NCBI GenBank assembly: GCA_034520885.1
Contig: JAXHNE010000007.1
Coordinates: forward strand, 118,827-182,826
Direction of reading: 5' to 3'
DNA from: Candidatus Saccharimonadota bacterium
GTDB taxonomy: Bacteria > Patescibacteriota > Saccharimonadia > Saccharimonadales > JAXHNE01
DNA: 64,000 nt
Numbering within the stretch: the first letter of the stretch is position 1; each line of letters starts with the position of its first letter. Shown here in pieces: positions 1-64,000 of the stretch. Both the position numbers and the translations under genes were made by a program. Below the pieces are notes generated by a model. That model saw nothing but the letters and a program-made list of their open reading frames with translations, did not search any database and was not told where the DNA came from.

Positions 1-95
1 AGTCCGGCTCGCCGGAAGAACTTTTCAAAAAATACGGGCTGAGCGTACACCACATCATGATGGCCGCCCACCACGTCTACGATGCCAAGAAGTAA
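1..95 (+). CDS. 3' end of a CDS truncated by the window edge (product not assignable; ends ...EELFKKYGLSVHHIMMAAHHVYDAKK)
   Basis: Open frame from the window start to TAA at 93-95; too short to name. Confidence 0.35.
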   Translation, partial: SGSPEELFKKYGLSVHHIMMAAHHVYDAKK

Positions 96-280
96 GCACA
101 GCAGTATCTGCGGAGTGGTCTGTGAATGCTTGAGAAAAGTAATGCGCGGCATTCGTGGACTACGCTTACTTATCCCGGGTGCTAGTTGAGGGCGATGTTT
201 AGAGTAAAGTTTTGGTACGCAATGTTTTACTTTCTCTCAAAGTACTCTACAATTAAGTCATAAGAGGAATATAAAAGTAG

Positions 281-1318
281 ATGAACGAAAACGTACTAGA
301 AAATATCGCAAACCAAATGGTAGTTAATGGTAAAGGAATCTTAGCGGCTGATGAGAGTAGCAGCACTGCAGACAAGAGGTTCGAGGCCGTGGGTGTCGAA
401 AAAACAGAAGAAAACAGACGTCTATACCGTCAACTTCTTTTTACGACACCGAACGTCGGCGATTATTTATCGGGTGTAATCTTATACGATGAAACTTTTT
501 GGCAAATTACAGGCGATGGTCAGCCGTTCCCCAAGATTCTAGAGAAGAGCGGTATTCTGCCCGGGATCAAAGTTGATCAAAAGCTGACTGATCTTCCAGG
601 GTTCCCGGGCGAGAAAGTCAGTAAAGGCTTAGACACATTGCCGGAACGTATTACAAAGTATGCCGAGAATGGAGCTAAGTTTGCTAAGTGGCGATCGGTT
701 ATTACGATCGGTGAAGGTATCCCAACAATTCCGTGCATAGAAGCTAATGCCTATGTACTGGCCAGGTATGCACGGATATGCCAAGACGTAAACATCGTAC
801 CTATGGTTGAGCCAGAAGTTTTGCTAGAAGGCAGTCATACTATAGAGCAATGTGCTGAAGTGTTAGCTAAGACCTTAGATGTCTTGTTTGGCGCTATGAA
901 AGAGTTCAGGGTGCATCTGCCCGGAGCAATATTAAAGACCAGTATGGTTCTACCAGGGAACAAGTCAGGCCAACTAATTAACGCTGATCAGGTTGCTGAG
1001 TTAACGGGCAGTGTTCTGCGTGCATATGTACCAGCAGAGCTTGGTGGTGTTGTGTTTTTGAGTGGTGGTCAGTCATCTGCCGATGCAATGATAAATCTCA
1101 ATCGGATTGCTGGACGCGGTCCGTATCCTTGGGGTCTTACATTTTCATATTCTAGGGCGTTGCAAGGTCCTGTTCTGAAAGCTTGGGCTGCTGGTAACGG
1201 GGGGACTATAAATGTCTTTGTCGACCAGCTGCGATATGCAACAGCGGCGAGAGAAGGAAAGCTAGATGAAACCCACCTAAATATAGATGATCACGTAAGC
1301 GGAAGTCAGGATTTGTAA
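281..1318 (+). CDS. fba: fructose-bisphosphate aldolase, class I
   Basis: 345-aa ORF with N-terminal GKGILAADES motif and length typical of class I (Schiff-base) aldolases; TACAAT -10 and aagagga SD upstream. Confidence 0.85.
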   Translation: MNENVLENIANQMVVNGKGILAADESSSTADKRFEAVGVEKTEENRRLYRQLLFTTPNVGDYLSGVILYDETFWQITGDGQPFPKILEKSGILPGIKVDQKLTDLPGFPGEKVSKGLDTLPERITKYAENGAKFAKWRSVITIGEGIPTIPCIEANAYVLARYARICQDVNIVPMVEPEVLLEGSHTIEQCAEVLAKTLDVLFGAMKEFRVHLPGAILKTSMVLPGNKSGQLINADQVAELTGSVLRAYVPAELGGVVFLSGGQSSADAMINLNRIAGRGPYPWGLTFSYSRALQGPVLKAWAAGNGGTINVFVDQLRYATAAREGKLDETHLNIDDHVSGSQDL

Positions 1319-2292
1319 TGACAGATAAACCTAAATTCGTGAGCGTCGGAGCGGCTGTTCAGGACGTATTCCTAAGCAAAAGCGAAGCACTGGACCCAGT
1401 GCATGAAGATGACGGCTCCGACTATGCTGAACTTAAAATGGGTGGAAAAGCAGACGTTGACCAGATTAATTTTAGTACTGGTGGTGGAGCAACAAACGCC
1501 GCTGTGACATTTGCCAGACAAGGCTTAGATAGCTATTTTATGGGCTCAGTTGCTGATGATCCAGCTGGTAAAGCAGTGTTAGCTGATCTGAAACAAGAAA
1601 ATGTAAATGCCACCGTCACTAAGTCCGGGGATTATAATACAGGTTACTCCGTTATACTTTTAGCTAACAATGGCGAGCGAACCATCCTTACTTATCGCGG
1701 CGCATCAACTCATTATACTGTCGATAATTTTGATATGAATGAATTAGGGCATTTGGACTGGATGTATGTTTCAAGTGTGTCTGGGAGGATTGAGGTATTG
1801 AAAAAAATTTTCCCTCAAGCAAGATCGCACAACATTAAAATTGCATACAACCCAGGCAAGGCTGAACTGAAACAGGCTAATGACCTAAAGCCGCTACTCA
1901 AGGAGTTTGTAGATGTGCTGATCGTAAACAAAGAGGAAATGCAGCGATTAGTTGAGGGTGATACCCTTGAAGAACTTGCCGTAGCCGGGCTAGAGTTTAG
2001 CGACACCGTAATCGTGTCCGATGGTCCAAATGGTGTCGGCGCCACCGACGGCAAGACATATATTAGTGCGGGGATGTACGAGGACGTGCCAGTGCTTGAT
2101 CGGACTGGGGCTGGGGATGCCTTTGGGTCTGGCTTTGTTTCGCAAATCGCCCAGGGCAAATCTTTGCGCAGAGCCGTTACTTTTGCAAGCGCAAACTCTA
2201 CTTCGGTTGTGCAATATATAGGTGCCAAAGCCGGTATATTAAATTCTGACGCCAAAATCCACGAAATGCCAATAAAGGAAAAGGAATTATGA
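1318..2292 (+). CDS. PfkB-family carbohydrate kinase (substrate unknown)
   Basis: 324 aa; GGGATNAAV and DRTGAGDAFGSGF ribokinase/PfkB signatures; start overlaps fba stop (TAATG). Confidence 0.8.
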   Translation: MTDKPKFVSVGAAVQDVFLSKSEALDPVHEDDGSDYAELKMGGKADVDQINFSTGGGATNAAVTFARQGLDSYFMGSVADDPAGKAVLADLKQENVNATVTKSGDYNTGYSVILLANNGERTILTYRGASTHYTVDNFDMNELGHLDWMYVSSVSGRIEVLKKIFPQARSHNIKIAYNPGKAELKQANDLKPLLKEFVDVLIVNKEEMQRLVEGDTLEELAVAGLEFSDTVIVSDGPNGVGATDGKTYISAGMYEDVPVLDRTGAGDAFGSGFVSQIAQGKSLRRAVTFASANSTSVVQYIGAKAGILNSDAKIHEMPIKEKEL

Positions 2293-3284
2293 GCACACCA
2301 AAAATACTTTGTATAGGTGACATTATCACTGACGACTTTATAGAATTATCAGAAGATCACGCTGATGTCACAGAAGATGATAAAGGCTATAAACGAATTA
2401 GTTTTGAGTTAGGCGCCAAGCTACCATACGATAATTCTGTTACCGTTAAAGCTGTGGAGTGTAGTCCGAACGCCGCTGTTTCAATGGCGCGTCTTGGTCT
2501 TGACGCCAGATTGATGTCTTGGCTTGGTGATGACAAGCCTGGCCAAGAAATGATCGAGTACTTGAAGGGAGAAGGTGTTTCCACGGATGAACTAGTGGTT
2601 GAAGAAGGCATGAAGTCCAATTATCATTACGTGCTTCGGTATGGAGCAGACCGGACAAAATTTCAAAGATATGAAGATTACTCATATGAGTGGAAAGAAC
2701 CTTCCGTAAAACCTGACTGGCTGTATCTTGGGGTCTTGGGTGAAAAAACCTGGCCACTTCATGAGGAGATTTTGAAGTATCTAAAAGATAATCCAGATAT
2801 TAAATTAGCTTTTCAACCTGGCATGTATCACCTTGAGTGGGGGCCTGATAAGCTGGCTGATTTCTACAAACGAGCCGAGGTAGTTGTCATGAACCGTGAA
2901 GAGACTGCCCAGGTTACAGGTAAAGATCGACGTGATGTCACTGAACTCATTCATGGCCTACACGATCTAGGAACTACAATCGCTGTCGTGACAGACGGAC
3001 CAGAAGGAGCTTATGCGAGTGATGGTGAGAGAATAGTCTTTATGCCGATTTATCCAGACATCAAACCGCCGTTTGACCGAACTGGCGCGGGCGATGCTTT
3101 TGCTTCGACCTTGACTGCGGTCTTGGCTAGCGGTAAAAGTTTAGAAACAGCCTTGACGTGGGCGCCCATCAACAGTATGAACGTGTCACAGCACATGGGA
3201 GCACAAGAAGGTTTGCTTACAGAGCGTCAAATTGCTGAATTTCTTGAAAACGCGCCTCAAGAGTATAAGCCACGAAAAATCTAA
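2289..3284 (+). CDS. PfkB-family carbohydrate kinase (second paralog, substrate unknown)
   Basis: 331 aa; DRTGAGDAFAS motif; 4-nt ATGA overlap with the upstream kinase. Confidence 0.8.
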   Translation: MSTPKILCIGDIITDDFIELSEDHADVTEDDKGYKRISFELGAKLPYDNSVTVKAVECSPNAAVSMARLGLDARLMSWLGDDKPGQEMIEYLKGEGVSTDELVVEEGMKSNYHYVLRYGADRTKFQRYEDYSYEWKEPSVKPDWLYLGVLGEKTWPLHEEILKYLKDNPDIKLAFQPGMYHLEWGPDKLADFYKRAEVVVMNREETAQVTGKDRRDVTELIHGLHDLGTTIAVVTDGPEGAYASDGERIVFMPIYPDIKPPFDRTGAGDAFASTLTAVLASGKSLETALTWAPINSMNVSQHMGAQEGLLTERQIAEFLENAPQEYKPRKI

Positions 3285-3346
3285 GAGAAATGCGCTAAAC
3301 ATAAGCTGGTTTACATCAGTTTAAAATGCTATGCTGATGCATAAGT

Positions 3347-4591
3347 ATGTCAAAGTTGCTCTCCGAACTCCTTGAGGCACAGGAGCCGATGTTTTCCAAA
3401 GCCATTGACCGGCTGGAACGGGCCAGCGGCAACCAAAGCGCGGACTTGCGCCTCACCAGCGAAATTACTGGTAAAGTGCAGAGAAAATCCAAAGAACTGG
3501 GGCTCGACCCGCACGACTCCACGGGCAAGGAGCTATACCTCGCGCTTTTGTCTTTGGTGCGAAAGCATGACGGATTTTTGGCCAAAAAAATGGGCGTGGA
3601 CGATCCGGAGGACGTGCAAGCGGTCGTTAAAAAATTGGCGGCTTTTGCCAGAAAAATGGATATGCCCAAAAAAGTGTGGGTGCTCAAACACAGCGTTGCC
3701 AAGAAAATGCTTAAAAAAATGCCGCCCAAAAAGATTATGAACCACTTGGGGTATCGCTCCATTGACTCCATGATTAAACGCGAGAAAATTCCCGAAATCT
3801 TCGCGGCACTGCGTTTCGCGGAAGACGGTGAATGGCTCAATAAGTTCTTACAAACCTATAAAAAACTCAAACCGGCCGATTTCGAGGTACGCGATATCGA
3901 AATAGTCACCCTGGACAGCAAGAAGTGGGGCGGCATAACCGAACATTTCGTTCACAAAAAACGCCATAATCTGACACACCTAAAAGAACTGGGCGTCATC
4001 GCCATTTTGCCCATGCCCATGGAGCGCATGAAAGGCATTGTTATTACGGTGTTGCCGCTTCTTTTGCATTACGTGAACGAGGTGCGGCTATACAGCTCCT
4101 ACTTTAAATTACAGCAAGTCCGCCACGACTTCGGCGAAGTAGTCGTGGATACGCTCATTGCGGACCCCGATCACCACGCGGTGATGGCGGGCAATCATGT
4201 GCACTGGCGGATTATCCAGCGCTATTTTGGCAAGCTGGGAAACGAATCGCATCCGGAGATTTTCCAGCCGCACTTGCAGCCGGAGGATTTGCACTGGCGC
4301 AAGGCCGAAGAGGTGCTATATAGAATGGAACCGGCGCTGCATTTCTGGTATGATTTGGACTATGTCGGCGTCATGAAGGACGGCCGTCCGGTAACACTGA
4401 ACCTCATGGACGTGGCAATCAGCTACGTAAACGATTTGCCATACGAAAAGCGGGCGATTTACCACTTTCGTGAAAGCCTGTGGAATGAAATTTTCATCCG
4501 TTACATGGGGCAAAAAACGCTGGAGCAACAAGTATTAAAACAACTGGATAACGAAATGGTAGCGCCGGAACTTCTGGACGTCAGCCTATGA
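3347..4591 (+). CDS. hypothetical protein (414 aa, soluble, Lys-rich N-terminal third)
   Basis: Long uninterrupted ORF with coding-like composition; no motif I recognise. Confidence 0.6.
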   Translation: MSKLLSELLEAQEPMFSKAIDRLERASGNQSADLRLTSEITGKVQRKSKELGLDPHDSTGKELYLALLSLVRKHDGFLAKKMGVDDPEDVQAVVKKLAAFARKMDMPKKVWVLKHSVAKKMLKKMPPKKIMNHLGYRSIDSMIKREKIPEIFAALRFAEDGEWLNKFLQTYKKLKPADFEVRDIEIVTLDSKKWGGITEHFVHKKRHNLTHLKELGVIAILPMPMERMKGIVITVLPLLLHYVNEVRLYSSYFKLQQVRHDFGEVVVDTLIADPDHHAVMAGNHVHWRIIQRYFGKLGNESHPEIFQPHLQPEDLHWRKAEEVLYRMEPALHFWYDLDYVGVMKDGRPVTLNLMDVAISYVNDLPYEKRAIYHFRESLWNEIFIRYMGQKTLEQQVLKQLDNEMVAPELLDVSL

Positions 4592-4642
4592 AGGTGGGAA
4601 AATGAGTAAAACCAACGTATGTGAGCGAAAAACTCTTCATCA

Positions 4643-4670
4643 AGCTTTCAGCTTTCAGCTTTCAGCTTTT
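4643..4670. repeat. heptanucleotide tandem repeat (AGCTTTC x3 + AGCTTTT)
   Basis: Read directly; followed by a CGAACCgggGGTTCG hairpin. Confidence 0.9.
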
Positions 4671-4693
4671 AGCTACGAACCGGGGGTTCGTTG

Positions 4694-5263
4694 ATGTATC
4701 AAATATGCATATCGGGAGCGGCCAAAGGCAAAAGCGTGGAGGAAGGCCGCGAACTGGCCATTAAAGCCGGGAAAGCCGTGGCCGAAGCCGGACACAGTTT
4801 ACTGACCGGTGCCACAATCGGACTGCCCAACTACGCCGCGGAAGGCTACAAGAAAGCCGGCGGAAAAATGAGCGTAGGGATTAGTCCGGCGGCCAGCAAG
4901 ATTGAGCACGTGGCCAAATACCGTTTACCGACCGAAGCCTACGACACGATTTTATTTACCGGCTTGCACTACATCGGCCGGGACAGCTTATTGATTCAAT
5001 CCAGCGACGCGGTGATAAGTGTCGGCGGGCGCCTGGGGACACTACATGAGTTTACTATCGCCATGGAAACCGATACGCCGATTGGCTTTTTGCAGGGGGC
5101 CGGTGGTATCAGTACGCAGATAATGGATATTTTGCACGCCGCTGGACACCATGATTCTCCGAATGACTCGCTGGTATTCGCGGAAACGGGCCAAGAACTC
5201 GTCGCCAAACTAGTGGCCATCCTTAATAAATCCAACAAAAAATACGCCAAGTTATATAAGTAA
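4694..5263 (+). CDS. TIGR00725 / LOG-SLOG-like Rossmann-fold protein
   Basis: ICISGAAKG... N-terminus and GGRLGTLHEF motif typical of the LOG/DprA-like (SLOG) superfamily; ATG at 4694 directly follows TTG at 4691. Confidence 0.6.
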   Translation: MYQICISGAAKGKSVEEGRELAIKAGKAVAEAGHSLLTGATIGLPNYAAEGYKKAGGKMSVGISPAASKIEHVAKYRLPTEAYDTILFTGLHYIGRDSLLIQSSDAVISVGGRLGTLHEFTIAMETDTPIGFLQGAGGISTQIMDILHAAGHHDSPNDSLVFAETGQELVAKLVAILNKSNKKYAKLYK

Positions 5264-5272
5264 GGAAGCTAC

Positions 5273-5899
5273 GTGAAAACCGATAAACGCGTTCACAAAG
5301 TGGTCAGCACCGTCATATTGGTCATTGTCGTGGGCATTGTCGCCATGTTGTGGTATTTAAGTTCGGTCGAAGATAATATAACGCGCACCGATGTTCCGGA
5401 AATAACCGATACTTCCGAAACCGAAGTAACCGACTTCGCCTCGTGCGTGGAAGCCGGCAACCCGGTCATGGAAAGCTACCCGGAGCAATGTTCCGCGAAC
5501 GGGGTAACCTACGTGAACCCGGAGCAACGGCGGGAATCGGAAGCGCAAGCTCAGCCGAGCACCGGTATCATTAGCGGTGAAGCGGGCTACCCCAGTGAAA
5601 GGCTCCCCGAGGATTTGGAAATATGCCTTGAATCGGTCGAAACCAACGAAATCGTTGGCGAATGCCACGAAGTGAATGTCGCGGATTACTCAATCGAAGC
5701 GCCGGAAGGTACCTTTTACGTATTTGCCCGTACGCAAGATAGGCCGGATTACCGGGCTTACTACAACGAATTCGTGGAATGCGGTTTACGTGCCGACTGT
5801 CCGAAAAGCGGGCATCAGGCATTAATTGGGGTAGAGGTTACGTCCGGTGGAACGGTCGAAGGAGTCAATCCCAATGATTGGTACGACACCTCTCAGTAA
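5273..5899 (+). CDS. hypothetical membrane-anchored or secreted protein
   Basis: GTG start behind aaggaag SD; N-terminal hydrophobic helix VVSTVILVIVVGIVAMLWYL; Cys-containing acidic ectodomain. Confidence 0.55.
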   Translation: MKTDKRVHKVVSTVILVIVVGIVAMLWYLSSVEDNITRTDVPEITDTSETEVTDFASCVEAGNPVMESYPEQCSANGVTYVNPEQRRESEAQAQPSTGIISGEAGYPSERLPEDLEICLESVETNEIVGECHEVNVADYSIEAPEGTFYVFARTQDRPDYRAYYNEFVECGLRADCPKSGHQALIGVEVTSGGTVEGVNPNDWYDTSQ

Positions 5900-5917
5900 A
5901 ATTGCTACAATGGTGGG

Positions 5918-7882
5918 ATGAACCGCTTTCAGCTGAAGTCACAGTACGATCCGCAGGGTGATCAACCCCAAGCTATCGAAGCCCTGATTAAAGGGCTGGA
6001 TGCCAAACAAAAAGAGCAAACTTTGCTCGGGGTGACCGGTTCGGGCAAGACGTTCACTATGGCCAACGTGATCCAGTCCGTACAAAAGCCCACGCTGGTT
6101 TTATCGCATAACAAAACTTTGGCCGCACAGCTCTATAGTGAGTTCAAGCAGTTTTTCCCGGATAACGCGGTGCACTATTTCGTGAGTTACTTCGATTATT
6201 ATCAGCCGGAAGCTTACATTCCGCGCAGCGATACCTACATCGAAAAAGACAGCCAAATTAACGAGGAAATCGACCGCCTGCGCCATGCCGCCACCGACGC
6301 GTTGCTGTCTCGGCGGGACGTGATTATCGTGGCCAGTGTGAGCTGCATTTACGGTATCGGTTCCGTGGAAGATTACGACGGGTTGTCCATTCACCTGAAA
6401 AAGGGCGAACGCCGCGTGCGGGATAAATTCCTGCGGCAACTGACGGACATTCAATACCAACGCAACGATACCGACTTTCACCGCAGCACTTTTCGGGTAC
6501 GCGGCGACGTGGTGGATATTTTCCCCGCCGGCGAGGAAGCCGCTTACCGCGTGGAATTTTTCGGGGATGAAGTTGATCGGCTCACCCGGATCAACGCCTT
6601 GACCGGTGAGATTGAGGCCGACCAAAACGAACTGCGCATTTTCCCGGGCAGCCACTACGTGACCAGCCAGGACAAACTCAAGATTGCCCTGGGCCAAATC
6701 GAACACGAATTGCAAGAACGGCTCGCTCAGTTCAAACGTAATAATCAGTTACTGGAAGCCCAGCGGCTGGAGCAACGAACCCGTTTTGACCTGGAAATGC
6801 TGGAAGAAACCGGCTTCGTAAAAGGCATCGAAAACTACAGCCGCTACTTGACCAACCGCGAGCCCGGCGAGCAACCCGCCACGCTTTTGGATTACTTTCC
6901 GGATGATTACCTGATGTTCGTTGACGAATCACACATGACCATCCCGCAAGTGCGCGGCATGTACAATGGCGATCGCGCCCGCAAAGAAGTGCTAGTAGAA
7001 CACGGCTTTCGGCTGCCCAGCGCCCTGGATAACCGTCCGCTGCAATTCAGTGAATTCGAGCGCCATATCAATAATGTGGTGTACGTCAGCGCCACGCCGG
7101 CGGAATACGAATTAAGCCGCAGCGGTAAACCGATTGAGCAAGTCATTCGCCCCACCGGCCTGCTTGATCCGCCAATCGAAGTCCGGCCCATCAAAGGCCA
7201 AATTGACGATCTGATCGACGAAATAAAAGCCACCGTGGATAAGCGCCAGCGCGTGTTAGTGACCACGCTGACCAAACGCATGGCGGAGGACTTAACCGAA
7301 TATTTACAGGACGAAGACATCAAAGTCACGTACTTACACAGCGATATCGAGACGTTAGAGCGCACCGACATCCTGCGCGATCTGCGCCTGGGTACGTATG
7401 ACGTGGTGGTGGGGATCAACTTGCTGCGAGAAGGGCTGGACTTGCCGGAAGTTAGCCTGGTGGCCATTTTGGACGCCGACAAAGAAGGCTTCTTGCGCAG
7501 TGAGCAGGCACTGATCCAAACCGTCGGCCGCGCCGCCCGGCATCAGGAGGGCAGAGTAGTGATGTACGCCGACACCGTCACCAAAAGTATGCGGCGCACC
7601 ATGGACGAAACTACCCGCCGCCGGGAAATCCAAAAAGCTTACAACGACGAACACGGCATCACGCCCAAAGGCATCGCCAAAGCGGTGGAAAAAGGCTTGC
7701 GCCCCGACCTACCGGAAGAAGCCAAGACCGCCAAGCTGGATCTTAAAAAAGTACCCAAAGACGAATACAAACAGATCGTTAAGGACTTAAGCGCGCAAAT
7801 GGACTTGGCCAGCAAAAACCTGGAATTCGAAAAAGCCGCGGAGCTCAGAGACATTATTGCCGAAGTCAAGTCAAAACTCTGA
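5918..7882 (+). CDS. uvrB: excinuclease ABC subunit B
   Basis: 654 aa; Walker A GVTGSGKT, helicase motifs, C-terminal UVR motif; TACAAT 6 nt upstream of ATG. Confidence 0.95.
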
Positions 7883-7940
7883 CCCCGCCCGAAATTCTGA
7901 GTGGAGCAGTCCGCAACCGGATTGCGAAACGCCAAAATTT

Positions 7941-7988
7941 AAGGCGCGGGTAAGAGACATCATCAAAGAAGTCAAACCCAAGATGTAA
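7941..7988 (+). pseudogene. displaced duplicate of the uvrB 3' end (...KARVRDIIKEVKPKM*)
   Basis: Reads RVRDIIKEVKPKM-stop versus the true uvrB end [13 protein letters not shown]-stop; different frame, about 60 nt after the real stop. Confidence 0.45.
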
Positions 7989-8030
7989 TCATCAGCACCA
8001 ATCTGAAGTTTGAAACGGGAGACATACATT

Positions 8031-8074
8031 AACTCCGATTTAAATCGGAGTTAACTCGGAGTTCGGTGGTGTCG
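8031..8074 (+). repeat. palindromic 11-mer element, copy 1 (AACTCCGAtttaaaTCGGAGTTAACTCGGAGTTcggtggtgtcg)
   Basis: Read directly; shares core and 3' flank with six other copies. Confidence 0.9.
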
Positions 8075-8153
8075 TTCTTATTTAAGATGTTAAATGTCGG
8101 AGGCGGGGGTTATTTTTATTTGTCGTAGTAGTGGTGGGGGGCGGAAAAACAGG

Positions 8154-8182
8154 TTGACACAAACAAAGAAAAGTTGTAATAT
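8154..8182 (+). promoter_or_regulatory. sigma70-type promoter (TTGACA-17-TAATAT) for the 8190 cassette gene
   Basis: Consensus -35, 17-nt spacer, -10 ends 7 nt before ATG 8190. Confidence 0.6.
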
Positions 8183-8189
8183 GCAGCTT

Positions 8190-8945
8190 ATGAGTGAAGT
8201 ACTAAGAGGGCTTACTTTTACAGGTGGCGATCAAGCTGCTACAAATGCAGCCGCCGAAGCACCGTTTAGCGTAACTGAGCGCACCGACTTGGCGGTTGCG
8301 GCTTTCGGCTCTTTAGGCCAGATAGACAAGGCGCAACTGACCGAAGAAGTTGGCATGCACATGCAACAACTTCACGAAGGCCTTCACGGACAGTACGACA
8401 AAAACGACGTAGAGCCATTCATGTCGATTAACCTGTCTGATAGCTTTCCGCTTGCTGCGCTTGTGGTCGCGTTTGACAGACAGCAACAGGCAAAAACCTA
8501 CGTTTACGAACCATTTTGGAGTCAGTACAGCCCGGCGGAACTAAACAGCCGAAGTCTGGACAGTGCATCGGCACGTCAAGACATTACGGCTTCAGCCCGT
8601 GCTATGCTTACCGCCACTGATTACGAAGGTGAGTCTGGCCTGCGGTTTCCAAGCAAAAAAGGTAAAGATCAGTCCAATTTAGCTCAAGATCACGAACTAG
8701 TGAACCCAGCTGATTACATCATTCTGAATGCGCAACGACGCGAAGCCGGCGAGCCACTACTAGACACCCGAACCTTCACCCGTTTTGTGCAACTGGCTAT
8801 GAAGCCGGCTGGCGGGGCTGACGGCAGCACTTGGATTCCGGACGCGGGTTCCGGCCGCGGTCAGTTGAGCCTGCGCGGGGGGTCGTGCGACCATGCGATT
8901 CCGCACGCTGGTGTCCGTCTCTCGGTGGGGCGAAACCAGGCTTAA
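8190..8945 (+). CDS. hypothetical protein (cassette gene bracketed by palindromic elements)
   Basis: ORF 8094..8945; start moved to ATG 8190 because the consensus promoter lies inside the longer ORF; no recognisable domain. Confidence 0.5.
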   Translation: MSEVLRGLTFTGGDQAATNAAAEAPFSVTERTDLAVAAFGSLGQIDKAQLTEEVGMHMQQLHEGLHGQYDKNDVEPFMSINLSDSFPLAALVVAFDRQQQAKTYVYEPFWSQYSPAELNSRSLDSASARQDITASARAMLTATDYEGESGLRFPSKKGKDQSNLAQDHELVNPADYIILNAQRREAGEPLLDTRTFTRFVQLAMKPAGGADGSTWIPDAGSGRGQLSLRGGSCDHAIPHAGVRLSVGRNQA

Positions 8946-8996
8946 CACATTAACTTCGTACCCTCCCTCATTCCATAAAATTGTTTATTATAAAAA

Positions 8997-9053
8997 CGAA
9001 CTCCGAGTTAAATCGGAGTTAACTCGGAGTTAACTCGGAGTTCGGTAGTATTG
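8997..9053 (+). repeat. palindromic 11-mer element, copy 2 (one extra AACTCGGAGTT unit)
   Basis: cgAACTCCGAGTTAAATCGGAGTTAACTCGGAGTTAACTCGGAGTTcggtag read directly. Confidence 0.9.
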
Positions 9054-9144
9054 TTCGTTGGAGCATATTTGCTGGCGTTTTGTTCACGGATGACTTTATC
9101 GAACGGGGAAAAATACTAAGAAGCGGTGGAGGGTTAATTTTTCG

Positions 9145-10152
9145 CTAGGTTACGGATTGTGGTTGCGGATCGGATCGCAAATGATCAATGCAGGTTACAA
9201 TTTCATGCGCGAAAACGTAAGGGTCGGTAACCGGTCCGAGGTGATTGGCGTCAATAACTTTGGCGTAGTCGAACAACCCCCAAGAAGCTCTCACCGTCTC
9301 ATCCGCCGGGATTAACTGGTCACGATTGCCCAATATCGCCGCTAACTTAATATTATGTTCGCGCTTTAAGTATGCCAAATCCTGCCGATTATCACACGTT
9401 GCCGCCATGTAGCCGCGAATAACCGCCTGTGTGAGGTGTGGGAAAAAGTAATCAATTTCCGAGCGTATGGCATGGAGCGTACCTTTTTCGAATTTTAACC
9501 CGTCTTCGCGGTAAGCCGGCAATGCTTCATGGCGCAGGAACGGCCTAATTCGACCCAACATGCGCCACAAACTACGGCTATTTTCGCAGCCAACTCCTTC
9601 GACGTTGGTAATGGAAGCGACCATATCCGGTTTATGTAATGCCGTCGTGGTACTTGTGTGTAGTCCCAAGGAGTGCCCAGCAAGATCGAACTTTTCTACG
9701 TCAAGTTCCGGGTATTGGTCCGCATTGTCTTGCGTTTTGCGCATAACACCATACAGCGCTTTGCTGAGCAGAATTTCCGGATGCAGAAAATGATCTCTTC
9801 CAAAGCGTGAAGCGAACGACTGAAGCCCATACGGCTGCATGGATATCGCTGCCTTCCCGTGTTGCGCTAGTGCCGCTCGTAGCCCGTCGTATCCGAACTT
9901 CTTTGCTCCGTACCCGTTCACGATAGTCAACGGTCGTGAGTCTTCGATATTATCCGGATCGGCCGGAAACTCCAAAGTTGCCGGTACCAGGGTGCCACCA
10001 ATTTCCGCGGCAAGGTTGACTTTTTTGGTTTCCAACGAAAAACCCTCGCTGGCACGAGGGTTTATAGCTCTAAGTTGTGTTTCGTGGCCGCCGGATTCGG
10101 TGCCGACGGGCATCGGTTCGTGCGTTTCAAGATCTACTCTTTCAAGCGCCAC
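9145..10152 (-). CDS. alpha/beta hydrolase fold protein
   Basis: 335 aa; nucleophile elbow GHSLG (DLAGHSLGLH), C-terminal His region (DANHLGP). Confidence 0.7.
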   Translation of the reverse strand: MALERVDLETHEPMPVGTESGGHETQLRAINPRASEGFSLETKKVNLAAEIGGTLVPATLEFPADPDNIEDSRPLTIVNGYGAKKFGYDGLRAALAQHGKAAISMQPYGLQSFASRFGRDHFLHPEILLSKALYGVMRKTQDNADQYPELDVEKFDLAGHSLGLHTSTTTALHKPDMVASITNVEGVGCENSRSLWRMLGRIRPFLRHEALPAYREDGLKFEKGTLHAIRSEIDYFFPHLTQAVIRGYMAATCDNRQDLAYLKREHNIKLAAILGNRDQLIPADETVRASWGLFDYAKVIDANHLGPVTDPYVFAHEIVTCIDHLRSDPQPQSVT

Positions 10153-10355
10153 CTTTTATTTCCCATGTTTTACTTTGCATCTTAATGCTTATGGTACCCT
10201 CGTGTTCGGATTTTGTAAAGTTCATGAACTTACTTGGGGAAGCTCTTTCCCGCCACAACGCTTACCGGAGGCACGCTTCGTCCCCGAAAAGACCTCCGGA
10301 ATGGGTGGATAGAAACGTATCAACACCGCCACGGATGTTTGATATACTAAAAAGA

Positions 10356-10646
10356 ATGGCGAATCTGAGTAAAGACGATGTGCTAAAACTGGCGCAACTG
10401 GCCCGATTGGAGCTGAGTGACGCGGAAGTCGCGGCTTTCCAGGGAGAAATAAGTGACATTTTGGGCTACGTGGAGGCGCTGCAGTTGGTCGACGTGGACG
10501 GGCTGGAGCCTACCATTCAGGTCGGCGGGCTAAAAAATGCTACGCGTGAAGACGTCGTTAAACCGTACCAAGCCACGCCGGAGGATCTGCTAAAAATCGC
10601 GCCTTCAACCGACAAAACCTCACTAAAAGTGAAACGAGTATTATAA
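10356..10646 (+). CDS. gatC: Asp/Glu-tRNA amidotransferase subunit C
   Basis: MANLSKDDVLKLAQLARLELSDAE... typical GatC; internal ATG of ORF 10077..10646; TATACT 7 nt upstream. Confidence 0.9.
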   Translation: MANLSKDDVLKLAQLARLELSDAEVAAFQGEISDILGYVEALQLVDVDGLEPTIQVGGLKNATREDVVKPYQATPEDLLKIAPSTDKTSLKVKRVL

Positions 10647-10648
10647 TA

Positions 10649-12070
10649 ATGAGCGATTGGAAGGCGGTTGCCGACTGTGTTTTGGACGTCCAAAAACAAG
10701 TAACGTCGGCCACGGAATTGGTGCGAAAATCATTGGCCGCGATTGAGTCGGGCAAAGAATACCGGGCAATTATTTCGACCACCAAAGACCGCGCCTTAAA
10801 ACGAGCCAAAGAAATCGATGAGCGAATTGCCCAAGGCGACAAAGTTGGCAAGTTAGCCGGCGTGCCGTTCATTGCCAAGGATAATTTTTTAGTGTTCGGC
10901 GCGGAAACCACCGCGGGCAGCAATATGCTACGCGGGTTCGAGGCGCCCTACCAAGCCACCGCGATTAACCGGTTGGAAGAGCAGGGCGCGATTTGCGTGG
11001 CCAAAGCCAACCTGGACGCCTTCGCGCACGGATCGTCCACGGAAAACAGTGACTACATGACCACCAAAAACCCGCGCGATAAAACCCGCGTGCCCGGCGG
11101 CTCGTCCGGCGGTTCGGCCGCGGCGGTGATGTTGGATATGGCACCGTTCGCTTTGGGGAGCGATACCGGCGGTTCCATCCGTTTACCAGCATCGTTTACC
11201 GGTGCGGTCGGTTATAAGCCGACGCATGGAACCGTGTCGCGCAGCGGTGTGGTGGCCATGGCCAGCAGCACGGATGTGATCGGTCCGCTCACGCGCCGCG
11301 TGGAAGATGCGGCGTTGGTGCTTTCTTGCATGGCCGGAAAAGACGAACTGGACGGCACGACCATTGACAGCTCCATTACCGAAGAAGCCGAACTCACCGA
11401 CTTGAAAGGGCAGACCGTGGGCGTAGTCAAAGAATTCATGGGCGAAGGCGTGAATGACGGCGTTAAACGATCCGTACGAGCGGCGGTAGAAAAATTAAAA
11501 GACGCCGGCGTGAACGTCAAAGAAGTCAGCTTGCCTTCGCTCGACCTGGCGTTGGCTTGTTATTATGTTTTGGCACCGGCGGAAATCAGCAGTAACTTGA
11601 GCCGTTACGACGGACAGCGCTTTGAGTACAGCAGCCCGGGCGCCGCGAATTTGCACGAAAGTTACGTAAAATCCCGCAGCGAAGGATTCGGCGCGGAAGC
11701 CAAACGGCGGATCATGATCGGCACCTACGTGCTTTCCAGCGGTTACTACGATGCCTACTATCGCCGGGCGCAGCTGGTGCGCACCAAAATTATCAATGAG
11801 CTGGCCGAAACGTTCGAGGAAGTAGACTACCTGGTCGGTCCCGTCGCGCCGTCTACCGCTTTTAAGATCGGCGAAAACGCGAACGACCCGTTGCAAATGT
11901 ACTTGGCCGATATCATGACCGTTGGGCCGAGCCTGGCCGGTATCCCCGCGATTAGCCTTCCCGCGAAAGAAGCCGAGGGACTACCCGTGGGGTTGCACGT
12001 GATGGCCGCCAGGCAAAAAGATAATAAACTACTGTCGTTCGCTAAAACCATTGAGGAGGTCGTGACATGA
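10649..12070 (+). CDS. gatA: Asp/Glu-tRNA amidotransferase subunit A
   Basis: 473 aa amidase signature (GGSSGGSAAAV, GSDTGGSIR). Confidence 0.95.
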   Translation: MSDWKAVADCVLDVQKQVTSATELVRKSLAAIESGKEYRAIISTTKDRALKRAKEIDERIAQGDKVGKLAGVPFIAKDNFLVFGAETTAGSNMLRGFEAPYQATAINRLEEQGAICVAKANLDAFAHGSSTENSDYMTTKNPRDKTRVPGGSSGGSAAAVMLDMAPFALGSDTGGSIRLPASFTGAVGYKPTHGTVSRSGVVAMASSTDVIGPLTRRVEDAALVLSCMAGKDELDGTTIDSSITEEAELTDLKGQTVGVVKEFMGEGVNDGVKRSVRAAVEKLKDAGVNVKEVSLPSLDLALACYYVLAPAEISSNLSRYDGQRFEYSSPGAANLHESYVKSRSEGFGAEAKRRIMIGTYVLSSGYYDAYYRRAQLVRTKIINELAETFEEVDYLVGPVAPSTAFKIGENANDPLQMYLADIMTVGPSLAGIPAISLPAKEAEGLPVGLHVMAARQKDNKLLSFAKTIEEVVT

Positions 12071-12486
12071 CACCGGAAACCATAGTTGCCATTGCCGCCG
12101 GGAGCGTTATTGCCGTTTTCGTAGGTTTTTTGGCGTATAAAAAGTTGCCAAAGCGCCCTAAAAAGCAAAAGTACGTTGCTCGATGGCGGGAACTCCAAAG
12201 TCTTTGCAAGGACAAGTCTACCTGGCGTGACGCGGTGATTGCCGCGGACAAATTGCTGGACCGCGCGCTCAAGCAGCGAAAGTTCAAAGGGAAAACTCCC
12301 GGGGAGCGTTTGGTCTCCGCGCAAAAAAAGTTCAGCAAAAACGACCAAGTCTGGGACGCCCATAATTTGTACAAAAAACTTATCGCTAACGAAGAGCGTC
12401 AGCCCGGCGAGGAGGAAACCAAAAAAGCCCTGGCCAACTTCCGCCAAGCCCTAAGAGATCTCGGAGCCTTGCCCAGTGAAAAGTAA
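12067..12486 (+). CDS. hypothetical N-terminally anchored protein inserted between gatA and gatB
   Basis: 139 aa; ATGA overlap with gatA stop and 11-nt overlap with gatB start; one N-terminal TM helix, basic soluble tail. Confidence 0.6.
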   Translation: MTPETIVAIAAGSVIAVFVGFLAYKKLPKRPKKQKYVARWRELQSLCKDKSTWRDAVIAADKLLDRALKQRKFKGKTPGERLVSAQKKFSKNDQVWDAHNLYKKLIANEERQPGEEETKKALANFRQALRDLGALPSEK

Positions 12487-13930
12487 ATATACGGCCACCA
12501 TCGGAATCGAATGCCACGTGCAGTTGCACACCATGACCAAGCTGTTCGCCGCCGTGGCCAACGACGCCCGTGAAGCGGAGCCCAATACTTTGGTGAGCCA
12601 CATTTGCTTCGGCATGCCCGGGGCGTTGCCGGTGCTCAACGAAAAAGTGGTAGAACACGCCGCCCGGCTGGCGTTCGCTTTTAACGTGGAACCGCAACGC
12701 CATAGCTTTTTCGAGCGTAAACATTATTTTTACCCGGACTTACCCAAAGGTTATCAAATCACGCAGCTGGACAGCCCGATTATTAAAGGCGGAGAAGTGC
12801 GTATCACCGTGGACGGCGAACAAAAAACCGTCCGCTTAAACCGCGTACAGATCGAAGAAGACGCCGGTAAAAACACCCACCCCGCCGGTGCGGATTATTC
12901 ATTGGTGGATCTGAACCGGGCCGGCACGCCGCTGTTCGAGATCGTCTCCGAACCGGACATTCACACGCCGGCGGAAGCCAAGGCCTACGCCCGCGAACTG
13001 TACTTGCTGGTGCGCTACGGCGGGGTTTCCAACGCCGATTTGTATCACGGCAATATGCGTTTTGACGTTAACGTGTCCGTCAGCGACAGCGACAAGCTGG
13101 GAACACGCAGCGAAACCAAGAACCTAAATAGTTTCCGGAGCGTGGAAAAGGCCACGGAATACGAAATAAATCGCCAAATCGACTTGCTGGAGAAGGGCGA
13201 AAAGGTCATGCAGGAAACGCGCGGGTGGGACGACACTATGCAAAAAACCATTTCTCAGCGCAGCAAGGAAGAAGCTCACGATTATCGCTATTTCCCGGAT
13301 CCCGATTTGCCGCCGATTGAGCTTAGCGACTTGCAAATTCAAGACGCCGAACAAAGCCTGCCCACCATGCCCGGCGAGTGGCGTGAACGCTTAGCCGAAG
13401 CCGGAGTGGATAGCGGGCAAATCGAAACGCTCCTGGAGGCGGAACTGGAATACGAACTGGGCTACATGCAGCAAGTGGAAAAAGCGGCGGCCGAGGACGC
13501 CAAGCCGCTCGCCAACTTGCTCGTCAACGTGGAAGTGCCGCTGCGGCGCGACGACTCGGTGACCATCAACCTGGACAACGAAACCGTCAGGAAAGCGCTG
13601 TACGAAGCAACGCTGCGGCTTATAAATCAAAACAAGATAAGTTCTACCAACGCCAAGGCTCTTATAACCACCGTGCTGACTTCCGGCGCCGAGCCGAAAG
13701 ATATCGCCAAGTACGCCGAAGAGCAAGGACTACTGCAGGTATCCGACGAAGGCGAAATTGAGGCCATCGTGGAAAACGTGATCGCCCAAAACCAAGGCGC
13801 GGCGGACGACGTGCGCAACGGAGAAGCCAAAGCTATCGGCTTTTTGGTGGGGCAGGTCATGAAGGCCAGCAAAGGCAAGGCCAATCCGCAGCTGGCCAAG
13901 GATACGCTCCGCAAAAAACTCGAAGGCTAA
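12476..13930 (+). CDS. gatB: Asp/Glu-tRNA amidotransferase subunit B
   Basis: 484 aa; YTATIGIECHVQL N-terminus, C-terminal GatB/YqeY domain; GTG start. Confidence 0.95.
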   Translation: MKSKYTATIGIECHVQLHTMTKLFAAVANDAREAEPNTLVSHICFGMPGALPVLNEKVVEHAARLAFAFNVEPQRHSFFERKHYFYPDLPKGYQITQLDSPIIKGGEVRITVDGEQKTVRLNRVQIEEDAGKNTHPAGADYSLVDLNRAGTPLFEIVSEPDIHTPAEAKAYARELYLLVRYGGVSNADLYHGNMRFDVNVSVSDSDKLGTRSETKNLNSFRSVEKATEYEINRQIDLLEKGEKVMQETRGWDDTMQKTISQRSKEEAHDYRYFPDPDLPPIELSDLQIQDAEQSLPTMPGEWRERLAEAGVDSGQIETLLEAELEYELGYMQQVEKAAAEDAKPLANLLVNVEVPLRRDDSVTINLDNETVRKALYEATLRLINQNKISSTNAKALITTVLTSGAEPKDIAKYAEEQGLLQVSDEGEIEAIVENVIAQNQGAADDVRNGEAKAIGFLVGQVMKASKGKANPQLAKDTLRKKLEG

Positions 13931-13991
13931 ATACGACCCTTACAATTTTTTGGGCTGTTTCGGGTGGACGGGAGATGTTACAATAAAGGGT

Positions 13992-14255
13992 ATGGACGGA
14001 GCAGAACAAATTCTCGTTATTATCTTGTCGGCCTTTTTGGCGTTATTTTTGGTTTTGGCGATCATCGCGACCTACAAGTTCATTCAGGTACTAAATTCCT
14101 TGAAACGGATTTCCGAACACGCCGAGCACATCGCCGGCAAGGCGGAAACCATTAGCGATATATTCGCCTCGACCTCCGGGCCGCTCGCGGTGGGCAAACT
14201 ACTCTCGCATTTGGCCGAAACCGTATTTAAGCATAATAAGAAGGAGAAGAAGTAA
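13992..14255 (+). CDS. small membrane protein
   Basis: ORF 13950..14255; ATG 13992 lies 7 nt after TACAAT (13979-13984); one TM helix ILVIILSAFLALFLVLAIIA. Confidence 0.45.
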   Translation: MDGAEQILVIILSAFLALFLVLAIIATYKFIQVLNSLKRISEHAEHIAGKAETISDIFASTSGPLAVGKLLSHLAETVFKHNKKEKK

Positions 14256-14689
14256 TGGGAAAAAATTCCGGAAAATGGGCAATAGGAACCGTAGTAGCCG
14301 CTGCCGCGGGGTACGTAGGTGGCATACTGACCGCGCCGAAAAGCGGTAAGGAAACCCGCAAAGATATTAAAGATTCGGCCGCCAAAGCCAAGGCGGAAGC
14401 CGAAAAACGGCTCAAGGCCGCTCAGAAGGAATTAATTGAGTTAACCGATAAGGCCAAAGTCCAAAAAAGCAAGGTAAAAGCGCGCACCAAAACCGAGATT
14501 GAAAACGCCGTCAGCAAGGCGCAGACCGCCAAGAAGAAAGCCAGCGAAATGTTGAGCGCCGCGCATGAGGGCGAAGCCGATGACAAGGATTTGCAAAAGG
14601 CCATCGACGACGCCAATAAAGCCAGTGAACACCTAAAGAAATTTCTTTCCGATGCTCAAAAAGCCAACGATAAGTCCGGGAAAAAATAA
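14255..14689 (+). CDS. YtxH domain-containing protein
   Basis: N-terminal GxxxG-rich helix followed by APKSGKETRKDIKD and a long Lys/Ala/Glu helix, typical of YtxH. Confidence 0.75.
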   Translation: MGKNSGKWAIGTVVAAAAGYVGGILTAPKSGKETRKDIKDSAAKAKAEAEKRLKAAQKELIELTDKAKVQKSKVKARTKTEIENAVSKAQTAKKKASEMLSAAHEGEADDKDLQKAIDDANKASEHLKKFLSDAQKANDKSGKK

Positions 14690-14921
14690 CCAAAAAGACA
14701 TCGAGCGCGTCGGCCGGTTGCTCGGTTTCGTGTACGAAAGCAATTTCGTTAGCCGCTCGCGAATGTTGCGGCTCAGTTTTCTTCGTGGATTCCTGAGTGG
14801 TATCGGTGGGTTTTTCGGCGCGACACTCGGCGCCGGTATATTGTTGTGGGTGGCTTCACTATTGTTGGATGTGCCGCTAGTGGGATCGCTTATCGAAATG
14901 TTCCGCGACGTGTCGCGTTAG
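14652..14921 (+). CDS. small membrane protein (DUF5665-like)
   Basis: FLRGFLSGIGGFFGATLGAGILLW hydrophobic hairpin; start uncertain (overlaps the previous gene). Confidence 0.5.
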   Translation: MLKKPTISPGKNNQKDIERVGRLLGFVYESNFVSRSRMLRLSFLRGFLSGIGGFFGATLGAGILLWVASLLLDVPLVGSLIEMFRDVSR

Positions 14922-15017
14922 TATGGCTTTACTGAGCGCCCCGGCGCGTGCGTTGTAATTATAAGTCTCGAAATCAGGGCGCCGGCTAGGTAGAATGGAA
15001 AGCGTCAGGAGGGGTTT

Positions 15018-18000
15018 TTGAGCAAGCCAGAATTGCAACCATCGGATTTCGTTCATCTGCATAATCACACGCAGTACAGTTTGCTTGACGGGCTGACCAA
15101 AGTTCCGCATTTGATTGAATGGGTCAAGATGAACGGAATGCAATCGGTAGCCATCACCGATCACGGGACACTCTCGGGCGTGGTGGAGTTTTATAAGTCC
15201 GCCAAGCAGGATGATATTAACCCCGTTATCGGCATGGAAACGTACGTGGCGGCCCGTAAACACACCGATAAAGACCCCGGTAAAGATAAGCTGAACTACC
15301 ACTTGATTCTTTTGGCCATGAACCAGCGCGGGTACGAGAACTTGATGCGCCTTTCGACTATCGCCAACTTGGATGGCTTTTATTACAAACCGCGCGTCGA
15401 CCACGATTTATTACAGCGATACAACGAAGGCATTATCGCGCTTTCCGGCTGTATCGGCGGCGAAGTCGGGGACGCCTTGCGGCGCGACCAATATGATCAA
15501 GCCAAAAAAATCGCCACGGCGTATAAAAAGATTTTTGGCGATCGGTACTATATTGAATTGCAGGATCACGGGCACCCCGATCACCCCAGTAAATGGGATG
15601 AACAGGAAAAGGTTAATAAGGGCGCGCGAAAACTGGCTGAAGAGCTGGATATCAAGTGCGTGCTTACCGCGGACGCGCATTATTTGAAGCACGCCGACCA
15701 AGAAGCGCACGAAGTCTTGCTGTGCGTACAGACCGGATCATTCATGAGCGACGAAAAACGAATGTCATTAAAGGACTTTCATCTGCATGTCACCAAACCG
15801 GAGGAGTTGATCGCGCGGTGGCAGGGCGACTTCCCGGAAGCCATTACCAATACCAAAGAAGTGGCCGATCGTTGCCATGTGGAGCTGGAGCTCGGAAAAA
15901 TCTTTATTCCCAAGTTCGAAACGCCCAAAGGCGCCAGCGAAGAAAGCTATCTGAATAAACTGGTCTTTCAAGGGTTGGCGTGGCGCTACGGCGGGTACGC
16001 GCTGAGTGAGGTGAAAGATTTAAAGCTCGCCGAAGCCAAAGCCAAATTGCCGGGGGAGGTAATTGAGCGGGCGCAGTACGAACTGGGGATCATTAAGGAC
16101 ATGGGCTTTAGCGGTTACTTTTTGATCATCGCCGATTTCATAAACTGGGGCAAAGCCCAAGGGATCGTGTTCGGTCCGGGCCGTGGGTCGGCGGCGGGTT
16201 CGATTATCGCCTATGCGCTCAACATTACCGATCTGGATCCGCTTAAGTACGATTTGCTTTTTGAGCGATTTTTGAACCCCGACCGTGTGAGCATGCCGGA
16301 TATCGATATCGACATTCAGGATAACCGCCGGGACGAAGTAATCCAGTACTGCGTGGATAAATACGGGGAAGACAAGGTGGCCAATATCGTCACTTTCGGG
16401 CGTATGGCCGCCCGGAACGCGGTGCGTGACGTGGCACGCGTGTTGCAAGTGCCTTACGCCGAAGCCGACCGATTGGCCAAAATGATTCCGCCACCGGTTC
16501 AAGGAAAACACATACCACTGGAAAAATCACTCAAGGACGACAACGATTTGCGGGAAGAATACGAATCCAACGAAACCGCGCAGCGCGTGTTCGACTTGGC
16601 CGTACAGCTGGAAGGCACCATTCGCAGCCACGGCGTGCACGCCGCCGGCGTCGTGATCGCGCCCGACGACATCGTGAAGTTCGTGCCTTTGGAAATGGCC
16701 CAAAAGGGTGTGGTCTCCACCCAGTACCCCATGAATCCGGTGGAAGAACTGGGGCTGTTAAAGATGGATTTTTTGGGACTTTCCAACTTAACCATTATTA
16801 AAAACGCCCTAAGAATTATTCGCAAAGTGGAAGGCACGGACATAGATATCTCCCACGTTCCCTTGGACGATGAAAAAACTTACCAATTATTCCAAGACGG
16901 CGCGACGACCGGCGTGTTCCAGTTCGAATCCGCGGGGATGAAACGATATCTAAAAGAGCTGAAACCGTCGGTGTTCGATGATCTTATCGCCATGGTGTCG
17001 CTGTACCGTCCCGGCCCCATGCAGTTTATCGACACCTTTATCCGCCGCAAACACGGCGAGGAAAAGATTGAGTACTTCCACGATAAAATGAAGGACGCCC
17101 TGGAGAACACCTATGGCGTGTTGGTGTACCAGGAACAGGTGATGCAGATTGCCCGCGACATGTGCGGATTCAGTGGCGGCCAATCCGATACGCTCCGCAA
17201 AGCCATCGGTAAAAAAATCGCCGAGCTCATGGCCAAAATGAAAGAGGAGTTCATTGAAGGCGGGATCAAACATTCCGGCGCGACCCGCGAGCAGATGGAG
17301 CGGTTCTGGAAGCAACTGGAAGATTTTGCCGCGTACTGCTTTAACAAATCGCACGCCGCGTGTTACGCCCTGATTGCCTACCAGACGGCGTATCTAAAGG
17401 CGCATTACCCCAGCGCGTTCATGGCGGCGCTGATGACCAGCGATTTTGACGACACCGACCGTTTAGCGATTGAAATTACCGAGTGTACACACTTGGGAAT
17501 CGACGTGTTGTTGCCCGATGTCAACGAGTCGTTCGTGGAATTCGCGGTAGTGCCGGACACCAAGCAAATCCGTTTCGGTATGGCGGCCATTAAAAACGTC
17601 GGCCGTGGCGCGGTGGAGGAGATTCTGCGTGCCCGCCAAGACGGAAAGTTCGGCTCCTTGAGCGATTTCTTCGCCCGGGTAAATCCGCGGATCGTTAATA
17701 AAAAAGCCATTGAAAGCTTGGCCAGGGCCGGCGCCTTCAGCGAACTGGAAGAACGCGGTACGCTGCTTCATAACATCGACGTGGTGTTGGCCTACGCCCA
17801 GCGGCTACACAAGCAAAAGGCCATTGGCCAAACGGACTTATTCGGCGGCGGGGAGCAGACCGAACTCACGGGAGGCACGCTCCGCCTTGAGCAACCGCCG
17901 GTGCCGCCCATTCACACCGAACACCTAAAGTGGGAACGGGAGTTATTGGGTATTTACGTATCGGCGCATCCGCTAGAGGACTATCAAAAATTCCTGGCGG

Positions 18001-18641
18001 CCAAAACCGAACCGATTAGTTCGCTTAAGCCCGATGCCGATGGCTCGCGGGTGACGATCGGTGGCAGCGTCAACGAAGTACGGGAAATCACCACCAAAAA
18101 AGGACAACGAATGGCTTTCGTAAAAATTGCCGACACTACCGAGGAGACCGAGCTTTTGCTTTTCCCTAAAATTTACGAAGAAACCCGGCATTTGTGGGAG
18201 CACGACAAAATCGTGTTGGTAAAGGGGAAGCTATCGGCCACCGATAAGGACGGGCATCTGACCAGTGAGGTAAAGGTCATTGCCAACGATGCCCAAGAAA
18301 TCACGCTGGACCAAGCCAATCGCGAAGCCCGTAAAAAACCCCGTAAAAAGCCGGCAAAAAGCGCTGAAGCCACCGCGAAACCCGCGAAACCCGCGGTCGC
18401 GGCGACCCCCCCAGTCGATTCCAAGCTGTATTTACGTATCCCCTCCAGCCAAGATCAAAAGACGTTAATGGACATCAAGCGGGTCAGCGAGCGTTTTTCG
18501 GGCGATAGGGACGTGGTTTTGGTAATAGGCGATAACGGAGATCGGCAAGTGATTAAACTGCCGCAAAAAATAGATCATGGCGAATCGACGCGAAGTGCCT
18601 TCGTGGAGCTACTAGGCGAAGATAACGTTAAGCTTCACTAA
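15018..18641 (+). CDS. dnaE: DNA polymerase III alpha subunit
   Basis: 1207 aa; PHP domain HLHNHTQYSLLDG, polymerase core, OB fold; TTG start behind aggagggg SD. Confidence 0.95.
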   Translation: MSKPELQPSDFVHLHNHTQYSLLDGLTKVPHLIEWVKMNGMQSVAITDHGTLSGVVEFYKSAKQDDINPVIGMETYVAARKHTDKDPGKDKLNYHLILLAMNQRGYENLMRLSTIANLDGFYYKPRVDHDLLQRYNEGIIALSGCIGGEVGDALRRDQYDQAKKIATAYKKIFGDRYYIELQDHGHPDHPSKWDEQEKVNKGARKLAEELDIKCVLTADAHYLKHADQEAHEVLLCVQTGSFMSDEKRMSLKDFHLHVTKPEELIARWQGDFPEAITNTKEVADRCHVELELGKIFIPKFETPKGASEESYLNKLVFQGLAWRYGGYALSEVKDLKLAEAKAKLPGEVIERAQYELGIIKDMGFSGYFLIIADFINWGKAQGIVFGPGRGSAAGSIIAYALNITDLDPLKYDLLFERFLNPDRVSMPDIDIDIQDNRRDEVIQYCVDKYGEDKVANIVTFGRMAARNAVRDVARVLQVPYAEADRLAKMIPPPVQGKHIPLEKSLKDDNDLREEYESNETAQRVFDLAVQLEGTIRSHGVHAAGVVIAPDDIVKFVPLEMAQKGVVSTQYPMNPVEELGLLKMDFLGLSNLTIIKNALRIIRKVEGTDIDISHVPLDDEKTYQLFQDGATTGVFQFESAGMKRYLKELKPSVFDDLIAMVSLYRPGPMQFIDTFIRRKHGEEKIEYFHDKMKDALENTYGVLVYQEQVMQIARDMCGFSGGQSDTLRKAIGKKIAELMAKMKEEFIEGGIKHSGATREQMERFWKQLEDFAAYCFNKSHAACYALIAYQTAYLKAHYPSAFMAALMTSDFDDTDRLAIEITECTHLGIDVLLPDVNESFVEFAVVPDTKQIRFGMAAIKNVGRGAVEEILRARQDGKFGSLSDFFARVNPRIVNKKAIESLARAGAFSELEERGTLLHNIDVVLAYAQRLHKQKAIGQTDLFGGGEQTELTGGTLRLEQPPVPPIHTEHLKWERELLGIYVSAHPLEDYQKFLAAKTEPISSLKPDADGSRVTIGGSVNEVREITTKKGQRMAFVKIADTTEETELLLFPKIYEETRHLWEHDKIVLVKGKLSATDKDGHLTSEVKVIANDAQEITLDQANREARKKPRKKPAKSAEATAKPAKPAVAATPPVDSKLYLRIPSSQDQKTLMDIKRVSERFSGDRDVVLVIGDNGDRQVIKLPQKIDHGESTRSAFVELLGEDNVKLH

Positions 18642-19522
18642 CCAACGAAGCCGACCGATTGTAGCAGCAATACCCCGAGTATGATAATCGCCGTAAGGCT
18701 TAAGTCCAACACGGGGTGATGCATGACGAAATGTTCGCCGCTTCGCATAATTCGCTTGAGCCGCAAACCGTGGCGGGCGATCAGGAATCCGGCGGCCAGG
18801 CCGGTAGTTATACCGGCGGCCAAATTGATCCATTGGTTCCCAAGGCCGGCAGTGTTGGCGAATACCGAAATTGGTGTCCGTTCATTCGGCGGCGTACTCA
18901 AAGTCCCGGCCTCCCGGACGACGGGGCTGTCTTCGGTTCCCGGGGTCGCGTAAAAAGCCACGACGATGGTTTCCGGTCCACCGCCCAAATAATTATCGGC
19001 CTGGGTTATGCCGAATCCGACTTCCGTATAGGCCGGATCCAGCATGTTTTCACGGTGTGATTGGCTTTGCATCCACCCGCCAACCGTGGAGGAGTTGGTA
19101 GTAAACCCGTAGGCCAGGTTTTCTCCTGCCCGCTGGTAGGTGTAATCCGTTTCTTGCACGAAAACCCACGGTTCTTGGCCGTCCGGAGTTTCGTGCGACC
19201 AATAGTTACGCGTTTTCATGTCTTCGGCTTTGGCCTGGGCCGCTTGGTTTAAAAGCTGGTTCTGGGTGAGCGGATCGGCATTTTGCCGTTCGCGTTGCTC
19301 ATTGGTCGCCGATAGTAGACCCAAGTGATCGACATTGCTTTGGGCGGCCAGTACGCGCCCCAGTTGGCGGGGGTGGACGCTGCCCATTAACAGCACCACC
19401 AAGAGCATGACCAGCATGGGGATATACGGCCAGTACACTCTACGGAAAGAGTCGGTGTGTTTTTTGTGGTGACCGTGCCGCTTTTTATGATGAATGGCAG
19501 TCATCCGTTTTTGTTTTGCCAT
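18638..19522 (-). CDS. CAP (SCP/PR-1-like) domain membrane protein
   Basis: YWSHETPDG, GENLAYGF and HRENMLDPAYTEVG motifs; N- and C-terminal TM segments. Confidence 0.75.
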   Translation of the reverse strand: MAKQKRMTAIHHKKRHGHHKKHTDSFRRVYWPYIPMLVMLLVVLLMGSVHPRQLGRVLAAQSNVDHLGLLSATNEQRERQNADPLTQNQLLNQAAQAKAEDMKTRNYWSHETPDGQEPWVFVQETDYTYQRAGENLAYGFTTNSSTVGGWMQSQSHRENMLDPAYTEVGFGITQADNYLGGGPETIVVAFYATPGTEDSPVVREAGTLSTPPNERTPISVFANTAGLGNQWINLAAGITTGLAAGFLIARHGLRLKRIMRSGEHFVMHHPVLDLSLTAIIILGVLLLQSVGFVG

Positions 19523-19545
19523 AACGCTTTTGATTATACGATGTC

Positions 19546-20055
19546 TTAGTGAAATCTACAATGAAACAACGCCATGGCCGCGGCGTTTACCACGTTGTGC
19601 GATTCTTTTTTGCCGAGCATGGGGATTTCCAAAGTGACGTCGCACCGCGCCAGCAGGTCGGGATCGATGCCTTCCACTTCCCGCCCCAACACCAAACACA
19701 GGCGTTTCGGCGGGGAGAATCCGGCAAGCTCCACGGAATCGTCCGCCTGTTCCAGCCCGGCAAGAACGGTGCCCTCGGAACGCAAACGTTTTATAAGGGG
19801 CGCGGGATCTTCGTGAAACTCCCATGCCAGCGTGCTTTGGGCACCCAAAGCGGTTTTTTCAATTTGTTTTTGTAGTTTTTGGCGTATATGCGGTAAGCGG
19901 GGGTCTTCGGGACGAATGGGGTGCGGCGTGTACCCCGTGAGGTAAAGTGTGGCGACATTCAGCCCGTCACACAGCCGAAAAAGCGCTCCTATATTGTGGG
20001 CGCTCCTAATGTCGTGAGCCAAAACGAAAATTTCCCGTTCCACACGGCTAATCAT
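19546..20055 (-). CDS. TrmH/SpoU-family RNA 2'-O-methyltransferase
   Basis: 169 aa; SPOUT motifs (NIGALFR, LGREVEGI, IPMLGKKESHNVVNAAA). Confidence 0.8.
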   Translation of the reverse strand: MISRVEREIFVLAHDIRSAHNIGALFRLCDGLNVATLYLTGYTPHPIRPEDPRLPHIRQKLQKQIEKTALGAQSTLAWEFHEDPAPLIKRLRSEGTVLAGLEQADDSVELAGFSPPKRLCLVLGREVEGIDPDLLARCDVTLEIPMLGKKESHNVVNAAAMALFHCRFH

Positions 20056-20228
20056 AACAGATTATTTCCTTGTCGGTGCGCTTATGTTTAAATAGATACC
20101 AATGAGCCCCGCAGTAAGCCACAAAGTTGCTGCGCAAGCGACTCGTTATATGGAAGGGTAGTAATGATTGAAGTTCATGTTCAACAATCGATAACAGTGA
20201 GTAACGCTGCTTTGGGGGCTACGGCGGG

Positions 20229-21827
20229 ATGAGCCAAGACGCCCGTACCATTGAGGAGAACAGCACGCGCCGCCGGGCGACTATTCTGGGCTTGGAATAC
20301 CATAACACCGCCGGAACCGACAAACAGCTATATAAAGAGCTTATGACGTTCGAACAAATGCAGCAGATGCGCGTGGTGCCACTTTCCGCTAATAAACAAG
20401 CCATTAACTTCGGCGTTACCAATAATACCTCGCAGCAAACATTCGAAAAGCTGCGGCACACGTTTTTGGATCAGCGGCTACGTTTTTATCTGATTTCCGA
20501 CGCCGGATTCCGGGAATACATGAAACTGTACAACCCGCCAAAAAAAGTTGAGTACCATGACATCGAGATCAAAGGCGAGGATACCGAACAGATCATTAAA
20601 CGGGTGTCGGATACGCTCAATCAAGTCCGTGCCGATGATATGTTGGCGTACCTGGTGCAACAGGCCCATAAACTCGGTGCTTCGGATATTCACCTGGAAA
20701 ACCAGGAAGAAGAAGTCCGAATTCGGTTTCGTATTGACGGGGTGCTGCACCCGGTCGCCAGGTTGAGTAAAGAACGCTGCCGGCTGTTGATGTCGGCCAT
20801 TGCCAGCGCCGGTAATATTTCTACCGCGGCCGATGCCGCCCAACAAGGGCATATTCACCAAAAAGGCAAAATGGCCGATGGCGCGGACGTTGACGTTAAT
20901 GTTCGCCTGGAAACCGTCCCCACCATAAATGGCATGGACGCCGTGATGCGCCTGTTTAATATGGATGCCGAACGCTACAAGTTGGATCGCCTAGGGCTTT
21001 CCAGCGCGCAGCGTGAAGTGGTGGACGGTATTATCTCTCGTCCGAGTGGTTTGGTGCTGGCGGTCGGTCCGACGGGTTCGGGTAAAACTACCACGCTGTA
21101 TTCCATGCTCAACTCGCTGAATAGTGACGAACGTAAGATCATTACCATTGAAGACCCGGTAGAATTTCAGTTTCCCGGTGTAGTGCAACTGTCGGTTAAC
21201 TCCAAAAGTGGGCAGGAACAAGGTTTTGCCGAGCGCTTACGGGCGGTATTGCGGCTGGATCCGGATATCGTGATGGTCGGCGAAATTCGTGATATGGATA
21301 CCGCCAAAACCGCTTTGCAGGCCTCCTTGACCGGCCATTTGGTGTTATCCACGTTTCACGCTTCCTCCGCTGCCGCGGCGTTGACCCGGCTTTTGGACAT
21401 TATTGAAAGCAACCCGCTATATTTGTCGGCCATCCGGCTGGTCATGGCCCAGCGGCTGGTGCGTCGGCTGGATCCGGATACCAAGGTGGCTTACCAGCCT
21501 TCACAGGAGGAAATTGAGCTCATTCAGCAGGTATTTTCCACTCTACCGGAACGTATCGAACCGCCCGATCTGAGTAACTTGCAGCTGTATAAACCCGGTA
21601 GTTCGGCGGACAATCCTTTCGGGTATAAAGGGCAGGTGGCCATTCGCGAGCAGTTTACCGTGAACGATCACGTCCGAGAGATATTAAGCTCCCAAAAAGG
21701 TTTGAGCACCCAGGAAATCGAAAACGCCGCGGTACAAAGTGGCATGATTACCATGTTGCACGACGGTATGTTACAGGTAGTGAAGGGCGAGACCACGCTG
21801 GAAGAAGTCTACCGCGTCGTTGGCTAA
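20229..21827 (+). CDS. pilB: GspE/PilB-family type IV pilus / type II secretion ATPase
   Basis: 532 aa; Walker A GPTGSGKTTT, Asp box, Walker B and His box order typical of PilB/GspE. Confidence 0.9.
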   Translation: MSQDARTIEENSTRRRATILGLEYHNTAGTDKQLYKELMTFEQMQQMRVVPLSANKQAINFGVTNNTSQQTFEKLRHTFLDQRLRFYLISDAGFREYMKLYNPPKKVEYHDIEIKGEDTEQIIKRVSDTLNQVRADDMLAYLVQQAHKLGASDIHLENQEEEVRIRFRIDGVLHPVARLSKERCRLLMSAIASAGNISTAADAAQQGHIHQKGKMADGADVDVNVRLETVPTINGMDAVMRLFNMDAERYKLDRLGLSSAQREVVDGIISRPSGLVLAVGPTGSGKTTTLYSMLNSLNSDERKIITIEDPVEFQFPGVVQLSVNSKSGQEQGFAERLRAVLRLDPDIVMVGEIRDMDTAKTALQASLTGHLVLSTFHASSAAAALTRLLDIIESNPLYLSAIRLVMAQRLVRRLDPDTKVAYQPSQEEIELIQQVFSTLPERIEPPDLSNLQLYKPGSSADNPFGYKGQVAIREQFTVNDHVREILSSQKGLSTQEIENAAVQSGMITMLHDGMLQVVKGETTLEEVYRVVG

Positions 21828-21869
21828 AAGTTGATTGACACCGAAACTAGTAGTAAACTTTGCCCAAAT

Positions 21870-22226
21870 ATGAGTATCCGAATAACAGGTAAGTGTCACG
21901 AATGTGGCGAAGTTACGTTTTCACCAGACGATGTAAGGGCGTATAGGCACGAAGAGCAAGATGACGGCTGGTATGAGTTTAGGTGTAGCGCATCAGTCCA
22001 TTCAGCTAGTGAAGACTCAAGCCAATTCGTACAAAGGCCAGCTACGGGAAAGGTACTAGATCTTCTTGTTGGTTGCGGGGTAGATTTAGTGGTGATTACC
22101 CCTGTGTACGAAAGCCGGCCAAGTGACAGTACGCCGTACGAGAATGCAGACGATGCACTCATTGATCTTTACACGCTTGATGAAGGGGCGTTGTGGCAAA
22201 AAATCGAGAAAGCCAATATTAAATAA
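21870..22226 (+). CDS. hypothetical small protein with an N-terminal CxxC
   Basis: ORF 21831..22226; first ATG at 21870 (MSIRITGKCHECGEV...); no known domain. Confidence 0.4.
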   Translation: MSIRITGKCHECGEVTFSPDDVRAYRHEEQDDGWYEFRCSASVHSASEDSSQFVQRPATGKVLDLLVGCGVDLVVITPVYESRPSDSTPYENADDALIDLYTLDEGALWQKIEKANIK

Positions 22227-23358
22227 TTACTTTGGCGATTTCTGGGACTAACCGGTCGTCCAGCACGCTGGGGATGATTGTGCCGGGCGAAGGGTCGGCA
22301 ACCAGGGAGGCGATGGCTTTGGCCGCGGCGATTTTGTGCCGATCGGTGATGTTACGCACGTTGTTATCCAGCGCTCCCCGGAAAATCCCGGGAAAAGCCA
22401 GCGCGTTATTTACTTGATTGGGAAAATCGCTCCGACCGGTGGCGACCACCGCCGCGCCGGCTTTGTGCGCGACGTCGGGTAAAATTTCCGGTTCCGGATT
22501 GGCCATGGCAAAAATAATCGGGTCACGCGCCATGGTTTTAATCATTTCGGGTTTTACCAGATTGCCCTGGGAGACGCCGATAAAAATGTCGGCGTTTTCC
22601 ATGGCGTTAGCCAAATTACCATCGTTTTGCGTGACGATCACGTTTTCGTCCACCAGTTTTTGCTTGCTGGCATTTAAATCGGTTCGCTTCTTGTTGATGG
22701 TTCCTTTGCTATCTACCGCCTGAATAATGACTCGCGGGGCATACAGCTTGAGGAGTTTCATGATGGCCACGCCGGCGGCGCCCACGCCGCTGAATGTCAC
22801 CCGGCAGTCGTTCAGATCTTTGTCGACGATCCGTAAAGCATTTAGCAAGCCGGCGAGTACGACAATGGCGGTGCCGTGTTGATCATCGTGGAACACTGGC
22901 ATCGAAAGCTCTTTTTTAAGCCTATCCTCAATCACAAAACATTGCGGCGCGGCAATGTCTTCCAGATTAATACCGCCGAAACTCGGGGCGATAGCTTTAA
23001 CGGCGGCTACGATTTCATCCTCACTGTGTACATCCAAAATAATCGGTACGGCATCGATGTCAGCGAAGTGTTTAAACAACATGGCCTTGCCTTCCATGAC
23101 CGGAAGTGCGCCTTTGGGGCCGATGTCGCCCAGACCCAACACCGCGGAACCGTCACTAATCACCGCGACGTTGTTGTTTAGCCAGGTATACTCGCGCGCT
23201 TGCTCGGGGTGTTCGGCCACGAACGAAGAAACCGCGGCCACGCCGGGGGTGTAGTAAGTGCTAAGTTTTTCCTGGGAATCGAGCGGATCTTTGAGTGAAA
23301 GATAGATTTTTCCGCGCAAGTCCTTATGTTTTCGCAAAGCCAGTTTTTTATAATCCAT
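22219..23358 (-). CDS. NAD(P)-dependent malic enzyme (short form)
   Basis: Strong resemblance to bacterial malic enzymes (YYTPGVA, GLGDIGP, FSGVGAAG); start set to MDYKKLAL... Confidence 0.9.
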   Translation of the reverse strand: MDYKKLALRKHKDLRGKIYLSLKDPLDSQEKLSTYYTPGVAAVSSFVAEHPEQAREYTWLNNNVAVISDGSAVLGLGDIGPKGALPVMEGKAMLFKHFADIDAVPIILDVHSEDEIVAAVKAIAPSFGGINLEDIAAPQCFVIEDRLKKELSMPVFHDDQHGTAIVVLAGLLNALRIVDKDLNDCRVTFSGVGAAGVAIMKLLKLYAPRVIIQAVDSKGTINKKRTDLNASKQKLVDENVIVTQNDGNLANAMENADIFIGVSQGNLVKPEMIKTMARDPIIFAMANPEPEILPDVAHKAGAAVVATGRSDFPNQVNNALAFPGIFRGALDNNVRNITDRHKIAAAKAIASLVADPSPGTIIPSVLDDRLVPEIAKVII

Positions 23359-23416
23359 GGCAAATAGTGTAACCAGCCTCGCGGGCAAAAGCGAGCGTTT
23401 TTACGTCCCCGGATTG

Positions 23417-23590
23417 TTGCTTTTTTGTGGAAACTCCTGTAGAATCACTCAAGTTAAGCCCGGTAGTGAGCTTTCCGTGCTACTTCGTAGAACGGAAAAT
23501 CAATCTGGAAGTGAACTTGCTGTCAGGGCAAAATGTTAGGTAAATATTAAGATTTGGTCGTCTGACCAAAAGGAAAGTCTACTACCGGGT
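23417..23590 (+). promoter_or_regulatory. rplS promoter (TTGCTT-17-TAGAAT) plus ~140-nt structured leader
   Basis: CCCGGTAGT (23459-67) is complementary to ACTACCGGG (23581-89) abutting the ATG. Internal hairpins: TTCCGTGCTACttcGTAGaACGGAA and TTTGGTCgtctGACCAAA. Confidence 0.4.
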
Positions 23591-24112
23591 ATGGAGTCTT
23601 TAGTCCAAAAAATTGAAGCCAAGCACAAAAAAGCGCAGGTCGTGGACGTACGTTCCGGTGACACCGTTGAAGTGCATCAAAAAGTTCAGGAAGCCGGCAA
23701 AGAACGTATCCAGGTATTCAAAGGCACGGTGATTCGCGTGGATCGCAAAAACAGCCTGACCTCACGAATTCTGGTGCGTCGTATCGCCAGTGGCGTGGGC
23801 GTAGAAAAGAGCTTTTTGCTACACAGCCCGCTGGTTACCAAGATTGAAGTCACTAAGCGCAGTAAAGTGCGCCGTAATTACCTAACTTACATGCGTAAGC
23901 GAACCGGTCGCTCCGCCCGGCTCAACAGCCTTGATTTTGACCGCGAAGCGGTAAATACCGTACGCGACGAAGCCGCGGAAAAAGCCGAAGAAGAAGCAAA
24001 GGCCAAAGTCGCCGCCGAACACGAAGCCGTCGAAGCCAAAAAAGCCGAGGAAGAAAAGAAGCTCGAAGAAAAAGCCGATCAAGCCCTCAAAAACCGCGAA
24101 ACGGAAAGCTAG
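23591..24112 (+). CDS. rplS: 50S ribosomal protein L19 with a Lys/Glu/Ala-rich C-terminal extension
   Basis: VVDVRSGDTVEVHQKV...IQVFKGTVI core; about 55 extra C-terminal residues. Confidence 0.9.
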   Translation: MESLVQKIEAKHKKAQVVDVRSGDTVEVHQKVQEAGKERIQVFKGTVIRVDRKNSLTSRILVRRIASGVGVEKSFLLHSPLVTKIEVTKRSKVRRNYLTYMRKRTGRSARLNSLDFDREAVNTVRDEAAEKAEEEAKAKVAAEHEAVEAKKAEEEKKLEEKADQALKNRETES

Positions 24113-24147
24113 TTGTTAGTCCACAGTCATTCGTTTATAGTTTGAGT
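24113..24147. repeat. heptad-periodic tract (ttgttag tccacag tcattcg tttatag tttgagt)
   Basis: T-N4-AG pattern every 7 nt, directly after the rplS stop. Confidence 0.7.
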
Positions 24148-24510
24148 GTGGGTAAATCGTTTAAAGATCTGAAAGTTTGGCAAAAGTCCATTGATCTTGC
24201 AGAGTCAGTGTATAGACTGTGTGGTTCCTTGCCGAGTTCCGAGAAATATGGGCTATGCTTTCAAATGCAAAGGTGCGCTGTTTCTGTAGCGTCAAATATC
24301 GCCGAAGGCAGTAAGAGAAGAACCTCGAAAGATTTTCACCACTTCGTGTCCATATCTAAAGGCTCGACCGCTGAACTTGAAACCCAGCTAGTTATTGCGA
24401 ATAGAGTCCATGAACTTGACACCACGAACGTTATCCAAAGACTGATTGAAGTGCAAAAAATGCTAGAGAAGCTCGACCAAAGTTTATTAAGAACTAAGAC
24501 TAATGACTGA
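24142..24510 (+). CDS. four-helix-bundle protein (23S rRNA intervening-sequence protein family)
   Basis: FKDLKVWQKSIDLAESVY...ASNIAEGSKRRTSKDFHHFVSISKGSTAELETQL is characteristic of this family; start codon uncertain (TTG/GTG). Confidence 0.8.
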   Translation: MSVGKSFKDLKVWQKSIDLAESVYRLCGSLPSSEKYGLCFQMQRCAVSVASNIAEGSKRRTSKDFHHFVSISKGSTAELETQLVIANRVHELDTTNVIQRLIEVQKMLEKLDQSLLRTKTND

Positions 24511-24529
24511 TAACAAAAGACCAAAGACT
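24495..24529. repeat. heptad-periodic tract (taagact aatgact gataaca aaagacc aaagact)
   Basis: Spans the four-helix-bundle stop and the first codons of rnhB. Confidence 0.65.
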
Positions 24530-25084
24530 GTCATTGGGATTGATGAAGTCGGGCGCGGTGCTTGGGCGGGGCCGTTGCTTGTCGTCGCGGCTCGCCTGAC
24601 GGGCGAACTGCCTCAGGGCTTAATGGATTCCAAGCAACTCAGCAAACAAAAACGCGAAACCATATTCCGGCTTCTCCCTTCCAGCTTCCACTTCGGCGAA
24701 GGCTGGGTGGAGCCCGGCGAGATTGACGAGCTCGGACTGAGCGGAGCCATGCGTGTAGCCGTTGCCCGGGCACTATTGGCGCTGGGCGCGACGTTTGAGG
24801 AGCGGATTATTATGGACGGGAACGTAAATTACTGCCCGGCGGAATTTACCGCCGTGGAGGTTATTCCCAAAGCGGACGACTCACACGCCGAGGTTAGCGC
24901 GGCCAGTATTTACGCCAAAGTAGCGCGGGATAAGCACATGGTACGCGCCGCCCGGTTTTACCCGTTTTACGGGTTCGAACGCCACGTGGGCTACGGTACT
25001 GCCGTGCACAAATCGGCGCTTAAAGTGCACGGAATCAGTAAGCTGCACCGTAAAAGTTATAAACCGGTTGCCGCTTTTGCATGA
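24503..25084 (+). CDS. rnhB: ribonuclease HII
   Basis: IGIDEVGRGAWAGPL catalytic motif; 193 aa. Confidence 0.9.
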   Translation: MTDNKRPKTVIGIDEVGRGAWAGPLLVVAARLTGELPQGLMDSKQLSKQKRETIFRLLPSSFHFGEGWVEPGEIDELGLSGAMRVAVARALLALGATFEERIIMDGNVNYCPAEFTAVEVIPKADDSHAEVSAASIYAKVARDKHMVRAARFYPFYGFERHVGYGTAVHKSALKVHGISKLHRKSYKPVAAFA

Positions 25085-25425
25085 GTTCGACCACCAAAAC
25101 AATTGGTGATAGCGGGGAAGACCGGGCTTGTGAGTATTTACGCGGGCGCAAGTTTAAAATTATTGAACGTAATTGGCGCACCCGATATTGCGAAATTGAT
25201 ATCATTGCCAAAAAGAAGAAGCGCCTGTACTTCGTAGAAGTTAAAACCCGCAAATCATCGGACTTCGGCCGTGGCGAAGACTACGTGACCCCAAAGAAGT
25301 TGCAGCAAATGAAGTTCGCGGCGGAAGCGTGGGTAAACACCAACCAATGGAAAGGCGAGTACCAGCTGGCGGTCATCGGCATAACCGGAGAAGAACTGAA
25401 CTACGTGGAAGTGTTATATAACTAG
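25081..25425 (+). CDS. yraN: YraN-family (UPF0102) endonuclease-like protein
   Basis: GDSGEDRACEYLRGRKFKIIERNWRTRYCEIDIIA typical of UPF0102; ATGA overlap with rnhB. Confidence 0.85.
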   Translation: MSSTTKTIGDSGEDRACEYLRGRKFKIIERNWRTRYCEIDIIAKKKKRLYFVEVKTRKSSDFGRGEDYVTPKKLQQMKFAAEAWVNTNQWKGEYQLAVIGITGEELNYVEVLYN

Positions 25426-25520
25426 TTATATAACAGTTTATAGTTGTCAGTCTTCAGTTGTCCGTTCTCAGTCTTCAATCAGCAGATTACAGACAACAAA
25501 TCACGGATAACAATTCAAAA
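25426..25520. repeat. heptad-periodic tract (~13 units: tcagtct tcagttg tccgttc tcagtct tcaatca gcagatt acagaca ...)
   Basis: nCAGnnn recurs every 7 nt, directly after the yraN stop. Confidence 0.75.
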
Positions 25521-25549
25521 TATGAAAACTGCCGTCAAACGATTCAATA

Positions 25550-25591
25550 AATAATATTAGAATTAATACTAGAGTTAATTCTAGTATTATT
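25550..25591. other. AT-rich 17-bp inverted repeat (AATAATATTAGAATTAA-N8-TTAATTCTAGTATTATT)
   Basis: One mismatch; possible bidirectional terminator between yraN and the pepN 3' side. Confidence 0.5.
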
Positions 25592-25631
25592 GCTCTGCAA
25601 CGGGGGCGTAATGGCTGTAACTAGATGAATG

Positions 25632-25689
25632 GTATGTTTCGGCGCAAAGCTTCGCCTTTGCTTTCCCGACTATCATTTTGGTTCGGCAA
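25632..25689 (+). repeat. ~58-bp direct repeat, copy 1
   Basis: gtatgtttcggcgcaaagcttcgcctttgctttcccgactatcattttggttcggcaa; contains a GCAAAG/CTTTGC hairpin. Confidence 0.85.
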
Positions 25690-25753
25690 CATCGAAGCTG
25701 TCTGGTCAGCTTCACCCCCAGGCACTTTTTGCATGGTCAAAAAGTGCCCCAAA

Positions 25754-25814
25754 GTATGTTTTTTCGGAGCAAAGCTTCGCTTTTGCTTTCCCGACTATCT
25801 TTTTGGTTCGGCAA
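25754..25814 (+). repeat. ~58-bp direct repeat, copy 2
   Basis: gtatgttttttcggagcaaagcttcgcttttgctttcccgactatctttttggttcggcaa; near-identical to copy 1. Confidence 0.85.
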
Positions 25815-25841
25815 AAAGATAGACAAAAAGCCGACAGGCGG

Positions 25842-26006
25842 CTCCTCAAATCGTGACTGGCCGCCACCTCGGGCAAGCAGCGTGTCCATTGCGGGAACGA
25901 CCCTAAAGGGCTCGGCCTTGGCTGCTTTATCTAAAGCAGGCAGCCAAGACTGTCCTCGGACAACGATTCGCTGCTTGCCCGGGTGCCGTCCAATCAGTTT
26001 GAGGAG
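25842..26006. ncRNA. candidate rod-like structured RNA, or a long imperfect palindrome (identity and strand unknown)
   Basis: Nested perfect complementarities: CTCCTCAAA/TTTGAGGAG, CGGGCAAGCAGCG/CGCTGCTTGCCCG (13 bp), CTTGGCTGC/GCAGCCAAG, CTGCTTTA/TAAAGCAG. No ORF. Confidence 0.25.
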
Positions 26007-26047
26007 AGCCTGAGATCTCGCCACCTACTTTTTACTTATTACTTTCC

Positions 26048-26124
26048 CCATCTTCCATCTTCTATCTTCCAAATTCCATCTTCTAGCCGTTGCATTCAAT
26101 CCCCATTCCCCAATCTTCCATCTA
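26048..26124. repeat. heptad-periodic tract (ccatctt ccatctt ctatctt ccaaatt ccatctt ...)
   Basis: Read directly; lies just 3' of pepN (minus strand). Confidence 0.75.
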
Positions 26125-26191
26125 TCATGACGATCACCCCTCATCTATTATCTCTCACCTATGCGGCCTTGCCGCACCCATCTTCCAACTA

Positions 26192-28813
26192 CTACTTCCG
26201 GTTCTTGAAAAGAGTAAGCACTTCCTTGTAATCGCGGTCTTTCCAGGCGGATTGCCACTGTAGCATTTCCAGGCCTTGGTTGTAGGCGCGCTCGAATGAC
26301 GGGGACAGTTTGGGCTCAAAGAAGGCTTTGTATTCTTTGATGAACTCCTTGTCGCTGCGTACGCGGGCCACGTAAATCGGTATGCGGTAAAAGCTTAAGT
26401 CGCTTCCTAGGTTTTCTTCCAGCCAATCCCAATTGTCTTTTATCCACTGCCAGGTGATTTCCCGGGCGTGGCGGTTCATTAAACTGTAGGCCATCCAATA
26501 AGCCACGTCCTGCAAGCGCACGTCTTCGGATTTGATCATGCCCAGGGCGCGTTTTATCAATTTTTCCTGCCGGAAGCTGGTAAGTGCCGCGGCGATGGTG
26601 ACCTTTTCATCACTTAAGTGCGCGTTTCTGTGCAGTTCGACCAATTTGTCGAAGGTTTTTTCGTCACCCAAACGGGCTACGGTGCCGAAGACCACGCTGC
26701 GTAGATCGGAATCAATGGAGTTGCCCCGCTTGACCTGCTTGGAGTCCTGGGCGCGGCCGCGGCGGATATCGGCGCTGATGTCTTCCACGTCGTGCGCCTT
26801 TTTGAATAACGCTTTGGCGTGTTCCACGGTTTCCGGGTCGTCAACGTTGGCGGCAATCCCCAAAATGACCGGCCGGAGCAGGGAATCGAAGTGTGATTCG
26901 TCGTCTTTCTTTTCCCACCCCAGGCGTTCAAGCTCCTTAGCGACCAAATGCCGGACGAACGGTTTCATGGCCTCGCGAATTTCTTCCTCGTGCATAACCA
27001 AGCGTACGCTGCCCAACACGCCGGCGATAATGTCCCACACGGCGTAATCGGTTTCGTCCTCAAAGTGGGAGACAAACTCCAGGGCGTCGACGGTCGAAGT
27101 TTTGCCGGCTTTGGCGGTTTCGATAATATCGGCCAAAAGCCCCAAGCGGTCTTCGGGCGGGACGTGTCCTTTCTGGATTTGCGATCCGAGCCGCTGCATG
27201 TGCGAGCTATTGTAGCTGACACGGTAAAAACCGGCGCTGCCTTGGTTGATCAGAAAGTGATCGGGGTCTTTCAGGGTAAGCGCCAGTGACGCTTGGTCGA
27301 AGGTGGATTCTTCTTCGGTGGATTCAGTGGTTTGTAAGGCAATCGGCCACAGTTGCTCCCCGGGTTTTTCCGGCGGGTTGACGTAAAAACGCCGCTGCGT
27401 GATACGCGCCCGATTATTTTCGACCTCGGCGTTAACTAACGGGAAGCCGCTGGTGGACGTCCAGGCGTGCATAAAATCCATGACCGGCTTGCCGGAAATT
27501 TCTTCCAGCGCTCGCCATAAATCAACCGTATCGGTGTTGCCGTATTCGTGTTTTTTCAAATAGTGTTTGAGTCCGGCCCGGAAAGCCTCGGCGCCCAAGT
27601 AATCTTGCAGCATGTGAATAACGCTGGCACCTTTGCTGTAGCTGATGGTGTCGAAGATACTGCGGATTTCATCGGGATGTTTGATGGGCACTTCCACCGG
27701 GTGGGTGTGCTCCAGGGCATCCAGTTTGAGCGCTTGTTGTTGTTCGTCCACCAAAAATTGCGTCCAGACGTTCCATTCGGGGAAGATGTGATCCACCGCC
27801 AAAAATTCGATCCAGCTGGCAAATCCTTCGTTTAACCACAAATCCGTCCACCACCGCATGGTCACCAGGTTGCCAAACCACTGGTGTGCCAGCTCGTGGG
27901 CGATAACCATGGCCACGCGTTGTTTCATGGAAAGCGGAGAATGTTCTTCGTCGATCAATAAGGCTTGTTCACGGTAGGTAATGCAGCCCCAGTTTTCCAT
28001 GGCACCGCTGGCAAAGTCGGGCAAGGCAATGTGATCGCATTTTTCTAGCGGATAAGGAATGCCGAAATAATCTTCGTAAAAATCCAAGGCTTTGGTAGCG
28101 AAATCCAGGGCAAAATCGGTGAGCGCTACGTTACTTGCCGTGGCGTAAATGCGTACCTGGGTGCCGCTTTTGGACTTGCTTTGTTCGTAGCCCATTTCGC
28201 CGTAAATGAAGGCGAGTAAATAGGTGGACATGTGCGGGGTTTTCTCGAACGTCGTGGTCGTTAAGCCGTTCGTGGTGTCTTGTTTTTCGGGCGGCGTGTT
28301 GGACAGCACGGTTTCGCCTTCCGGCGTGGTGAGGGTCAACTGGAAGGTGGCTTTGGCTTCGGGCTCATCGATACAAGGGAAGACTTCCCGCGCGTAGTGG
28401 CTTTCGAACTGCGTGGCGATAAGCTTTTTTTGTTCGCCGTCGTGATTGAAAAAACAGGGGTAAATGCCATTCATTTGCCGGGTAATTTTTCCGGAAAACT
28501 CCAAACGAACGGTAACGTTGCCCGGATAAATGGTTTGGTCGGTGTGGAGCCGTACCTCATCGTAAGCTTTGTGAGCGTTGATGCGCGTGACCCGCAATTC
28601 TTGATCACCTTTTTTGTCATGGCGGGTGATAGTGGCTTTGGTTACTTTCAGGCCTTTTTGATGAAAGGTGAGCCGCTTTGTAGGCTGCCCGATCTTTTTC
28701 CCGCTAATAATCACGGTACCCTCAAAGCTCATTTTTTGTTTATCGGGGGAAAGCGACAGGACGTAGTGTTGCGGGGTAAACCGCTGGTTAAGTAACGTGA
28801 CGGATTTGCTCAT
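26192..28813 (-). CDS. pepN: M1-family aminopeptidase N
   Basis: GAMEN exopeptidase motif and HELAHQWFGN...WLNEGFA zinc site; start set to MSKSVTLLNQ (ATG 28813) inside ORF 26192..28921. Confidence 0.9.
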   Translation of the reverse strand: MSKSVTLLNQRFTPQHYVLSLSPDKQKMSFEGTVIISGKKIGQPTKRLTFHQKGLKVTKATITRHDKKGDQELRVTRINAHKAYDEVRLHTDQTIYPGNVTVRLEFSGKITRQMNGIYPCFFNHDGEQKKLIATQFESHYAREVFPCIDEPEAKATFQLTLTTPEGETVLSNTPPEKQDTTNGLTTTTFEKTPHMSTYLLAFIYGEMGYEQSKSKSGTQVRIYATASNVALTDFALDFATKALDFYEDYFGIPYPLEKCDHIALPDFASGAMENWGCITYREQALLIDEEHSPLSMKQRVAMVIAHELAHQWFGNLVTMRWWTDLWLNEGFASWIEFLAVDHIFPEWNVWTQFLVDEQQQALKLDALEHTHPVEVPIKHPDEIRSIFDTISYSKGASVIHMLQDYLGAEAFRAGLKHYLKKHEYGNTDTVDLWRALEEISGKPVMDFMHAWTSTSGFPLVNAEVENNRARITQRRFYVNPPEKPGEQLWPIALQTTESTEEESTFDQASLALTLKDPDHFLINQGSAGFYRVSYNSSHMQRLGSQIQKGHVPPEDRLGLLADIIETAKAGKTSTVDALEFVSHFEDETDYAVWDIIAGVLGSVRLVMHEEEIREAMKPFVRHLVAKELERLGWEKKDDESHFDSLLRPVILGIAANVDDPETVEHAKALFKKAHDVEDISADIRRGRAQDSKQVKRGNSIDSDLRSVVFGTVARLGDEKTFDKLVELHRNAHLSDEKVTIAAALTSFRQEKLIKRALGMIKSEDVRLQDVAYWMAYSLMNRHAREITWQWIKDNWDWLEENLGSDLSFYRIPIYVARVRSDKEFIKEYKAFFEPKLSPSFERAYNQGLEMLQWQSAWKDRDYKEVLTLFKNRK

Positions 28814-28950
28814 ATAAAAACTGATACCTTTATGATTTTTCCTACATTGTTTTCCGTCCGGAATACGCCTCCTTTCCATAAAGCAGGACGTATTACGGGC
28901 TCTTCCGTATGATTTTATCATGCTTTGGAGGTCCGTTGGGAGGGATTAGT

Positions 28951-29102
28951 CCCGTAGTGAGCCTCCGAGAAGCTGCCAAAGGCAGCTATACTTTGCTAAG
29001 AGCAAAGTGCTCGGAGATCTACTACGGGATAGATCCCGTCAGAAATAGGAAGCCCATGGGCTTCCGTAGGACACGGAGGCTTGTCCGAATTTCCTACGGG
29101 AT
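28951..29102 (+). other. two tandem ~70-78-nt modules with the same predicted fold (long P1 closing a junction with two hairpins)
   Basis: Module 1: CCCGTAGT...ACTACGGG enclosing CTCCGAG/CTCGGAG, GCTGCCaaaGGCAGC and CTTTGCTaagAGCAAAG. Module 2: ATCCCGT...ACGGGAT enclosing GGAAGCCCATGGGCTTCC and GGACA-N8-TGTCC. Confidence 0.3.
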
Positions 29103-29129
29103 TGACTTTAAGGGGGTTTGGATTATAAT
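29102..29129 (+). promoter_or_regulatory. near-consensus promoter TTGACT-16-TATAAT upstream of nusA
   Basis: Read directly; 260 nt upstream of the nusA ATG. Confidence 0.6.
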
Positions 29130-29139
29130 GGTGGGTGTT

Positions 29140-29172
29140 ATCCGGCCAAGCGAGGTCGGATTTTCTACTTTT
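29140..29172 (+). terminator. intrinsic-terminator-like hairpin with an interrupted U-tract in the nusA leader
   Basis: ATCCGGCC-aagcga-GGTCGGAT (8 bp, one G-U) followed by TTTTCTACTTTT. Confidence 0.5.
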
Positions 29173-29389
29173 AGGAAATTTAATAATTTAATTTTTACGA
29201 AAAACGTAAATAAGTAAGGGCTCGTTATGTGCTTGTGTCCAGTACAAGGCGTCGACGAGAAGCACACCGAGACGTATTGATATACGACGAGGGAGCATTG
29301 CAGGCGACAACGCAGTAATGGGCCAAGAGCGACAGCGGTATCACGGGCTTTGCGCGTGAACAGGCTGTCGCGGCACATAAGGAGACAAG

Positions 29390-30541
29390 ATGGATTTTAA
29401 GCAACTGGCCCAATCAATTAACTTAATCGCAGAGGAAAAAAACCTCCCCGAAGACCTCGTACAAAATATCGTGGAACAAGCGCTGGCCGCGGCTTATCGC
29501 CGTGACTATGGCGACCGTGAACAAGAAGTTCGCGCCACAATGAACCTAAACACCGGCGAAGTGACCGCTTACGTTATTAAAGACGTCGTGGATGACGTGG
29601 AGGACGAAAAAACGCAAATCACTTTGGCCGACGCCAAGAAGATCGATAAAAACGCCAAAGTCGGCGAAACGGTAGAAATCTCGCAAAAGGTCGAGGAGTT
29701 CGGCCGCGTGGCCGCGCAAACCGCCAAGCAAGTCATATTGCAGCGCCTTCGCGAATCGGAACGCGAGATCGTTATGGAAGAATACGAAGATAAGATCGGT
29801 ACGGTCATTAACGGTATTGTCTCCCGCGTGGAAGGCAACATCACTCGTATCGATCTGGGCAAAGCGCAGGGCATTATGCCCCGCAGTGAGCAAATTCAGG
29901 GCGAGCGGCATTTTCCCGGCCAACGCCTAAAAGTGTTTTTAAAAGACGTGGAGCGCGGATTCCGCGGCCCGCAACTGATTTTGTCCCGCGGGAATACCGA
30001 GTTCGTGGAGTGGCTGTTCCGTGCGGAAGTGCCGGAAATGGAAAATGACTCCGTGGAAATCAAGGGCATCGCCCGTGAAGCCGGCGTGCGCACCAAGTTG
30101 GCCGTACACAGTAGCGTTCCCGGCGTTGACCCGGTCGGTACCTTCGTGGGTGGACACGGCACGCGAGTAAACGCGGTGATGAGCGAAATCGGTGAACAAG
30201 AAAAGATCGATATCATCGTATGGGACGAACATCCCGAGGTATATATTACGAACGCCCTGAGTCCTACGAACGTGACGAGCGTCACGGTTGACGAAAAGGA
30301 GAAAAAGGCCAAAGTGATCGTCCCCGAAGATCAGCTAAGCATTGGTATTGGCCGCGGCGGGCAGAACGTACGCTTGGCCAGTAAGTTGACCGGCTACGAA
30401 ATTGACATTGCCGCCAAAGACGGCACTCCGGCCGAGGAAGCCAAAGGCACGGAAAGCAGCAAACCGGTCGTCCAAAAGCTCAAGAAGAAGAGCGAACTGG
30501 AAAGCTCACTCCTGGAAGCCATCGACGAACACGGCGAGTAG
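29390..30541 (+). CDS. nusA: transcription termination/antitermination factor NusA
   Basis: 383 aa; N-terminal domain, S1 and two KH domains (IGRGGQNVRLASKLTG); ggaga SD. Confidence 0.95.
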   Translation: MDFKQLAQSINLIAEEKNLPEDLVQNIVEQALAAAYRRDYGDREQEVRATMNLNTGEVTAYVIKDVVDDVEDEKTQITLADAKKIDKNAKVGETVEISQKVEEFGRVAAQTAKQVILQRLRESEREIVMEEYEDKIGTVINGIVSRVEGNITRIDLGKAQGIMPRSEQIQGERHFPGQRLKVFLKDVERGFRGPQLILSRGNTEFVEWLFRAEVPEMENDSVEIKGIAREAGVRTKLAVHSSVPGVDPVGTFVGGHGTRVNAVMSEIGEQEKIDIIVWDEHPEVYITNALSPTNVTSVTVDEKEKKAKVIVPEDQLSIGIGRGGQNVRLASKLTGYEIDIAAKDGTPAEEAKGTESSKPVVQKLKKKSELESSLLEAIDEHGE

Positions 30542-30544
30542 GCG

Positions 30545-30814
30545 GTGTCCTTTTCTTACGAGGAACCAAGTCTAGAAATGCTTGAAGAGCGGCAGCTGCT
30601 CCGCTTCAAGACATACAAACCCGAAGAAATCGAAGATGATTTGGCGTTTCTTGATGAGGCAACTAGAACTGATGCGTATTTTGAACCATATGCTGACGTA
30701 GGTGATACTTCAGAACTACTGCGAGCCGCAGCAAATCTTGCAATGTTTGCGGAAGCGGAAGAATATCGCAGACGAACCGGCAGCCTAGAACTACCAGGAT
30801 CAAGCTTAGATTAG
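30545..30814 (+). CDS. hypothetical acidic protein
   Basis: 89-aa ORF, GTG start 3 nt after the nusA stop; no YlxR (GRGAY) motif. Confidence 0.4.
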   Translation: MSFSYEEPSLEMLEERQLLRFKTYKPEEIEDDLAFLDEATRTDAYFEPYADVGDTSELLRAAANLAMFAEAEEYRRRTGSLELPGSSLD

Positions 30815-30958
30815 CATCCGAACAAGAGGGGTGTGGTGCGCTGCCGGTTTGCTGTCGGGTCGGATTATCGTGCCACTTGGCGTCGCGGCCATCATCCCGC
30901 TTAATTAACAATGAAAAAATAATGTTACAATCACGGTAAACATAAGCAAAGGTAATTT

Positions 30959-31531
30959 ATGGACGAAAACGCACAAAATCAACAAAACGACCAAAACGGC
31001 GATGCCGGACCACAACGGACTGATCCCCCACAACAGCCGCAACAACAGCCGCAGCAGCCACAGCCGCAGCAACCACCTCCACCACCGGCGAGCCCCACGA
31101 ACAATTCGCCACAGCAACAGCCCGGATTCGTGCGGCCACAACAGGCGCCGAGCCAACCCGCGCAACCCCAGCCGCAAGTATCACAGCAACCCAATGCGCA
31201 AGCGCAACCAATGCAGGGTAATGCGGTAGCGGCCGGGCAGAAAGACTACTTGGCAACATGGCTTCTTTCTTACTTTTTGGGCATATTCGGAGTGGATAGA
31301 TTCTACCTGGGTTACACCGGGCTTGGCGTACTGAAGTTGATTACTCTCGGCGGATGTGGCTTATGGGCATTGATCGATTGGGTTCTAGTGTTCGCCGGCG
31401 TCATGAAAGACAGTGAAGGACGACCGATGAAAGATCGCGAGAAGAACTTCAAGCTTACCGTGATTCTGTTTGTCGTATTCTCGGTACTCGGCATCTTTAG
31501 CTCTATTGTGAGCGGTATTACCAGCGCCTAA
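30959..31531 (+). CDS. TM2 domain protein with a Gln/Pro-rich N-terminal region
   Basis: C-terminal YFLGIFGVDRFYLGYTGLGVLKLITLGGCGLWALIDW is a typical TM2 domain; N-terminal (PQQ)n low complexity. Confidence 0.8.
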   Translation: MDENAQNQQNDQNGDAGPQRTDPPQQPQQQPQQPQPQQPPPPPASPTNNSPQQQPGFVRPQQAPSQPAQPQPQVSQQPNAQAQPMQGNAVAAGQKDYLATWLLSYFLGIFGVDRFYLGYTGLGVLKLITLGGCGLWALIDWVLVFAGVMKDSEGRPMKDREKNFKLTVILFVVFSVLGIFSSIVSGITSA

Positions 31532-31536
31532 AAATT

Positions 31537-31836
31537 ATGTGGAAACTGGCCAAGGAAGTTATCGGGCTACAAACCCCCCGAGGTAGAATGAGTGCTTTTT
31601 TATTGGCAAGTTTCGTAATTTTTTTCAGCCAATATCATTGGTTTGAAAACTTGTCGCTTTGGAAAAATCTTGGCTGGGAGTCCGCGCCATCCATTGGTCT
31701 TACCAGAGCCTATTGGCTTCTTTTGCATGGAGATGTCCAGGCGGCATGGGAACGAAATTGGTTAATATTCCCGGTTCTTTTGATATTGGCGATGATATTC
31801 ATGCGTGATTTATACAAAAGAGTAAGAGGTGAGTGA
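31537..31836 (+). CDS. small membrane protein, DUF2752-like
   Basis: 99 aa; GLTRAYWLLLHGDVQAAWERN resembles the DUF2752 core (without the CxxC); often paired with TM2 proteins. Confidence 0.5.
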   Translation: MWKLAKEVIGLQTPRGRMSAFLLASFVIFFSQYHWFENLSLWKNLGWESAPSIGLTRAYWLLLHGDVQAAWERNWLIFPVLLILAMIFMRDLYKRVRGE

Positions 31837-32093
31837 GTACTGGGGCAGGCTTGATCCGGGTCGAGCCTGCTAACCCCGCCTTATCGCACGGTATTTGCTA
31901 ACTACCTTGTAATTAGCACTCTTGACGGGCAGTCAAAAATGCTGAGCTTTATCACTGTCTGGCACACTGATTACCACCTATTGCGGTTCTTTTTCTTCCG
32001 GTTCAGCTCACTGTAGCAACAGCTACAGCTCACTCTAATCCTCAAAAAAATAACCACACTAGCCGGCACTCAGAATACCAGCCAGTAACAAAA

Positions 32094-32120
32094 CTAGCAC
32101 TCTTGACTGCCGAGTGCTAA
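32094..32120. promoter_or_regulatory. CIRCE (HrcA operator) overlapping the clpC promoter
   Basis: cTAGCACTC-ttgactgcc-GAGTGCTAA matches TTAGCACTC-N9-GAGTGCTAA at 17/18 positions; TTGACT (-35) sits in the spacer and TATAAT is at 32125-32130. Confidence 0.8.
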
Positions 32121-32207
32121 TTGGTATAATGGAGATGTGCTGAGAGCTAAAAGCGGAAAGCCATTAGTAAACAGCAACTAAGAGAGGGTGGTAGTGAAAT
32201 CTGATAA

Positions 32208-32239
32208 ACAGCTATAAGCTACCAGCTAAACGCTAAACC
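32208..32239. repeat. heptad-periodic tract (acagcta taagcta ccagcta aacgcta)
   Basis: Directly abuts the clpC ATG. Confidence 0.7.
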
Positions 32240-34753
32240 ATGATGCCGAATTCACCGGACTTTCAAGAATTCATCAATCATTTAACGGATAACGCTATCC
32301 AAAGCTTGAAGCATGCCGATGCTATCGCGCGAAGCTTTGGCAGTGCCTACGTGGGCACCGAGCATTTATTACTAGGAGTGTTGGCGCAGGATTCCAGTAT
32401 CGGCGCCAAACTATTAAGCGATCGCGGCGTTACGCTGGATCGTGCCCGGCTGGCACTGAACCTCACGCCCAAGACCATGGTGATTAACCTTGGCGCCAAA
32501 GGTTTGAGTGAAACCGCCAAACTGACGCTCAAAATGGCCTATGATGTCGCCCAGGACTACGATCAAGAATTCTGCGGTACGGAACACATTTTATACAGTA
32601 TTTTAACCCAGAAAAATGCCCGGGCGACCGTGCTGTTGCGCGATATGGACGTACAGGTCGACGCTCTGAATAACGAGCTGGAACAGTTCCTGAACAAACA
32701 ACAATACGACGGTATGCGCAAGGATGGCGGTAATACGTCTTCCAAACGCGGAAAACGCAACAAAAAGAAAACCGCCCTGGACTTTTTCGGTACCGACTTG
32801 ACCCAACAAGCGCGTGAGAAAAAGTTGGATCCCGTTGTCGGCCGGGAGGTGCAAATTCGCCGCATGATCACCATTTTGAATCGCCGGACTAAGAATAACC
32901 CCGTGCTTATCGGTGAACCGGGTGTAGGAAAAACCGCCATCGTGGAAGGCTTGGCTCAACGCATCGTGGCCGAGGACGTGCCGGACAGCTTGCTGGAAAA
33001 ACGCGTTATTTTACTGGACTTGGCCGGCATGATTGCCGGAACCAAGTACCGCGGTGAATTCGAAGAACGTCTTAAAAAAGTTATGGCCGAACTGGAAAAA
33101 GATGCCAATGCCATCGTGTTCATTGACGAGTTGCACTTAATCGTCGGTGCCGGAGCGGCGGAAGGCGCCATGGACGCCGGGAACATTTTGAAACCGGCTT
33201 TGGCGCGCGGAAAAATCCAAGTTATCGGCGCGACAACGACGGACGAATACACCAAGCACATCGAAAAGGACGCCGCGTTGGAGCGGCGCTTCCAGCCCAT
33301 CCAAGTTCCGGAAGCCACGGCCAAGGAAACGCTGGCTATCCTGAAAGGTTTGCGCAAACACTACGAAGAATTTCATAACGTAAAGCTGGACGATGAAGTA
33401 CTGGAAGATACCGTGGCCTTTGCCAAGCGCTATATCAATGATCGCTTTTTGCCCGACAAAGCCATTGATCTTTTGGACGAAACCAGTGCGCACCTTCGCG
33501 TGGACAAGGGCCGCACCCCGCCCGAACTGAGGAAATTGCAAAAAGATCTTAAATTAGTGAACTCCCGCATAGAAGACGCGGTGGACGCCGAAGATTACGA
33601 AAAAGCCGCCAAACACAAACAAAAGGCCAGCCAAATCGCCGAAAAAGTGAAGGACATGCAGGCCAAAGGCAAAGCCTCCAACAGCCTCACGGTCAAAAGT
33701 GACGACGTAGCCGATGTGGTCGCTCGTATCACCGGTATTCCCGTCTCCAAGATAATCAAAACCGAGGCCAAGTATTTGTTGGGGCTGGAAGACAGTCTTT
33801 CCAGGCACGTCATTGGCCAGGAAGAAGCCGTAAAGGTCGTATCCAAAGCGATCCGGCGAAACCGCGTGGGTATTAGCGCAGGGACGCGTCCTATCGGGTC
33901 GTTCATATTTTTGGGACCGACCGGTGTCGGTAAAACCGAACTTGCCCGCGTATTGGCTCGTGAGTTCTTTGGCAGCCAAGAAAATTTGGTAAAAATCGAT
34001 ATGAGTGAGTTCGGGGAACGGCATACGGCCGCTCGTTTGGTCGGCGCGCCGGCGGGGTATGTCGGGTACGACGAAGGCGGCCAGCTCACCGATAAAATTC
34101 GCCGCCAACCCTATAGCTTGGTTCTGTTCGACGAGATCGAAAAAGCCCATCCGGAAGTCTTTAATATGCTGCTACAAATTTTGGAAGACGGCGTTTTGGC
34201 CGATGCCAAAGGCCGCAAGATCGACTTCACCAACACGGTCGTAATTATGACCAGTAACTTGGGCGCCGATAAGCTCCAAAAAGAGGCCAACTTTGGTTTC
34301 GAAGCCGAGCGGCCGGAGGAGCTGGAAGATTTGAACGAACTGCACGAAGCCAATAAGCACAAAGTGCACGACGAACTCAAGAAGATGATGCGCCCCGAGC
34401 TACTAAACCGTATCGACAAGGTGGTGGTTTTCCGGGCACTGAACAAAAAGAGCCTAAAGAAAATCCTCGATCACCAAATTTCCGAGTTGCGCGACCGGCT
34501 TTTGAAACACGGAATCGGCGTACGGCTGACCAAAACGGCCAAGGAGTACTTGATGAAACACGGCTATGACGCCAAAAATGGAGCCCGCCCCATGCGCCGA
34601 TTAATCGAAGACACCATCGAGGATCACATCGCGCTGGAGCTGCTTTCCGAGAACTATCACCGGGGTGACGTCATACGCGTATCCGCCGGAAAAGACAAGC
34701 TGCGCTATAAGCCGATTCGGGAACCAAAATCGTCAAAAAAACTGGTAAAATAA
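32240..34753 (+). CDS. clpC: ClpC-type class I AAA+ chaperone/unfoldase
   Basis: 837 aa; Clp_N repeats, two Walker A sites (GEPGVGKT, GPTGVGKT), UVR-like linker (DAEDYEKAAKHKQKA). Confidence 0.9.
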   Translation: MMPNSPDFQEFINHLTDNAIQSLKHADAIARSFGSAYVGTEHLLLGVLAQDSSIGAKLLSDRGVTLDRARLALNLTPKTMVINLGAKGLSETAKLTLKMAYDVAQDYDQEFCGTEHILYSILTQKNARATVLLRDMDVQVDALNNELEQFLNKQQYDGMRKDGGNTSSKRGKRNKKKTALDFFGTDLTQQAREKKLDPVVGREVQIRRMITILNRRTKNNPVLIGEPGVGKTAIVEGLAQRIVAEDVPDSLLEKRVILLDLAGMIAGTKYRGEFEERLKKVMAELEKDANAIVFIDELHLIVGAGAAEGAMDAGNILKPALARGKIQVIGATTTDEYTKHIEKDAALERRFQPIQVPEATAKETLAILKGLRKHYEEFHNVKLDDEVLEDTVAFAKRYINDRFLPDKAIDLLDETSAHLRVDKGRTPPELRKLQKDLKLVNSRIEDAVDAEDYEKAAKHKQKASQIAEKVKDMQAKGKASNSLTVKSDDVADVVARITGIPVSKIIKTEAKYLLGLEDSLSRHVIGQEEAVKVVSKAIRRNRVGISAGTRPIGSFIFLGPTGVGKTELARVLAREFFGSQENLVKIDMSEFGERHTAARLVGAPAGYVGYDEGGQLTDKIRRQPYSLVLFDEIEKAHPEVFNMLLQILEDGVLADAKGRKIDFTNTVVIMTSNLGADKLQKEANFGFEAERPEELEDLNELHEANKHKVHDELKKMMRPELLNRIDKVVVFRALNKKSLKKILDHQISELRDRLLKHGIGVRLTKTAKEYLMKHGYDAKNGARPMRRLIEDTIEDHIALELLSENYHRGDVIRVSAGKDKLRYKPIREPKSSKKLVK

Positions 34754-34757
34754 TGGC

Positions 34758-35735
34758 ATGCACAATCTAAAGCGGTTCATATCGTCGGTTTTGCTTATCG
34801 CCTTGGTGGGCGGGGTATTGCTGGCGCTGTGGCACAAGCAGGATGTTTATGATTGGTATCGCTTGCGTGATTACGTGCCCTCGGCGGAAATTGAAGCTTT
34901 GGCGGAAAATACCGCCATGTCGGATTACGGCCGCAAGCTTTTTTACGTGCACGATCCGCGCCTGGAAGACAGGGAGACTTTTAATCGAACGTGCTCGCAT
35001 TTTGAACAAACTATCGTTTTGGGGTGCTATAAATCCCACCAATCCATTCACGTTTTTGACGTACAAGACGAACGCCTGGAAGGTATCGAAGAAGTCACCG
35101 CGGCCCATGAAATGCTGCACGCGGCCTATGACCGCCTGGACGACTCCGGCAAAAAGCGTATCGACCGCATGGTGGTATCTCATTATGAAAACGTCAAAAA
35201 AGATTTGCCGCGTATTCGTGACACGGTACTAACTTATATCGAATCCGATGATCACGGCCCCGAAGTGGTTAATAACGAACTACATTCCATTATGGGAACC
35301 GAGGTCCGTGAACTATCGCCGGAGCTGGAGGAGTACTACGGCCAGTACTTTGAAGATCGAACCCGTGTCGTCGAGCATGCGGAAGGGTACGCGCAAGTGT
35401 TCGTGGAGCAGCAGAATAAGATCGAAGACTTAAGAGGCCAAATTCAACAGCTGGAAACCAAACTGCAAGGCCGCCGCGCCGAGATTGAAAGTGAAGGCCA
35501 GTCACTCCAGGAAGAAGCCCGGCGCCTTACCGAGCTGCGAGCCAATGATCAAATCGAGGAATATAACGCCAGCGTACTTCCCTACAATCAACGGCTAGAC
35601 GCCTACCGTGTAAAAGCCGATCAGTTTAACGCGGACATTCGCCGCCTCAACGACCTCATCGAGCGGTTTAACGAACTGGCGGTAGAGCAAAAAGAGCTTA
35701 ACAATGCCCTGGATAGCAGCACCCCGAACCTATAG
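34758..35735 (+). CDS. hypothetical membrane-anchored protein with an HExxH motif and a C-terminal coiled coil
   Basis: N-terminal TM helix; TAAHEMLHAAY; heptad-rich C-terminal ~110 aa. Confidence 0.55.
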   Translation: MHNLKRFISSVLLIALVGGVLLALWHKQDVYDWYRLRDYVPSAEIEALAENTAMSDYGRKLFYVHDPRLEDRETFNRTCSHFEQTIVLGCYKSHQSIHVFDVQDERLEGIEEVTAAHEMLHAAYDRLDDSGKKRIDRMVVSHYENVKKDLPRIRDTVLTYIESDDHGPEVVNNELHSIMGTEVRELSPELEEYYGQYFEDRTRVVEHAEGYAQVFVEQQNKIEDLRGQIQQLETKLQGRRAEIESEGQSLQEEARRLTELRANDQIEEYNASVLPYNQRLDAYRVKADQFNADIRRLNDLIERFNELAVEQKELNNALDSSTPNL

Positions 35736-35771
35736 CCGGCGTACTCCCCACTGATCTGTTACACTGAATAT

Positions 35772-37121
35772 ATGGCTAAAAATAAAGTCCGATACGTGTG
35801 CGCGAACTGCGGAGCCGAGAGTCCGACCTGGAGCGGGAAGTGCATGCAGTGCCAGGAGTGGAACACCCTTGAAGAACAAGTGCGCGTCGAGCAGTTTTCC
35901 ACCGAAAACAAGTCTCGGCCGGGTTCTACCTTAAAGCCGGTCACTATCGGCAAGGCGGCCGCTACCGATAAAAAACGATTGGCAACCAAGTTTTCCGATG
36001 TCGATGGCGTACTGGGCGGCGGGTTCGTCTCCGGGAGCGTCAACTTGATTGCCGGGCAACCGGGAATCGGCAAAAGTACTTTACTGTTGCAGTTGGCTCA
36101 CGCGCTTTCCAAACAATGCAGCGTGCTGTACGTCAGCGGGGAAGAGTCCGAACATCAAATCGGCCTGCGGGCCGAGCGTTTGGGAGCGACGGGCAAAAAG
36201 CTACAACTGGCCACCAGCACCAACGCCAATGACATCGCCGCCACGCTCAGCCAGAATACCTTCGACATCGTAATAGTGGACTCGGTGCAAACGCTCAGTT
36301 GTAATGAAATAAGTTCCTCCGCGGGTACGGTCAGCCAAATATCCAACTCCACGCGCATCTTAACCGCCGCCGCCAAGGCGACGGATACCGCCCTGGTGTT
36401 GGTAGGACACGTCACTAAAGAAGGCTCCATAGCCGGCCCGAAGGTGCTCGAACACCTCGTGGACGTCGTATTACAGTTGGAAGGTGACCGCGTGGGCGGA
36501 TTTAAAGTGCTCCGGGCGGTAAAAAACCGCTACGGGTCGACCACCGAAGCCAGTATTTTCGAAATGAAAGACACCGGGCTTTCGCCGGTAAAAAATCCCA
36601 GCGCGGCATTACTTTCCGAACGCCAAGCGACGGACGGATCGATTATCCTGGCCACCTTGGAAGGAACACGGCCGCTTTTGGTGGAAGTGCAAGCCCTGGT
36701 CAACCCCACCAATTACGGCTACCCCAAACGCACGGCCAGTGGCATAGATTTGAACCGCGTGAACGTGCTCATCGCCATGCTGGAAAAACGCACCAAGCTG
36801 AACCTGAAAGAACAGGACATTTTTATAAACATCGTGGGCGGGATCCGTATTAGTGAACCGGCCGCTGACCTGGCAGTTTGCATGGCCATCGCGACGGCTG
36901 CGAAGGGAATGCAGCTCAAACAAAACGCCGTGGTGTTCGGTGAGGTCGGTTTGAGTGGCGAGGTCCGGCATGTACCACTCATTGAAAAGCGAATCGAAGA
37001 AGCCAAGAAACTGGGGTTCGAAGGTACTATCGGCCCGAAGCTAAAGGGCGGCAATACGGTACGTAAAACTCACACGGCAGTTGGTACTGTGCGTAGCGCG
37101 CTAAATACATTTCTCCAGTAA
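35772..37121 (+). CDS. radA: DNA repair protein RadA/Sms
   Basis: CANCGAESPTWSGKCMQCQEWNT zinc finger, Walker A GQPGIGKST, KNRYG motif, Lon-like C-terminus; TACACT 6 nt before ATG. Confidence 0.95.
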   Translation: MAKNKVRYVCANCGAESPTWSGKCMQCQEWNTLEEQVRVEQFSTENKSRPGSTLKPVTIGKAAATDKKRLATKFSDVDGVLGGGFVSGSVNLIAGQPGIGKSTLLLQLAHALSKQCSVLYVSGEESEHQIGLRAERLGATGKKLQLATSTNANDIAATLSQNTFDIVIVDSVQTLSCNEISSSAGTVSQISNSTRILTAAAKATDTALVLVGHVTKEGSIAGPKVLEHLVDVVLQLEGDRVGGFKVLRAVKNRYGSTTEASIFEMKDTGLSPVKNPSAALLSERQATDGSIILATLEGTRPLLVEVQALVNPTNYGYPKRTASGIDLNRVNVLIAMLEKRTKLNLKEQDIFINIVGGIRISEPAADLAVCMAIATAAKGMQLKQNAVVFGEVGLSGEVRHVPLIEKRIEEAKKLGFEGTIGPKLKGGNTVRKTHTAVGTVRSALNTFLQ

Positions 37122-37139
37122 GTAAATAGGTGCGAAAGT

Positions 37140-40100
37140 TTAAGTGTCGCTGTTGATAGTGACTGAGTCAGAACTATCTTCGTCCTCAACTCTAATAACG
37201 TATTCACCGGAGTCCGGAGGAATCACTACTTCACAATCTCGGCTGTTTGTCCCAGAGCAACCAGATACAGGAGTACCTCCATCGACAGTAACGTCGAATG
37301 GTCCGGATCCTCCCGACCAAAGCACGGTAACATTGCCGTTAGCGTCACCACTTGGTGCGGTAATGTTGATGCTTTCTACTTTCTTTTTGGCGGTAATGGC
37401 GGCAGTGTCGCTGCTTTGATACAACACGCTGTCCACGATTTCGGCGGTCATTTGTTTGGTGCCGGTAAAGTTCGGCGTATACGTAAAAGATGATTGTGTG
37501 CCACCACTGGAAACGCTCACCGACCTTACGGTTTTCCCGTTAATCTTGTAGTCGATTTTTCCGGGGAATTCGCTGCTGGAAAGCGGGTGGGTTCCTTGGC
37601 TGACCGTGGTGCTGATTTGCCACGAATTACCGCCGGTCTTGTTGGCGCTGAGCGATACGCCCGGTTTGGAATCCCCGCAATCGTGTACGTCGTCTTCCTC
37701 TTCGGTGTTGGCGCCTCCGGCTCCGCCGTCCACGAACGGATCACTGGAGAATGAAGACGCGCCTCCGCCGGAGACTCTCTCGCGTGCCAATGGCGGCGTA
37801 CAGTCGGTGGCCAGTTTTTTGGAAACTTTGTCGATGGTGACTTCTTTACGGGTGCCGGGGTTTTTGGCGTACCAGGACGGGTACAAATCGGTCGAGGGGC
37901 TGGGTTCAATCGATCCGACACCAACGTGATTGCGGACAATGTAGGCCGGTAGTTCTTGAATGCCTTCCGGGCGCGGCCGTTCTTTGGGCTCCAGATTGGT
38001 GTGCACGGCGTTCATCCACCCGGTAAGGATGGGCTGTGTCATGTTTTCCATGAATCCGGAAAGCTCGACTTCGCGGTTGTGGTACCCAACCCACGTTCCG
38101 GCGGCGTAGTAGGTGGAAAAGCCCATCATCCATCCGTCTTTACTGTCGTTGGTGGTACCGGTTTTCAGGGAGAAATTATGGCCTTGGAAGTCGTGTGATT
38201 TGCGGCTTAAGTAGCTGGCGCGGGGGTCGGACAGTATATCGGCCACAATGTAAGCGGCTTCCGGCCGTACGACTTGTTCGCCTTCTTCTTGCTCCCATTC
38301 GTAAATGGTGTTGTTGGAGGCGTCCGTCACTTTCAGCAAATAGCTTTGCGGTAAGGTTTTCCCGTTTCGTGAAATTGAGGCCAGACCGTGCACGTGCCGG
38401 TCAAGTTTTAGGTAGGCGCCGTCGCCGATCGCCGAGGACGCGTAGCATGGGGCGACATCCGTGAGTTGATCGTCGTGGTAACAATTGTAGCCGTTTTTGT
38501 AGACTTCCTCCGGTGCGCCGGGGTCGGCCATGAGTTTTTCGGCGGTTTCAATGGTGGTGTCAATGCCGGCGATTAACATGGCTTTCACGGCCGGGATGTT
38601 TCGTGAACCGCCCAGCGCGTAGCGCAGGGTAAGCGGGCCGGGTTCGCGGAAGTCATAATTCGTCAAGCAGTTTCCGCCCCGGCGAGCACCCGTGGTACAC
38701 GGGTAACCTTCCAGGGGAGTGACTTTGTCATACAATACCGATCCCGCGCCAAACTGATCAGTGTTATCGATCAGCGATACGTAATCGTACGGTTTAATAC
38801 TGGAACCGGGCGGGAGTTTTTCCCGGGCGTAGTTGTTTTGCCCGTACGTATCATTAGAAAAGTCCGTACCGCCGACTAGTGCCACCATCTGTCCGTTACG
38901 CACGTCTTCCGCGGCGAAGGCGATGGAGTCGCCGCCTTGTGCTCGCACCTGCGGCAAGCCTTCCTGGACTTGCTTCTCGGCTTCTTTTTGTAAGTCCATA
39001 TTCAAGGTGGTTCTGACTTTCCATCCGCCCACTTGCGCGGTATCGATGAACTTTTCTTGCAATTGTTCCTTGGCGGTGAGCACGAAATACGGTGCTTTTA
39101 TGCCGTGATATTTCGGCTGGCGTTTGACCAGTTTATCCAGGGTCTCGACTTCTTTGGCTTTATCACGCTCCTCTTCGGTTATGTAGCCCTGCTGAGCCAT
39201 CAAATCCAGCGTGTAGTGCTGCCGGCCGACAAGCTCCTCTTTATCGTAACGAGCTCCGTACGGTGAATAAATTGTCGGTGATTTCGGCATGGCCGCTAAA
39301 AATGCCGCTTCGTCATGAGTGACATCCTCGGCGGATTTTCCAAAGTAGTCTTGCGTGGCGGCTTCTACGCCATAGGTAATATCGCCGTACGGTGCGGTAT
39401 TTAGATAGCCGGTAAGAATTTCCTGCTTGCTATAACTACGCTCCAGTTCCACGGAAAGAATCAGCTCTTTTACTTTGCGCGTGTAGGTGCGTTCTTCCGT
39501 CCAGTTTTGGGTGAGTTTGACAAGCTGTTGTGTGATCGTAGAGCCACCTTGGGTCGTTCGCCCTCCGGCCAAGTTGCTATAAGCTGCCCGGGTGATGCCG
39601 CCGACGTCAAATCCGCCATGATTAAAGAAGTCCTGGTCTTCCAGGGCGATGGTCGCGTCTTTGATATCTTGGTCGATTTGCTCGTCTTCCACGGGAGTAC
39701 GCTTTACGGCGTCGTAGTCTTCCCACAGCAGAATCTCCCCGGTGCGGTCATAATACTGAATACTGCCGCCGATATTATTGCCGGAAATATCGCGTAAGTT
39801 AGGCAGGTCTTTACGGAAGTAGGCGAACAGGCCGACCAAAAACAAAAAGCCCACCACAATGGCGATACCACCCAGTTTGAGCGCCATCATCGCGCCTTCG
39901 CGGCTGAACCAATACCGATACATTCGCTTGGGGTGCAAACGGTAAAAGAATCGCTTTACCCGGCTTTTGGGCATTCCCGCCAAGCGCAAAGCTTTTTTGC
40001 GGGCGTTGGCGTCACGCCGCGCGTGGACTTTGTCCATAACGTTGCGGTGCAGCTTTATGGTCTGGCCGCTCTTGGTGGTGAATGTGCTCTTGGATTTACG

Positions 40101-40169
40101 CCCCTGTTTAGAGGCCTTTTTGGCCTTCGTGGTGGTGCGTTTTCGAGCACTCGATTTTTTCTTCGCCAT
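37140..40169 (-). CDS. bifunctional class A penicillin-binding protein (PBP1A family) with a long C-terminal extension
   Basis: Glycosyltransferase motifs (EDQDFFNHGGFD, GGSTITQQL), transpeptidase SxxK (GSSIKP); about 220 extra C-terminal residues. Confidence 0.9.
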   Translation of the reverse strand: MAKKKSSARKRTTTKAKKASKQGRKSKSTFTTKSGQTIKLHRNVMDKVHARRDANARKKALRLAGMPKSRVKRFFYRLHPKRMYRYWFSREGAMMALKLGGIAIVVGFLFLVGLFAYFRKDLPNLRDISGNNIGGSIQYYDRTGEILLWEDYDAVKRTPVEDEQIDQDIKDATIALEDQDFFNHGGFDVGGITRAAYSNLAGGRTTQGGSTITQQLVKLTQNWTEERTYTRKVKELILSVELERSYSKQEILTGYLNTAPYGDITYGVEAATQDYFGKSAEDVTHDEAAFLAAMPKSPTIYSPYGARYDKEELVGRQHYTLDLMAQQGYITEEERDKAKEVETLDKLVKRQPKYHGIKAPYFVLTAKEQLQEKFIDTAQVGGWKVRTTLNMDLQKEAEKQVQEGLPQVRAQGGDSIAFAAEDVRNGQMVALVGGTDFSNDTYGQNNYAREKLPPGSSIKPYDYVSLIDNTDQFGAGSVLYDKVTPLEGYPCTTGARRGGNCLTNYDFREPGPLTLRYALGGSRNIPAVKAMLIAGIDTTIETAEKLMADPGAPEEVYKNGYNCYHDDQLTDVAPCYASSAIGDGAYLKLDRHVHGLASISRNGKTLPQSYLLKVTDASNNTIYEWEQEEGEQVVRPEAAYIVADILSDPRASYLSRKSHDFQGHNFSLKTGTTNDSKDGWMMGFSTYYAAGTWVGYHNREVELSGFMENMTQPILTGWMNAVHTNLEPKERPRPEGIQELPAYIVRNHVGVGSIEPSPSTDLYPSWYAKNPGTRKEVTIDKVSKKLATDCTPPLARERVSGGGASSFSSDPFVDGGAGGANTEEEDDVHDCGDSKPGVSLSANKTGGNSWQISTTVSQGTHPLSSSEFPGKIDYKINGKTVRSVSVSSGGTQSSFTYTPNFTGTKQMTAEIVDSVLYQSSDTAAITAKKKVESINITAPSGDANGNVTVLWSGGSGPFDVTVDGGTPVSGCSGTNSRDCEVVIPPDSGEYVIRVEDEDSSDSVTINSDT

Positions 40170-40304
40170 TAGGTGGTTCTACCCGTATCCTTCCAAAACT
40201 CTACTAATTGAGATAAAACATCACTATTATAGCAAAAATAAGCGCTATACAAACAGATTTATTCGCCCATTTTCTTGAGGCATAGGTGGTGTATACTAAG
40301 TAGC

Positions 40305-41549
40305 ATGACATTATCCGAAGAACTGCGGTGGCGCGGTTTCGTCAACCAAACCACTTTTGATGATATTTCCCGGCTTGATAAGCAAACTTTTACCTTTTAC
40401 CTGGGTGTTGATCCCAGCGCGCCGTCCATGACTATCGGCAATTTGGCGACGGCGATAATGGCCAAGCATTTTGCCAAAGCCGGGCACAAGGCTTACCTAT
40501 TGGTCGGTGGCGCGACCGGTATGATCGGCGACCCGGACGGCAAAAAACGGGAACGCGACTTAAAAACGCTCCAAGAAATCGAAACCAACAAAAAAGCCAT
40601 CGCCGCCCAGTACGAAACATTATTCGACGGGATGCGGTTCGAGCTGGTGGATAACTACGACTGGTTTAAAGACGTTAATTATCTGGACTTTCTACGCGAT
40701 GTCGGCAAGCACGTGCCCGTGCGCCAGATGCTGGCCCGTGATTTCGTGCAAACCCGCCTGGCGGAAGACGGCGCCGGTATCAGTTACGCGGAATTCAGCT
40801 ACGTGCTGATCCAGGGGTACGACTTCGTGCATCTTAACCGTGAATACGGCGTGGATTTGCAGCTTTGTGGTTCCGATCAATGGGGTAACAGCATTGCCGG
40901 CGTGGATTTGATCCGCCGCATGAACGGCAACGAAGCGCACGTGTGGTCAACGCCGCTGGTTATCAACCAAGCAACGGGCAAGAAGTTCGGCAAAAGCGAG
41001 GGCGGCGCCGTGTGGCTGGACGAAAACGCTACCAGCGTTTACCAGTTTTACCAGTTTTGGCTGAACGTGGACGACGAAGGCGTGGAAGATTACATTAAAA
41101 TCTACACCGAACTGAACAAAGAAGAGGTCGACGACATCATGCGCACTTTCCGCGAAAACCCCGCCCAGCGCCACGCCCAGAAAACTCTGGCCTACGAAGT
41201 CACCAAAATCGTGCACGGCCAAGAAAACGCCGATGCCGTAATAAAAGTCACGGATTTGTTGTTTGGGGCGCAAAACGCCAATGAAATTAACGAACGCGAG
41301 CTAGAGCTGCTCAAACAAGAACTTCCGGTCGTTGAAAAGTCCGAAGGCGCTATGTTAACCGAGGTTTTAGTGGATGCCGAGATGATGGCCTCCAAAGGCG
41401 AAGCCCGCCGCATGCTGGCCCAGGGCGCCGTGAAAATAAACGGCGATAAAACGCTGGAAGACCGGGAGCTCACCGCTGACGACGCCAAGCTTTCCGGCCA
41501 CGTGCTTTTGCAGCGCGGGAAAAATGATTTCGCGCTCATAAAAATCTAG
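40305..41549 (+). CDS. tyrS: tyrosine--tRNA ligase
   Basis: HIGN-equivalent and KFGKS (KMSKS-class) motifs, C-terminal S4 domain; ATG 40305 lies 7 nt after TATACT. Confidence 0.95.
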   Translation: MTLSEELRWRGFVNQTTFDDISRLDKQTFTFYLGVDPSAPSMTIGNLATAIMAKHFAKAGHKAYLLVGGATGMIGDPDGKKRERDLKTLQEIETNKKAIAAQYETLFDGMRFELVDNYDWFKDVNYLDFLRDVGKHVPVRQMLARDFVQTRLAEDGAGISYAEFSYVLIQGYDFVHLNREYGVDLQLCGSDQWGNSIAGVDLIRRMNGNEAHVWSTPLVINQATGKKFGKSEGGAVWLDENATSVYQFYQFWLNVDDEGVEDYIKIYTELNKEEVDDIMRTFRENPAQRHAQKTLAYEVTKIVHGQENADAVIKVTDLLFGAQNANEINERELELLKQELPVVEKSEGAMLTEVLVDAEMMASKGEARRMLAQGAVKINGDKTLEDRELTADDAKLSGHVLLQRGKNDFALIKI

Positions 41550-41583
41550 GAAATAATAAAAACATCTGTATACTTACCCGTCG

Positions 41584-42378
41584 ATGACCAAAAAAACTAC
41601 AAAACCCGCCAAATCCGCCACCAAGAAAAAGGCCGCCGATCAGTACGACCGCGGCGATTATAATTACTTGCACTACTGGCGGGAGCGCGATTACGAGCAC
41701 GCCGCCGAAGAATTGGCCATAACACGCTTGCTAAAAGGAAAGCACTTCAAAACGGCGGTGGATATCGGGGGCGGTTACGGGCGGCTATGCGTCGCGTTGA
41801 GAGAGTACGCGGACGAAGTCACTTTGGCCGAGCCTTCCAAAAAACAACTGGAAATCGCCGAAGAATTCCTTAAAGACCACCCCAAGATTAAGTCGGTTCG
41901 CACCCAGGCCGACAAACTTACATTTGCCGACAAATCCTTTGACTTGATTACCATGATCCGCGTCATGCACCACCTGCCGGATCCTTCAAAAGAGTTCGCG
42001 GAACTGGAACGCGTCTTGGCGGATGAGGGCTATCTTATTTTAGAGGTCGCCAACTACGCCCACGGCCGAAACCGCGTAAAACACGCAATGCGGGGCAAAA
42101 AATTGCCGCTGGATCCCGTGGATATTCGCTCGCGAGAAAACCAGAATGATGACGAACCTGCATTCGTCAATCACAACCCCAAAACCGTTATCAAGCAACT
42201 GGCGCACGCCGGATTAAAGGTGGAAAAGACCTTATCGGTGAGTAACCTGCGCAGCCCGGGGCTTAAAAAAATCGTGCCCAAAAGCGCCATGCTCTCGGTG
42301 GAAAAATTCTTACAAAAACCCTTGGCCAAAACCTACTTCGGCCCCAGCGTGTTTTTCCTGGTGCGAAAAGCCCGGTAG
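41584..42378 (+). CDS. class I SAM-dependent methyltransferase
   Basis: VDIGGGYGRL motif I and downstream motif order typical of methyltransferase type 11. Confidence 0.8.
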   Translation: MTKKTTKPAKSATKKKAADQYDRGDYNYLHYWRERDYEHAAEELAITRLLKGKHFKTAVDIGGGYGRLCVALREYADEVTLAEPSKKQLEIAEEFLKDHPKIKSVRTQADKLTFADKSFDLITMIRVMHHLPDPSKEFAELERVLADEGYLILEVANYAHGRNRVKHAMRGKKLPLDPVDIRSRENQNDDEPAFVNHNPKTVIKQLAHAGLKVEKTLSVSNLRSPGLKKIVPKSAMLSVEKFLQKPLAKTYFGPSVFFLVRKAR

Positions 42379-42452
42379 TAGATTCCGCTGGCCAGCGGAC
42401 TCACTACCGGACTAAGCCCCGACGGTAGATTTCGCTAGCCAGCGAGTCTTGT
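42371..42452 (+). other. compound hairpin plus a 26-nt duplicate after the methyltransferase stop
   Basis: CCGGTAGT...ACTACCGG encloses CCGCTGG/CCAGCGG; GGTAGATTCCGCTGGCCAGCGGACTC recurs as GGTAGATTTCGCTAGCCAGCGAGTC. Confidence 0.6.
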
Positions 42453-42477
42453 AAGAGGTTTGAAAGCCGAAACCGGA

Positions 42478-42723
42478 CTAGGCGGTTTTGCGTTTTAAAA
42501 CGCCGATTTTTTTCTTTTGGTCTTTGAGCTGGCCGGAATGTTCGGTAACGACTGATTTAACTACTTTCATGTCTGATTTGAGTTCGTCTACGTCCGACTT
42601 GATTTCTTGAACGTTCTGTTTCATGGATGGAATATCTTCAACGTACTCACGGATTGCCTTAAGTTCATCCATCAAGGCTTCGCCGAGTACTTTGCGTCTG
42701 GAGTCGTCATCCATATCGTGCAT
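42478..42723 (-). CDS. hypothetical small coiled-coil protein
   Basis: 81 aa from ATG 42723 (MHDMDDDSRRK...); heptad-like KSDVDELKSDMKVVK; the longer ORF would run over the recG promoter. Confidence 0.45.
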   Translation of the reverse strand: MHDMDDDSRRKVLGEALMDELKAIREYVEDIPSMKQNVQEIKSDVDELKSDMKVVKSVVTEHSGQLKDQKKKIGVLKRKTA

Positions 42724-42811
42724 ATCGGTTGTTATTGTACAGCACCTATCGAGAACGAGTAAAACAATTGCAAATGTGGGCTTGCGAACTCGCTTGCTAT
42801 ACTTTGAGGGT

Positions 42812-44848
42812 ATGAGGCTGGATGATTCGGTTGAAAAACTCAAAGGCGTGGGGCCGCAGGTGGCCAAGAAGTTGAATATTCTTGGCGTGCGGACGGTGTT
42901 TGATTTGATTGATTATATTCCGCGGCGTTATGACGATTATTCCGACCTTCAAGACATCGCCCGGCTCAAACCCGGGCCGGTAAGCCTGAAAGCCGTGATC
43001 AAACAGGCCAAGGGGCGCTACGCCCGCCGTGGGCTGCACATCACCGAGGCCGTGGCCAGCGACGAAACCGGCAGCGTCAAACTAGTGTGGTTCAACCAGC
43101 CTTACCGCGCGGCGGCGCTCAAACCTGGAACAAAGTATTACGTTTCCGGCGAATTCGGGTTCAACTACAAACAACTGAGTATTACCAACCCCAGCGTGGA
43201 GTTGGCCAGTAGTTTTCCGGTCAACACCGCGCGGATTTTGCCGGTCTACCGCCAAACCAAGGGATTTACCTCCAAACAAATTCGTAAAGCGGTGTATGAA
43301 ACCCTGCCACTTATCAAAAAACTGCCCGAAACGCTGCCGCCGTGGCTCATAAAATCCCAAAAACTTATGGCGCGTAGCGACGCTTACGAAGCCTTGCACT
43401 TTCCCCGCAGCAGTGAAGAACTGGCCGAAGCCCGCCAACGCCTGGCATTCGAGGAAGTGTTCCGCCTGAGCCTTACCGGTTTGCTGGCAAAGCGGGAAAA
43501 TGAACGGGTCGACGCGGCTTCCATCCCGTTCGATGAAGCTTTGGCGCGAAAGTTCGTAAAACATTTGCCGTTTGACCTAACCGACGATCAACGCCGTGCC
43601 GTTTGGAAGGTGTATCAGGACATACAAAAGCACCGGCCCATGAACACGTTATTGGAAGGCGACGTCGGTTCCGGTAAAACCGTGGTCGCCGCCATGAGCG
43701 TTGCTATGGCCATGAAAGAAGACTACCAAACCGCTTTGATCGCTCCAACGGAACTACTGGCTCGCCAGCACGCTGATACGCTCACCGAGCTGCTGGAACC
43801 CTTGCGAATGGCCGATCGCGTGCAGCTGCTGGTGGGCGGCATGACATCCAAACAAAAACAAAACCTCAAAAACGCCATTCAAAAACGATCCGGCACGCTG
43901 CTTATCGGCACGCACGCGCTTTTGGAATCCGACGTACTACCCAAAAACTTGGCGCTAATCATCGTGGACGAACAACACCGTTTCGGCGTAGAGCAACGCA
44001 AAAAACTGATGAAAAAGTCCAAACAAGCCCCGCACGTGTTGTCCATGACCGCCACGCCGATTCCGCGCAGCCTGGCCTTGACACTCTACGGCGAAATGGA
44101 CGTCACCCTGCTACGTGAAAAACCCGGTGGGCGCGAACCCGTTGAAACGCGGCTAATACCGCCGACCGATCGCACCAAGTTGTACGGGGGAATTAACCAA
44201 CAGGTCCGGGACGGGCGGCAAGTGTTCGTAGTGTGCCCGCTCGTCAGTAAGTCCGATTCGCTTCCCGCCAAATCCGCGGAGGAAGTCTACGACACCCTCC
44301 GTAAAGGCGCGTTTAAAAACCGCCGCGTCGGGCTGCTGCACGGCAAAATGAAGCCGGAGGAAAAGGATCAAGTCATGCAAGACTTCGTGAAGCGAAAAAT
44401 CGACGTTTTGGTGTCCACCACGGTAATTGAGGTCGGCGTGGACGTGCCCAACGCCACCGTTATGCTGGTGGAGAACCCGGAGCGCTTCGGCTTGGCGCAG
44501 TTGCACCAGCTACGCGGGCGGGTCGGACGCGGCGAACATCAGGGGTATTGTTATTTGATGCTCAGCGATAGCCAGCAACCTTCGCGCCGGTTGCGCGCCA
44601 TTGCCGCCAGTAACGACGGCTTTAAACTGGCGGAGCTGGATCTGGACATCCGCGGCCCCGGTGCGATTTACGGCACGCTGCAACACGGCGCGCTGGATCT
44701 GCGTATCGCCAAGCTTACCGACGTGCGGCTGATCAAACGGGCGCGGCACGCGGCCGAAACCTTTATCGAAAAGGGCGAGAGTTTGCTAGACTACGAAGAG
44801 TTGCATAAACACATAACCGACTTGCAAAAAGTCACCCAACTGAACTAA
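42812..44848 (+). CDS. recG: ATP-dependent DNA helicase RecG
   Basis: Wedge/OB domain, GDVGSGKT, DEQHRFG, helicase C motifs; ATG 42812 lies 8 nt after TATACT. Confidence 0.95.
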   Translation: MRLDDSVEKLKGVGPQVAKKLNILGVRTVFDLIDYIPRRYDDYSDLQDIARLKPGPVSLKAVIKQAKGRYARRGLHITEAVASDETGSVKLVWFNQPYRAAALKPGTKYYVSGEFGFNYKQLSITNPSVELASSFPVNTARILPVYRQTKGFTSKQIRKAVYETLPLIKKLPETLPPWLIKSQKLMARSDAYEALHFPRSSEELAEARQRLAFEEVFRLSLTGLLAKRENERVDAASIPFDEALARKFVKHLPFDLTDDQRRAVWKVYQDIQKHRPMNTLLEGDVGSGKTVVAAMSVAMAMKEDYQTALIAPTELLARQHADTLTELLEPLRMADRVQLLVGGMTSKQKQNLKNAIQKRSGTLLIGTHALLESDVLPKNLALIIVDEQHRFGVEQRKKLMKKSKQAPHVLSMTATPIPRSLALTLYGEMDVTLLREKPGGREPVETRLIPPTDRTKLYGGINQQVRDGRQVFVVCPLVSKSDSLPAKSAEEVYDTLRKGAFKNRRVGLLHGKMKPEEKDQVMQDFVKRKIDVLVSTTVIEVGVDVPNATVMLVENPERFGLAQLHQLRGRVGRGEHQGYCYLMLSDSQQPSRRLRAIAASNDGFKLAELDLDIRGPGAIYGTLQHGALDLRIAKLTDVRLIKRARHAAETFIEKGESLLDYEELHKHITDLQKVTQLN

Positions 44849-44850
44849 AG

Positions 44851-44958
44851 AATGAGCAATGAAAATCGAGCAAAGAGCAATGAGTTATAAAAACCTGCCC
44901 CGCGGTAGACTTTCAACTTTCAACTTTCAACTTTCTACTCAGCGAGCGGAGCGAGCCT
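44851..44958. repeat. three consecutive heptad tracts (aatgagc-type x5; tttcaac x3 + tttctac; cagcgag/cggagcg)
   Basis: Fills nearly the whole recG-to-next-gene spacer. Confidence 0.8.
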
Positions 44959-44961
44959 AAC

Positions 44962-45819
44962 ATGTATTCCGGCAGCACCTTAACCAAATACTCCGGGCGC
45001 GTTATCGGCGCGCACCAAAAGTTCGACCGCGTAGCGCGCAAACAACTGGGGCGCTTACTTAAAAAACAAACGGATTTTCCGCCCGCCAAGCAAATTTTGC
45101 TATTCGAGGGTAAAAACGGCCCCGACGCCATCAAGCGAAAAAGCCCCGCGCAGCACGAACCGTGGCACTATTACAGCCCGTTCGACGAGGAAGATTCCCA
45201 GTTAATCGAACTGATAGAGGATCATTACGAGCAACTGGTGAGCCAGATCAAAAAGGGCAATCAAGAGAGAATAGCGTTCGAAGCCGCTTGGCTGGCGCAT
45301 GCACTGGTGGACGGCCTCACTCCGGCGCACCATTACCCGTACGAGGAAAAGCTCAGCGAAATCCGTGGGGAGGAAAAAGAAACCCGCACAACGGTCAGGG
45401 AAAAAATCATCCCCAAAGGAGTGACCAAACGCGACACGTTCAAAAAAAGCTGGAAAGTCTACGGGCCGAAAGGCCTCATGACCACGCACGGCTTGTTCGA
45501 AATGGGGATTGCCGCGATCATCGCGCCGCTGGGATTCGGCGAAGCACACCCCACCCGCGCCGATATTGAGCGCATGCTGGAAATCGGCCCGACCGAGTGG
45601 TTCAAACAAAGCTCGCGCGAAATCGCGGTACTGGACATGTACGAAAAGTACTACGACAAAGGCTGGACGACCCGCCTGGCCAACCAGGTACGCCACAAAC
45701 TGGCGCCGACCATCATTAAAACCGTTTCGCTTACCTGGTACAGCGCGCTTCATGATGCCGGAATCAAAGTGCTCGATGAGCCGGTTAAAGCGAAAGCCAA
45801 AAAACGAGGGCGTTCGTAA
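44962..45819 (+). CDS. hypothetical protein (weak resemblance to the zinc-dependent phospholipase C / P1-nuclease fold)
   Basis: 285 aa; His/Asp-rich AAWLAHALVDGLTPAHHYPYEEK; assignment tentative. Confidence 0.45.
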   Translation: MYSGSTLTKYSGRVIGAHQKFDRVARKQLGRLLKKQTDFPPAKQILLFEGKNGPDAIKRKSPAQHEPWHYYSPFDEEDSQLIELIEDHYEQLVSQIKKGNQERIAFEAAWLAHALVDGLTPAHHYPYEEKLSEIRGEEKETRTTVREKIIPKGVTKRDTFKKSWKVYGPKGLMTTHGLFEMGIAAIIAPLGFGEAHPTRADIERMLEIGPTEWFKQSSREIAVLDMYEKYYDKGWTTRLANQVRHKLAPTIIKTVSLTWYSALHDAGIKVLDEPVKAKAKKRGRS

Positions 45820-45844
45820 GTAGTTTTAAGGGAGTTTTAGCGGA

Positions 45845-46372
45845 ATGCGTATCACCAGCGGAAAACTAAAAGGCCGGCAATTCGACGCCCCGGGCGGGCA
45901 TAAAACCCACCCCATGAGCGAACGGCTCAAAACCGCTTTGTTCAACGTACTTGGCGATATAGAGGGGTTGAATGTGCTGGACGCCTTTGCCGGCAGCGGG
46001 GCTTTGGGGTTCGAGGCGCTCAGCCGCGGCGCCCACTCCGCGCTACTTTTGGACAGTGATCGGCGGGCGGCCGCGACGATACGGAAAAATATCGAAACAC
46101 TGGGTCTTTCTGAGCAATGCAAAGTCACGCAAGCTCCCGTCCCGGCGTGGTCGGAGCGCAACCAAGAGCAACGGTTCAACTTAATCTTCGCCGATCCGCC
46201 GTTCAATGACGTGCAAGGGCCGAGCCTGGCGGTGCTGGCCGGCCATTTGCTACCGACCGGATTGTTGGTAGTTAATTATCCCAAAGGGCAAGAACCGGCC
46301 GAGCTCAGCGAACTGCCGTTACTCAAGCAAACGACCCACGCCGGCGCCCAGCTTTTGTTCTATAAACCCTAG
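45845..46372 (+). CDS. rsmD: 16S rRNA (guanine966-N2)-methyltransferase RsmD
   Basis: RITSGKLKGR, DAFAGSGALGFEALSRGA and FADPPF motifs. Confidence 0.85.
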   Translation: MRITSGKLKGRQFDAPGGHKTHPMSERLKTALFNVLGDIEGLNVLDAFAGSGALGFEALSRGAHSALLLDSDRRAAATIRKNIETLGLSEQCKVTQAPVPAWSERNQEQRFNLIFADPPFNDVQGPSLAVLAGHLLPTGLLVVNYPKGQEPAELSELPLLKQTTHAGAQLLFYKP

Positions 46373-46498
46373 AATTTTGCCCGAAAACAGGGTAAAATAC
46401 GCTTCGTTCCTCACCCACATGCCGGAGTGGTAGAGTTGCCTGTCCTCCGAAGCCTCGGCGAAGGAGGGGTAGACATTTACCGGTAGTAAATTTTTGAT

Positions 46499-46583
46499 GG
46501 CGCGGTGGTGGAATTGGTAGACACGCTAGTTTTAGGAACTAGTATCGCGAGATGTGAGAGTTCGAGTCTCTCCCGCGCCACCA
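46499..46583 (+). tRNA. tRNA-Leu (anticodon TAG), type II with a long variable arm and encoded CCA
   Basis: Acceptor GGCGCGG/CCGCGCC, anticodon stem CTAGT/ACTAG with loop TTTAGGA, T-arm GAGAGTTCGAGTCTCTC, discriminator A + CCA. Confidence 0.9.
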
Positions 46584-46649
46584 AAACTTGACTACGGGAC
46601 ACGCTAGTCCAAAACCGTAAAAACCTTAAGATTCAAATCGCACTTTGAA

Positions 46650-46700
46650 CCGAACTCCGAGTTAAATCGGAGTTAACTCGGAGTTATGGTATGGTGTCGG
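46650..46700 (+). repeat. palindromic 11-mer element, copy 3
   Basis: ccgAACTCCGAGTTAAATCGGAGTTAACTCGGAGTTatggtatggtgtcgg, 67 nt after the tRNA-Leu. Confidence 0.9.
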
Positions 46701-46795
46701 TTTTTTGTTGGATAGTTTGCACAAAATTCAGGAGTGAAGGGGAATTCTCAGTATACGAACTAAAACAAGGGTCAGCATGTTAAAATACGGTTAAT

Positions 46796-49700
46796 ATGGC
46801 AAATTTGTTTGGTAAAAACAGGCTGAGTGAAAAAGCAGCCGAGATTAATACGGATGAGATTATCGATTTTATCGAGATCGTCAAAACATGGCACGCTGAT
46901 TGCCATGACGGTTCGCTCAAGAATGATAAAGAAACTTCTCGGGAACAGGAATACAATCAGTCCTTTTTCAAAAACATTCTCGGCTACAAAGAAAAACCAA
47001 CAGTCCCGTATAACTTTGAGCCAAAGGCGACAACAAAAACGGGCCACTTGCCAGATGCGGTCATCAGTTATACGGACAAGTCCAATGACATAGAAAATAT
47101 AGCTGCCGTTGTTGAGCTAAAAGGTGCATCGGTTGATCTAGATCGTCCGCAGCGTCGCGAGGGCAATATGAGCCCCGTACAGCAAGGTTTCAAATACAAA
47201 ACGCTATACCGTAACTGTCCATTCGTAGTCGTTAGTAACTTTTGGGAGTTTCGCTTGTATCACGACAACTTGCTCGACTACGAAGTCTGGACACTGGACG
47301 ATCTCGTTAACCCCGATGACGACTACATTCTGTTTAAAACTTGGTACACGCTACTAAAACGAGAAAATTTTACTGCCAAAAAAGGTGCCAGCAAGACAGA
47401 AGACCTACTGAGTGATATCCGCATTGAGCAGGAAGAAATAGGAAAAGATTTCTATAAAGTCTACAAAAAAGCAAGGCTTAGCTTACTCAGAGACATTATT
47501 GAGCAAAACCAAGTCAAACGAGGCGAAATAGACCTGGCTATAGAAAAAACGCAAAAAATCATTGATCGCATTGTTTTTGCTTGTTTTGCCGAAGACAGAG
47601 GATTGTTCCCGGATGATACTTTGCGCAGAGTTATAAAATCAGCGGATGAATCCGACTTTGATAGCTCGCTATGGTTTACGTTCAAGGCATTTTTTGAATC
47701 CGTTAATAGCGGTAGCGAGAAGTTAGGGATAGCGGACGGTTACAACGGCGGCCTGTTCGCACATGACGCAGAGCTAAATAACCTGAAGGTTGGCGATCGT
47801 CCTTTGCGCCAAATCGCAGAGCTTGGTGGGTACAATTTTGTTGAAGACCTGAGCGTTACCATTCTTGGTCATATTTTCGAACAGTCCATCAGTGACCTCG
47901 AAGAGATTAAAAACAAAGTCAATGAAAAACAAGGTCTAGACGCAATTCAGCAAAGTAGGCGCAAAAAAGACGGCATTTTCTACACGCCTGACTATATTGT
48001 CCGTTACATTGTCGACAACTCACTAGGGGCGTATCTACGTGAAGCAGAGGAACGGCTTAAAGACGAGTTCAGGCTTCACGGCGACATTAATGAAAAAAAT
48101 TATGAAAAACGCGAACGTCAAGCTTACGGTAAATACCAGGATTTCCTGCAAAACGTTAAAGTGTTAGATCCGGCGTGTGGTTCGGGCGCGTTCCTCGTGT
48201 ATGTGTTTGACTACCTGCTTGCAGAGAACAAGCGTGTGGCGAGCATTCTTGGCAATAGCCTGTTTAGCAGTGAAGATTATATAAAAGATATTTTACGCAA
48301 CAACATTTATGGCGTAGACCTTAATGAAGAATCAGTAGAGATAACTAAACTCTCACTATGGCTAAAATCCGCCCAAAAAGGTAAAAAACTTACCTCGTTG
48401 GACGACAACATAAAATGCGGTAACAGCCTTATAGACGACCCAGAAATCGCAAGCGACAAAGCTTTTGACTGGCAAAAAGAGTTTCCTAGTATTTTCGCAG
48501 ACGGCGGTTTTGATGTCGTTGTCGGGAATCCACCTTGGGTTTCACTAGGTGGAAAGCACGGTCAAAAAGTAAGTGACGATGAACTTAAATACTATATTGA
48601 GAAATACAACGGCAACACATACATGCCCAATCTGTTTGAATACTTCATAAATCTTGGCATCAATCTTTTGAGTACAGACGGTTATTTTGCGATGATTGTG
48701 CCAGATCGTTTTGGGATAAACGGTGTGTTTAACAAGTTACGTAAGCAAATATGGCAAAAGCATACCCTTGTTGAAGTCGTGTACAAGTGGGATTTTCCGT
48801 TTATCGTTACAGATACCATGACTTTTGTCATTAAAAAGCAAGTTGCGAACAAGCAAAAGGTGGCGATCAAGGCAAATCCAAAATCAGACTCAATATTCCT
48901 TACAAATAGCGAGATAGATGAAGATAGTTATGGGTTTAAGGCATTCAAATCAAAGCAGTCCAAAAAGCTTATTGATAAAATATTGGATGGCGGAGTTTCG
49001 TTATCGGAGGTTGCAAAAACCACTTCTGGTTTTGGTGGAAGATCAAAACTTATAACCATCAAAAGAGTGTCTCCAGAACAGAGAGAGATCTTGAAGGGTC
49101 AATCAATAGGACGTTATTTAGTCAAAGATAGGCTATATTTTGAATTTACTGACGAGAATGTAACCGGTAGAACGAGAGATGAAAATAAGTTAAGCGCAAG
49201 ACCAAAAGTACTACTCAGAAAAACTGGCTCGGAAATCATTGCCAGTTTCGACGACACTGGCGCATATCCAGAACAATCCCTTTACTTCCTATACTCATTT
49301 GCTGATAAAGTGCAGCCACTTTATATCTTGGCACTACTTAACTCAAGGTTAATAACTTGGCTTTTTAGAAATAACTACATAACTAACGCGGATAGTACTC
49401 CACAGCTAAAAAACATTGATTTAGATAAGTTTCCCATAGTAATTGCGGACAATAAAACGCAAGCGCAAATAGCAGAATTGGCGTCTGGCATAGTCGAAAA
49501 ATCAAAAACTTTGTACACGAACTCACAAAAACTAAATAGATTAGTGTCTGTGGAATTTTCTTTTGATAAGTTACCAGCCAAACTCAACAGATGGTGGACG
49601 CTTGACTTCGCAGACTTTGCAAATGCCTTAAAAGTTAAACTTTCGCTCCAGCAAAAAGACGAGCTTCTGCAACTCTTTGAAAAATACCGCACAGAATGTG

Positions 49701-49810
49701 CCGAACTCGACGCCCAAATCCAAAAAACCAATAACGAAATCGATCAACTAGTGTACAAACTTTACAACCTTACCCCCAAAGAGATACAGATTGTTGAAAC
49801 TGGAGCTTAA
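46796..49810 (+). CDS. type IIG/IIL restriction-modification enzyme (fused PD-ExK nuclease, N6-adenine methyltransferase and specificity domain; MmeI/Eco57I-like)
   Basis: 1004 aa; N-terminal LPDAV...VVELKG (PD-(D/E)xK), SAM motif VLDPACGSGAFLV, catalytic VVGNPPWV, C-terminal TaqI-like specificity region (LLNSRLITWLFRN). Confidence 0.85.
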   Translation: MANLFGKNRLSEKAAEINTDEIIDFIEIVKTWHADCHDGSLKNDKETSREQEYNQSFFKNILGYKEKPTVPYNFEPKATTKTGHLPDAVISYTDKSNDIENIAAVVELKGASVDLDRPQRREGNMSPVQQGFKYKTLYRNCPFVVVSNFWEFRLYHDNLLDYEVWTLDDLVNPDDDYILFKTWYTLLKRENFTAKKGASKTEDLLSDIRIEQEEIGKDFYKVYKKARLSLLRDIIEQNQVKRGEIDLAIEKTQKIIDRIVFACFAEDRGLFPDDTLRRVIKSADESDFDSSLWFTFKAFFESVNSGSEKLGIADGYNGGLFAHDAELNNLKVGDRPLRQIAELGGYNFVEDLSVTILGHIFEQSISDLEEIKNKVNEKQGLDAIQQSRRKKDGIFYTPDYIVRYIVDNSLGAYLREAEERLKDEFRLHGDINEKNYEKRERQAYGKYQDFLQNVKVLDPACGSGAFLVYVFDYLLAENKRVASILGNSLFSSEDYIKDILRNNIYGVDLNEESVEITKLSLWLKSAQKGKKLTSLDDNIKCGNSLIDDPEIASDKAFDWQKEFPSIFADGGFDVVVGNPPWVSLGGKHGQKVSDDELKYYIEKYNGNTYMPNLFEYFINLGINLLSTDGYFAMIVPDRFGINGVFNKLRKQIWQKHTLVEVVYKWDFPFIVTDTMTFVIKKQVANKQKVAIKANPKSDSIFLTNSEIDEDSYGFKAFKSKQSKKLIDKILDGGVSLSEVAKTTSGFGGRSKLITIKRVSPEQREILKGQSIGRYLVKDRLYFEFTDENVTGRTRDENKLSARPKVLLRKTGSEIIASFDDTGAYPEQSLYFLYSFADKVQPLYILALLNSRLITWLFRNNYITNADSTPQLKNIDLDKFPIVIADNKTQAQIAELASGIVEKSKTLYTNSQKLNRLVSVEFSFDKLPAKLNRWWTLDFADFANALKVKLSLQQKDELLQLFEKYRTECAELDAQIQKTNNEIDQLVYKLYNLTPKEIQIVETGA

Positions 49811-50661
49811 TGGACGGCTTATTTAACCATAGAGAGATAGCCGTAGGGCTGTGGTTAGCAGTACTTATAGTCTTTGCTGCTAGTAAAAAGGTAGTGCGCT
49901 CATCGTTTGTAGATGTTCTTAAAGCATTCTTCATGCCAAAAATAATCATACCGCTGTTACTGTCATTTGCGCCTATCTTGCTGGTAGTGTGGCTGTTGGC
50001 ATACTTCAATCTTTGGGACTTATCTGTACTTAAAGAGACAATCTACTGGGTTATTGGTACGGGAATAATAATGTTCGGTAAGTTTAATGATGTTAAAAAT
50101 GTAAAGACACTATACAAACAGACAGCAAAAGAAACTCTAGCGTTAGTGGTCTTGCTGGAGTTCGTTATTTGGCTTTACGTATTTCCTTTATGGGCTGAGT
50201 TGATATTAGTGCCGTTTGTAACCTTAATAGTACTACTGGCGACAGTTGCAAAGTATATGAAAACAGACGGTATAGGATTAACACGCAAAGTGCTAAATGG
50301 TATGCAAATATTCATTGGTCTACTTATACTACTATTCGCATTCATCGGCTTTACGAAAAACCCTGCATTGTTATTCACCTTTCAAAACCTAGAACTATTC
50401 TTATTGCCTATAATTTTGTCGTTGACCTACGCGCCGTCAGTGTACCTCATAGCGTTATACAGCAAGTATGAGTTGGTATTTAATCGCATCAATCACTATA
50501 TTTCGCCAGAAATCAAAGATAAACGGTCTATCAAGTTAGCTTGTATTAGACGCTGCGGTTTAAGCTTGCGCACAACTAGTGATATGACACGACACTTAGC
50601 GATTAACTTAACTAACGAGACAACAACCCCACAAGCCCTTAAATTGGTTCGTGATTTTTGA
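49810..50661 (+). CDS. hypothetical polytopic (~7 TM) membrane protein coupled to the RM gene
   Basis: 283 aa; start overlaps the RM stop (TAATG); same AT-rich composition; no known domain. Confidence 0.6.
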   Translation: MDGLFNHREIAVGLWLAVLIVFAASKKVVRSSFVDVLKAFFMPKIIIPLLLSFAPILLVVWLLAYFNLWDLSVLKETIYWVIGTGIIMFGKFNDVKNVKTLYKQTAKETLALVVLLEFVIWLYVFPLWAELILVPFVTLIVLLATVAKYMKTDGIGLTRKVLNGMQIFIGLLILLFAFIGFTKNPALLFTFQNLELFLLPIILSLTYAPSVYLIALYSKYELVFNRINHYISPEIKDKRSIKLACIRRCGLSLRTTSDMTRHLAINLTNETTTPQALKLVRDF

Positions 50662-50776
50662 CCCGAAACAAAAAGAAGCTTTGCTCGACACTAGCGCGTA
50701 GTGCGGCGCCTTTGCCATACCAGCGAAGCTCCAACACTTTTGTCTTTTATGACAGGCGAACCTTAAAAAACACATA

Positions 50777-50979
50777 GCTGAACCTTCAGGCGATAAAAGA
50801 AAAACTGCCCGGCTCAGACCAGTAAAAACATTAATTTACCAGCTTCTTCACCGAACTCCGAGTTAAATCGGAGTTAACTCGGAGTTCGGTGTCGTGTACG
50901 GATTTTCTTTAGTTGGTTTGCGCGAAAGTACAGAGTAGGGCGGGGTACCGCAATCCGGGGTTTAAAGCTCGCTACAATT
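50777..50979 (+). repeat. ~203-bp junction module L1 (contains palindromic element copy 4 at 50849-50891 and ends in TACAAT)
   Basis: Aligns along its whole length with 52831-53033, with scattered substitutions and one 1-nt indel. Confidence 0.9.
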
Positions 50980-51137
50980 ACCAAAAGCGGAGTCTAATAT
51001 AGTATGGGCGGATGCACTCATTTGACATTCGATCAGGACGGGTCTATTCTTACGGAAGGTGATATAAAATATGGGTCTTGCCCGGCAAAGTCTAAAAAAA
51101 GTCTCTCGTCAAAAAAACAACCAAAAGGGGTATCTCT

Positions 51138-52694
51138 ATGGCAAAGTCAAAAGCCAAAAGAACTAAAGCGTCACGTTCCAATAAAAAGAAAAAGCAATCA
51201 TTCGCCCAGAAATTCATGGGCCTCCCCAAAACGGTACTTTTCATTATTGCTTTTGGGCTGGTGGGAGTCGTTGGTCTTGTTATTGCAAGTGCCGGCCCGA
51301 ATTACAGTATGTCCCACAAACATTTAAATACGGAAAAATCAGTCAATGCCACAAAAGTTAAAGAAACCCGTGACAGCAAACGAAATGCAAAAGTAGTAGA
51401 AATAAAAAATAACTCAGAAGAGTCCGTTGCTAAAGCAACAATTTCACGCGACGTACCAGCAGGTACCTACGAAGTTTGTCTTATTGGTGTTGCTCAATCA
51501 GGTAGCCCAACGGGTACGTTCAGTGCGCGAGAATTTACTACCAGAACGGGTAATGATCTAGGGGTGACTACCTACACGGCAAAATCCGGAGGTGATTACG
51601 AAGAACTAGCATGTTTAAGTTTTGAGCATAAGGAAGGTGATAGCTCGCATTTGGCTCTATATGTCACTAACACGAATCCAGACACTTCGCTGAGGATAAG
51701 TGTCATCTCAGTAGAAGAGGTTGAAGGCAATGATACGGACGTGTCAATTGACGAGGAGCCAACTGATCCTCCGTCAACTGACCCCGGCGATTTGACTACC
51801 CTCTCGGGCTCACGGGCAATAAAGGCTTCATGCAATACGAAGGCACAGTACAATGGGACAAACCCACGCAATAACTTCCCAACGGATATTACGACCGGCC
51901 CGGAAGCCTCCGGCATCAACGAAGAGGCTTTACCAAGCTCAGGCCACTCCGGATCATGGACTATTTCACGAAACGGCGCAGTTGTTGACGGTGTTTTCCA
52001 TAACGGCAGTATTAATGTCAAAGCAGACAATGTAACAATAAAAAACAGTGTCATCTGCGGTAACTCAAGCATAATTGTTGACAACGATGGCAAAAACTTA
52101 CGTATTGAAAATTCAATAATTCGAGGCGAAGATAACGGTTCAGGTGACTGTGGTGCTGCTATAGCCCAAGGAAACTATAAAATGTACAACACAGAAGTAA
52201 CTTATTGTGCTGACGGTGGTAAGTTGAATGGTGTTGTCGAGATTTACAACTCATGGTTCCACGATTTTTTCACTAATCGCTACGGGAACGGAGGAGGTAC
52301 TCACAACGATACCTTACAGAAAAACAAAAACCCAAGTCTCGACCGGCTAATCGTTAAAGGCAATAGCATGTATCAAGACCCTTGTACCAGTAACCGACAC
52401 CTGCAAATGGGTGGACCGGATGAGTCAAGTCTCACGATTCCTTACTTAAGGTGGGAGGACAACTTTATGTATGGCATCAGAGGCTTCTATAAAGATGACA
52501 ACGTGCATGTAAGCGATGGTTTGATCTCTGGCAACACATTTGCAGGTAGTGCAACCAAAGGACCTTTCCCTACAGCTGGTTTATACAGCTGGGGTAATGG
52601 AACGCCAATACCGCGTAATGGAAATCTGTTCGAAAGTGGGCAAAATGCTGATGAAAATCCAAGTAGAAGTTCATATAACTGCACGAACATTTAA
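51138..52694 (+). CDS. membrane-anchored right-handed beta-helix (pectate-lyase/NosD-like repeat) surface protein
   Basis: Basic N-terminus + TM helix VLFIIAFGLVGVVGLVIA. C-terminal half has repeated N-x-(V/I)-x-I-x-N-(S/N) turns (VKADNVTIKNSVICGNSSIIVDNDGKNLRIENSIIRG). aagggg SD. Confidence 0.65.
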   Translation: MAKSKAKRTKASRSNKKKKQSFAQKFMGLPKTVLFIIAFGLVGVVGLVIASAGPNYSMSHKHLNTEKSVNATKVKETRDSKRNAKVVEIKNNSEESVAKATISRDVPAGTYEVCLIGVAQSGSPTGTFSAREFTTRTGNDLGVTTYTAKSGGDYEELACLSFEHKEGDSSHLALYVTNTNPDTSLRISVISVEEVEGNDTDVSIDEEPTDPPSTDPGDLTTLSGSRAIKASCNTKAQYNGTNPRNNFPTDITTGPEASGINEEALPSSGHSGSWTISRNGAVVDGVFHNGSINVKADNVTIKNSVICGNSSIIVDNDGKNLRIENSIIRGEDNGSGDCGAAIAQGNYKMYNTEVTYCADGGKLNGVVEIYNSWFHDFFTNRYGNGGGTHNDTLQKNKNPSLDRLIVKGNSMYQDPCTSNRHLQMGGPDESSLTIPYLRWEDNFMYGIRGFYKDDNVHVSDGLISGNTFAGSATKGPFPTAGLYSWGNGTPIPRNGNLFESGQNADENPSRSSYNCTNI

Positions 52695-52807
52695 ACTACA
52701 ATAAAGTTTTCATGAGTCGTTAATCTTGCATGGTTTACTGGGCTTAAGTAACCAAGAGTCATTAGAGATGCTTATATTGCGGCCAAAGTGCGTAAGCGTG
52801 AGTATAT

Positions 52808-52825
52808 GTTTTCCGTACGGAAAAC
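52808..52825. other. perfect 18-nt palindrome GTTTTCCGTACGGAAAAC after the beta-helix gene
   Basis: Read directly; terminator-like hairpin without a U-tract. Confidence 0.5.
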
Positions 52826-52830
52826 GCGTG

Positions 52831-53033
52831 GCTGAGCTTTCAGGCGATAAAAGAAAAACTGCCCGGCTCAGACCGGTAAAAACATCAATTTACGGACTTC
52901 TCTACGAACTCCGAGTTAAATCGGAGTTAACTCGGAGTTCGGTGTCGTGTACGGATTTTCTTTAGTTCGTTTGCGCGAAAGTGCAGAAGAGGGGCGGGGT
53001 ATTGCAATCCGGGGTTTAAAACCTGCTACAATT
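52831..53033 (+). repeat. ~203-bp junction module L2 (contains palindromic element copy 5 at 52905-52941 and ends in TACAAT)
   Basis: Direct repeat of L1; its TACAAT (53027-53032) sits 8 nt before ATG 53041. Confidence 0.9.
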
Positions 53034-53040
53034 TATGCAA

Positions 53041-53712
53041 ATGAGCGAAACACTTAGGAAAACGGAGAATCCCGAGCATTTCGATGTTCACCATGAAAAC
53101 GGTGAAGCTTTGATGTGCATGTCGAGCGAAGGCGAGTGCCGTGTCCTGGTAGAAATCATGTCGGGGTATACGCCCGAAGAACAGCAGCAGCTTACGGGCT
53201 CTACCACCGGCGCGCTTGAAGCCATTGATCGCTTTACGGACGGTAAAGCCGCGGATATTTTTACCGGTTTGCATATAAAAATTGGCGAGGACGTAACGGA
53301 AGGCGGAGCGAAAACAATCGCCGAGGAAAACCAAGTACTGCTCAGTGGTAGAAAAATGCTTTTGAGCATTGACGAAATGCGCCACGTAAGCGGAGCGTAC
53401 GGCAGCGAAGAGCTTACCGACTTTCCTGACGCACACCGACCTGGCGGCGCACTGGAATACACCCTGGTTCACGAAATAGGGCACGTTCTTGACGGCCAAA
53501 CCCAAGCCGGCGAACCGTACCACCGCGTTTCCGCCAAAGAAAGCCCTACGAAGTACGGACGCGAGTCCGACGAGTGGCACGACAATAAAAGCCACGAAAC
53601 GTTCGCGGAAGGCTTTGCGCACGCAGTTTACGACATGCCCATAAGCGAACCGCTGGAAACCGCCGTACGCGACACAATCAATACGAGGTTACAAGAAGTC
53701 ACCAAAACCTAA
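53041..53712 (+). CDS. HExxH zinc metallopeptidase-like protein (resembles the anthrax-lethal-factor / Pro-Pro-endopeptidase M34-type motif spacing)
   Basis: TLVHEIGHVLD followed ~45 aa later by HETFAEGFAHAV (third-ligand Glu context); no signal peptide; start moved from 53035 to 53041. Confidence 0.55.
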   Translation: MSETLRKTENPEHFDVHHENGEALMCMSSEGECRVLVEIMSGYTPEEQQQLTGSTTGALEAIDRFTDGKAADIFTGLHIKIGEDVTEGGAKTIAEENQVLLSGRKMLLSIDEMRHVSGAYGSEELTDFPDAHRPGGALEYTLVHEIGHVLDGQTQAGEPYHRVSAKESPTKYGRESDEWHDNKSHETFAEGFAHAVYDMPISEPLETAVRDTINTRLQEVTKT

Positions 53713-53755
53713 ACCAAATTTAAAATCTACGAGCGGAAAGAAATAACTAAAACTG

Positions 53756-54178
53756 CTAGAGTTCTTCTTTCCGCTCAGGCCACTCGTGATACGGATATAG
53801 TTCTCGTAACTTAACGGTTTTGTCGCTACTGATTATAACGTCAGCATCCAGACCATCCTCGAGTCTACTAAACATAAAGAGTCTACATGCACCGCACGGG
53901 GGCAAAACATAGACATCTTTTTGAGGATTATTATTCCAAACGGCGACAATCTTTTTTACTTTGTATTCTTTGTTAGTAAACATTTGAGCGATTGCGGTTC
54001 GTTCCGCGCAAGAGCCCACGCCAGAGCCATCGTCAACGCACGCCCCTTTGTAGATATTACCTTTGTCGGTGACTAGAGCCGACCCCACGTCGCCAATCCA
54101 GTCACCCTCAATCTCAATGGGATTAAGTACATCAACCGCTAGTTTTATCAGTTCTTTATTCGATATTTCATTATCCAT
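53756..54178 (-). CDS. cytidine / blasticidin-S deaminase-fold protein
   Basis: 140 aa; zinc motifs CAERTAI and PCGACR at the spacing typical of small tetrameric CDA/BSD enzymes. Confidence 0.8.
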   Translation of the reverse strand: MDNEISNKELIKLAVDVLNPIEIEGDWIGDVGSALVTDKGNIYKGACVDDGSGVGSCAERTAIAQMFTNKEYKVKKIVAVWNNNPQKDVYVLPPCGACRLFMFSRLEDGLDADVIISSDKTVKLRELYPYHEWPERKEEL

Positions 54179-54400
54179 ACTACAACTTTAACAGATTTAT
54201 CCATTTTACTCCGTTGTGTACGTTTCAGTAACTGCTACAGGGCAACACTCTAGGTCTTGTGAGATACCAGAGCTTAACCAAACTTAAAAGCCTACGTTAG
54301 TGAAGTCGGGCATGCTTCGGAGCCAAACCGCAGCTCTTTCTCCGTAACAGCAACCTCAAGCACTCAGGGTATATTTAGCTTTTCTTGTTATAGTAGGGAA

Positions 54401-54766
54401 GTGAACTTAAACGAAACCGATTTACGTGAACTGGAAAAGTTAGAGGAATCGCTTTGGGAGCGGAAAACGCGATTTGACAATGACTACATGAGAAGCGTTT
54501 TGGCCGATGACTTTTTGGAGTTTGGGCGTTCCGGGAAGGTTTACGACCTTGAAGAGTCGTTGTCGGCCCCCGACCAAGAAATCAAAGCAAAGCTACCTCT
54601 TAAAGACTTTTCAGTGCACCAAATTGACGAGACCGTAGCCTTGGTAACCTACGTGAGCCAAGTAGAGTATGACAGTTTAGAAGTTAGCAACCGAAGCTCT
54701 TTGTGGCAGAACACCGGCGAGGGCTGGAAACTCAAGTTTCATCAGGGCACTCCAGTAAATCCATAG
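54401..54766 (+). CDS. NTF2-like (DUF4440/SnoaL-type) protein
   Basis: 121 aa; LADDFLEFGRSGKVY...WKLKFHQGT pattern typical of DUF4440. Confidence 0.7.
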   Translation: MNLNETDLRELEKLEESLWERKTRFDNDYMRSVLADDFLEFGRSGKVYDLEESLSAPDQEIKAKLPLKDFSVHQIDETVALVTYVSQVEYDSLEVSNRSSLWQNTGEGWKLKFHQGTPVNP

Positions 54767-54831
54767 CCGTGTCTAGCTTTTGATCCCAAACAAATGACAA
54801 CTTCTCGCAGGGCATCCCCCTAAAAACAACC

Positions 54832-54870
54832 CACCGAACTCCGAGTTAAATCGGAGTTATGGCTTGTCGT
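54832..54870 (+). repeat. palindromic 11-mer element, copy 6 (short form)
   Basis: caccgAACTCCGAgttaaaTCGGAGTTatggcttgtcg, between convergent genes. Confidence 0.85.
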
Positions 54871-54896
54871 CAGGTCTGTTCGTTGGTTTTTGGGGT

Positions 54897-55583
54897 TCAG
54901 CCACTACTTAAGTGCTCGTGAATAATCTGCCAGTTGCCATCAATTCTTTGTAGAACATTAGTGCCACGACCTGTGTACACTGGTTGTTTGTTATTTACTT
55001 TGCCGTCTAAAGTAAAATCATATACGCATGCGGCGGTATCGTAGTCTCGCGCGAGCCACACAATGTTGTTTATCTTGTATATTCCATCCTGAATATTTTG
55101 GTAGATGCTCTCAAAGGCTTGCCGGATTGATTTGATACCGTGGTAGGTTCCATTCGTAAACCAAAAGACCGCGTCTTTGGCAATCATAGGGGCAACGTTC
55201 TCAAAATCACGTGAGTTGACCGCTTTCTCGTACGCTTGAAGAAGCGTGGTCAGTTCATTGTGAACCTCGGCGTCGCCGTTTGTAGTTATGGGTTCACCCT
55301 TTTTAATTGTTCGAGCGGCAACATCAGCCATTCTTTCTAAGTCCTGGTACGTATTGGCTTTATCTTCAGCGTGATTTACATAACGGCTTGGGCCTCGAAA
55401 CAAAAAGCGCTTGCCCCAAAATGAATGCACATAGGCGTGTTGGCTTTTCGGGAGCAGCTTAAAGTCTGCTTTGGTAATTTCGGTGAGCTCGTATGGCACT
55501 ACTACCTCGTCCTTTTTGAAGTCACGATTAGCTTGGACGCCTTTGCCTCGAAAACTGCCATTTCCGATACTTACGTTATCCAT
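54897..55583 (-). CDS. SET-domain / NTF2-like fusion protein
   Basis: N-terminal ~105 aa has SET features (GKGVQANRDFKKDEVVVPY, YVNHAEDKANT, IKKGEPIT); C-terminal ~115 aa is SnoaL/DUF4440-like (VFWFTNGTYHG...GNWQIIHEHLS). Confidence 0.6.
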   Translation of the reverse strand: MDNVSIGNGSFRGKGVQANRDFKKDEVVVPYELTEITKADFKLLPKSQHAYVHSFWGKRFLFRGPSRYVNHAEDKANTYQDLERMADVAARTIKKGEPITTNGDAEVHNELTTLLQAYEKAVNSRDFENVAPMIAKDAVFWFTNGTYHGIKSIRQAFESIYQNIQDGIYKINNIVWLARDYDTAACVYDFTLDGKVNNKQPVYTGRGTNVLQRIDGNWQIIHEHLSSG

Positions 55584-55676
55584 GCATAGAATTTTAACAG
55601 ATTTTACCTGTTAAAATTCTATGCTAGCGAGGCCTGGATTTATTTGAGCTGAACGAACTTTATCAAAAAGTATTGC

Positions 55677-55720
55677 ACCGAACTCCGAGTTAAATCGGAG
55701 TTATGGTATGGTGTCGGTGG
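55677..55720 (+). repeat. palindromic 11-mer element, copy 7 (short form)
   Basis: caccgAACTCCGAgttaaaTCGGAGTTatggtatggtgtcggtgg; its 3' flank is identical to copy 3. Confidence 0.85.
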
Positions 55721-55755
55721 GTTGGGGTATAAAAACCTTATGCTAAAACGAAAGG

Positions 55756-55947
55756 ATGAATCATATGGGCGCTCGAAAAATGGGTGAGCAACACATTCGC
55801 AGCCTCACGCAAAATAAAACGGGGACGTATCAGGTATCTTTGCCGATACGCGTGATACGGGAAATGGGCTGGCGTGAACGGCAAAAGCTCACCGTAACCC
55901 GCCAAGGTAAAAAACTAATAGTCCAAGACTGGAACCCCCAAACCTAG
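55756..55947 (+). CDS. AbrB/MazE/SpoVT-type DNA-binding protein (antitoxin-like)
   Basis: 63 aa; VSLPIRVIREMGWRERQKLTVTRQGKKLIVQDW swapped-hairpin pattern; the true start may be ATG 55765 (better SD spacing). Confidence 0.6.
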   Translation: MNHMGARKMGEQHIRSLTQNKTGTYQVSLPIRVIREMGWRERQKLTVTRQGKKLIVQDWNPQT

Positions 55948-55982
55948 TAGTTAGTAGATGGTATTTAGTACTTACTTGTTAA
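55948..55982. repeat. heptad-periodic tract (tagttag tagatgg tatttag tacttac ttgttaa)
   Basis: Directly after the AbrB-like stop. Confidence 0.7.
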
Positions 55983-56055
55983 GGGTGCTGTGAAGGTTCT
56001 ACGAAGGTTTTCGCTATTGCTTTTGTTATATAAATATCCGGTGTAATATTTATGC

Positions 56056-56649
56056 ATGTCAGCTGAAACGTTAAGATCTTTCGAATCAAGCGGAGAAGAG
56101 GTCTTTGATGAGCTAATGGTGGACTACTCTGAAGCAATGCATGATTATCAGAGAGCATTGCGCGGCTACATCATGCTTAGATATGAAGAAAATGTCTCGG
56201 CGCATACAACAAGACTCGAGGATATCGACTTAAACACACCCTATGCTCAGCAACCGGATCAGTTGGCAAGGGACGCACTAGCTGTGTGGATTCACACTGA
56301 AAAACTGAGTATGGCGCAAAGGGACTTGCATTCTATGGAAAGAGAGTGGGATCAGGAGCATAGAGATGATATTAGCGGCCTGCTTGGCAGAAAGGTCAAG
56401 GTAGCTGCAATCGATCCAGACAGGAGCTCTATCGGCACTAGCAAACTTAATGAATCTGGTGAGTACGATGGTCTTGGCCAGTGGCATGATACTGTTGCTG
56501 GTAGGCTTACGGGTCTTAATCTTGACCTCGACACGGGTGGTGGTGTAGTTGTAAAGAAACCTTTTAGCAAAAAACACTACAGTGCCTATCCATTGCTAAG
56601 TCCCAATACTGCATGTGAGCCACTGTATAAAATAGAGTTCTTGGATTAG
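56056..56649 (+). CDS. hypothetical protein
   Basis: 197-aa ORF, acidic N-terminal half; no recognisable motif. Confidence 0.45.
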   Translation: MSAETLRSFESSGEEVFDELMVDYSEAMHDYQRALRGYIMLRYEENVSAHTTRLEDIDLNTPYAQQPDQLARDALAVWIHTEKLSMAQRDLHSMEREWDQEHRDDISGLLGRKVKVAAIDPDRSSIGTSKLNESGEYDGLGQWHDTVAGRLTGLNLDLDTGGGVVVKKPFSKKHYSAYPLLSPNTACEPLYKIEFLD

Positions 56650-56807
56650 ATAAAAGTAAAATATGGCTGCTCACCAGGCTTCGTGAAGCTCGCGCCGAAA
56701 TTTAAAGTAAACAGGCAACTTCATGCCTTAACTGATATCCCAAAGTGCTGTCTTGGAAGCAATAAAAAACACTATTGCTTTGAACGGATTAACAACGGGT
56801 GTAAAAA

Positions 56808-57305
56808 TCAACTTCGGACGGAATCCTTGGCTTTAGCTTCACTGCTGCGTGCCCACTCGCGGTCTGTTCTTACGCTTTGCCAGTACAGAACTATACCCAT
56901 TCCAATCGTTCCCAACCCTGCCACTTGAGAAACTCTTCCAATCACATTAGAAGTGGTTGCGCTGCTTTCTTGCGCCTCAAGATCGTTCTCAGCAAATTCC
57001 AAGGCCCGAGCATGCCCAACAGATAGCTCAATGTCCTCACCTGCAGAAATAACGACGTCTCGACCTTCGTAGTCAGCTGTAAAGTGCCGGTCAGAGTCTT
57101 CAATAATTGCATTCCCAAGCACTAACATACCTAGGTCTTTTTGTTGTTGTTCGGTCAGCTCCGAATACTCTGCCACGTCGTCTCTCAACTCACGCGCATC
57201 TGTCACATATTCTGGGGTACCTCCACCTGCATTCTCACCGCCAAAATATACCATAAACCCGCCTATACCAACTACGCAAGCCGCAAGTTTTGATTCTATA
57301 GCCAT
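56808..57305 (-). CDS. hypothetical protein with N- and C-terminal TM helices
   Basis: 165-aa ORF; hydrophobic segments AACVVGIGGFMVYFG and VAGLGTIGMGIVLYW. Confidence 0.45.
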   Translation of the reverse strand: MAIESKLAACVVGIGGFMVYFGGENAGGGTPEYVTDARELRDDVAEYSELTEQQQKDLGMLVLGNAIIEDSDRHFTADYEGRDVVISAGEDIELSVGHARALEFAENDLEAQESSATTSNVIGRVSQVAGLGTIGMGIVLYWQSVRTDREWARSSEAKAKDSVRS

Positions 57306-57359
57306 ATTTACTCCTTATGTGAAGTAATTATACAGCATTTTCTGGCGAAAACTTGTTTC

Positions 57360-57407
57360 CAAGGAGGCTCCTTGGAAATACTAATAGTCCAAGACTGGGA
57401 AGCGTAG
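57360..57407 (+). pseudogene. remnant of a second AbrB-like gene 3' end (...QGGSLEILIVQDWEA*)
   Basis: The 18-nt ctaatagtccaagactgg is identical to 55915-55932; no upstream start or body. Confidence 0.45.
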
Positions 57408-57423
57408 CGGGCGCTACGCGCAT

Positions 57424-57486
57424 AGATGATAGATGATAGGTGATGGATGGAAGTTGGTAGTTGGAAGATAGTAGTTAGTAGATCGT
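57424..57486. repeat. heptad-periodic tract (~9 units: atagatg atagatg ataggtg atggatg gaagttg gtagttg gaagata gtagtta gtagatc)
   Basis: Read directly; its last 23 nt repeat 55945-55967. Confidence 0.8.
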
Positions 57487-57686
57487 ATTTAAAAAGTCGG
57501 GATTTAGTATTTTTTGTTTCTGAGGTGCCACCCAAGGGAAGTAAGTTATTGCTTAGTTCAAGTTCGACAGTTAGCCTAAAAAGGGGTAGAATATGCTGGC
57601 AATGACACACAATACTGACCTAAACTTGCATCTGCATATGTCGCCTCGTAGAGCCGGCTAGCTTTGCTTTTGTCTTTGATAAACAG

Positions 57687-57712
57687 CGCCCCGGCTCTCC
57701 GGGGCGTTTTTA
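57687..57712 (+). terminator. rho-independent terminator (CGCCCCGG-ctct-CCGGGGCG + TTTTT) just upstream of the hisS promoter
   Basis: 8-bp GC stem, tetraloop, T5 tract. Confidence 0.75.
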
Positions 57713-57743
57713 TTTATCAGAAACATACTATAATGGAGGAAAT

Positions 57744-59051
57744 ATGAGTTTATCCAAGCAACCAATTAAAGGCGCGCGGGATTTTTATCCGGAGGACATG
57801 CGCCAGCGCGAGTACATCTTTGCGGTATGGAAAGAGGTGTGCGAGCTATTCGGCTACGAAGCTTACGACGCGCCGATTTTGGAACCCACCGACTTGTATC
57901 TGACCAAAGGCAGCGAAGAAATCATTAACGAACAGACTTACAGTTTTAAAGATCGTGGTGATCGCAACCTTACCGTGCGCACCGAAATGACGCCCAGTGT
58001 CAGCCGTATGGTGGCGGCGCGGCGCCAAGAGTTGGCGTATCCGCTGCGGCTGTATTCCATTCCGCAGTGTTGGCGCTACGAGCGCATGCAACGCGGCCGC
58101 GGGCGGGAATTCTACCAGCTGAACGTGGATCTCTTTGGCGACGAATCGCTGAACGCCGAGGTAGAGATGATTGAAATTTCCGATACGGTTTTGCGTAAAT
58201 TCGGTGCCAAGCGTTCCATGTACGAAATCAAACTTAATAGCCGAAAACTGATCGATGGCTTTTTAACCGATGAACTCAAACTGGATAAAACCCAAGCCGA
58301 CACCATCCGCCGGCTGATTGACCGCATGCATAAAATGGCCACGCCCGCCTTTACCGCTCAGGTGGAAAACACCTTGAGTCCCACGCAACGGGACGATGGC
58401 GCGCTGGACAAGCTTTTGGCATTTTTAAAGGCCGATTCGCTTGAGCATTTGCCCGGCAGCGTGCGCTCGCATCAATCGGTGGATGACCTAAAACGGCTTA
58501 TGCGGGATCTGGAGGGTCTCAACATCACTAACGCGGTGTTCGACCCCACGCTGATGCGTGGATTCGATTACTACACCGACATTGCTTTTGAAGTGTTCGA
58601 CACCGATCCGCAAAACAATCGCTCCATGTTCGGCGGCGGCCGTTACGACGGGCTGGTGGGGGCGTTCGGTGTAGATCCGATACCGACGATCGGCTTTGCC
58701 ATGGGCGACATCACTTTGCAGAACTTTTTACGCTCGCATGGGCTTGCCAAGGAAATTCCTTCCACCACGGACGTGTACTTGTTTTCCGTGGGCGATACGG
58801 TTGATGAAACCATGGGCGTAGCCCGCGAACTGCGCGAAATGGGCGTGGGCGTAGCAACCGACGTGACCGATAGAAAACCGGCCAAAAAGATCAAAAACGC
58901 CGTAAAAATGGGCGTGCGTTACGCCTTGATCGTTGGCGAGGACGAGGTGCAAAACCGGCAGTACACCCTAAAAAACCTAAAATCCGGCACCGAAGGCAAG
59001 TACAGCACGCAACGAATCGTCAGTATCGTGGAAGATTACCGTGCGGGTTAA
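57744..59051 (+). CDS. hisS: histidine--tRNA ligase
   Basis: 435 aa; class II motifs (RYERMQRGRGREFYQ, GGGRYDGL); TATAAT and ggagg SD upstream. Confidence 0.95.
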   Translation: MSLSKQPIKGARDFYPEDMRQREYIFAVWKEVCELFGYEAYDAPILEPTDLYLTKGSEEIINEQTYSFKDRGDRNLTVRTEMTPSVSRMVAARRQELAYPLRLYSIPQCWRYERMQRGRGREFYQLNVDLFGDESLNAEVEMIEISDTVLRKFGAKRSMYEIKLNSRKLIDGFLTDELKLDKTQADTIRRLIDRMHKMATPAFTAQVENTLSPTQRDDGALDKLLAFLKADSLEHLPGSVRSHQSVDDLKRLMRDLEGLNITNAVFDPTLMRGFDYYTDIAFEVFDTDPQNNRSMFGGGRYDGLVGAFGVDPIPTIGFAMGDITLQNFLRSHGLAKEIPSTTDVYLFSVGDTVDETMGVARELREMGVGVATDVTDRKPAKKIKNAVKMGVRYALIVGEDEVQNRQYTLKNLKSGTEGKYSTQRIVSIVEDYRAG

Positions 59052-59082
59052 GTTTTTTGCGGAAGGCGGAGCTCCCGAGCTT

Positions 59083-59538
59083 ATGAAAGCCGCAAAAGAA
59101 TATGCTGCTATTTGGGGGCAAGATGGTCGGAAAATCATTAGCACGTTAGAGCGTATCACCGGGCTTACATTTACCGACCAAGAAATTGAGGCGACCGTTT
59201 TTGAAGGCATAAGCCAGTCGCACCCTTTGAAGCTACGGGCGAGCTACGAAATGGATACAAAGCGCAGCACCCTGGTTCACGAGCTCACCCATCGGCTGTG
59301 TACAAAAGAAAACACAAAGTTCGATGATCCGAATGGTGATCAGAATACCGAGGTACACAAAATCATATTTTTAGTTTTATATGATGCACTTACGGAACTT
59401 TACGGGGAGGAAATGGCGCAAAAAGAGGTCGAAACGACTAGCGGCTATTCCCAAAGTTATCGTGACGCGTGGGATTTTGTTCTTGGAATGAGTAAGCAAG
59501 AGCGGGCGCGAGTCTTTAAGAGCCTGCGCATAGCTTAG
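59083..59538 (+). CDS. hypothetical protein with an HExxH motif
   Basis: ORF 59041..59538; ATG 59083 avoids overlap with hisS; STLVHELTHRL. Confidence 0.45.
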   Translation: MKAAKEYAAIWGQDGRKIISTLERITGLTFTDQEIEATVFEGISQSHPLKLRASYEMDTKRSTLVHELTHRLCTKENTKFDDPNGDQNTEVHKIIFLVLYDALTELYGEEMAQKEVETTSGYSQSYRDAWDFVLGMSKQERARVFKSLRIA

Positions 59539-59897
59539 TTGGTAGACTTTAGTGTTCGGCCGTGTTTATCGTATTGGGTTGGTGGGCCGAATGGGATCTC
59601 ATCCACCTCTTTAAACGGGCAGTCGTCGTCGGTGTGAAAATCAGAAAAATGCAAAACTGAACTTCTAATTCCGCTTAGGGCTACCAGATATGGCTCGACT
59701 TGTTCTGGGGTAACGTGCATATCAAGTTCAATATTGTAAGCTCGGCCTGGTAGTGTAAAACCCTCGCCGTGGCAAGTCGGCTGCACGCTGATTGTATCGT
59801 CGTTGACCGCTAAACGGGCGAGCAGAAACGTGGCAGGTTTATGAAAGTCGGTTGTAACTGCATCGATATGTAGATACTTAATCTCCATGGTATGCAT
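59535..59897 (-). CDS. hypothetical protein
   Basis: 120-aa ORF; start may be the second ATG (59888). Confidence 0.4.
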   Translation of the reverse strand: MHTMEIKYLHIDAVTTDFHKPATFLLARLAVNDDTISVQPTCHGEGFTLPGRAYNIELDMHVTPEQVEPYLVALSGIRSSVLHFSDFHTDDDCPFKEVDEIPFGPPTQYDKHGRTLKSTN

Positions 59898-59960
59898 AGT
59901 ATACAGTACCTACAGATACAAGTTGCAAGAAATTGTAAAAACTGGTGTAATACACGTATT

Positions 59961-60599
59961 GTGGAACGAAAATTAGTATTCTTAAGTGGAGTAGGTAGCT
60001 CAAAATCATCTGGCGAGAATGTTGTTAATGCTGCTGTTAGTGAGGGGTGGGTTGATGATGGCGATGCTTATACCCCTCGGCAAGCCAAAAAAATGTCACC
60101 CGATAAACTTCGCCAGCGTATTCAGATTGGCGGCGTGCTGTGGACTCACTCGGCCGGTATTTTATACGTGCCTAGTGAAGTTAAAGTGCACGAAGCGGCA
60201 ATTTTTGCTGGCCCAGAAAAGCGTAGCGTGCCTCGGTTACTTAAAGGTTCAATGCAAAAAACCTGGGATCATATTTTTGCGGAAACCGACTATTCACGCC
60301 GTGAGCATCTTCGAGTTGCGGCGCACACCACTGCTTTTGCCTTGCGTGATGTGCTGAGTTTGCCCGAAATTGCCAAGTTCTCTACAACTGAGCACATTGC
60401 GGCAGCAACCCACGTAAATCCAGAAAATACCCGTGTTTTTAGTATGTCAGAAGACAGGTTCTTCCCTGGCAGCCACAACATTGCTGCCCCGGTTTTACGC
60501 AACCTTGGCTGTCATGTTCAGGAAATTGAGGGTGGTCACGACGATATGATGGTTGACCCTTCTGCGGTTCTTCAAGTTGCTGGCCTTGCCCAAAAGTAG
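59961..60599 (+). CDS. alpha/beta-hydrolase-like protein
   Basis: ORF 59892..60599; GTG 59961 lies ~8 nt after TTGCAA-N-TAATAC; KLVFLSGVGSS, WTHSAG elbow-like and GGHDDMM motifs. Confidence 0.45.
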   Translation: MERKLVFLSGVGSSKSSGENVVNAAVSEGWVDDGDAYTPRQAKKMSPDKLRQRIQIGGVLWTHSAGILYVPSEVKVHEAAIFAGPEKRSVPRLLKGSMQKTWDHIFAETDYSRREHLRVAAHTTAFALRDVLSLPEIAKFSTTEHIAAATHVNPENTRVFSMSEDRFFPGSHNIAAPVLRNLGCHVQEIEGGHDDMMVDPSAVLQVAGLAQK

Positions 60600-60662
60600 A
60601 AGCCTTTGAACCCGCACTACCTGGATATTTATTGTTTAATCTGTTAAAGTAACAGTCTATAG

Positions 60663-60797
60663 TCTTGCTGGCTATGTGTCACTTTAAAGCTACTTTACTA
60701 TGAGACACATAGAAATGAGTCTGATGCGCGTCGAAGAGAAAAGTATCTAAAAACGATTGCAGGGCGCCAGGCAATACGTAAAACGTTGCGTGAATAA
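60663..60797 (+). pseudogene. C-terminal remnant of a GIY-YIG family gene
   Basis: Stop-bounded frame reads ...VTLKLLYYETHRNESDARRREKYLKTIAGRQAIRKTLRE*, matching the conserved C-terminal third of small GIY-YIG proteins; no N-terminal GIY/YIG part. Confidence 0.45.
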
Positions 60798-60843
60798 TTA
60801 ACAGTTGGCAGGACTTAAGTCAACAGAAAGGCTACTACCGGGT

Positions 60844-62124
60844 ATGCAAGTAAAAATTACAGATAACTCAAATACCGAATCGGTGATGAGCGTCATCACC
60901 AAGCAAGAAGAATTAACGCCAATTAAAGATGCCGTGGTGCAAGCCATGGGCAAAAACGTGAAAGTCCAGGGCTTTCGCGATGGTAAGGCTCCGTTGAATC
61001 TGGTTGAAAAGCAGCTCGACCCGCAGCAACTGCAACAGACCTTCCTGGAAGAAGCCATTAACCAGATGTACCCGCAAGCCGTGCGCGAAAAGAAGCTCCG
61101 GCCGGTGGCCAACCCGGAGATCAAGATAAAAAAGTTCGTGCCGTTTACGGAGTTGGAGTTCGAGGCCACCATACCCGTGGTGCAAGAGGTCAAGTTGCCG
61201 AATTATAAGCAGATCAAGCTGAAAAAACCCGAGGAAAAGGTCGCCGCCAAAGAGGTAAACGACGTGGTAGAAAACCTACGTGAACGCCTGGGCGAAGAAA
61301 AGGACGTGACCCGCGCCGCCAAAAATGGCGATAAAGTATGGATTGACTTTACCGGCAAGGACGCCAAAGGCCAACCGGTAAAAGGCGCCGAAGGCGAAAA
61401 TTATCCCTTGATCTTGGGCAGCAACAGCTTTATTCCCGGGTTCGAAAAAGAGCTCGTGGGTGCCAAGGCGGGAGAGGAAAAATCTTTCACGCTGACTTTT
61501 CCCAAGGATTATGGCGTGACTTCCATGCGGAATAAAAAGGTTACCTTTGACGTAAAAGTCAGCAAAGTACAAGAGGTCATTAAGCCCGAGGCCAACGATG
61601 AGATGGCCAAAAAAGCCGGCCCGTTCGAAACCCTGGCGCAATTAAAGGACGACATTAAAAAACAACTGCAGCAGGAAAAAAATCGCCAGGCGGGCATGAA
61701 GTACGAATCCGACCTGGTGCGCAAAATTACCGAAAAAACGGAAGTGGAAATTCCCCAATTACTGATTGGCCAAACCGTGGACAAGCTGATCAACGAGCAA
61801 AAGCAAAACTTGACGCACCAAGGGCAAACCTGGAAGGAATTTTTAGAGCAACAGGGAAAAACCGAGGAAGAATATAAAAAATCCCTGGAGCCGACCGCCA
61901 AAGAACGCGTCAAAGCCAGCCTGGTGCTCAGTGAAGTGGCCGACAAAGAGGAGTTGGACGTCACGCCGGAAGAGCTGGAAACCCGCATCCAGGCACTAAA
62001 AGGCCAGTATCAGGATCAGCAAATGCAGGCCGATATGGACAAACCGGAAGTCCGGCGAGACATCGCCATGCGCATGCTAAGCGAAAAAACGGTGGCCAGG
62101 CTCGCGGAATACGCCCAGAAATGA
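60844..62124 (+). CDS. tig: trigger factor
   Basis: MQVKITDNSN... N-terminal ribosome-binding domain, FKBP-type PPIase (FIPGFEKELVGAKAGEEKSF), C-terminal arm domain; internal ATG of ORF 60805..62124. Confidence 0.9.
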   Translation: MQVKITDNSNTESVMSVITKQEELTPIKDAVVQAMGKNVKVQGFRDGKAPLNLVEKQLDPQQLQQTFLEEAINQMYPQAVREKKLRPVANPEIKIKKFVPFTELEFEATIPVVQEVKLPNYKQIKLKKPEEKVAAKEVNDVVENLRERLGEEKDVTRAAKNGDKVWIDFTGKDAKGQPVKGAEGENYPLILGSNSFIPGFEKELVGAKAGEEKSFTLTFPKDYGVTSMRNKKVTFDVKVSKVQEVIKPEANDEMAKKAGPFETLAQLKDDIKKQLQQEKNRQAGMKYESDLVRKITEKTEVEIPQLLIGQTVDKLINEQKQNLTHQGQTWKEFLEQQGKTEEEYKKSLEPTAKERVKASLVLSEVADKEELDVTPEELETRIQALKGQYQDQQMQADMDKPEVRRDIAMRMLSEKTVARLAEYAQK

Positions 62125-62393
62125 AAAAGAATCCCGAAAACGACTTAATAACACGTGAACCTTCGCGCATGGAACGGGTAGTCAGCCGTTTGGTTCGTCC
62201 GCTTATACAGCCAGTGGTGCGAATAAAAGAAACTGAAGCCGATGTGTTTGTTGACCCGCCAGCGCTCGAACAGCAGTTATCACCCCAAGAGCAAGAGCGA
62301 CTACGTGAAGTTGGCAAAGAGGCTTTTTTTGCAAGCCCCGCACTCGGTATGGCGGTTCACGTACGAAAAGAGCCGGACGAGACAAGGGAGTGA
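62121..62393 (+). CDS. hypothetical small protein
   Basis: 90-aa ORF overlapping the tig stop (ATGA). Confidence 0.4.
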   Translation: MKKNPENDLITREPSRMERVVSRLVRPLIQPVVRIKETEADVFVDPPALEQQLSPQEQERLREVGKEAFFASPALGMAVHVRKEPDETRE

Positions 62394-62394
62394 A

Positions 62395-62421
62395 TTAGCA
62401 CTCGTACTTGACGAGTGCTAA
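62395..62421. promoter_or_regulatory. CIRCE (HrcA operator), perfect consensus, overlapping the clpP promoter
   Basis: TTAGCACTC-gtacttgac-GAGTGCTAA; TTGACG (-35) spans the spacer/right-arm boundary; TAAAAT at 62431-62436 is 7 nt before ATG 62444. Confidence 0.85.
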
Positions 62422-62443
62422 TCGGCGTATTAAAATCCTTATT

Positions 62444-63055
62444 ATGAGCGATAAGCCATCAAGCGTTTTGATTCCGACCGTTATTGAACAGGAAGGCCGC
62501 ATGGAGCGTGCCTACGATATATATTCGCGGCTATTAAAAGACCGCATTATCTTTTTGGGCGATCAAGTCAACGAACACACCGCCAACTTAATCGTGGCCC
62601 AACTTTTATTTTTGGATAACCAGGATTCCGGGAAAGATATCAGCCTTTACATCAACAGCCCTGGCGGTAGTGTTTACGATGCCCTGGCGATTTATGACAC
62701 CATGAACTTCGTAAAAAGCGATATTAAAACCGTGGGTATCGGGGTGCAGGCTTCCGCCGCCGCGTTTTTACTGAGCTCCGGCACCAAAGGCAAGCGTATG
62801 CTTTTGCCGCACGCCACGGTGATGGTGCACCAGCCCTCCAGCGGTACGCGTGGGAAGGTGACCGATCAGGAAATTGATCTTCGCGAGTCTTTGCGCGTCA
62901 AAGGATTGTTGGAAAACATTATGGCCCAAAACACCGGCCAAACCGCCAAAACCATTCACCGGGACATGGAACGTGACAAATGGATGGACGCCGAAGAATC
63001 CGTCAAATACGGCATAGCCGACAAAGTCATCAAAACCCTCCCCACTAAAAAATAG
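62444..63055 (+). CDS. clpP: ATP-dependent Clp protease proteolytic subunit
   Basis: [12 protein letters not shown], catalytic Ser context ([11 protein letters not shown]) and His (VMVHQPS); internal ATG of ORF 62408..63055. Confidence 0.95.
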
Positions 63056-63103
63056 CTCAAAAACAACTCACTACTTAAAGGAACCCCCCGTCTAAGTTAA
63101 GTC

Positions 63104-63145
63104 AGTTGAAAGTAGTTAGTTAACAGTCAACAGCCAAAACCGCCT
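63104..63145. repeat. heptad-periodic tract (agttgaa agtagtt agttaac agtcaac agccaaa accgcct)
   Basis: Downstream of clpP. Confidence 0.7.
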
Positions 63146-63204
63146 GGAATTGTCTAAGCAGTTTTTGCATACTACTAGCTAATATTGTATAGTCTACTAT
63201 TAGA

Positions 63205-63654
63205 ATGAGTGAGTTTAGCTATCGTGGGCTTGAAGATTTAGATCTCTGGGACGAAGAAGATCACTTTCTGAGCGATTTATCGGATGCTAGGATGTTAGAG
63301 GAGGCTCGGAGCCTGGGCTTAGGGTACTTGTCAGACGAGCATGACGAACTGTTAGCCGAAGAAGCCGAGACTGACAAATTGTTTGAGGAAACTCTTGCAA
63401 AAATGAACCAGGCAGCAGATCCAATGTCATTTGACGTTTCCGTGCTGCCGGGTCTACTAGACAACTGGATGGGTGGACGCATGGATCCTGAAGTCGCTGA
63501 GCAACTAGCAACAGCGGCCAGAGAAGCCTGGCGTGAAACTTTCCAAGAAGTTGGCGAGTCACCAGACAAGCTCGATGCTTTTAATGATCAACAGGTTGTT
63601 GAAATGATGACAAGTTGGCTAAAATGGCAAAAAGGCGAGCATGACGGCGCCTGA
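63205..63654 (+). CDS. hypothetical acidic protein
   Basis: 149-aa ORF, very Asp/Glu-rich. Confidence 0.45.
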   Translation: MSEFSYRGLEDLDLWDEEDHFLSDLSDARMLEEARSLGLGYLSDEHDELLAEEAETDKLFEETLAKMNQAADPMSFDVSVLPGLLDNWMGGRMDPEVAEQLATAAREAWRETFQEVGESPDKLDAFNDQQVVEMMTSWLKWQKGEHDGA

Positions 63655-64000
63655 GCATGAACCGAGGTTTTTGGATACCGAGCTGGACGTGTGGTACGAC
63701 GACACGGAGCGTTTGACCAAGACGGTTGTTTATTCGGACTTTGACGGAGGATCTCCTGAAAACACCAATCACTTGTCCGACAGAACGCGGTATGTGGTGG
63801 CAGGAGAAGGTGTCATGACGATTTCCGGGGTAGAGATTGCGTTTACGGAGGGTGATGAAGTAATCGTGCCCAAAGGCGTTTCCTCGGTGGTAAAGGGTAA
63901 GGCCAGTATGATTACTACCTTTGAGCCGATTCTTGCTCCGCGTTTTGTTACTTTGGGGGATGAAAAGTTGTCGCGAAAAAATACAAAGTTACTTAAAAGT
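63641..64000 (+). CDS. 5' part of a CDS running off the window (cupin-like beta-barrel signature, tentative)
   Basis: ATG 63641 overlaps the previous stop by 14 nt; open to the window end; YVVAGEGVMTISGVEIAFTEGDEVIVPKG resembles a cupin motif. Confidence 0.4.
   Translation, partial: MTAPEHEPRFLDTELDVWYDDTERLTKTVVYSDFDGGSPENTNHLSDRTRYVVAGEGVMTISGVEIAFTEGDEVIVPKGVSSVVKGKASMITTFEPILAPRFVTLGDEKLSRKNTKLLKS

Follow-up and report, generated by a model that had tools for sequence, protein, structure and literature searches.

Type IIG (IIL) restriction-modification (RM) enzymes of the MmeI/Eco57I type (PDB 5HR4) carry a nuclease, a helical spacer, a methyltransferase and a specificity domain, in that order, within about 1000 residues, and characterised MmeI-family enzymes work as single polypeptides. 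The Saccharibacteria enzyme that we describe here has the same size and, with a putative nuclease at its N-terminus, the same domain order; MmeI itself is a distant relative, matched in a PDB phmmer search at 9.7e-05 and over the methyltransferase part only. Not described for this family is a gene for a membrane protein (hereafter MP) lying directly after the enzyme gene, an arrangement which we find in four Saccharibacteria lineages. The methyltransferase core is also common to PglX of the BREX system: the best PDB sequence matches of our enzyme are to PglX/BrxX (6e-11), and the NCBIfam model BREX_1_MTaseX is matched at 1.4e-35, with 122 bits that fall far under its 500-bit cut-off. The enzyme differs from PglX in having a predicted N-terminal nuclease region, and we rejected its identification as a BREX PglX given the sub-cut-off score and a neighbourhood that holds no BrxA/B/C, PglZ or BrxL genes.

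For the membrane protein, the nearest parallels are RexB (of RexAB), KwaA (of Kiwa) and the transmembrane effectors of CBASS/Pycsar, which are likewise small polytopic proteins and share an operon, in a defence island, with the gene of a cytoplasmic protein related to nucleic acids; this is the analogy of function behind the initial annotation. MP differs from these in its seven transmembrane segments (7-TM), its predicted outward-facing conserved site and its usual lack of a fixed partner, and it has no sequence or fold similarity to PADLOC models or to PDB/BFVD structures. The islands that carry MP resemble P2/P4-type hotspots and other defence islands in that a conserved core brackets variable cargo; here the core is a serine recombinase, an HTH_17 protein, a 185-aa protein (p185) and MP, and the cargo is the type IIG enzyme on the upstream side of MP and, on its downstream side, MauJ-like, helicase-nuclease, DUF3800 or TIR-like genes. 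Unlike the P2/P4-type hotspots, the MP islands have Saccharibacteria hosts, serine recombinases at tRNA genes and a 7-TM bracket gene. Such constant-gene/variable-cargo patterns have earlier yielded new defence genes, and the mobile elements and immunity of CPR bacteria are poorly known.

The window (the whole 64,000-nt stretch of DNA that was analysed) holds the following features around the gene pair:

46499..46583, + strand: tRNA-Leu (anticodon TAG), found by ARAGORN and by the Rfam tRNA model (58.5 bits)
46651..46744, + strand: repeated intergenic hairpin element with core AACTCCGAGTTAAATCGGAGTTAACTCGGAGTT (direct-repeat families D1/D2), between tRNA-Leu and the enzyme start
46796..49810, + strand: type IIG restriction-modification enzyme, 1004 aa (ORF list, Pfam, PADLOC, motifs)
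49802..49812, + strand: putative coupling junction, with GGAG at 49802-49805, 4 nt, and ATG at 49810-49812 over the stop codon TAA at 49808-49810
49810..50661, + strand: MP, 283-aa polytopic membrane protein, 7 TM (ORF list, homologues, AF2 model)
50767..50979, + strand: second copy of the intergenic element, downstream of MP (families D2, D3, D5)

Both reading frames lie where the initial annotation had placed them, and the letters of the junction, ctGGAGctTAATGgac, confirm its TAATG, in which the genes share the single base at 49810; a Shine-Dalgarno-like GGAG stands inside the end of the enzyme gene, ahead of the MP start. The two genes also have the common AT-rich composition noted at the outset, with GC contents of 0.41 (enzyme) and 0.39 (MP) against 0.53 in the upstream flank. 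Such an overlap is not unusual in itself, gene overlaps being ordinary in this genome: a crude gene set for the window has 36 pairs of neighbours on the same strand, of which nine overlap, three by exactly 1 nt. Folding of the junction RNA gave no special or occluding structure (z = -0.69), and promoter and terminator scans of the region gave matches at chance level only.

By its sequence, the 1004-aa protein is a full-length MmeI/Eco57I-type type IIG enzyme, as the initial annotation had it. It matches the Pfam families Eco57I (1.6e-38), TaqI_C (9.8e-22, residues 764-881), MmeI_Mtase (1.2e-15) and N6_Mtase (1.1e-14), and the PADLOC model REase_MTase_IIG at 4.5e-116 in an alignment that starts at residue 31; matches to Pfam MmeI_N (25.5 bits, cut-off 27) and MmeI_hel (23.4 bits) lie just below the cut-offs. 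The Pfam matches together with DPACGSG at 458 (the SAM-binding motif I) and NPPW at 578 (the catalytic motif IV) identify a gamma-class N6-adenine methyltransferase domain, and a candidate N-terminal PD-ExK motif, PD(86)...E107-L-K109, was picked out by sequence. The TaqI_C part is a fused target-recognition domain and is, at 31-36% identity, the most divergent region among homologues, as expected of a specificity domain. RM activity is thus far predicted; a protein (P0297) of a Candidatus Saccharibacteria metagenome-assembled genome at NCBI is 100% identical.

MP has seven hydrophobic segments, in agreement with the 7-TM assignment made at first reading, and the numbers of Lys+Arg residues in its inside loops (4, 4, 3, 12) and outside loops (1, 1, 0, 0) predict an N-out/C-in topology, with a basic, helical cytoplasmic tail of roughly 65 aa; the AF2 model has a pLDDT of 81.8 and a pTM of 0.72. 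Its 7-TM core, about 285 aa long, carries a signature, R8-E9, W15, W69, W80, E130-x4-P135, P200, P209 and Y220-E221-x2-F224, whose residues are 90-100% conserved over 223 diverse members and are every one present in the window protein; R8, W80, E130 and P209 are 100% conserved. On the predicted topology, the invariant residues R8, E9, W69, W80, E130 and P135 would lie at the outer face of the membrane and the Y220-E221-x-x-F224 motif on the cytoplasmic side. Close homologues number 52, at 51-81% identity, and compared with these the window MP lacks 5-12 aa at its C-terminus.

Sequence searches make MP a member of a very large, unnamed, sharply conserved 7-TM family, of 4,356 clusters at 50% identity (E<=1e-3) in bacteria and archaea. 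A long form of 420-470 aa has an extra conserved cytoplasmic domain, which in the model of one 435-aa member is the C-terminal part, at pLDDT <50. Searches of Pfam, NCBIfam, PADLOC and PHROG with MP, and of Pfam and PADLOC with diverse homologues, gave no match; neither the window MP nor any of six diverse homologues matched a PADLOC v2 model at E<=0.01, and a search with 17 diverse members at E<=1 gave no family with matches to three or more of them. The sole PDB profile match, to NuoM (E=0.023), was judged to be hydrophobic noise, and two AF2 models submitted to Foldseek returned nothing below E=1 from either PDB or BFVD. These profile and structure searches bear out the earlier description of MP as uncharacterised, and they tie it to no named transporter or defence family. 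There was also no match to the family in phage records (with two members as queries) or in IMG/VR, nor to a Salmonella homologue in a DNA search of E. coli genomes; plasmid searches gave a handful of matches only. Outside the Saccharibacteria clade MP usually stands alone, within mobile or defence regions; among its contexts are Arcobacter, Salmonella, C. perfringens and Haladaptatus plasmids, an actinobacterial element beside T4SS and DarT genes, and a site beside a HigB toxin-antitoxin pair. In the literature we found no description of the MP family or of the enzyme-MP arrangement, which, as was suggested from the outset, matches no named defence system.

How often the two genes go together was followed over some 15 distinct MP-clade loci in Saccharibacteria and three loci with an unlinked enzyme. 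Upstream of MP, the 15 loci have the type IIG enzyme in four cases, p185 as the direct neighbour in six, small ORFs only in two, and RVT_1-MauJ, GmrSD_N-HNH and a 73-aa ORF in one each. The identical 1-nt overlap of enzyme and MP occurs in four lineages (the window, L008/L018, L022/L023 and L034-L039), and is therefore no isolated case; and with the enzyme accounting for roughly 1-2 genes in some 900, such recurrence is far above random adjacency. A T[AG]ATG overlap preceded at 4-6 nt by GAGG, GGAG or GGTG is found at the three other enzyme-MP loci and at six p185-MP loci, where p185 overlaps MP in the same way as the enzyme does; altogether MP is tightly coupled to its upstream gene in 10 of the 15 loci, and the MPs of L007 and L024 have no coupled upstream gene. 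In L022 the order is p185-TT-IIG-TAATG-MP-MauJ (IIG being the enzyme), with p185 upstream of the enzyme, which suggests that the enzyme gene was inserted into an older operon. In L014 the genes upstream of MP are a GmrSD_N+HNH gene and one for an EcoRI-type methylase. What would have counted against the initial annotation, MP homologues that never adjoin RM genes elsewhere, is contradicted by this locus together with the three enzyme-bearing lineages beyond the window.

The pairing therefore recurs, yet 11 of the 15 MP loci lack the enzyme, and the interpretation given in the initial annotation is upheld in part only. None of the three closest enzyme homologues adjoins an MP: after P0298 (80% identity) comes a soluble protein of 432 aa, after P0300 (68%) PDDEXK_1 and after P0301 (67%) a convergent DUF87/NurA/DruA cluster. 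DNA homology between the window and locus L032 stops exactly at the stop codon of the enzyme gene. In neighbour-joining trees, which carry no support values, the window MP falls among MPs without an enzyme (79-81% identity) and not among the other enzyme-linked MPs (60-69%); the MP-linked enzymes are not monophyletic and share only 31-36% identity in their specificity parts, and the enzyme-linked MPs are scattered likewise. Across the four lineages the enzymes are about 56-63% identical and the MPs down to 60%. The consistent co-occurrence and mutual nearest relatives of an obligate two-gene system were accordingly not seen (4/15 MP loci, 0/3 enzyme loci, discordant trees), although the recurrence could reflect selection for co-expression and not shared residence in an island.

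The gene pair of the window stands beside a tRNA gene, with a drop in GC content from about 0.53 to about 0.40 just past tRNA-Leu, where the low-GC island with the pair has its left-hand boundary; a 518-aa secreted protein and a HExxH protein are also encoded around it. In related loci the 3′ ends of serine recombinase genes overlap tRNA-Pro, tRNA-Met or tRNA-Lys, and the MP islands abut these. A tblastn search of the window with four recombinases of related loci found no homologue, and no att-type repeat of tRNA-Leu was found in it, so that the name of island remnant, which we give to the region from its GC content and tRNA position, is a provisional one. Neighbours of MP in the islands match PADLOC models for PDC-S37/Hhe, DUF3800_VII, PDC-S06 and TIR-like proteins, and the MP-bearing islands showed no structural genes of phages or satellites.

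We propose, with a probability of roughly 0.55, that the enzyme is an autonomous RM protein and that MP, its neighbour in a compact operon, is the conserved membrane gene belonging to a defence island targeted to tRNA genes by serine recombinases. By analogy with characterised MmeI/Eco57I-type members, the enzyme would, as one polypeptide, read an asymmetric site via its TaqI_C specificity domain, N6-methylate adenine in host DNA using SAM, and cut unmethylated incoming DNA at a fixed distance via its N-terminal PD-ExK nuclease. MP would not be a subunit of it; its gene would instead be the conserved membrane component in a group of Saccharibacteria genomic islands that integrate at tRNA genes via large serine recombinases, with a presumed operon order of HTH17 - p185 - [type IIG] - MP - [MauJ-like, helicase-nuclease or DUF3800]. 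In the slot just upstream of MP, the type IIG gene would be one among interchangeable defence cargos, and the window would hold a recombinase-less version, enzyme and MP only, beside tRNA-Leu. MP would be co-transcribed with its upstream gene, whichever that is, and translated from an ATG placed over the upstream stop codon with a Shine-Dalgarno-like motif within the last codons of that gene; the overlap itself would then be operon compaction, common in this small genome. Inserted N-out/C-in, MP may act alone at the envelope, with its invariant residues outside and its basic tail inside. Its most likely role, by guilt by association only, is island-encoded exclusion or defence, sensing or blocking at the cell surface.

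The initial annotation had read the coupling to mean that the enzyme needs, or works through, MP, and enzyme and MP might indeed form a true two-gene defence system, in which MP would depend on the enzyme and serve as effector, gate or anchor; it could, for example, be a membrane-disrupting abortive-infection effector released if restriction fails, or a tether at the site of DNA entry. The same overlap in the window, L034, L008 and L022, behind enzymes that have diverged and have different specificity domains, suggests that the junction is maintained; the shared low GC content would fit, and the conserved basic tail of MP could contact a soluble partner. Against this stand nearest enzyme homologues without MP, the majority of MPs with another upstream gene or none, scattered tree positions and a wider MP family that is mostly solitary; MP is also unlike any membrane effector known to PADLOC, and characterised MmeI-family enzymes work without a second polypeptide. 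We therefore hold a strict partnership to be rather unlikely. At the other extreme, the adjacency might be incidental and MP a decaying or functionless passenger ORF, as its slightly short C-terminus and the recombinase-less window might hint; a full-length frame with seven helices, intact R8, W80, E130 and P209, so many close homologues and a confident model make this very improbable.

A broader reading, which we also consider unlikely, makes MP a general membrane partner of whichever nucleic-acid-targeting module adjoins it (p185, MauJ-like, type IIG, GmrSD-HNH, reverse transcriptase or helicase-nuclease), with the enzyme as one interchangeable cytoplasmic arm of an envelope sensor/effector. 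Each of the 15 Saccharibacteria-clade loci has such genes, or the recombinase, beside MP, and the frequency of tight upstream coupling, the conserved outer-face residues, the cytoplasmic motif and tail, and the extra cytoplasmic domain of the long form are all consistent with it; but the modules have no detectable mutual similarity (hhalign probability 0.3 for p185 against MauJ), many family members stand alone, and the MPs of L007 and L024 are not coupled to an upstream gene. Carried further, the MP family would be a new envelope-embedded defence/exclusion component, whose outward site (R8/E9, W69, W80, E130) senses or blocks a surface event such as phage DNA entry and whose tail couples interchangeable modules, so that enzyme and MP would form a modular membrane-linked restriction system; this we offer as an unlikely extension.

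Under our preferred reading of an autonomous enzyme in a shared operon, the RM enzyme is itself routine, and the value of the locus lies in a large 7-TM family that is nameless in databases and without likeness to solved, or predicted viral, structures. MP appears as the constant gene of a Saccharibacteria tRNA-targeting serine-recombinase island, whose other slots are taken by genes of restriction, HEPN-like, reverse-transcriptase, helicase-nuclease, DUF3800 and TIR-like type; this adds the description of a compact, mobile defence island from CPR bacteria. This makes MP a clear and testable candidate for a new island function, a lead and not a proven enzyme partner; should MP be merely a neighbour, the finding would come down to a defence island that holds an ordinary RM gene.

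Among the neighbours, p185 carries an RNHLRH motif; its assignment as a HEPN protein was rejected, with this motif alone in its favour and no Pfam or PADLOC match. Searching with hhalign detected no similarity between p185 and the MauJ-like protein, and MauJ has a weak match (E=0.066) to the 432-aa neighbour of P0298. The pattern of the intergenic hairpin element is matched 19 times in the window, where 0 matches would be expected. Its copy between tRNA-Leu and the enzyme has a 13-bp stem (z = -4.2), and that downstream of MP, which is 88-94% identical to a further copy at 52821-53033, marks the end of the enzyme-MP unit; the element may be a terminator, a REP-like element or an operator.

The enzyme gene (here IIG) and the membrane protein gene (here MP) are arranged as follows:

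46796..49810, + strand: IIG, MmeI/Eco57I-like type IIG restriction-modification enzyme, 1004 aa
49810..50661, + strand: MP, 7-TM protein, 283 aa

The final A of the IIG stop codon TAA (49808-49810) is also the first base of the MP ATG (49810-49812), the junction reading ctGGAGctTAATGgac, with GGAG 4 nt 5′ of that ATG and no special RNA structure found at the junction. Both genes have a GC content of about 0.40, against 0.53 in the flank. The initial annotation had described a type IIG enzyme and a 7-TM gene joined at TAATG, and its coordinates, junction, methylase and specificity domains, helices and AT-rich composition all check out. The overlap is by itself unremarkable: of 36 pairs of same-strand neighbours in the window (crude gene set), 9 overlap, three of them by 1 nt. 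IIG scores above the Pfam cut-offs for Eco57I, TaqI_C, MmeI_Mtase and N6_Mtase, and slightly under them for MmeI_N and MmeI_hel; the PADLOC model for type IIG hits it at 4.5e-116, and it carries the motifs DPACGSG (458), NPPW (578) and PD86...E107LK109. It is apparently an ordinary, intact restriction-modification (RM) protein, predicted to be autonomous, and is a fresh member of an already known RM type. A BREX PglX assignment was rejected: the likeness, in PDB matches too, is limited to the methyltransferase core and falls far under the NCBIfam cut-off, and no BREX genes were found near IIG. IIG and MP are each 100% identical to NCBI Candidatus Saccharibacteria MAG entries.

MP belongs to a family without annotation. 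Profile and structure searches, which the initial annotation had proposed for the 7-TM protein, matched no named family or fold: MP matched nothing in Pfam, NCBIfam, PADLOC or PHROGs, its diverse homologues nothing in Pfam or PADLOC, and its confident AF2 model (pLDDT 81.8), like a second family model, had no Foldseek match in PDB or BFVD. The protein has seven hydrophobic helices with a strong positive-inside bias (Lys+Arg of 4, 4, 3 and 12 inside versus 1, 1, 0 and 0 outside), which predicts an N-out/C-in topology with a basic, helical cytoplasmic tail of ~65 aa. Across 223 diverse members R8, W80, E130 and P209 are invariant, W15, W69, P135 and Y220 are conserved at 98-99%, and most of the conserved residues are placed by the predicted topology at the outer face of the membrane. 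This outward-facing invariant Arg/Glu/Trp/Glu cluster, together with the cytoplasmic tail, suggests that MP may sense or block at the envelope.

When 1.84 billion representatives were searched with the profile, 4,356 MP family clusters scored E<=1e-3 and 2,455 reached E<=1e-30; most members are 270-310 aa long. About 14% are 420-470 aa long and possess an additional conserved cytoplasmic C-terminal domain (motifs ER.P..VP..RGWSPY.AKDFL and GDYH...DEWFASSPYL; no Pfam match); examples are P0054, P0055, P0072, P0073 and P0086, and the genes at L019 7001-8323, L020 7031-8314 and L040 6926-8305, and one long-form copy is carried by an archaeal (Haladaptatus) plasmid. Bacterial hosts of the family include Sphingobium, Pseudomonas, Arcobacter, Salmonella, Clostridium perfringens and a Clostridiales MAG, and also Desulfobacterota, KSB1 and Latescibacteria.

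We surveyed the context of MP in the close (Saccharibacteria) clade at 15 distinct loci, where it is 57-81% identical to the window protein.

Genes upstream of MP in the Saccharibacteria clade
Window; L034-39; L008/9/18; L022/23: type IIG gene, 1-nt overlap
L001, L002, L003, L005, L013, L015: gene for a 185-aa protein (p185); T[AG]ATG overlap in five loci, 2-nt spacer in L015
L007, L024: small ORFs alone; resolvase-family recombinase farther upstream, helicase-nuclease downstream
L016: RVT_1 and MauJ-like genes; MauJ-like/MP spacer 4 nt
L014: T5orf172, EcoRI-type methylase, weak HEPN and GmrSD_N+HNH; ~70-nt gap to MP
L010: 73-aa ORF; short contig

The co-occurrence of the two genes stands in part: IIG lies upstream of MP, with the 1-nt overlap, in 4 of the 15 loci, while the rest have other or small ORFs there. 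This recurrence is real and far above random adjacency. Downstream of MP we found DUF3800 in L034 and a MauJ-like gene in L008 and L022, and PADLOC matches of downstream cargo comprise PDC-S37/Hhe (helicase-nuclease), DUF3800_VII and TIR-like. In the p185 loci an HTH_17 gene (none detected in L015) precedes p185, and a large serine recombinase is encoded divergently. In L022 the order is p185-TT-IIG-TAATG-MP-MauJ, with the C-terminal half of p185 abutting IIG upstream, which suggests that IIG sits within an older p185-MP operon. A GAGG, GGAG or GGTG motif stands 4-6 nt before the overlapping ATG, within the last 2-3 codons of p185 and of the IIGs, and this built-in motif is probably why unrelated upstream genes have similar ends.

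In the related loci the 3′ ends of the recombinase genes overlap tRNA-Pro, tRNA-Met or tRNA-Lys genes, the hallmark of integrative elements that target tRNA genes. The island core (L001 7300-10876, L005 5339-8867, and likewise L003, L002, L013 and L015) consists of a large serine recombinase of ~600-640 aa that overlaps at its 3′ end with a tRNA-Pro(TGG) gene and is divergent from the HTH_17-p185-MP operon; p185 matches no family and has an invariant FRNHLRHD (an Rx4H motif). Alternative versions occupy tRNA-Met (L007) and tRNA-Lys (L024), each with different resolvase-family recombinases. In L002 (7405 and 16719) 13 nt of the tRNA-Pro 3′ end (CCTTTCACCCCGA) recur 9.3 kb downstream of the tRNA (~0.03 matches expected by chance), and the second copy may lie at the distal edge of the island; neither the other loci nor the window yielded a similar repeat. 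At L016 869-3533 an RVT_1 reverse transcriptase (YVDD), a MauJ-like protein and MP follow in succession, an arrangement resembling a retron, DRT or Abi-type RT module attached to a MauJ-MP pair.

The IIG family had 7,526 matches at E<=1e-50 among the scored candidates. A gene for a soluble 432-aa non-MP protein begins 3 nt past the stop codon of the closest homologue, P0298 (80% identity), and DNA homology between the window and this locus reaches the IIG stop codon and no farther. P0300 (68%) is followed by PDDEXK_1/Cas4-like and FtsK_gamma genes, and P0301 (67%) is flanked by a ThiF/BilB-like cluster and a DUF87-NurA-DruA cluster. The MP-linked IIGs are mutually 56-63% identical (31-36% in the specificity part), the window IIG is nearer to unlinked than to MP-linked enzymes, and in an NJ tree the window MP clusters with IIG-less MPs. 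These unlinked homologues and discordant relationships argue that neither protein depends on the other, and the functional coupling that the initial annotation drew from the junction is not borne out; for its ideas of MP as an abortive-infection effector, gate or anchor we found evidence neither for nor against. Either the linkage formed on more than one occasion, or it is old and has undergone repeated reshuffling and loss.

The 432-aa protein beside P0298 (L032 3101-4399) has a C-terminal VRNKFVH (Rx4H) motif and no PADLOC match, and by hhalign it is weakly similar (E=0.066) to MauJ-like proteins downstream of MP elsewhere; IIG may be recurrently paired with a HEPN-like protein. The P0301-type enzyme (67% identity; L031 3230-13276) lies in a dense defence island, with DUF2604, BilB-like/Y4jH-like and ThiF genes (a Bil-type ubiquitin-like conjugation set) upstream and convergent DUF87 (HerA-like), NurA-like and DruA genes downstream. 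P0021 (MP, 71% identity) and P0355 (IIG) have the same longest-contig value, 5,511 nt, as do P0059 (distant MP, 30%) and P0362 (IIG, 56%), at 9,709 nt; these equal contig sizes, of which ~1 coincidence is expected by chance, suggest further IIG-MP contigs.

We favour, at a probability of about 0.55, the reading that the IIG-MP recurrence reflects shared residence in a compact island operon and not an obligate partnership; MP would be a membrane gene conserved in a mobile defence island and co-expressed with any upstream cargo. That IIG and MP form a true system, as their repeated 1-nt overlap might indicate, is quite unlikely given the nearest IIG homologues without MP. MP could instead be a general membrane partner of interchangeable nucleic-acid-targeting modules, which we consider unlikely: its relatives outside Saccharibacteria are mostly solitary genes in accessory or mobile regions. 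An Arcobacter plasmid relative adjoins an AAA_13 (PADLOC PDC-S06) ATPase and a DUF3800 gene, another adjoins a HigB/HTH pair, and an actinobacterial element carries one with T4SS, DarT and UvrD-type helicase genes. Other relatives are flanked by integrase fragments (Salmonella IncHI2 plasmid), accompanied by a resolvase (C. perfringens 12-kb plasmid), next to a small serine recombinase (Clostridiales MAG), amid hypothetical genes (haloarchaeal plasmid) or, in one case, amid metabolic genes. Searches of phage records and IMG/VR contigs turned up no family member. The conservation of MP makes it very unlikely that the gene is a functionless passenger. We found no description of the IIG-MP(-MauJ) operon or island architecture in the sources searched. 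We regard this defence island, with its RM gene and its conserved but orphan membrane gene, as a promising starting point for discovering gene functions, not as evidence of a new mechanism.

In the window the IIG-MP operon is the first in a low-GC stretch (~46.6-57.7 kb) that stops short of the histidyl-tRNA synthetase gene; no relative of the recombinases of the related loci and no att repeat were found there. The tRNA gene and an intergenic repeat lie as follows:

46499-46583: tRNA-Leu, immediately before the low-GC stretch
46651-46744: repeat copy
50767-50979: repeat copy
52821-53033: repeat copy
54837-54887: repeat copy
55681-55731: repeat copy
8042-8063: further repeat copy
8999-9042: further repeat copy

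Within the 11-kb low-GC island, gene units are set apart by five copies, of which the two of ~213 nt are 88-94% identical. The core, AACTCCGAGTT-AAATCGGAGTT-AACTCGGAGTT, consists of 11-nt units, unit 1 being the inverse of unit 3; a U-run comes after the 13-bp hairpin that it forms (z = -4.2), its pattern has 19 matches versus 0 expected, and it was not found in any other fetched locus. Candidate roles are those of a terminator or REP-like element, of an operator, or of a boundary between cassettes. Further products of the stretch are a 518-aa secreted protein, an HExxH protein, a deaminase, and DUF4440 and SET-SnoaL proteins. The 518-aa protein (51138-52694) carries a membrane anchor at its N-terminus and matches no family, a 225-aa protein (53035-53712) has a HEIGH metalloprotease-like motif and no Pfam match, and a 227-aa protein (54897-55583) is an unusual fusion of SET and SnoaL/DUF4440 domains.

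Follow-up and report, generated by a model that had tools for sequence, protein, structure and literature searches.

Duplicated intergenic modules with palindromic box arrays, and a linked AbrB/MazE-family gene, in an accessory island of a Saccharibacteria genome

Introduction

In a stretch of 64,000 nucleotides from a Candidatus Saccharimonadota bacterium (contig JAXHNE010000007.1; the whole stretch is here called the window), a gene for a beta-helix protein lies between two copies of one intergenic repeat. An initial annotation read each copy as a portable junction made of a terminator, a palindrome and a promoter. We ask here whether both copies are genuine, what their parts are, and what might account for their position at the borders of accessory genes.

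Results

Two insertions in a Saccharibacteria chromosome

The window is a piece of Saccharibacteria chromosome, with uvrB, gatCAB, tyrS, recG, hisS and tig. The repeats and the genes beside them belong to a low-GC island with these features:

46499-46583, + strand: tRNA-Leu; the island starts directly after its 3' end
46584-57650 (right end approximate): low-GC accessory island of about 11 kb, absent from relatives
51138-52694, + strand: bracketed beta-helix gene, 518 aa, GC 0.44
53041-53712, + strand: HExxH protein gene, 223-aa product with HEIGH at residues 144-148, GC 0.53

In the relatives L015 and L016 the tRNA-Leu gene lies directly upstream of hisS, with neither the island nor the boxes described below, and both island flanks are syntenic with relatives. 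There is a second insertion, of 1.26 kb, after uvrB: in the relatives L018 and L020 uvrB overlaps the next gene, and at this place the window has a box array, a promoter, an ORF and another array. The minus-strand gene that follows uvrB is not orthologous between relatives, which leaves the ends of this insertion approximate. All seven arrays of the window lie in these two insertions, which are absent from L015, L016, L018 and L020, and this bears out the earlier claim that the junctions go with separately acquired blocks. GC is uneven from block to block (0.39-0.53), and the island proteins are all singletons in the protein collection. A duplicate of the tRNA-Leu 3' end that could serve as attR is absent from the window.

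The translated 518-aa protein has a basic stretch at the N-terminus, then a hydrophobic segment, and a C-terminal domain resembling a right-handed beta-helix; homologues of this domain are 46-55% identical, some with Pfam PF13229. The closest homologue whose DNA was compared (L024) has a non-CPR gene context, and neither boxes nor flanking repeats were found at the homologue loci L021 and L024. Two ORFs of 283 aa each, at 8094 and 49810, were considered as homologues of one another and rejected, as they show no homology.

The duplicated modules

The two copies, L1 and L2, and a diverged third copy are placed as follows:

50767-50979, + strand: junction module L1, between a 283-aa membrane-protein gene and the beta-helix gene
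52821-53033, + strand: junction module L2, between the beta-helix gene and the HExxH gene
46607-46790, + strand: diverged third module copy, boxes at 46653-46685, 64-65% identical to L1 and L2

L1 and L2 are direct repeats, identical in 191 of 214 alignment columns (89%). The segments 50777-50979 and 52831-53033, which the initial annotation had aligned end to end, do align (184 of 204 columns identical, 90%), and the homology reaches 10 nt further to the left. Random 213-nt pairs drawn from the window have a mean identity of 46% and a maximum of 52%. Divergence is concentrated in the arms: the left arm is 87% identical, the central 68 nt 98.5% (67/68) and the right arm 85%, and just beyond the module ends identity is at background (39% and 45%). 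The right edge of homology is 1 nt past TACAAT, and the alignment of L1 with L2 contains in both modules the conserved 3' stretch ending in TACAAT that had been described. A diverged copy upstream of the RM gene had also been proposed; its identity of 64-65% over 188 alignment columns exceeds the random maximum of 52%. The whole module of about 210 bp has no match in other genomes, phages or plasmids (phages and plasmids by blastn with 11-nt words). Inverted symmetry of the module does not extend past CACCG/CGGTG, and no target-site duplications were found.

One proposed part of the module was not upheld. The first small hairpin, CCGGCTCAGACC[A/G]G, had been taken for a minus-strand terminator; its stem is 4-5 bp, its folding energy on either strand is that of shuffled sequence (z 0.13, -0.54, -0.02 and -0.75), and no minus-strand gene runs into it.

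A mis-join at a short repeat could produce a false duplication or a false order of blocks, and several features invite the suspicion: the source is a metagenome-assembled genome, the 67-nt identical centre could mislead short-k assemblers, Logan contigs break at every array, and GC differs between blocks. However, with differences at about 10% of positions on either arm, L1 and L2 must be two distinct copies; reads of 150 nt would span the identical centre; and synteny with relatives holds on both sides of the island. An independent Logan contig (L014, run SRR26473340) is 100% identical to window positions 52938-54861. Its left end is exactly 30 nt short of the first base at which L1 and L2 can be told apart, and it breaks off within the array at 54837; a k=31 graph that branches at true repeats would give this picture. 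This contig confirms that the right arm of L2 is joined to the HExxH gene, and both repeat arms are present in the independent assembly graph. We regard mis-joining as extremely improbable, and the duplication itself, as originally described, is not an assembler artefact.

Tandem 11-bp boxes and their hairpins

The centre of the module is a 33-nt array, AACTCCGAGTT, AAATCGGAGTT and AACTCGGAGTT in tandem, each an 11-bp palindromic box of the form AACTC-S-GAGTT. The 11-mer palindrome noted previously is thus present as three tandem 11-mers, which pair into a stem of 18 bp in L1 and of 15 bp in L2. Arrays hold two to four tandem boxes, spaced by about one helical turn. Together with the array of the third module copy, the hairpins and remaining arrays are:

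50849-50891: L1 hairpin, CACCG + three boxes (50854-50886) + CGGTG, 18-bp stem and 7-nt loop
52905-52941: L2 hairpin, three 11-bp boxes (52907-52939), 15-bp stem
8031-8063, + strand: array of 3 units, left side of the 1.26-kb insert after uvrB
8999-9042, + strand: array of 4 units, right side of the 1.26-kb insert, between convergent genes
54837-54858, + strand: array of 2 units, between convergent DUF4440 and SET/SnoaL genes
55681-55702, + strand: array of 2 units, 36 nt upstream of the TATGCT -10 of an AbrB/MazE-family gene

All seven arrays are in a single orientation, against about one array expected by chance, and an nhmmer profile search found no more diverged copies beyond the seven. 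The L1 hairpin has a DNA dG of -21.1 kcal/mol (z -8.2), and array hairpins with 15-18-bp stems have z of about -6 as RNA and about -8 as DNA. The hairpins of L1 and L2 run into UCGUGUAC with no adjoining U-tract, and a terminator scan made no call there; they are therefore not canonical intrinsic (Rho-independent) terminators. At 8999 the minus strand continues into the terminator-like CGTTTTTATA, and this copy qualifies as an intrinsic terminator on that strand. The arrays at 46653 and 54837 have A-rich left and T-rich right flanks that lengthen the stem, and those at 46653 and 55681 have a common 16-nt right flank, with a score reached in 0 of 500 shuffles. A search of Rfam, run with gathering thresholds over the whole window and at E<=1 over the island, returned only the tRNA-Leu and a sub-threshold sRNA match at the hisS terminator.

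Hairpins of this kind could also be recombination sites that are read as folded single-stranded DNA, either attC-like or like the ends of IS200/IS605-type or REP elements, in which case the blocks would be cassettes moved by a recombinase encoded elsewhere. One hairpin lies between successive blocks, seven of seven in one orientation, much as in CALINs, integron cassette arrays lacking an integrase, acquired blocks are parted by similar hairpin-forming repeats. The hairpins lie on the strand whose positive GC skew suggests the lagging-strand template, they are very stable, the blocks are insertions relative to relatives, and the 1.26-kb insert has a hairpin near each end. The details fit poorly, however. 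Among the island ORFs we found no recombinase, transposase or integron integrase. The stem is perfect, without extrahelical bases, and its base is CACCG/CGGTG rather than a RYYYAAC/GTTRRRY pair, the only GTTRRRY (GTTAAAT) being at the hairpin apex. Unlike CALIN cassettes, the blocks have their own promoters and -10 elements, mixed gene orientation and one to three genes each, and the uvrB insert has 148 nt and about 100 nt of inserted DNA outside its two hairpins. In contrast to REP/REPIN (RAYT) elements there is no 5' GTAG beside the stem, the copies in the window are direct repeats, and other genomes have one to three copies; nor is there a target-site duplication or an Rfam match, and in other species isolated arrays stand beside housekeeping genes. 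We consider a recombination site of this type distinctly improbable. A dif/Xer-like reading (8-6-8 arms) was rejected: there are two separate loci, GC skew does not switch within the window, and no similarity to known dif consensus sequences was seen.

Promoters at the modules

Two -10 elements concern the modules L1 and L2:

53024-53032, + strand: extended -10 TGcTACAAT of L2, 8 nt before ATG 53041; leaderless or near-leaderless start
50973-50978, + strand: TACAAT of L1, TG lost (CGcTACAAT), 159 nt upstream of the beta-helix start codon

As had been stated, TACAAT (53027-53032) ends 8 nt before the ATG of the HExxH gene at 53041, which is the NCBI start; an earlier in-frame ATG (53035) is 2 nt after TACAAT. 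A -10 hexamer ending 5-10 nt before the start codon was found for 13 of 54 genes, against 2.1 expected, with TGn in 8 of the 13, and the uvrB promoter (TGcTACAAT-6 nt-ATG) has an element identical to that of L2. The claim that the module carries the promoter of the next gene therefore divides: for L2 it holds in silico, as TGcTACAAT-8 nt-ATG fits the 13-gene pattern and makes a candidate promoter for the HExxH gene, but for L1 it is not supported, the TG being lost. The beta-helix gene has its own Shine-Dalgarno sequence and a separate promoter-like site, TTGACA-17-TATTCT (51022-51050). In the third copy TGtTAAAAT (46778-46786) lies 9 nt before the ATG (46796) of the type IIG RM gene, and the array at 8031 is followed by TTGACA-17-TAATAT-7 nt-ATG 8190. 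For L1, L2, the third copy and 8031 the array is 87-114 nt upstream of the -10, which is too far for simple promoter occlusion, and the arrays at 8999 and 54837, between convergent genes, have no promoter there to control. A search of the literature on leaderless promoters in Patescibacteria and on palindromic or intergenic repeats in Saccharibacteria found nothing relevant.

A candidate binding protein

The array at 55681 precedes a small gene:

55765-55947, + strand: AbrB/MazE/SpoVT-family small protein gene, 60 aa from ATG 55765 (63 aa from 55756)

The NCBI name of the product is AbrB/MazE/SpoVT family protein, and its match to Pfam PF04014 (E 4.1e-5, 23.9 bits) is just under the gathering cut-off of 24.7. 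There is no sequence match in the PDB, and an AF2 single-sequence model is poor (pLDDT 54) and too weak for a fold search. A tblastn search of phages and plasmids gave no match; clustered at 50% identity, the AbrB/MazE-like gene family has 169 representatives. Orthologues, in a family of 58-64 aa, were found at two loci, L013 and L003, with identities of 64% and 54% by tblastn and of 62% and 55% in a MAFFT alignment. These loci represent one other Saccharibacteria species and one metagenome contig, and their genomic neighbourhoods differ.

At both loci an array stands at the promoter of the orthologue. The gene starts 77 nt (L013) and 38 nt (L003) from the local array, and its -10 element, TGtTAAAAT in L013 and TGtTATGCT in L003, lies 3-4 nt from the array edge; the array thus abuts the -10 in both, and in the window it ends 36 nt before TATGCT. 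We estimate the probability that a single-copy gene is co-located by chance with two of nine foreign arrays at about 6e-5, assuming some 800 intergenic sites per genome. An array abutting the -10 of an orthologous AbrB/MazE-family gene at two other loci points to a protein-binding operator. Judged from these sequences, the box array is most likely the operator of the AbrB/MazE-family protein, and it may also serve as a hairpin insulator. A likeness of the regulator promoter to L2 ('GGGGTxTAAAACCT') was not significant (37 of 500 shuffles) and was dropped as evidence.

No toxin gene follows the regulator: the next ORF in the window, 109 nt on, encodes 197 aa with no family match, and in L003 the next gene, 149 nt away, looks from its sequence to encode a protein of the RRM (RNA-recognition-motif) type.

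Arrays in other genomes

The 33-nt array is present in at least four other Saccharibacteria species, with flanks that are not conserved, as expected for a protein site. Copies number one to three per genome; one metagenome-assembled genome (loci L003, L005 and L008) has the regulator at one array and two more arrays. Arrays elsewhere also adjoin ordinary genes (metK, ftsE, aspS and an ABC transporter), and at L002 the sole array is beside an XRE-type gene, not an AbrB-type one. Three of ten genome-scan matches (L001, L004 and L010) were discarded as unrelated perfect-palindrome terminators with A/T runs. A metagenome scan with the 33-mer gave two short contigs only, and the 22-mer had no match in IMG/VR viral contigs.

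These distributions bear on a purely cis-acting account, under which the modules are terminator/promoter junctions like the PeSLs discussed below and need no dedicated binding protein. The hairpin would terminate or stabilise upstream transcripts, conservation would result from natural transformation, in which junctions repeatedly exchange by homologous recombination, and the AbrB-like gene would be linked only as one more cassette with such a junction. Most arrays do lie 40-215 nt past the 3' end of a gene, convergent junctions included; the minus-strand terminator at 8999 and the lengthened stems at 46653 and 54837 agree with this account, as do the direct orientation, identical centre and diverged arms, which fit recombination, and PeSLs are a precedent for motifs of this kind that drive shuffling (PMC2839356). 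Yet a terminator needs no exact 33-nt sequence across species with unrelated flanks, L1 and L2 have no adjoining U-tract, and one to three copies in other genomes are too few for a recombination scaffold. Nor does it readily explain why, in the different neighbourhoods of L003 and L013, an array abuts the -10 of one orthologous gene, that of the regulator. We think this account unlikely.

Discussion

A model for the modules

Directly observed are the repeats and their hairpin, a promoter-like pattern, the status of the blocks as insertions, and the linkage between array and regulator gene. From these we infer protein binding, insulation and recombination in the following model. We hold it with moderate confidence: L1 and L2 would be paralogous regulatory intergenic modules whose boxes are bound by the AbrB/MazE-like protein, and which act in insulation, promotion and cassette insertion. 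They belong to a family of seven in the window, and the array of two to four boxes would be the binding site of the protein encoded at 55765-55947. As single-stranded RNA or DNA the array could fold into the 15-18-bp hairpin and plausibly stop read-through from the upstream gene, so that either the hairpin or the bound protein might be the insulator. About 87 nt downstream of the array, the extended -10 of L2 would start a leaderless HExxH mRNA, and the L1 version would be its degraded counterpart.

The modules are at the same time direct repeats at the borders of separately acquired gene blocks. A circular or linear beta-helix cassette with its own module may have recombined with a resident module by homologous exchange, Campbell-type or other, that crossed over within the identical centre; a near-identical 68-nt centre between arms diverged by about 14% is the pattern expected from such recombination. 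The module may be portable, as first proposed; the analysis found no excision product, no recombinase and no second genome with this module of about 210 bp.

Comparison with known systems

The closest analogue is the PeSL (promoter-early stem-loop), a composite terminator/promoter motif of T4-type phages (Arbiol et al. 2010, PMC2839356; Comeau et al. 2014, PMC4122927). Both are repeated intergenic motifs that join a stable stem-loop to a sigma-70-type promoter, which in the module is predicted from sequence; both are concentrated in variable regions at the flanks of accessory ORFs, and both occur as direct repeats, recombination between which could bring in, remove or replace the intervening gene. 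The module, however, resides in a bacterial (CPR) chromosome and not in a T4-type phage, and it extends over about 210 bp with the hairpin some 87 nt upstream of the -10, whereas the PeSL is compact, with hairpin and promoter overlapping. Its hairpin consists of tandem 11-bp boxes that are kept across species and tied to a regulator gene, and its promoters are of the extended -10, leaderless type. The module is known from sequence; mini-circles and exchange belong to the PeSL.

For the regulator and its array the comparison is with the mazEF operon of E. coli, where an AbrB/MazE-fold protein reportedly regulates its own expression through an 'alternating palindrome' operator at the P2 promoter. 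Here too a small AbrB/MazE-family gene follows a multipartite palindrome, the middle part of which can pair with either neighbour, and at L003 and L013 this palindrome overlaps the promoter. In contrast to mazEF, neither the window nor L003 has a toxin gene after the regulator, the units are exact 11-bp boxes in two to four copies, and the window has six further array sites, mostly far from a -10 or between convergent genes; binding here is predicted.

A repressor with many scattered sites recalls the stoperators of cluster A mycobacteriophages, which are reportedly the binding sites of the L5 gp71 repressor. Stoperators are 13-bp asymmetric sites in a phage genome, and the protein bound to them would halt transcription running between genes. 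They resemble the boxes in being many copies of one repressor site, in short intergenic gaps and in a single orientation; they differ in that the sites here are palindromic arrays in a bacterial island, where a repressor-dependent block is a proposal.

A broader reading, which we rate as improbable, is that the boxes and the AbrB/MazE-like protein together form a cassette-management system of ultra-small CPR bacteria. It would silence or insulate new genes in the manner of stoperators, its junctions would mark the gain and loss of cassettes, and capture would be integron-like but without an integron integrase, for example by natural transformation and RecA or by an unrecognised recombinase.

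Significance

Saccharibacteria and other CPR bacteria have tiny genomes in which few mobile elements can be recognised, and hardly any of their regulation has been characterised. The analysis provides a candidate regulator-operator pair that is conserved in several species, in-silico evidence for the common use of leaderless promoters of the extended -10 type by this lineage and, for two insertion hot spots, a defined repeat that marks the border of every acquired block. Should the boxes not be bound, what is left would be an ordinary duplicated intergenic region. If they are bound, the modules would provide a testable model of how a genome-reduced epibiont connects, insulates and exchanges accessory genes such as those for RM, surface and peptidase proteins, and their promoter and insulator parts may be usable in the emerging genetics of these organisms.

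Direct repeats flanking the beta-helix gene

The beta-helix gene (51138-52694) is bracketed by two segments, L1 (50767-50979) and L2 (52821-53033), which the initial annotation had described as duplicated junction modules. In the portions it named (50777-50979 and 52831-53033) 184 of 204 aligned columns are identical (90%), and the full repeat, whose left edge lies 10 nt further out, is identical at 191 of 214 (89%). Random 213-nt pairs drawn from the window have a mean identity of 46% and a maximum of 52%, and L1/L2 identity is at background level directly beyond both ends; these are true direct repeats. The central 68 nt are the best conserved (67/68, 98.5%), with 87% identity in the left arm and 85% in the right, and the right edge of homology lies 1 nt past a TACAAT hexamer. 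The diverged copy reported upstream of the restriction-modification (RM) gene was also recovered: copy 3 (46607-46790) is 64–65% identical to both modules. A perfect 16-nt palindrome, TTTTCCGTACGGAAAA, spans the left boundary of L2 (52809-52824) and has no counterpart in L1.

An assembly artefact, which the initial annotation had itself raised, is very improbable. There is a 10% difference between L1 and L2, and L014, an independent Logan contig, is 100% identical to 52938-54861, ending within the next array. Its start lies exactly k-1 = 30 nt ahead of the first base that distinguishes L1 from L2, and both repeat arms must therefore have been present in the reads.

Box arrays

The module centre consists of three tandem 11-mers, AACTCCGAGTT AAATCGGAGTT AACTCGGAGTT, each palindromic about a central C or G. 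Together with flanking CACCG/CGGTG these boxes form a stem of 18 bp in L1 and 15 bp in L2 (about -21 kcal/mol folded as DNA, z about -8). Seven such arrays occur in the window, where about one is expected by chance, and all share a single orientation; a search of the 64 kb with an nhmmer profile of these seven revealed no additional diverged copy.

Box arrays in the window
8031, three boxes
8999, four boxes
46653, three boxes
50854, three boxes (L1)
52907, three boxes (L2)
54837, two boxes
55681, two boxes

On the minus strand the array at 8999 is terminator-like. The small hairpin CCGGCTCAGACC(A/G)G, previously proposed as a minus-strand terminator, was rejected as such: on neither strand does it exceed shuffled sequence in stability.

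Putative promoters

A -10-like hexamer ends 5–10 nt ahead of the start codon in 13 of 54 genes (2.1 expected), preceded by TGn in eight of the 13; examples are the starts at 5918, 8190, 35772, 46796, 53041, 54401 and 56056, and at 53756 and 54897 on the minus strand. This suggests that this Saccharibacteria genome commonly uses extended -10 promoters that give leaderless mRNAs. The pattern includes uvrB (TGcTACAAT-6 nt-ATG) and the RM gene after copy 3 (TGtTAAAAT-9 nt-ATG), and since L2 fits it, with TGcTACAAT 8 nt ahead of ATG 53041 (the NCBI start), a leaderless promoter at the end of L2 is very plausible. The earlier assignment of this TACAAT to the HExxH gene is thus borne out in silico; overall, the initial observation holds and its interpretation is supported in part. 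In L1 the TG is lost (CGcTACAAT), and the beta-helix start lies 159 nt past this -10, with a Shine-Dalgarno sequence and a separate promoter-like site at 51022-51050; the L1 promoter copy may be vestigial.

Genomic setting

The window is Saccharibacteria (CPR) chromosome with uvrB, gatCAB, tyrS, recG, rsmD, hisS and tig, and GC skew is positive throughout, which points to + as the leading strand. Each of the seven arrays is located in DNA missing from relatives. Two relatives (HisRS 79% and 73% identical) have the order rsmD, a further gene (pyrF in one, L015), tRNA-Leu, hisS, with tRNA-Leu immediately upstream of hisS, and no boxes were found over 21 kb in them. In the window, by contrast, tRNA-Leu is immediately followed by about 11 kb of DNA with low GC (0.39–0.53 per gene, versus 0.49–0.53 in flanking core segments). 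This island encodes type IIG RM, membrane, beta-helix, HExxH, deaminase, DUF4440, SET/SnoaL and AbrB/MazE-like proteins and two of no assigned function, its arrays lying between gene blocks. In relatives with UvrB 85–86% identical, uvrB overlaps a convergent gene. At this place the window carries 1.26 kb of inserted DNA, comprising in order an array, TTGACA-17-TAATAT, a leaderless ORF (8190-8945) and an array.

The arrays might instead be single-strand hairpin recombination sites (attC-, IS200- or REP-like), a doubtful explanation: they lack the motifs that define such sites, their stem is perfect, the blocks differ in orientation and carry promoters of their own, and neither a recombinase nor a transposase turned up among the ORFs of the island.

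Several features of the island and its surroundings were recorded separately. The RM gene encodes a 1004-aa type IIG fusion, an MmeI/Eco57I-like N6-methylase with a TaqI_C specificity domain, and shares one base with a second gene, whose 283-aa product matches no family, is strongly hydrophobic and appears to cross the membrane several times; the two genes, together spanning 46796-50661, have the lowest GC in the window (0.39–0.41). The C-terminal domain of the beta-helix protein has homologues at 46–55% identity. One (L024, Ga0597029_0002427, 6001-7626) neighbors ECF sigma factors, PaaX, a HisKA_3/GerE two-component system and an acyl-CoA dehydrogenase, a free-living, non-CPR context that hints at acquisition across phyla. 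A further repeat pair (55910-55967 and 57376-57491; AAAWACTAATAGTCCAAGACTGG and TAGTAGTTAGTAGATSGTATTTA, with 96% identity between copies in each case) encloses ORFs 56056-56649 and 56808-57305 (minus strand) and looks like another nested insertion; AAAWACTAATAGTCCAAGACTGG covers the final codons (LIVQDW) of the AbrB/MazE-like gene, whose 3' end is thus partly duplicated. Relative L016 (ERZ27315374) has, about 180 bp downstream of its intact tRNA-Leu (9411-9495), a second, partial copy of the 3' end of that tRNA (aagtcctttctcgcgcacca, about 9655-9680). This looks like an integration scar, suggesting that insertion at this tRNA-Leu recurs in the lineage. Those heptamer repeats that were checked (4643, 44909, and the pair 3' of the AbrB/MazE-like gene and 5' of hisS) are located in intergenic spacers, and the GTAGTTAGTAGAT motif also occurs 3' of tRNA-Leu in L015.

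Heptamer tandem repeats
4643-4674, AGCTTTC x4.6
26048-26083, CCATCTT x5.1
44909-44939, ACTTTCA x4.4
55945-55974, TAGTAGT x4.3
57422-57481, ATAGATG/TGGTAGT x4-5

Arrays and a linked candidate regulator in other genomes

The 33-mer, exact or one to two bases off, is present in representatives of four other Saccharibacteria species and in two metagenome contigs, at one to three copies per genome and with flanks unrelated from locus to locus. Such exact conservation appears to exceed what a mere terminator hairpin would be expected to keep, and argues against a junction without any binding protein, resembling the promoter-early stem-loops (PeSLs) of T4-type phages; that reading is rather unlikely, if more probable than a recombination site. 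In several assemblies, short-read contigs are cut off at, or close to, arrays or the edge of the island (CAYVHE010000008.1 at 1-52, L011 at its end, L014 at both ends). This marks the arrays as assembly-breaking repeats, so that counts per genome may fall short of the real copy number.

A candidate binding protein emerged from tblastn of island proteins against all fetched loci. Just right of the array at 55681 lies a gene for a 60-aa AbrB/MazE/SpoVT-family protein (Pfam PF04014, E 4.1e-5, slightly under the cut-off; the NCBI name gives the same family). Orthologues at two array loci, L013 and L003, are 64% and 54% identical by tblastn (62% and 55% by MAFFT alignment), and there the gene starts 38–77 nt from the local array and points away from it: three boxes, 3–4 nt, TGtTATGCT or TGtTAAAAT (-10), SD leader, gene. 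The window has two boxes, 36 nt, TATGCT, SD and ATG 55765, and neighboring genes differ among the three loci. Taking about 800 intergenic sites per genome, we put the probability that gene and array lie together in this way by chance at about 6e-5. The arrangement is the classic one for a small DNA-binding protein that regulates its own gene, and the tripartite palindrome recalls the 'alternating palindrome' reportedly present at the mazEF P2 promoter. The MAG containing L003 has two more arrays elsewhere (L005, L008), and one regulator with three arrays is what a small regulon would show. The family is small, with 169 representatives after clustering at 50% identity, and its members are stand-alone proteins of about 57–63 aa; the closest named member is from Candidatus Saccharimonadales.

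The only array found on a 730-kb Saccharibacteria contig, L002 (5845-5877), lies 77 nt upstream of a divergent ORF (5556-5768, minus strand in the element-oriented frame) for a 70-aa apparent XRE-family HTH regulator, judged by sequence, followed by a hydrophobic 122-aa ORF; this regulator family differs from that beside the arrays in L003, L013 and the window.

A proposed composite regulatory junction

We propose that L1 and L2 are copies of a regulatory junction in which a candidate operator array, also able to fold into a hairpin, precedes a promoter. At L003 and at L013 the array lies 40–48 nt past the stop codon of a co-directional upstream gene and directly ahead of the regulator -10, which makes a combined terminator/operator/promoter plausible in so compact a genome. 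The arrays at 8999 and 54837 lie between convergent genes and others 87–114 nt upstream of a -10; these cannot act by promoter occlusion. If protein-bound, they would be roadblocks or insulators, comparable to phage stoperators; if not, plain hairpins.

The flanks of the beta-helix gene, direct repeats with an identical centre and about 14% divergence in both arms, have the geometry that would be left if the module of an incoming cassette and a resident module had recombined by a single crossover, and L1 and L2 may have originated in this way. This fits the exchange mechanism demonstrated between PeSL motifs of T4-type phages (PMC2839356, PMC4122927). The element is best described as a variant of composite regulatory junctions already known, to which it would add a candidate conserved operator-regulator pair in CPR bacteria. 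It overturns no expectation and offers testable hypotheses on regulation and genome plasticity in a poorly understood lineage.
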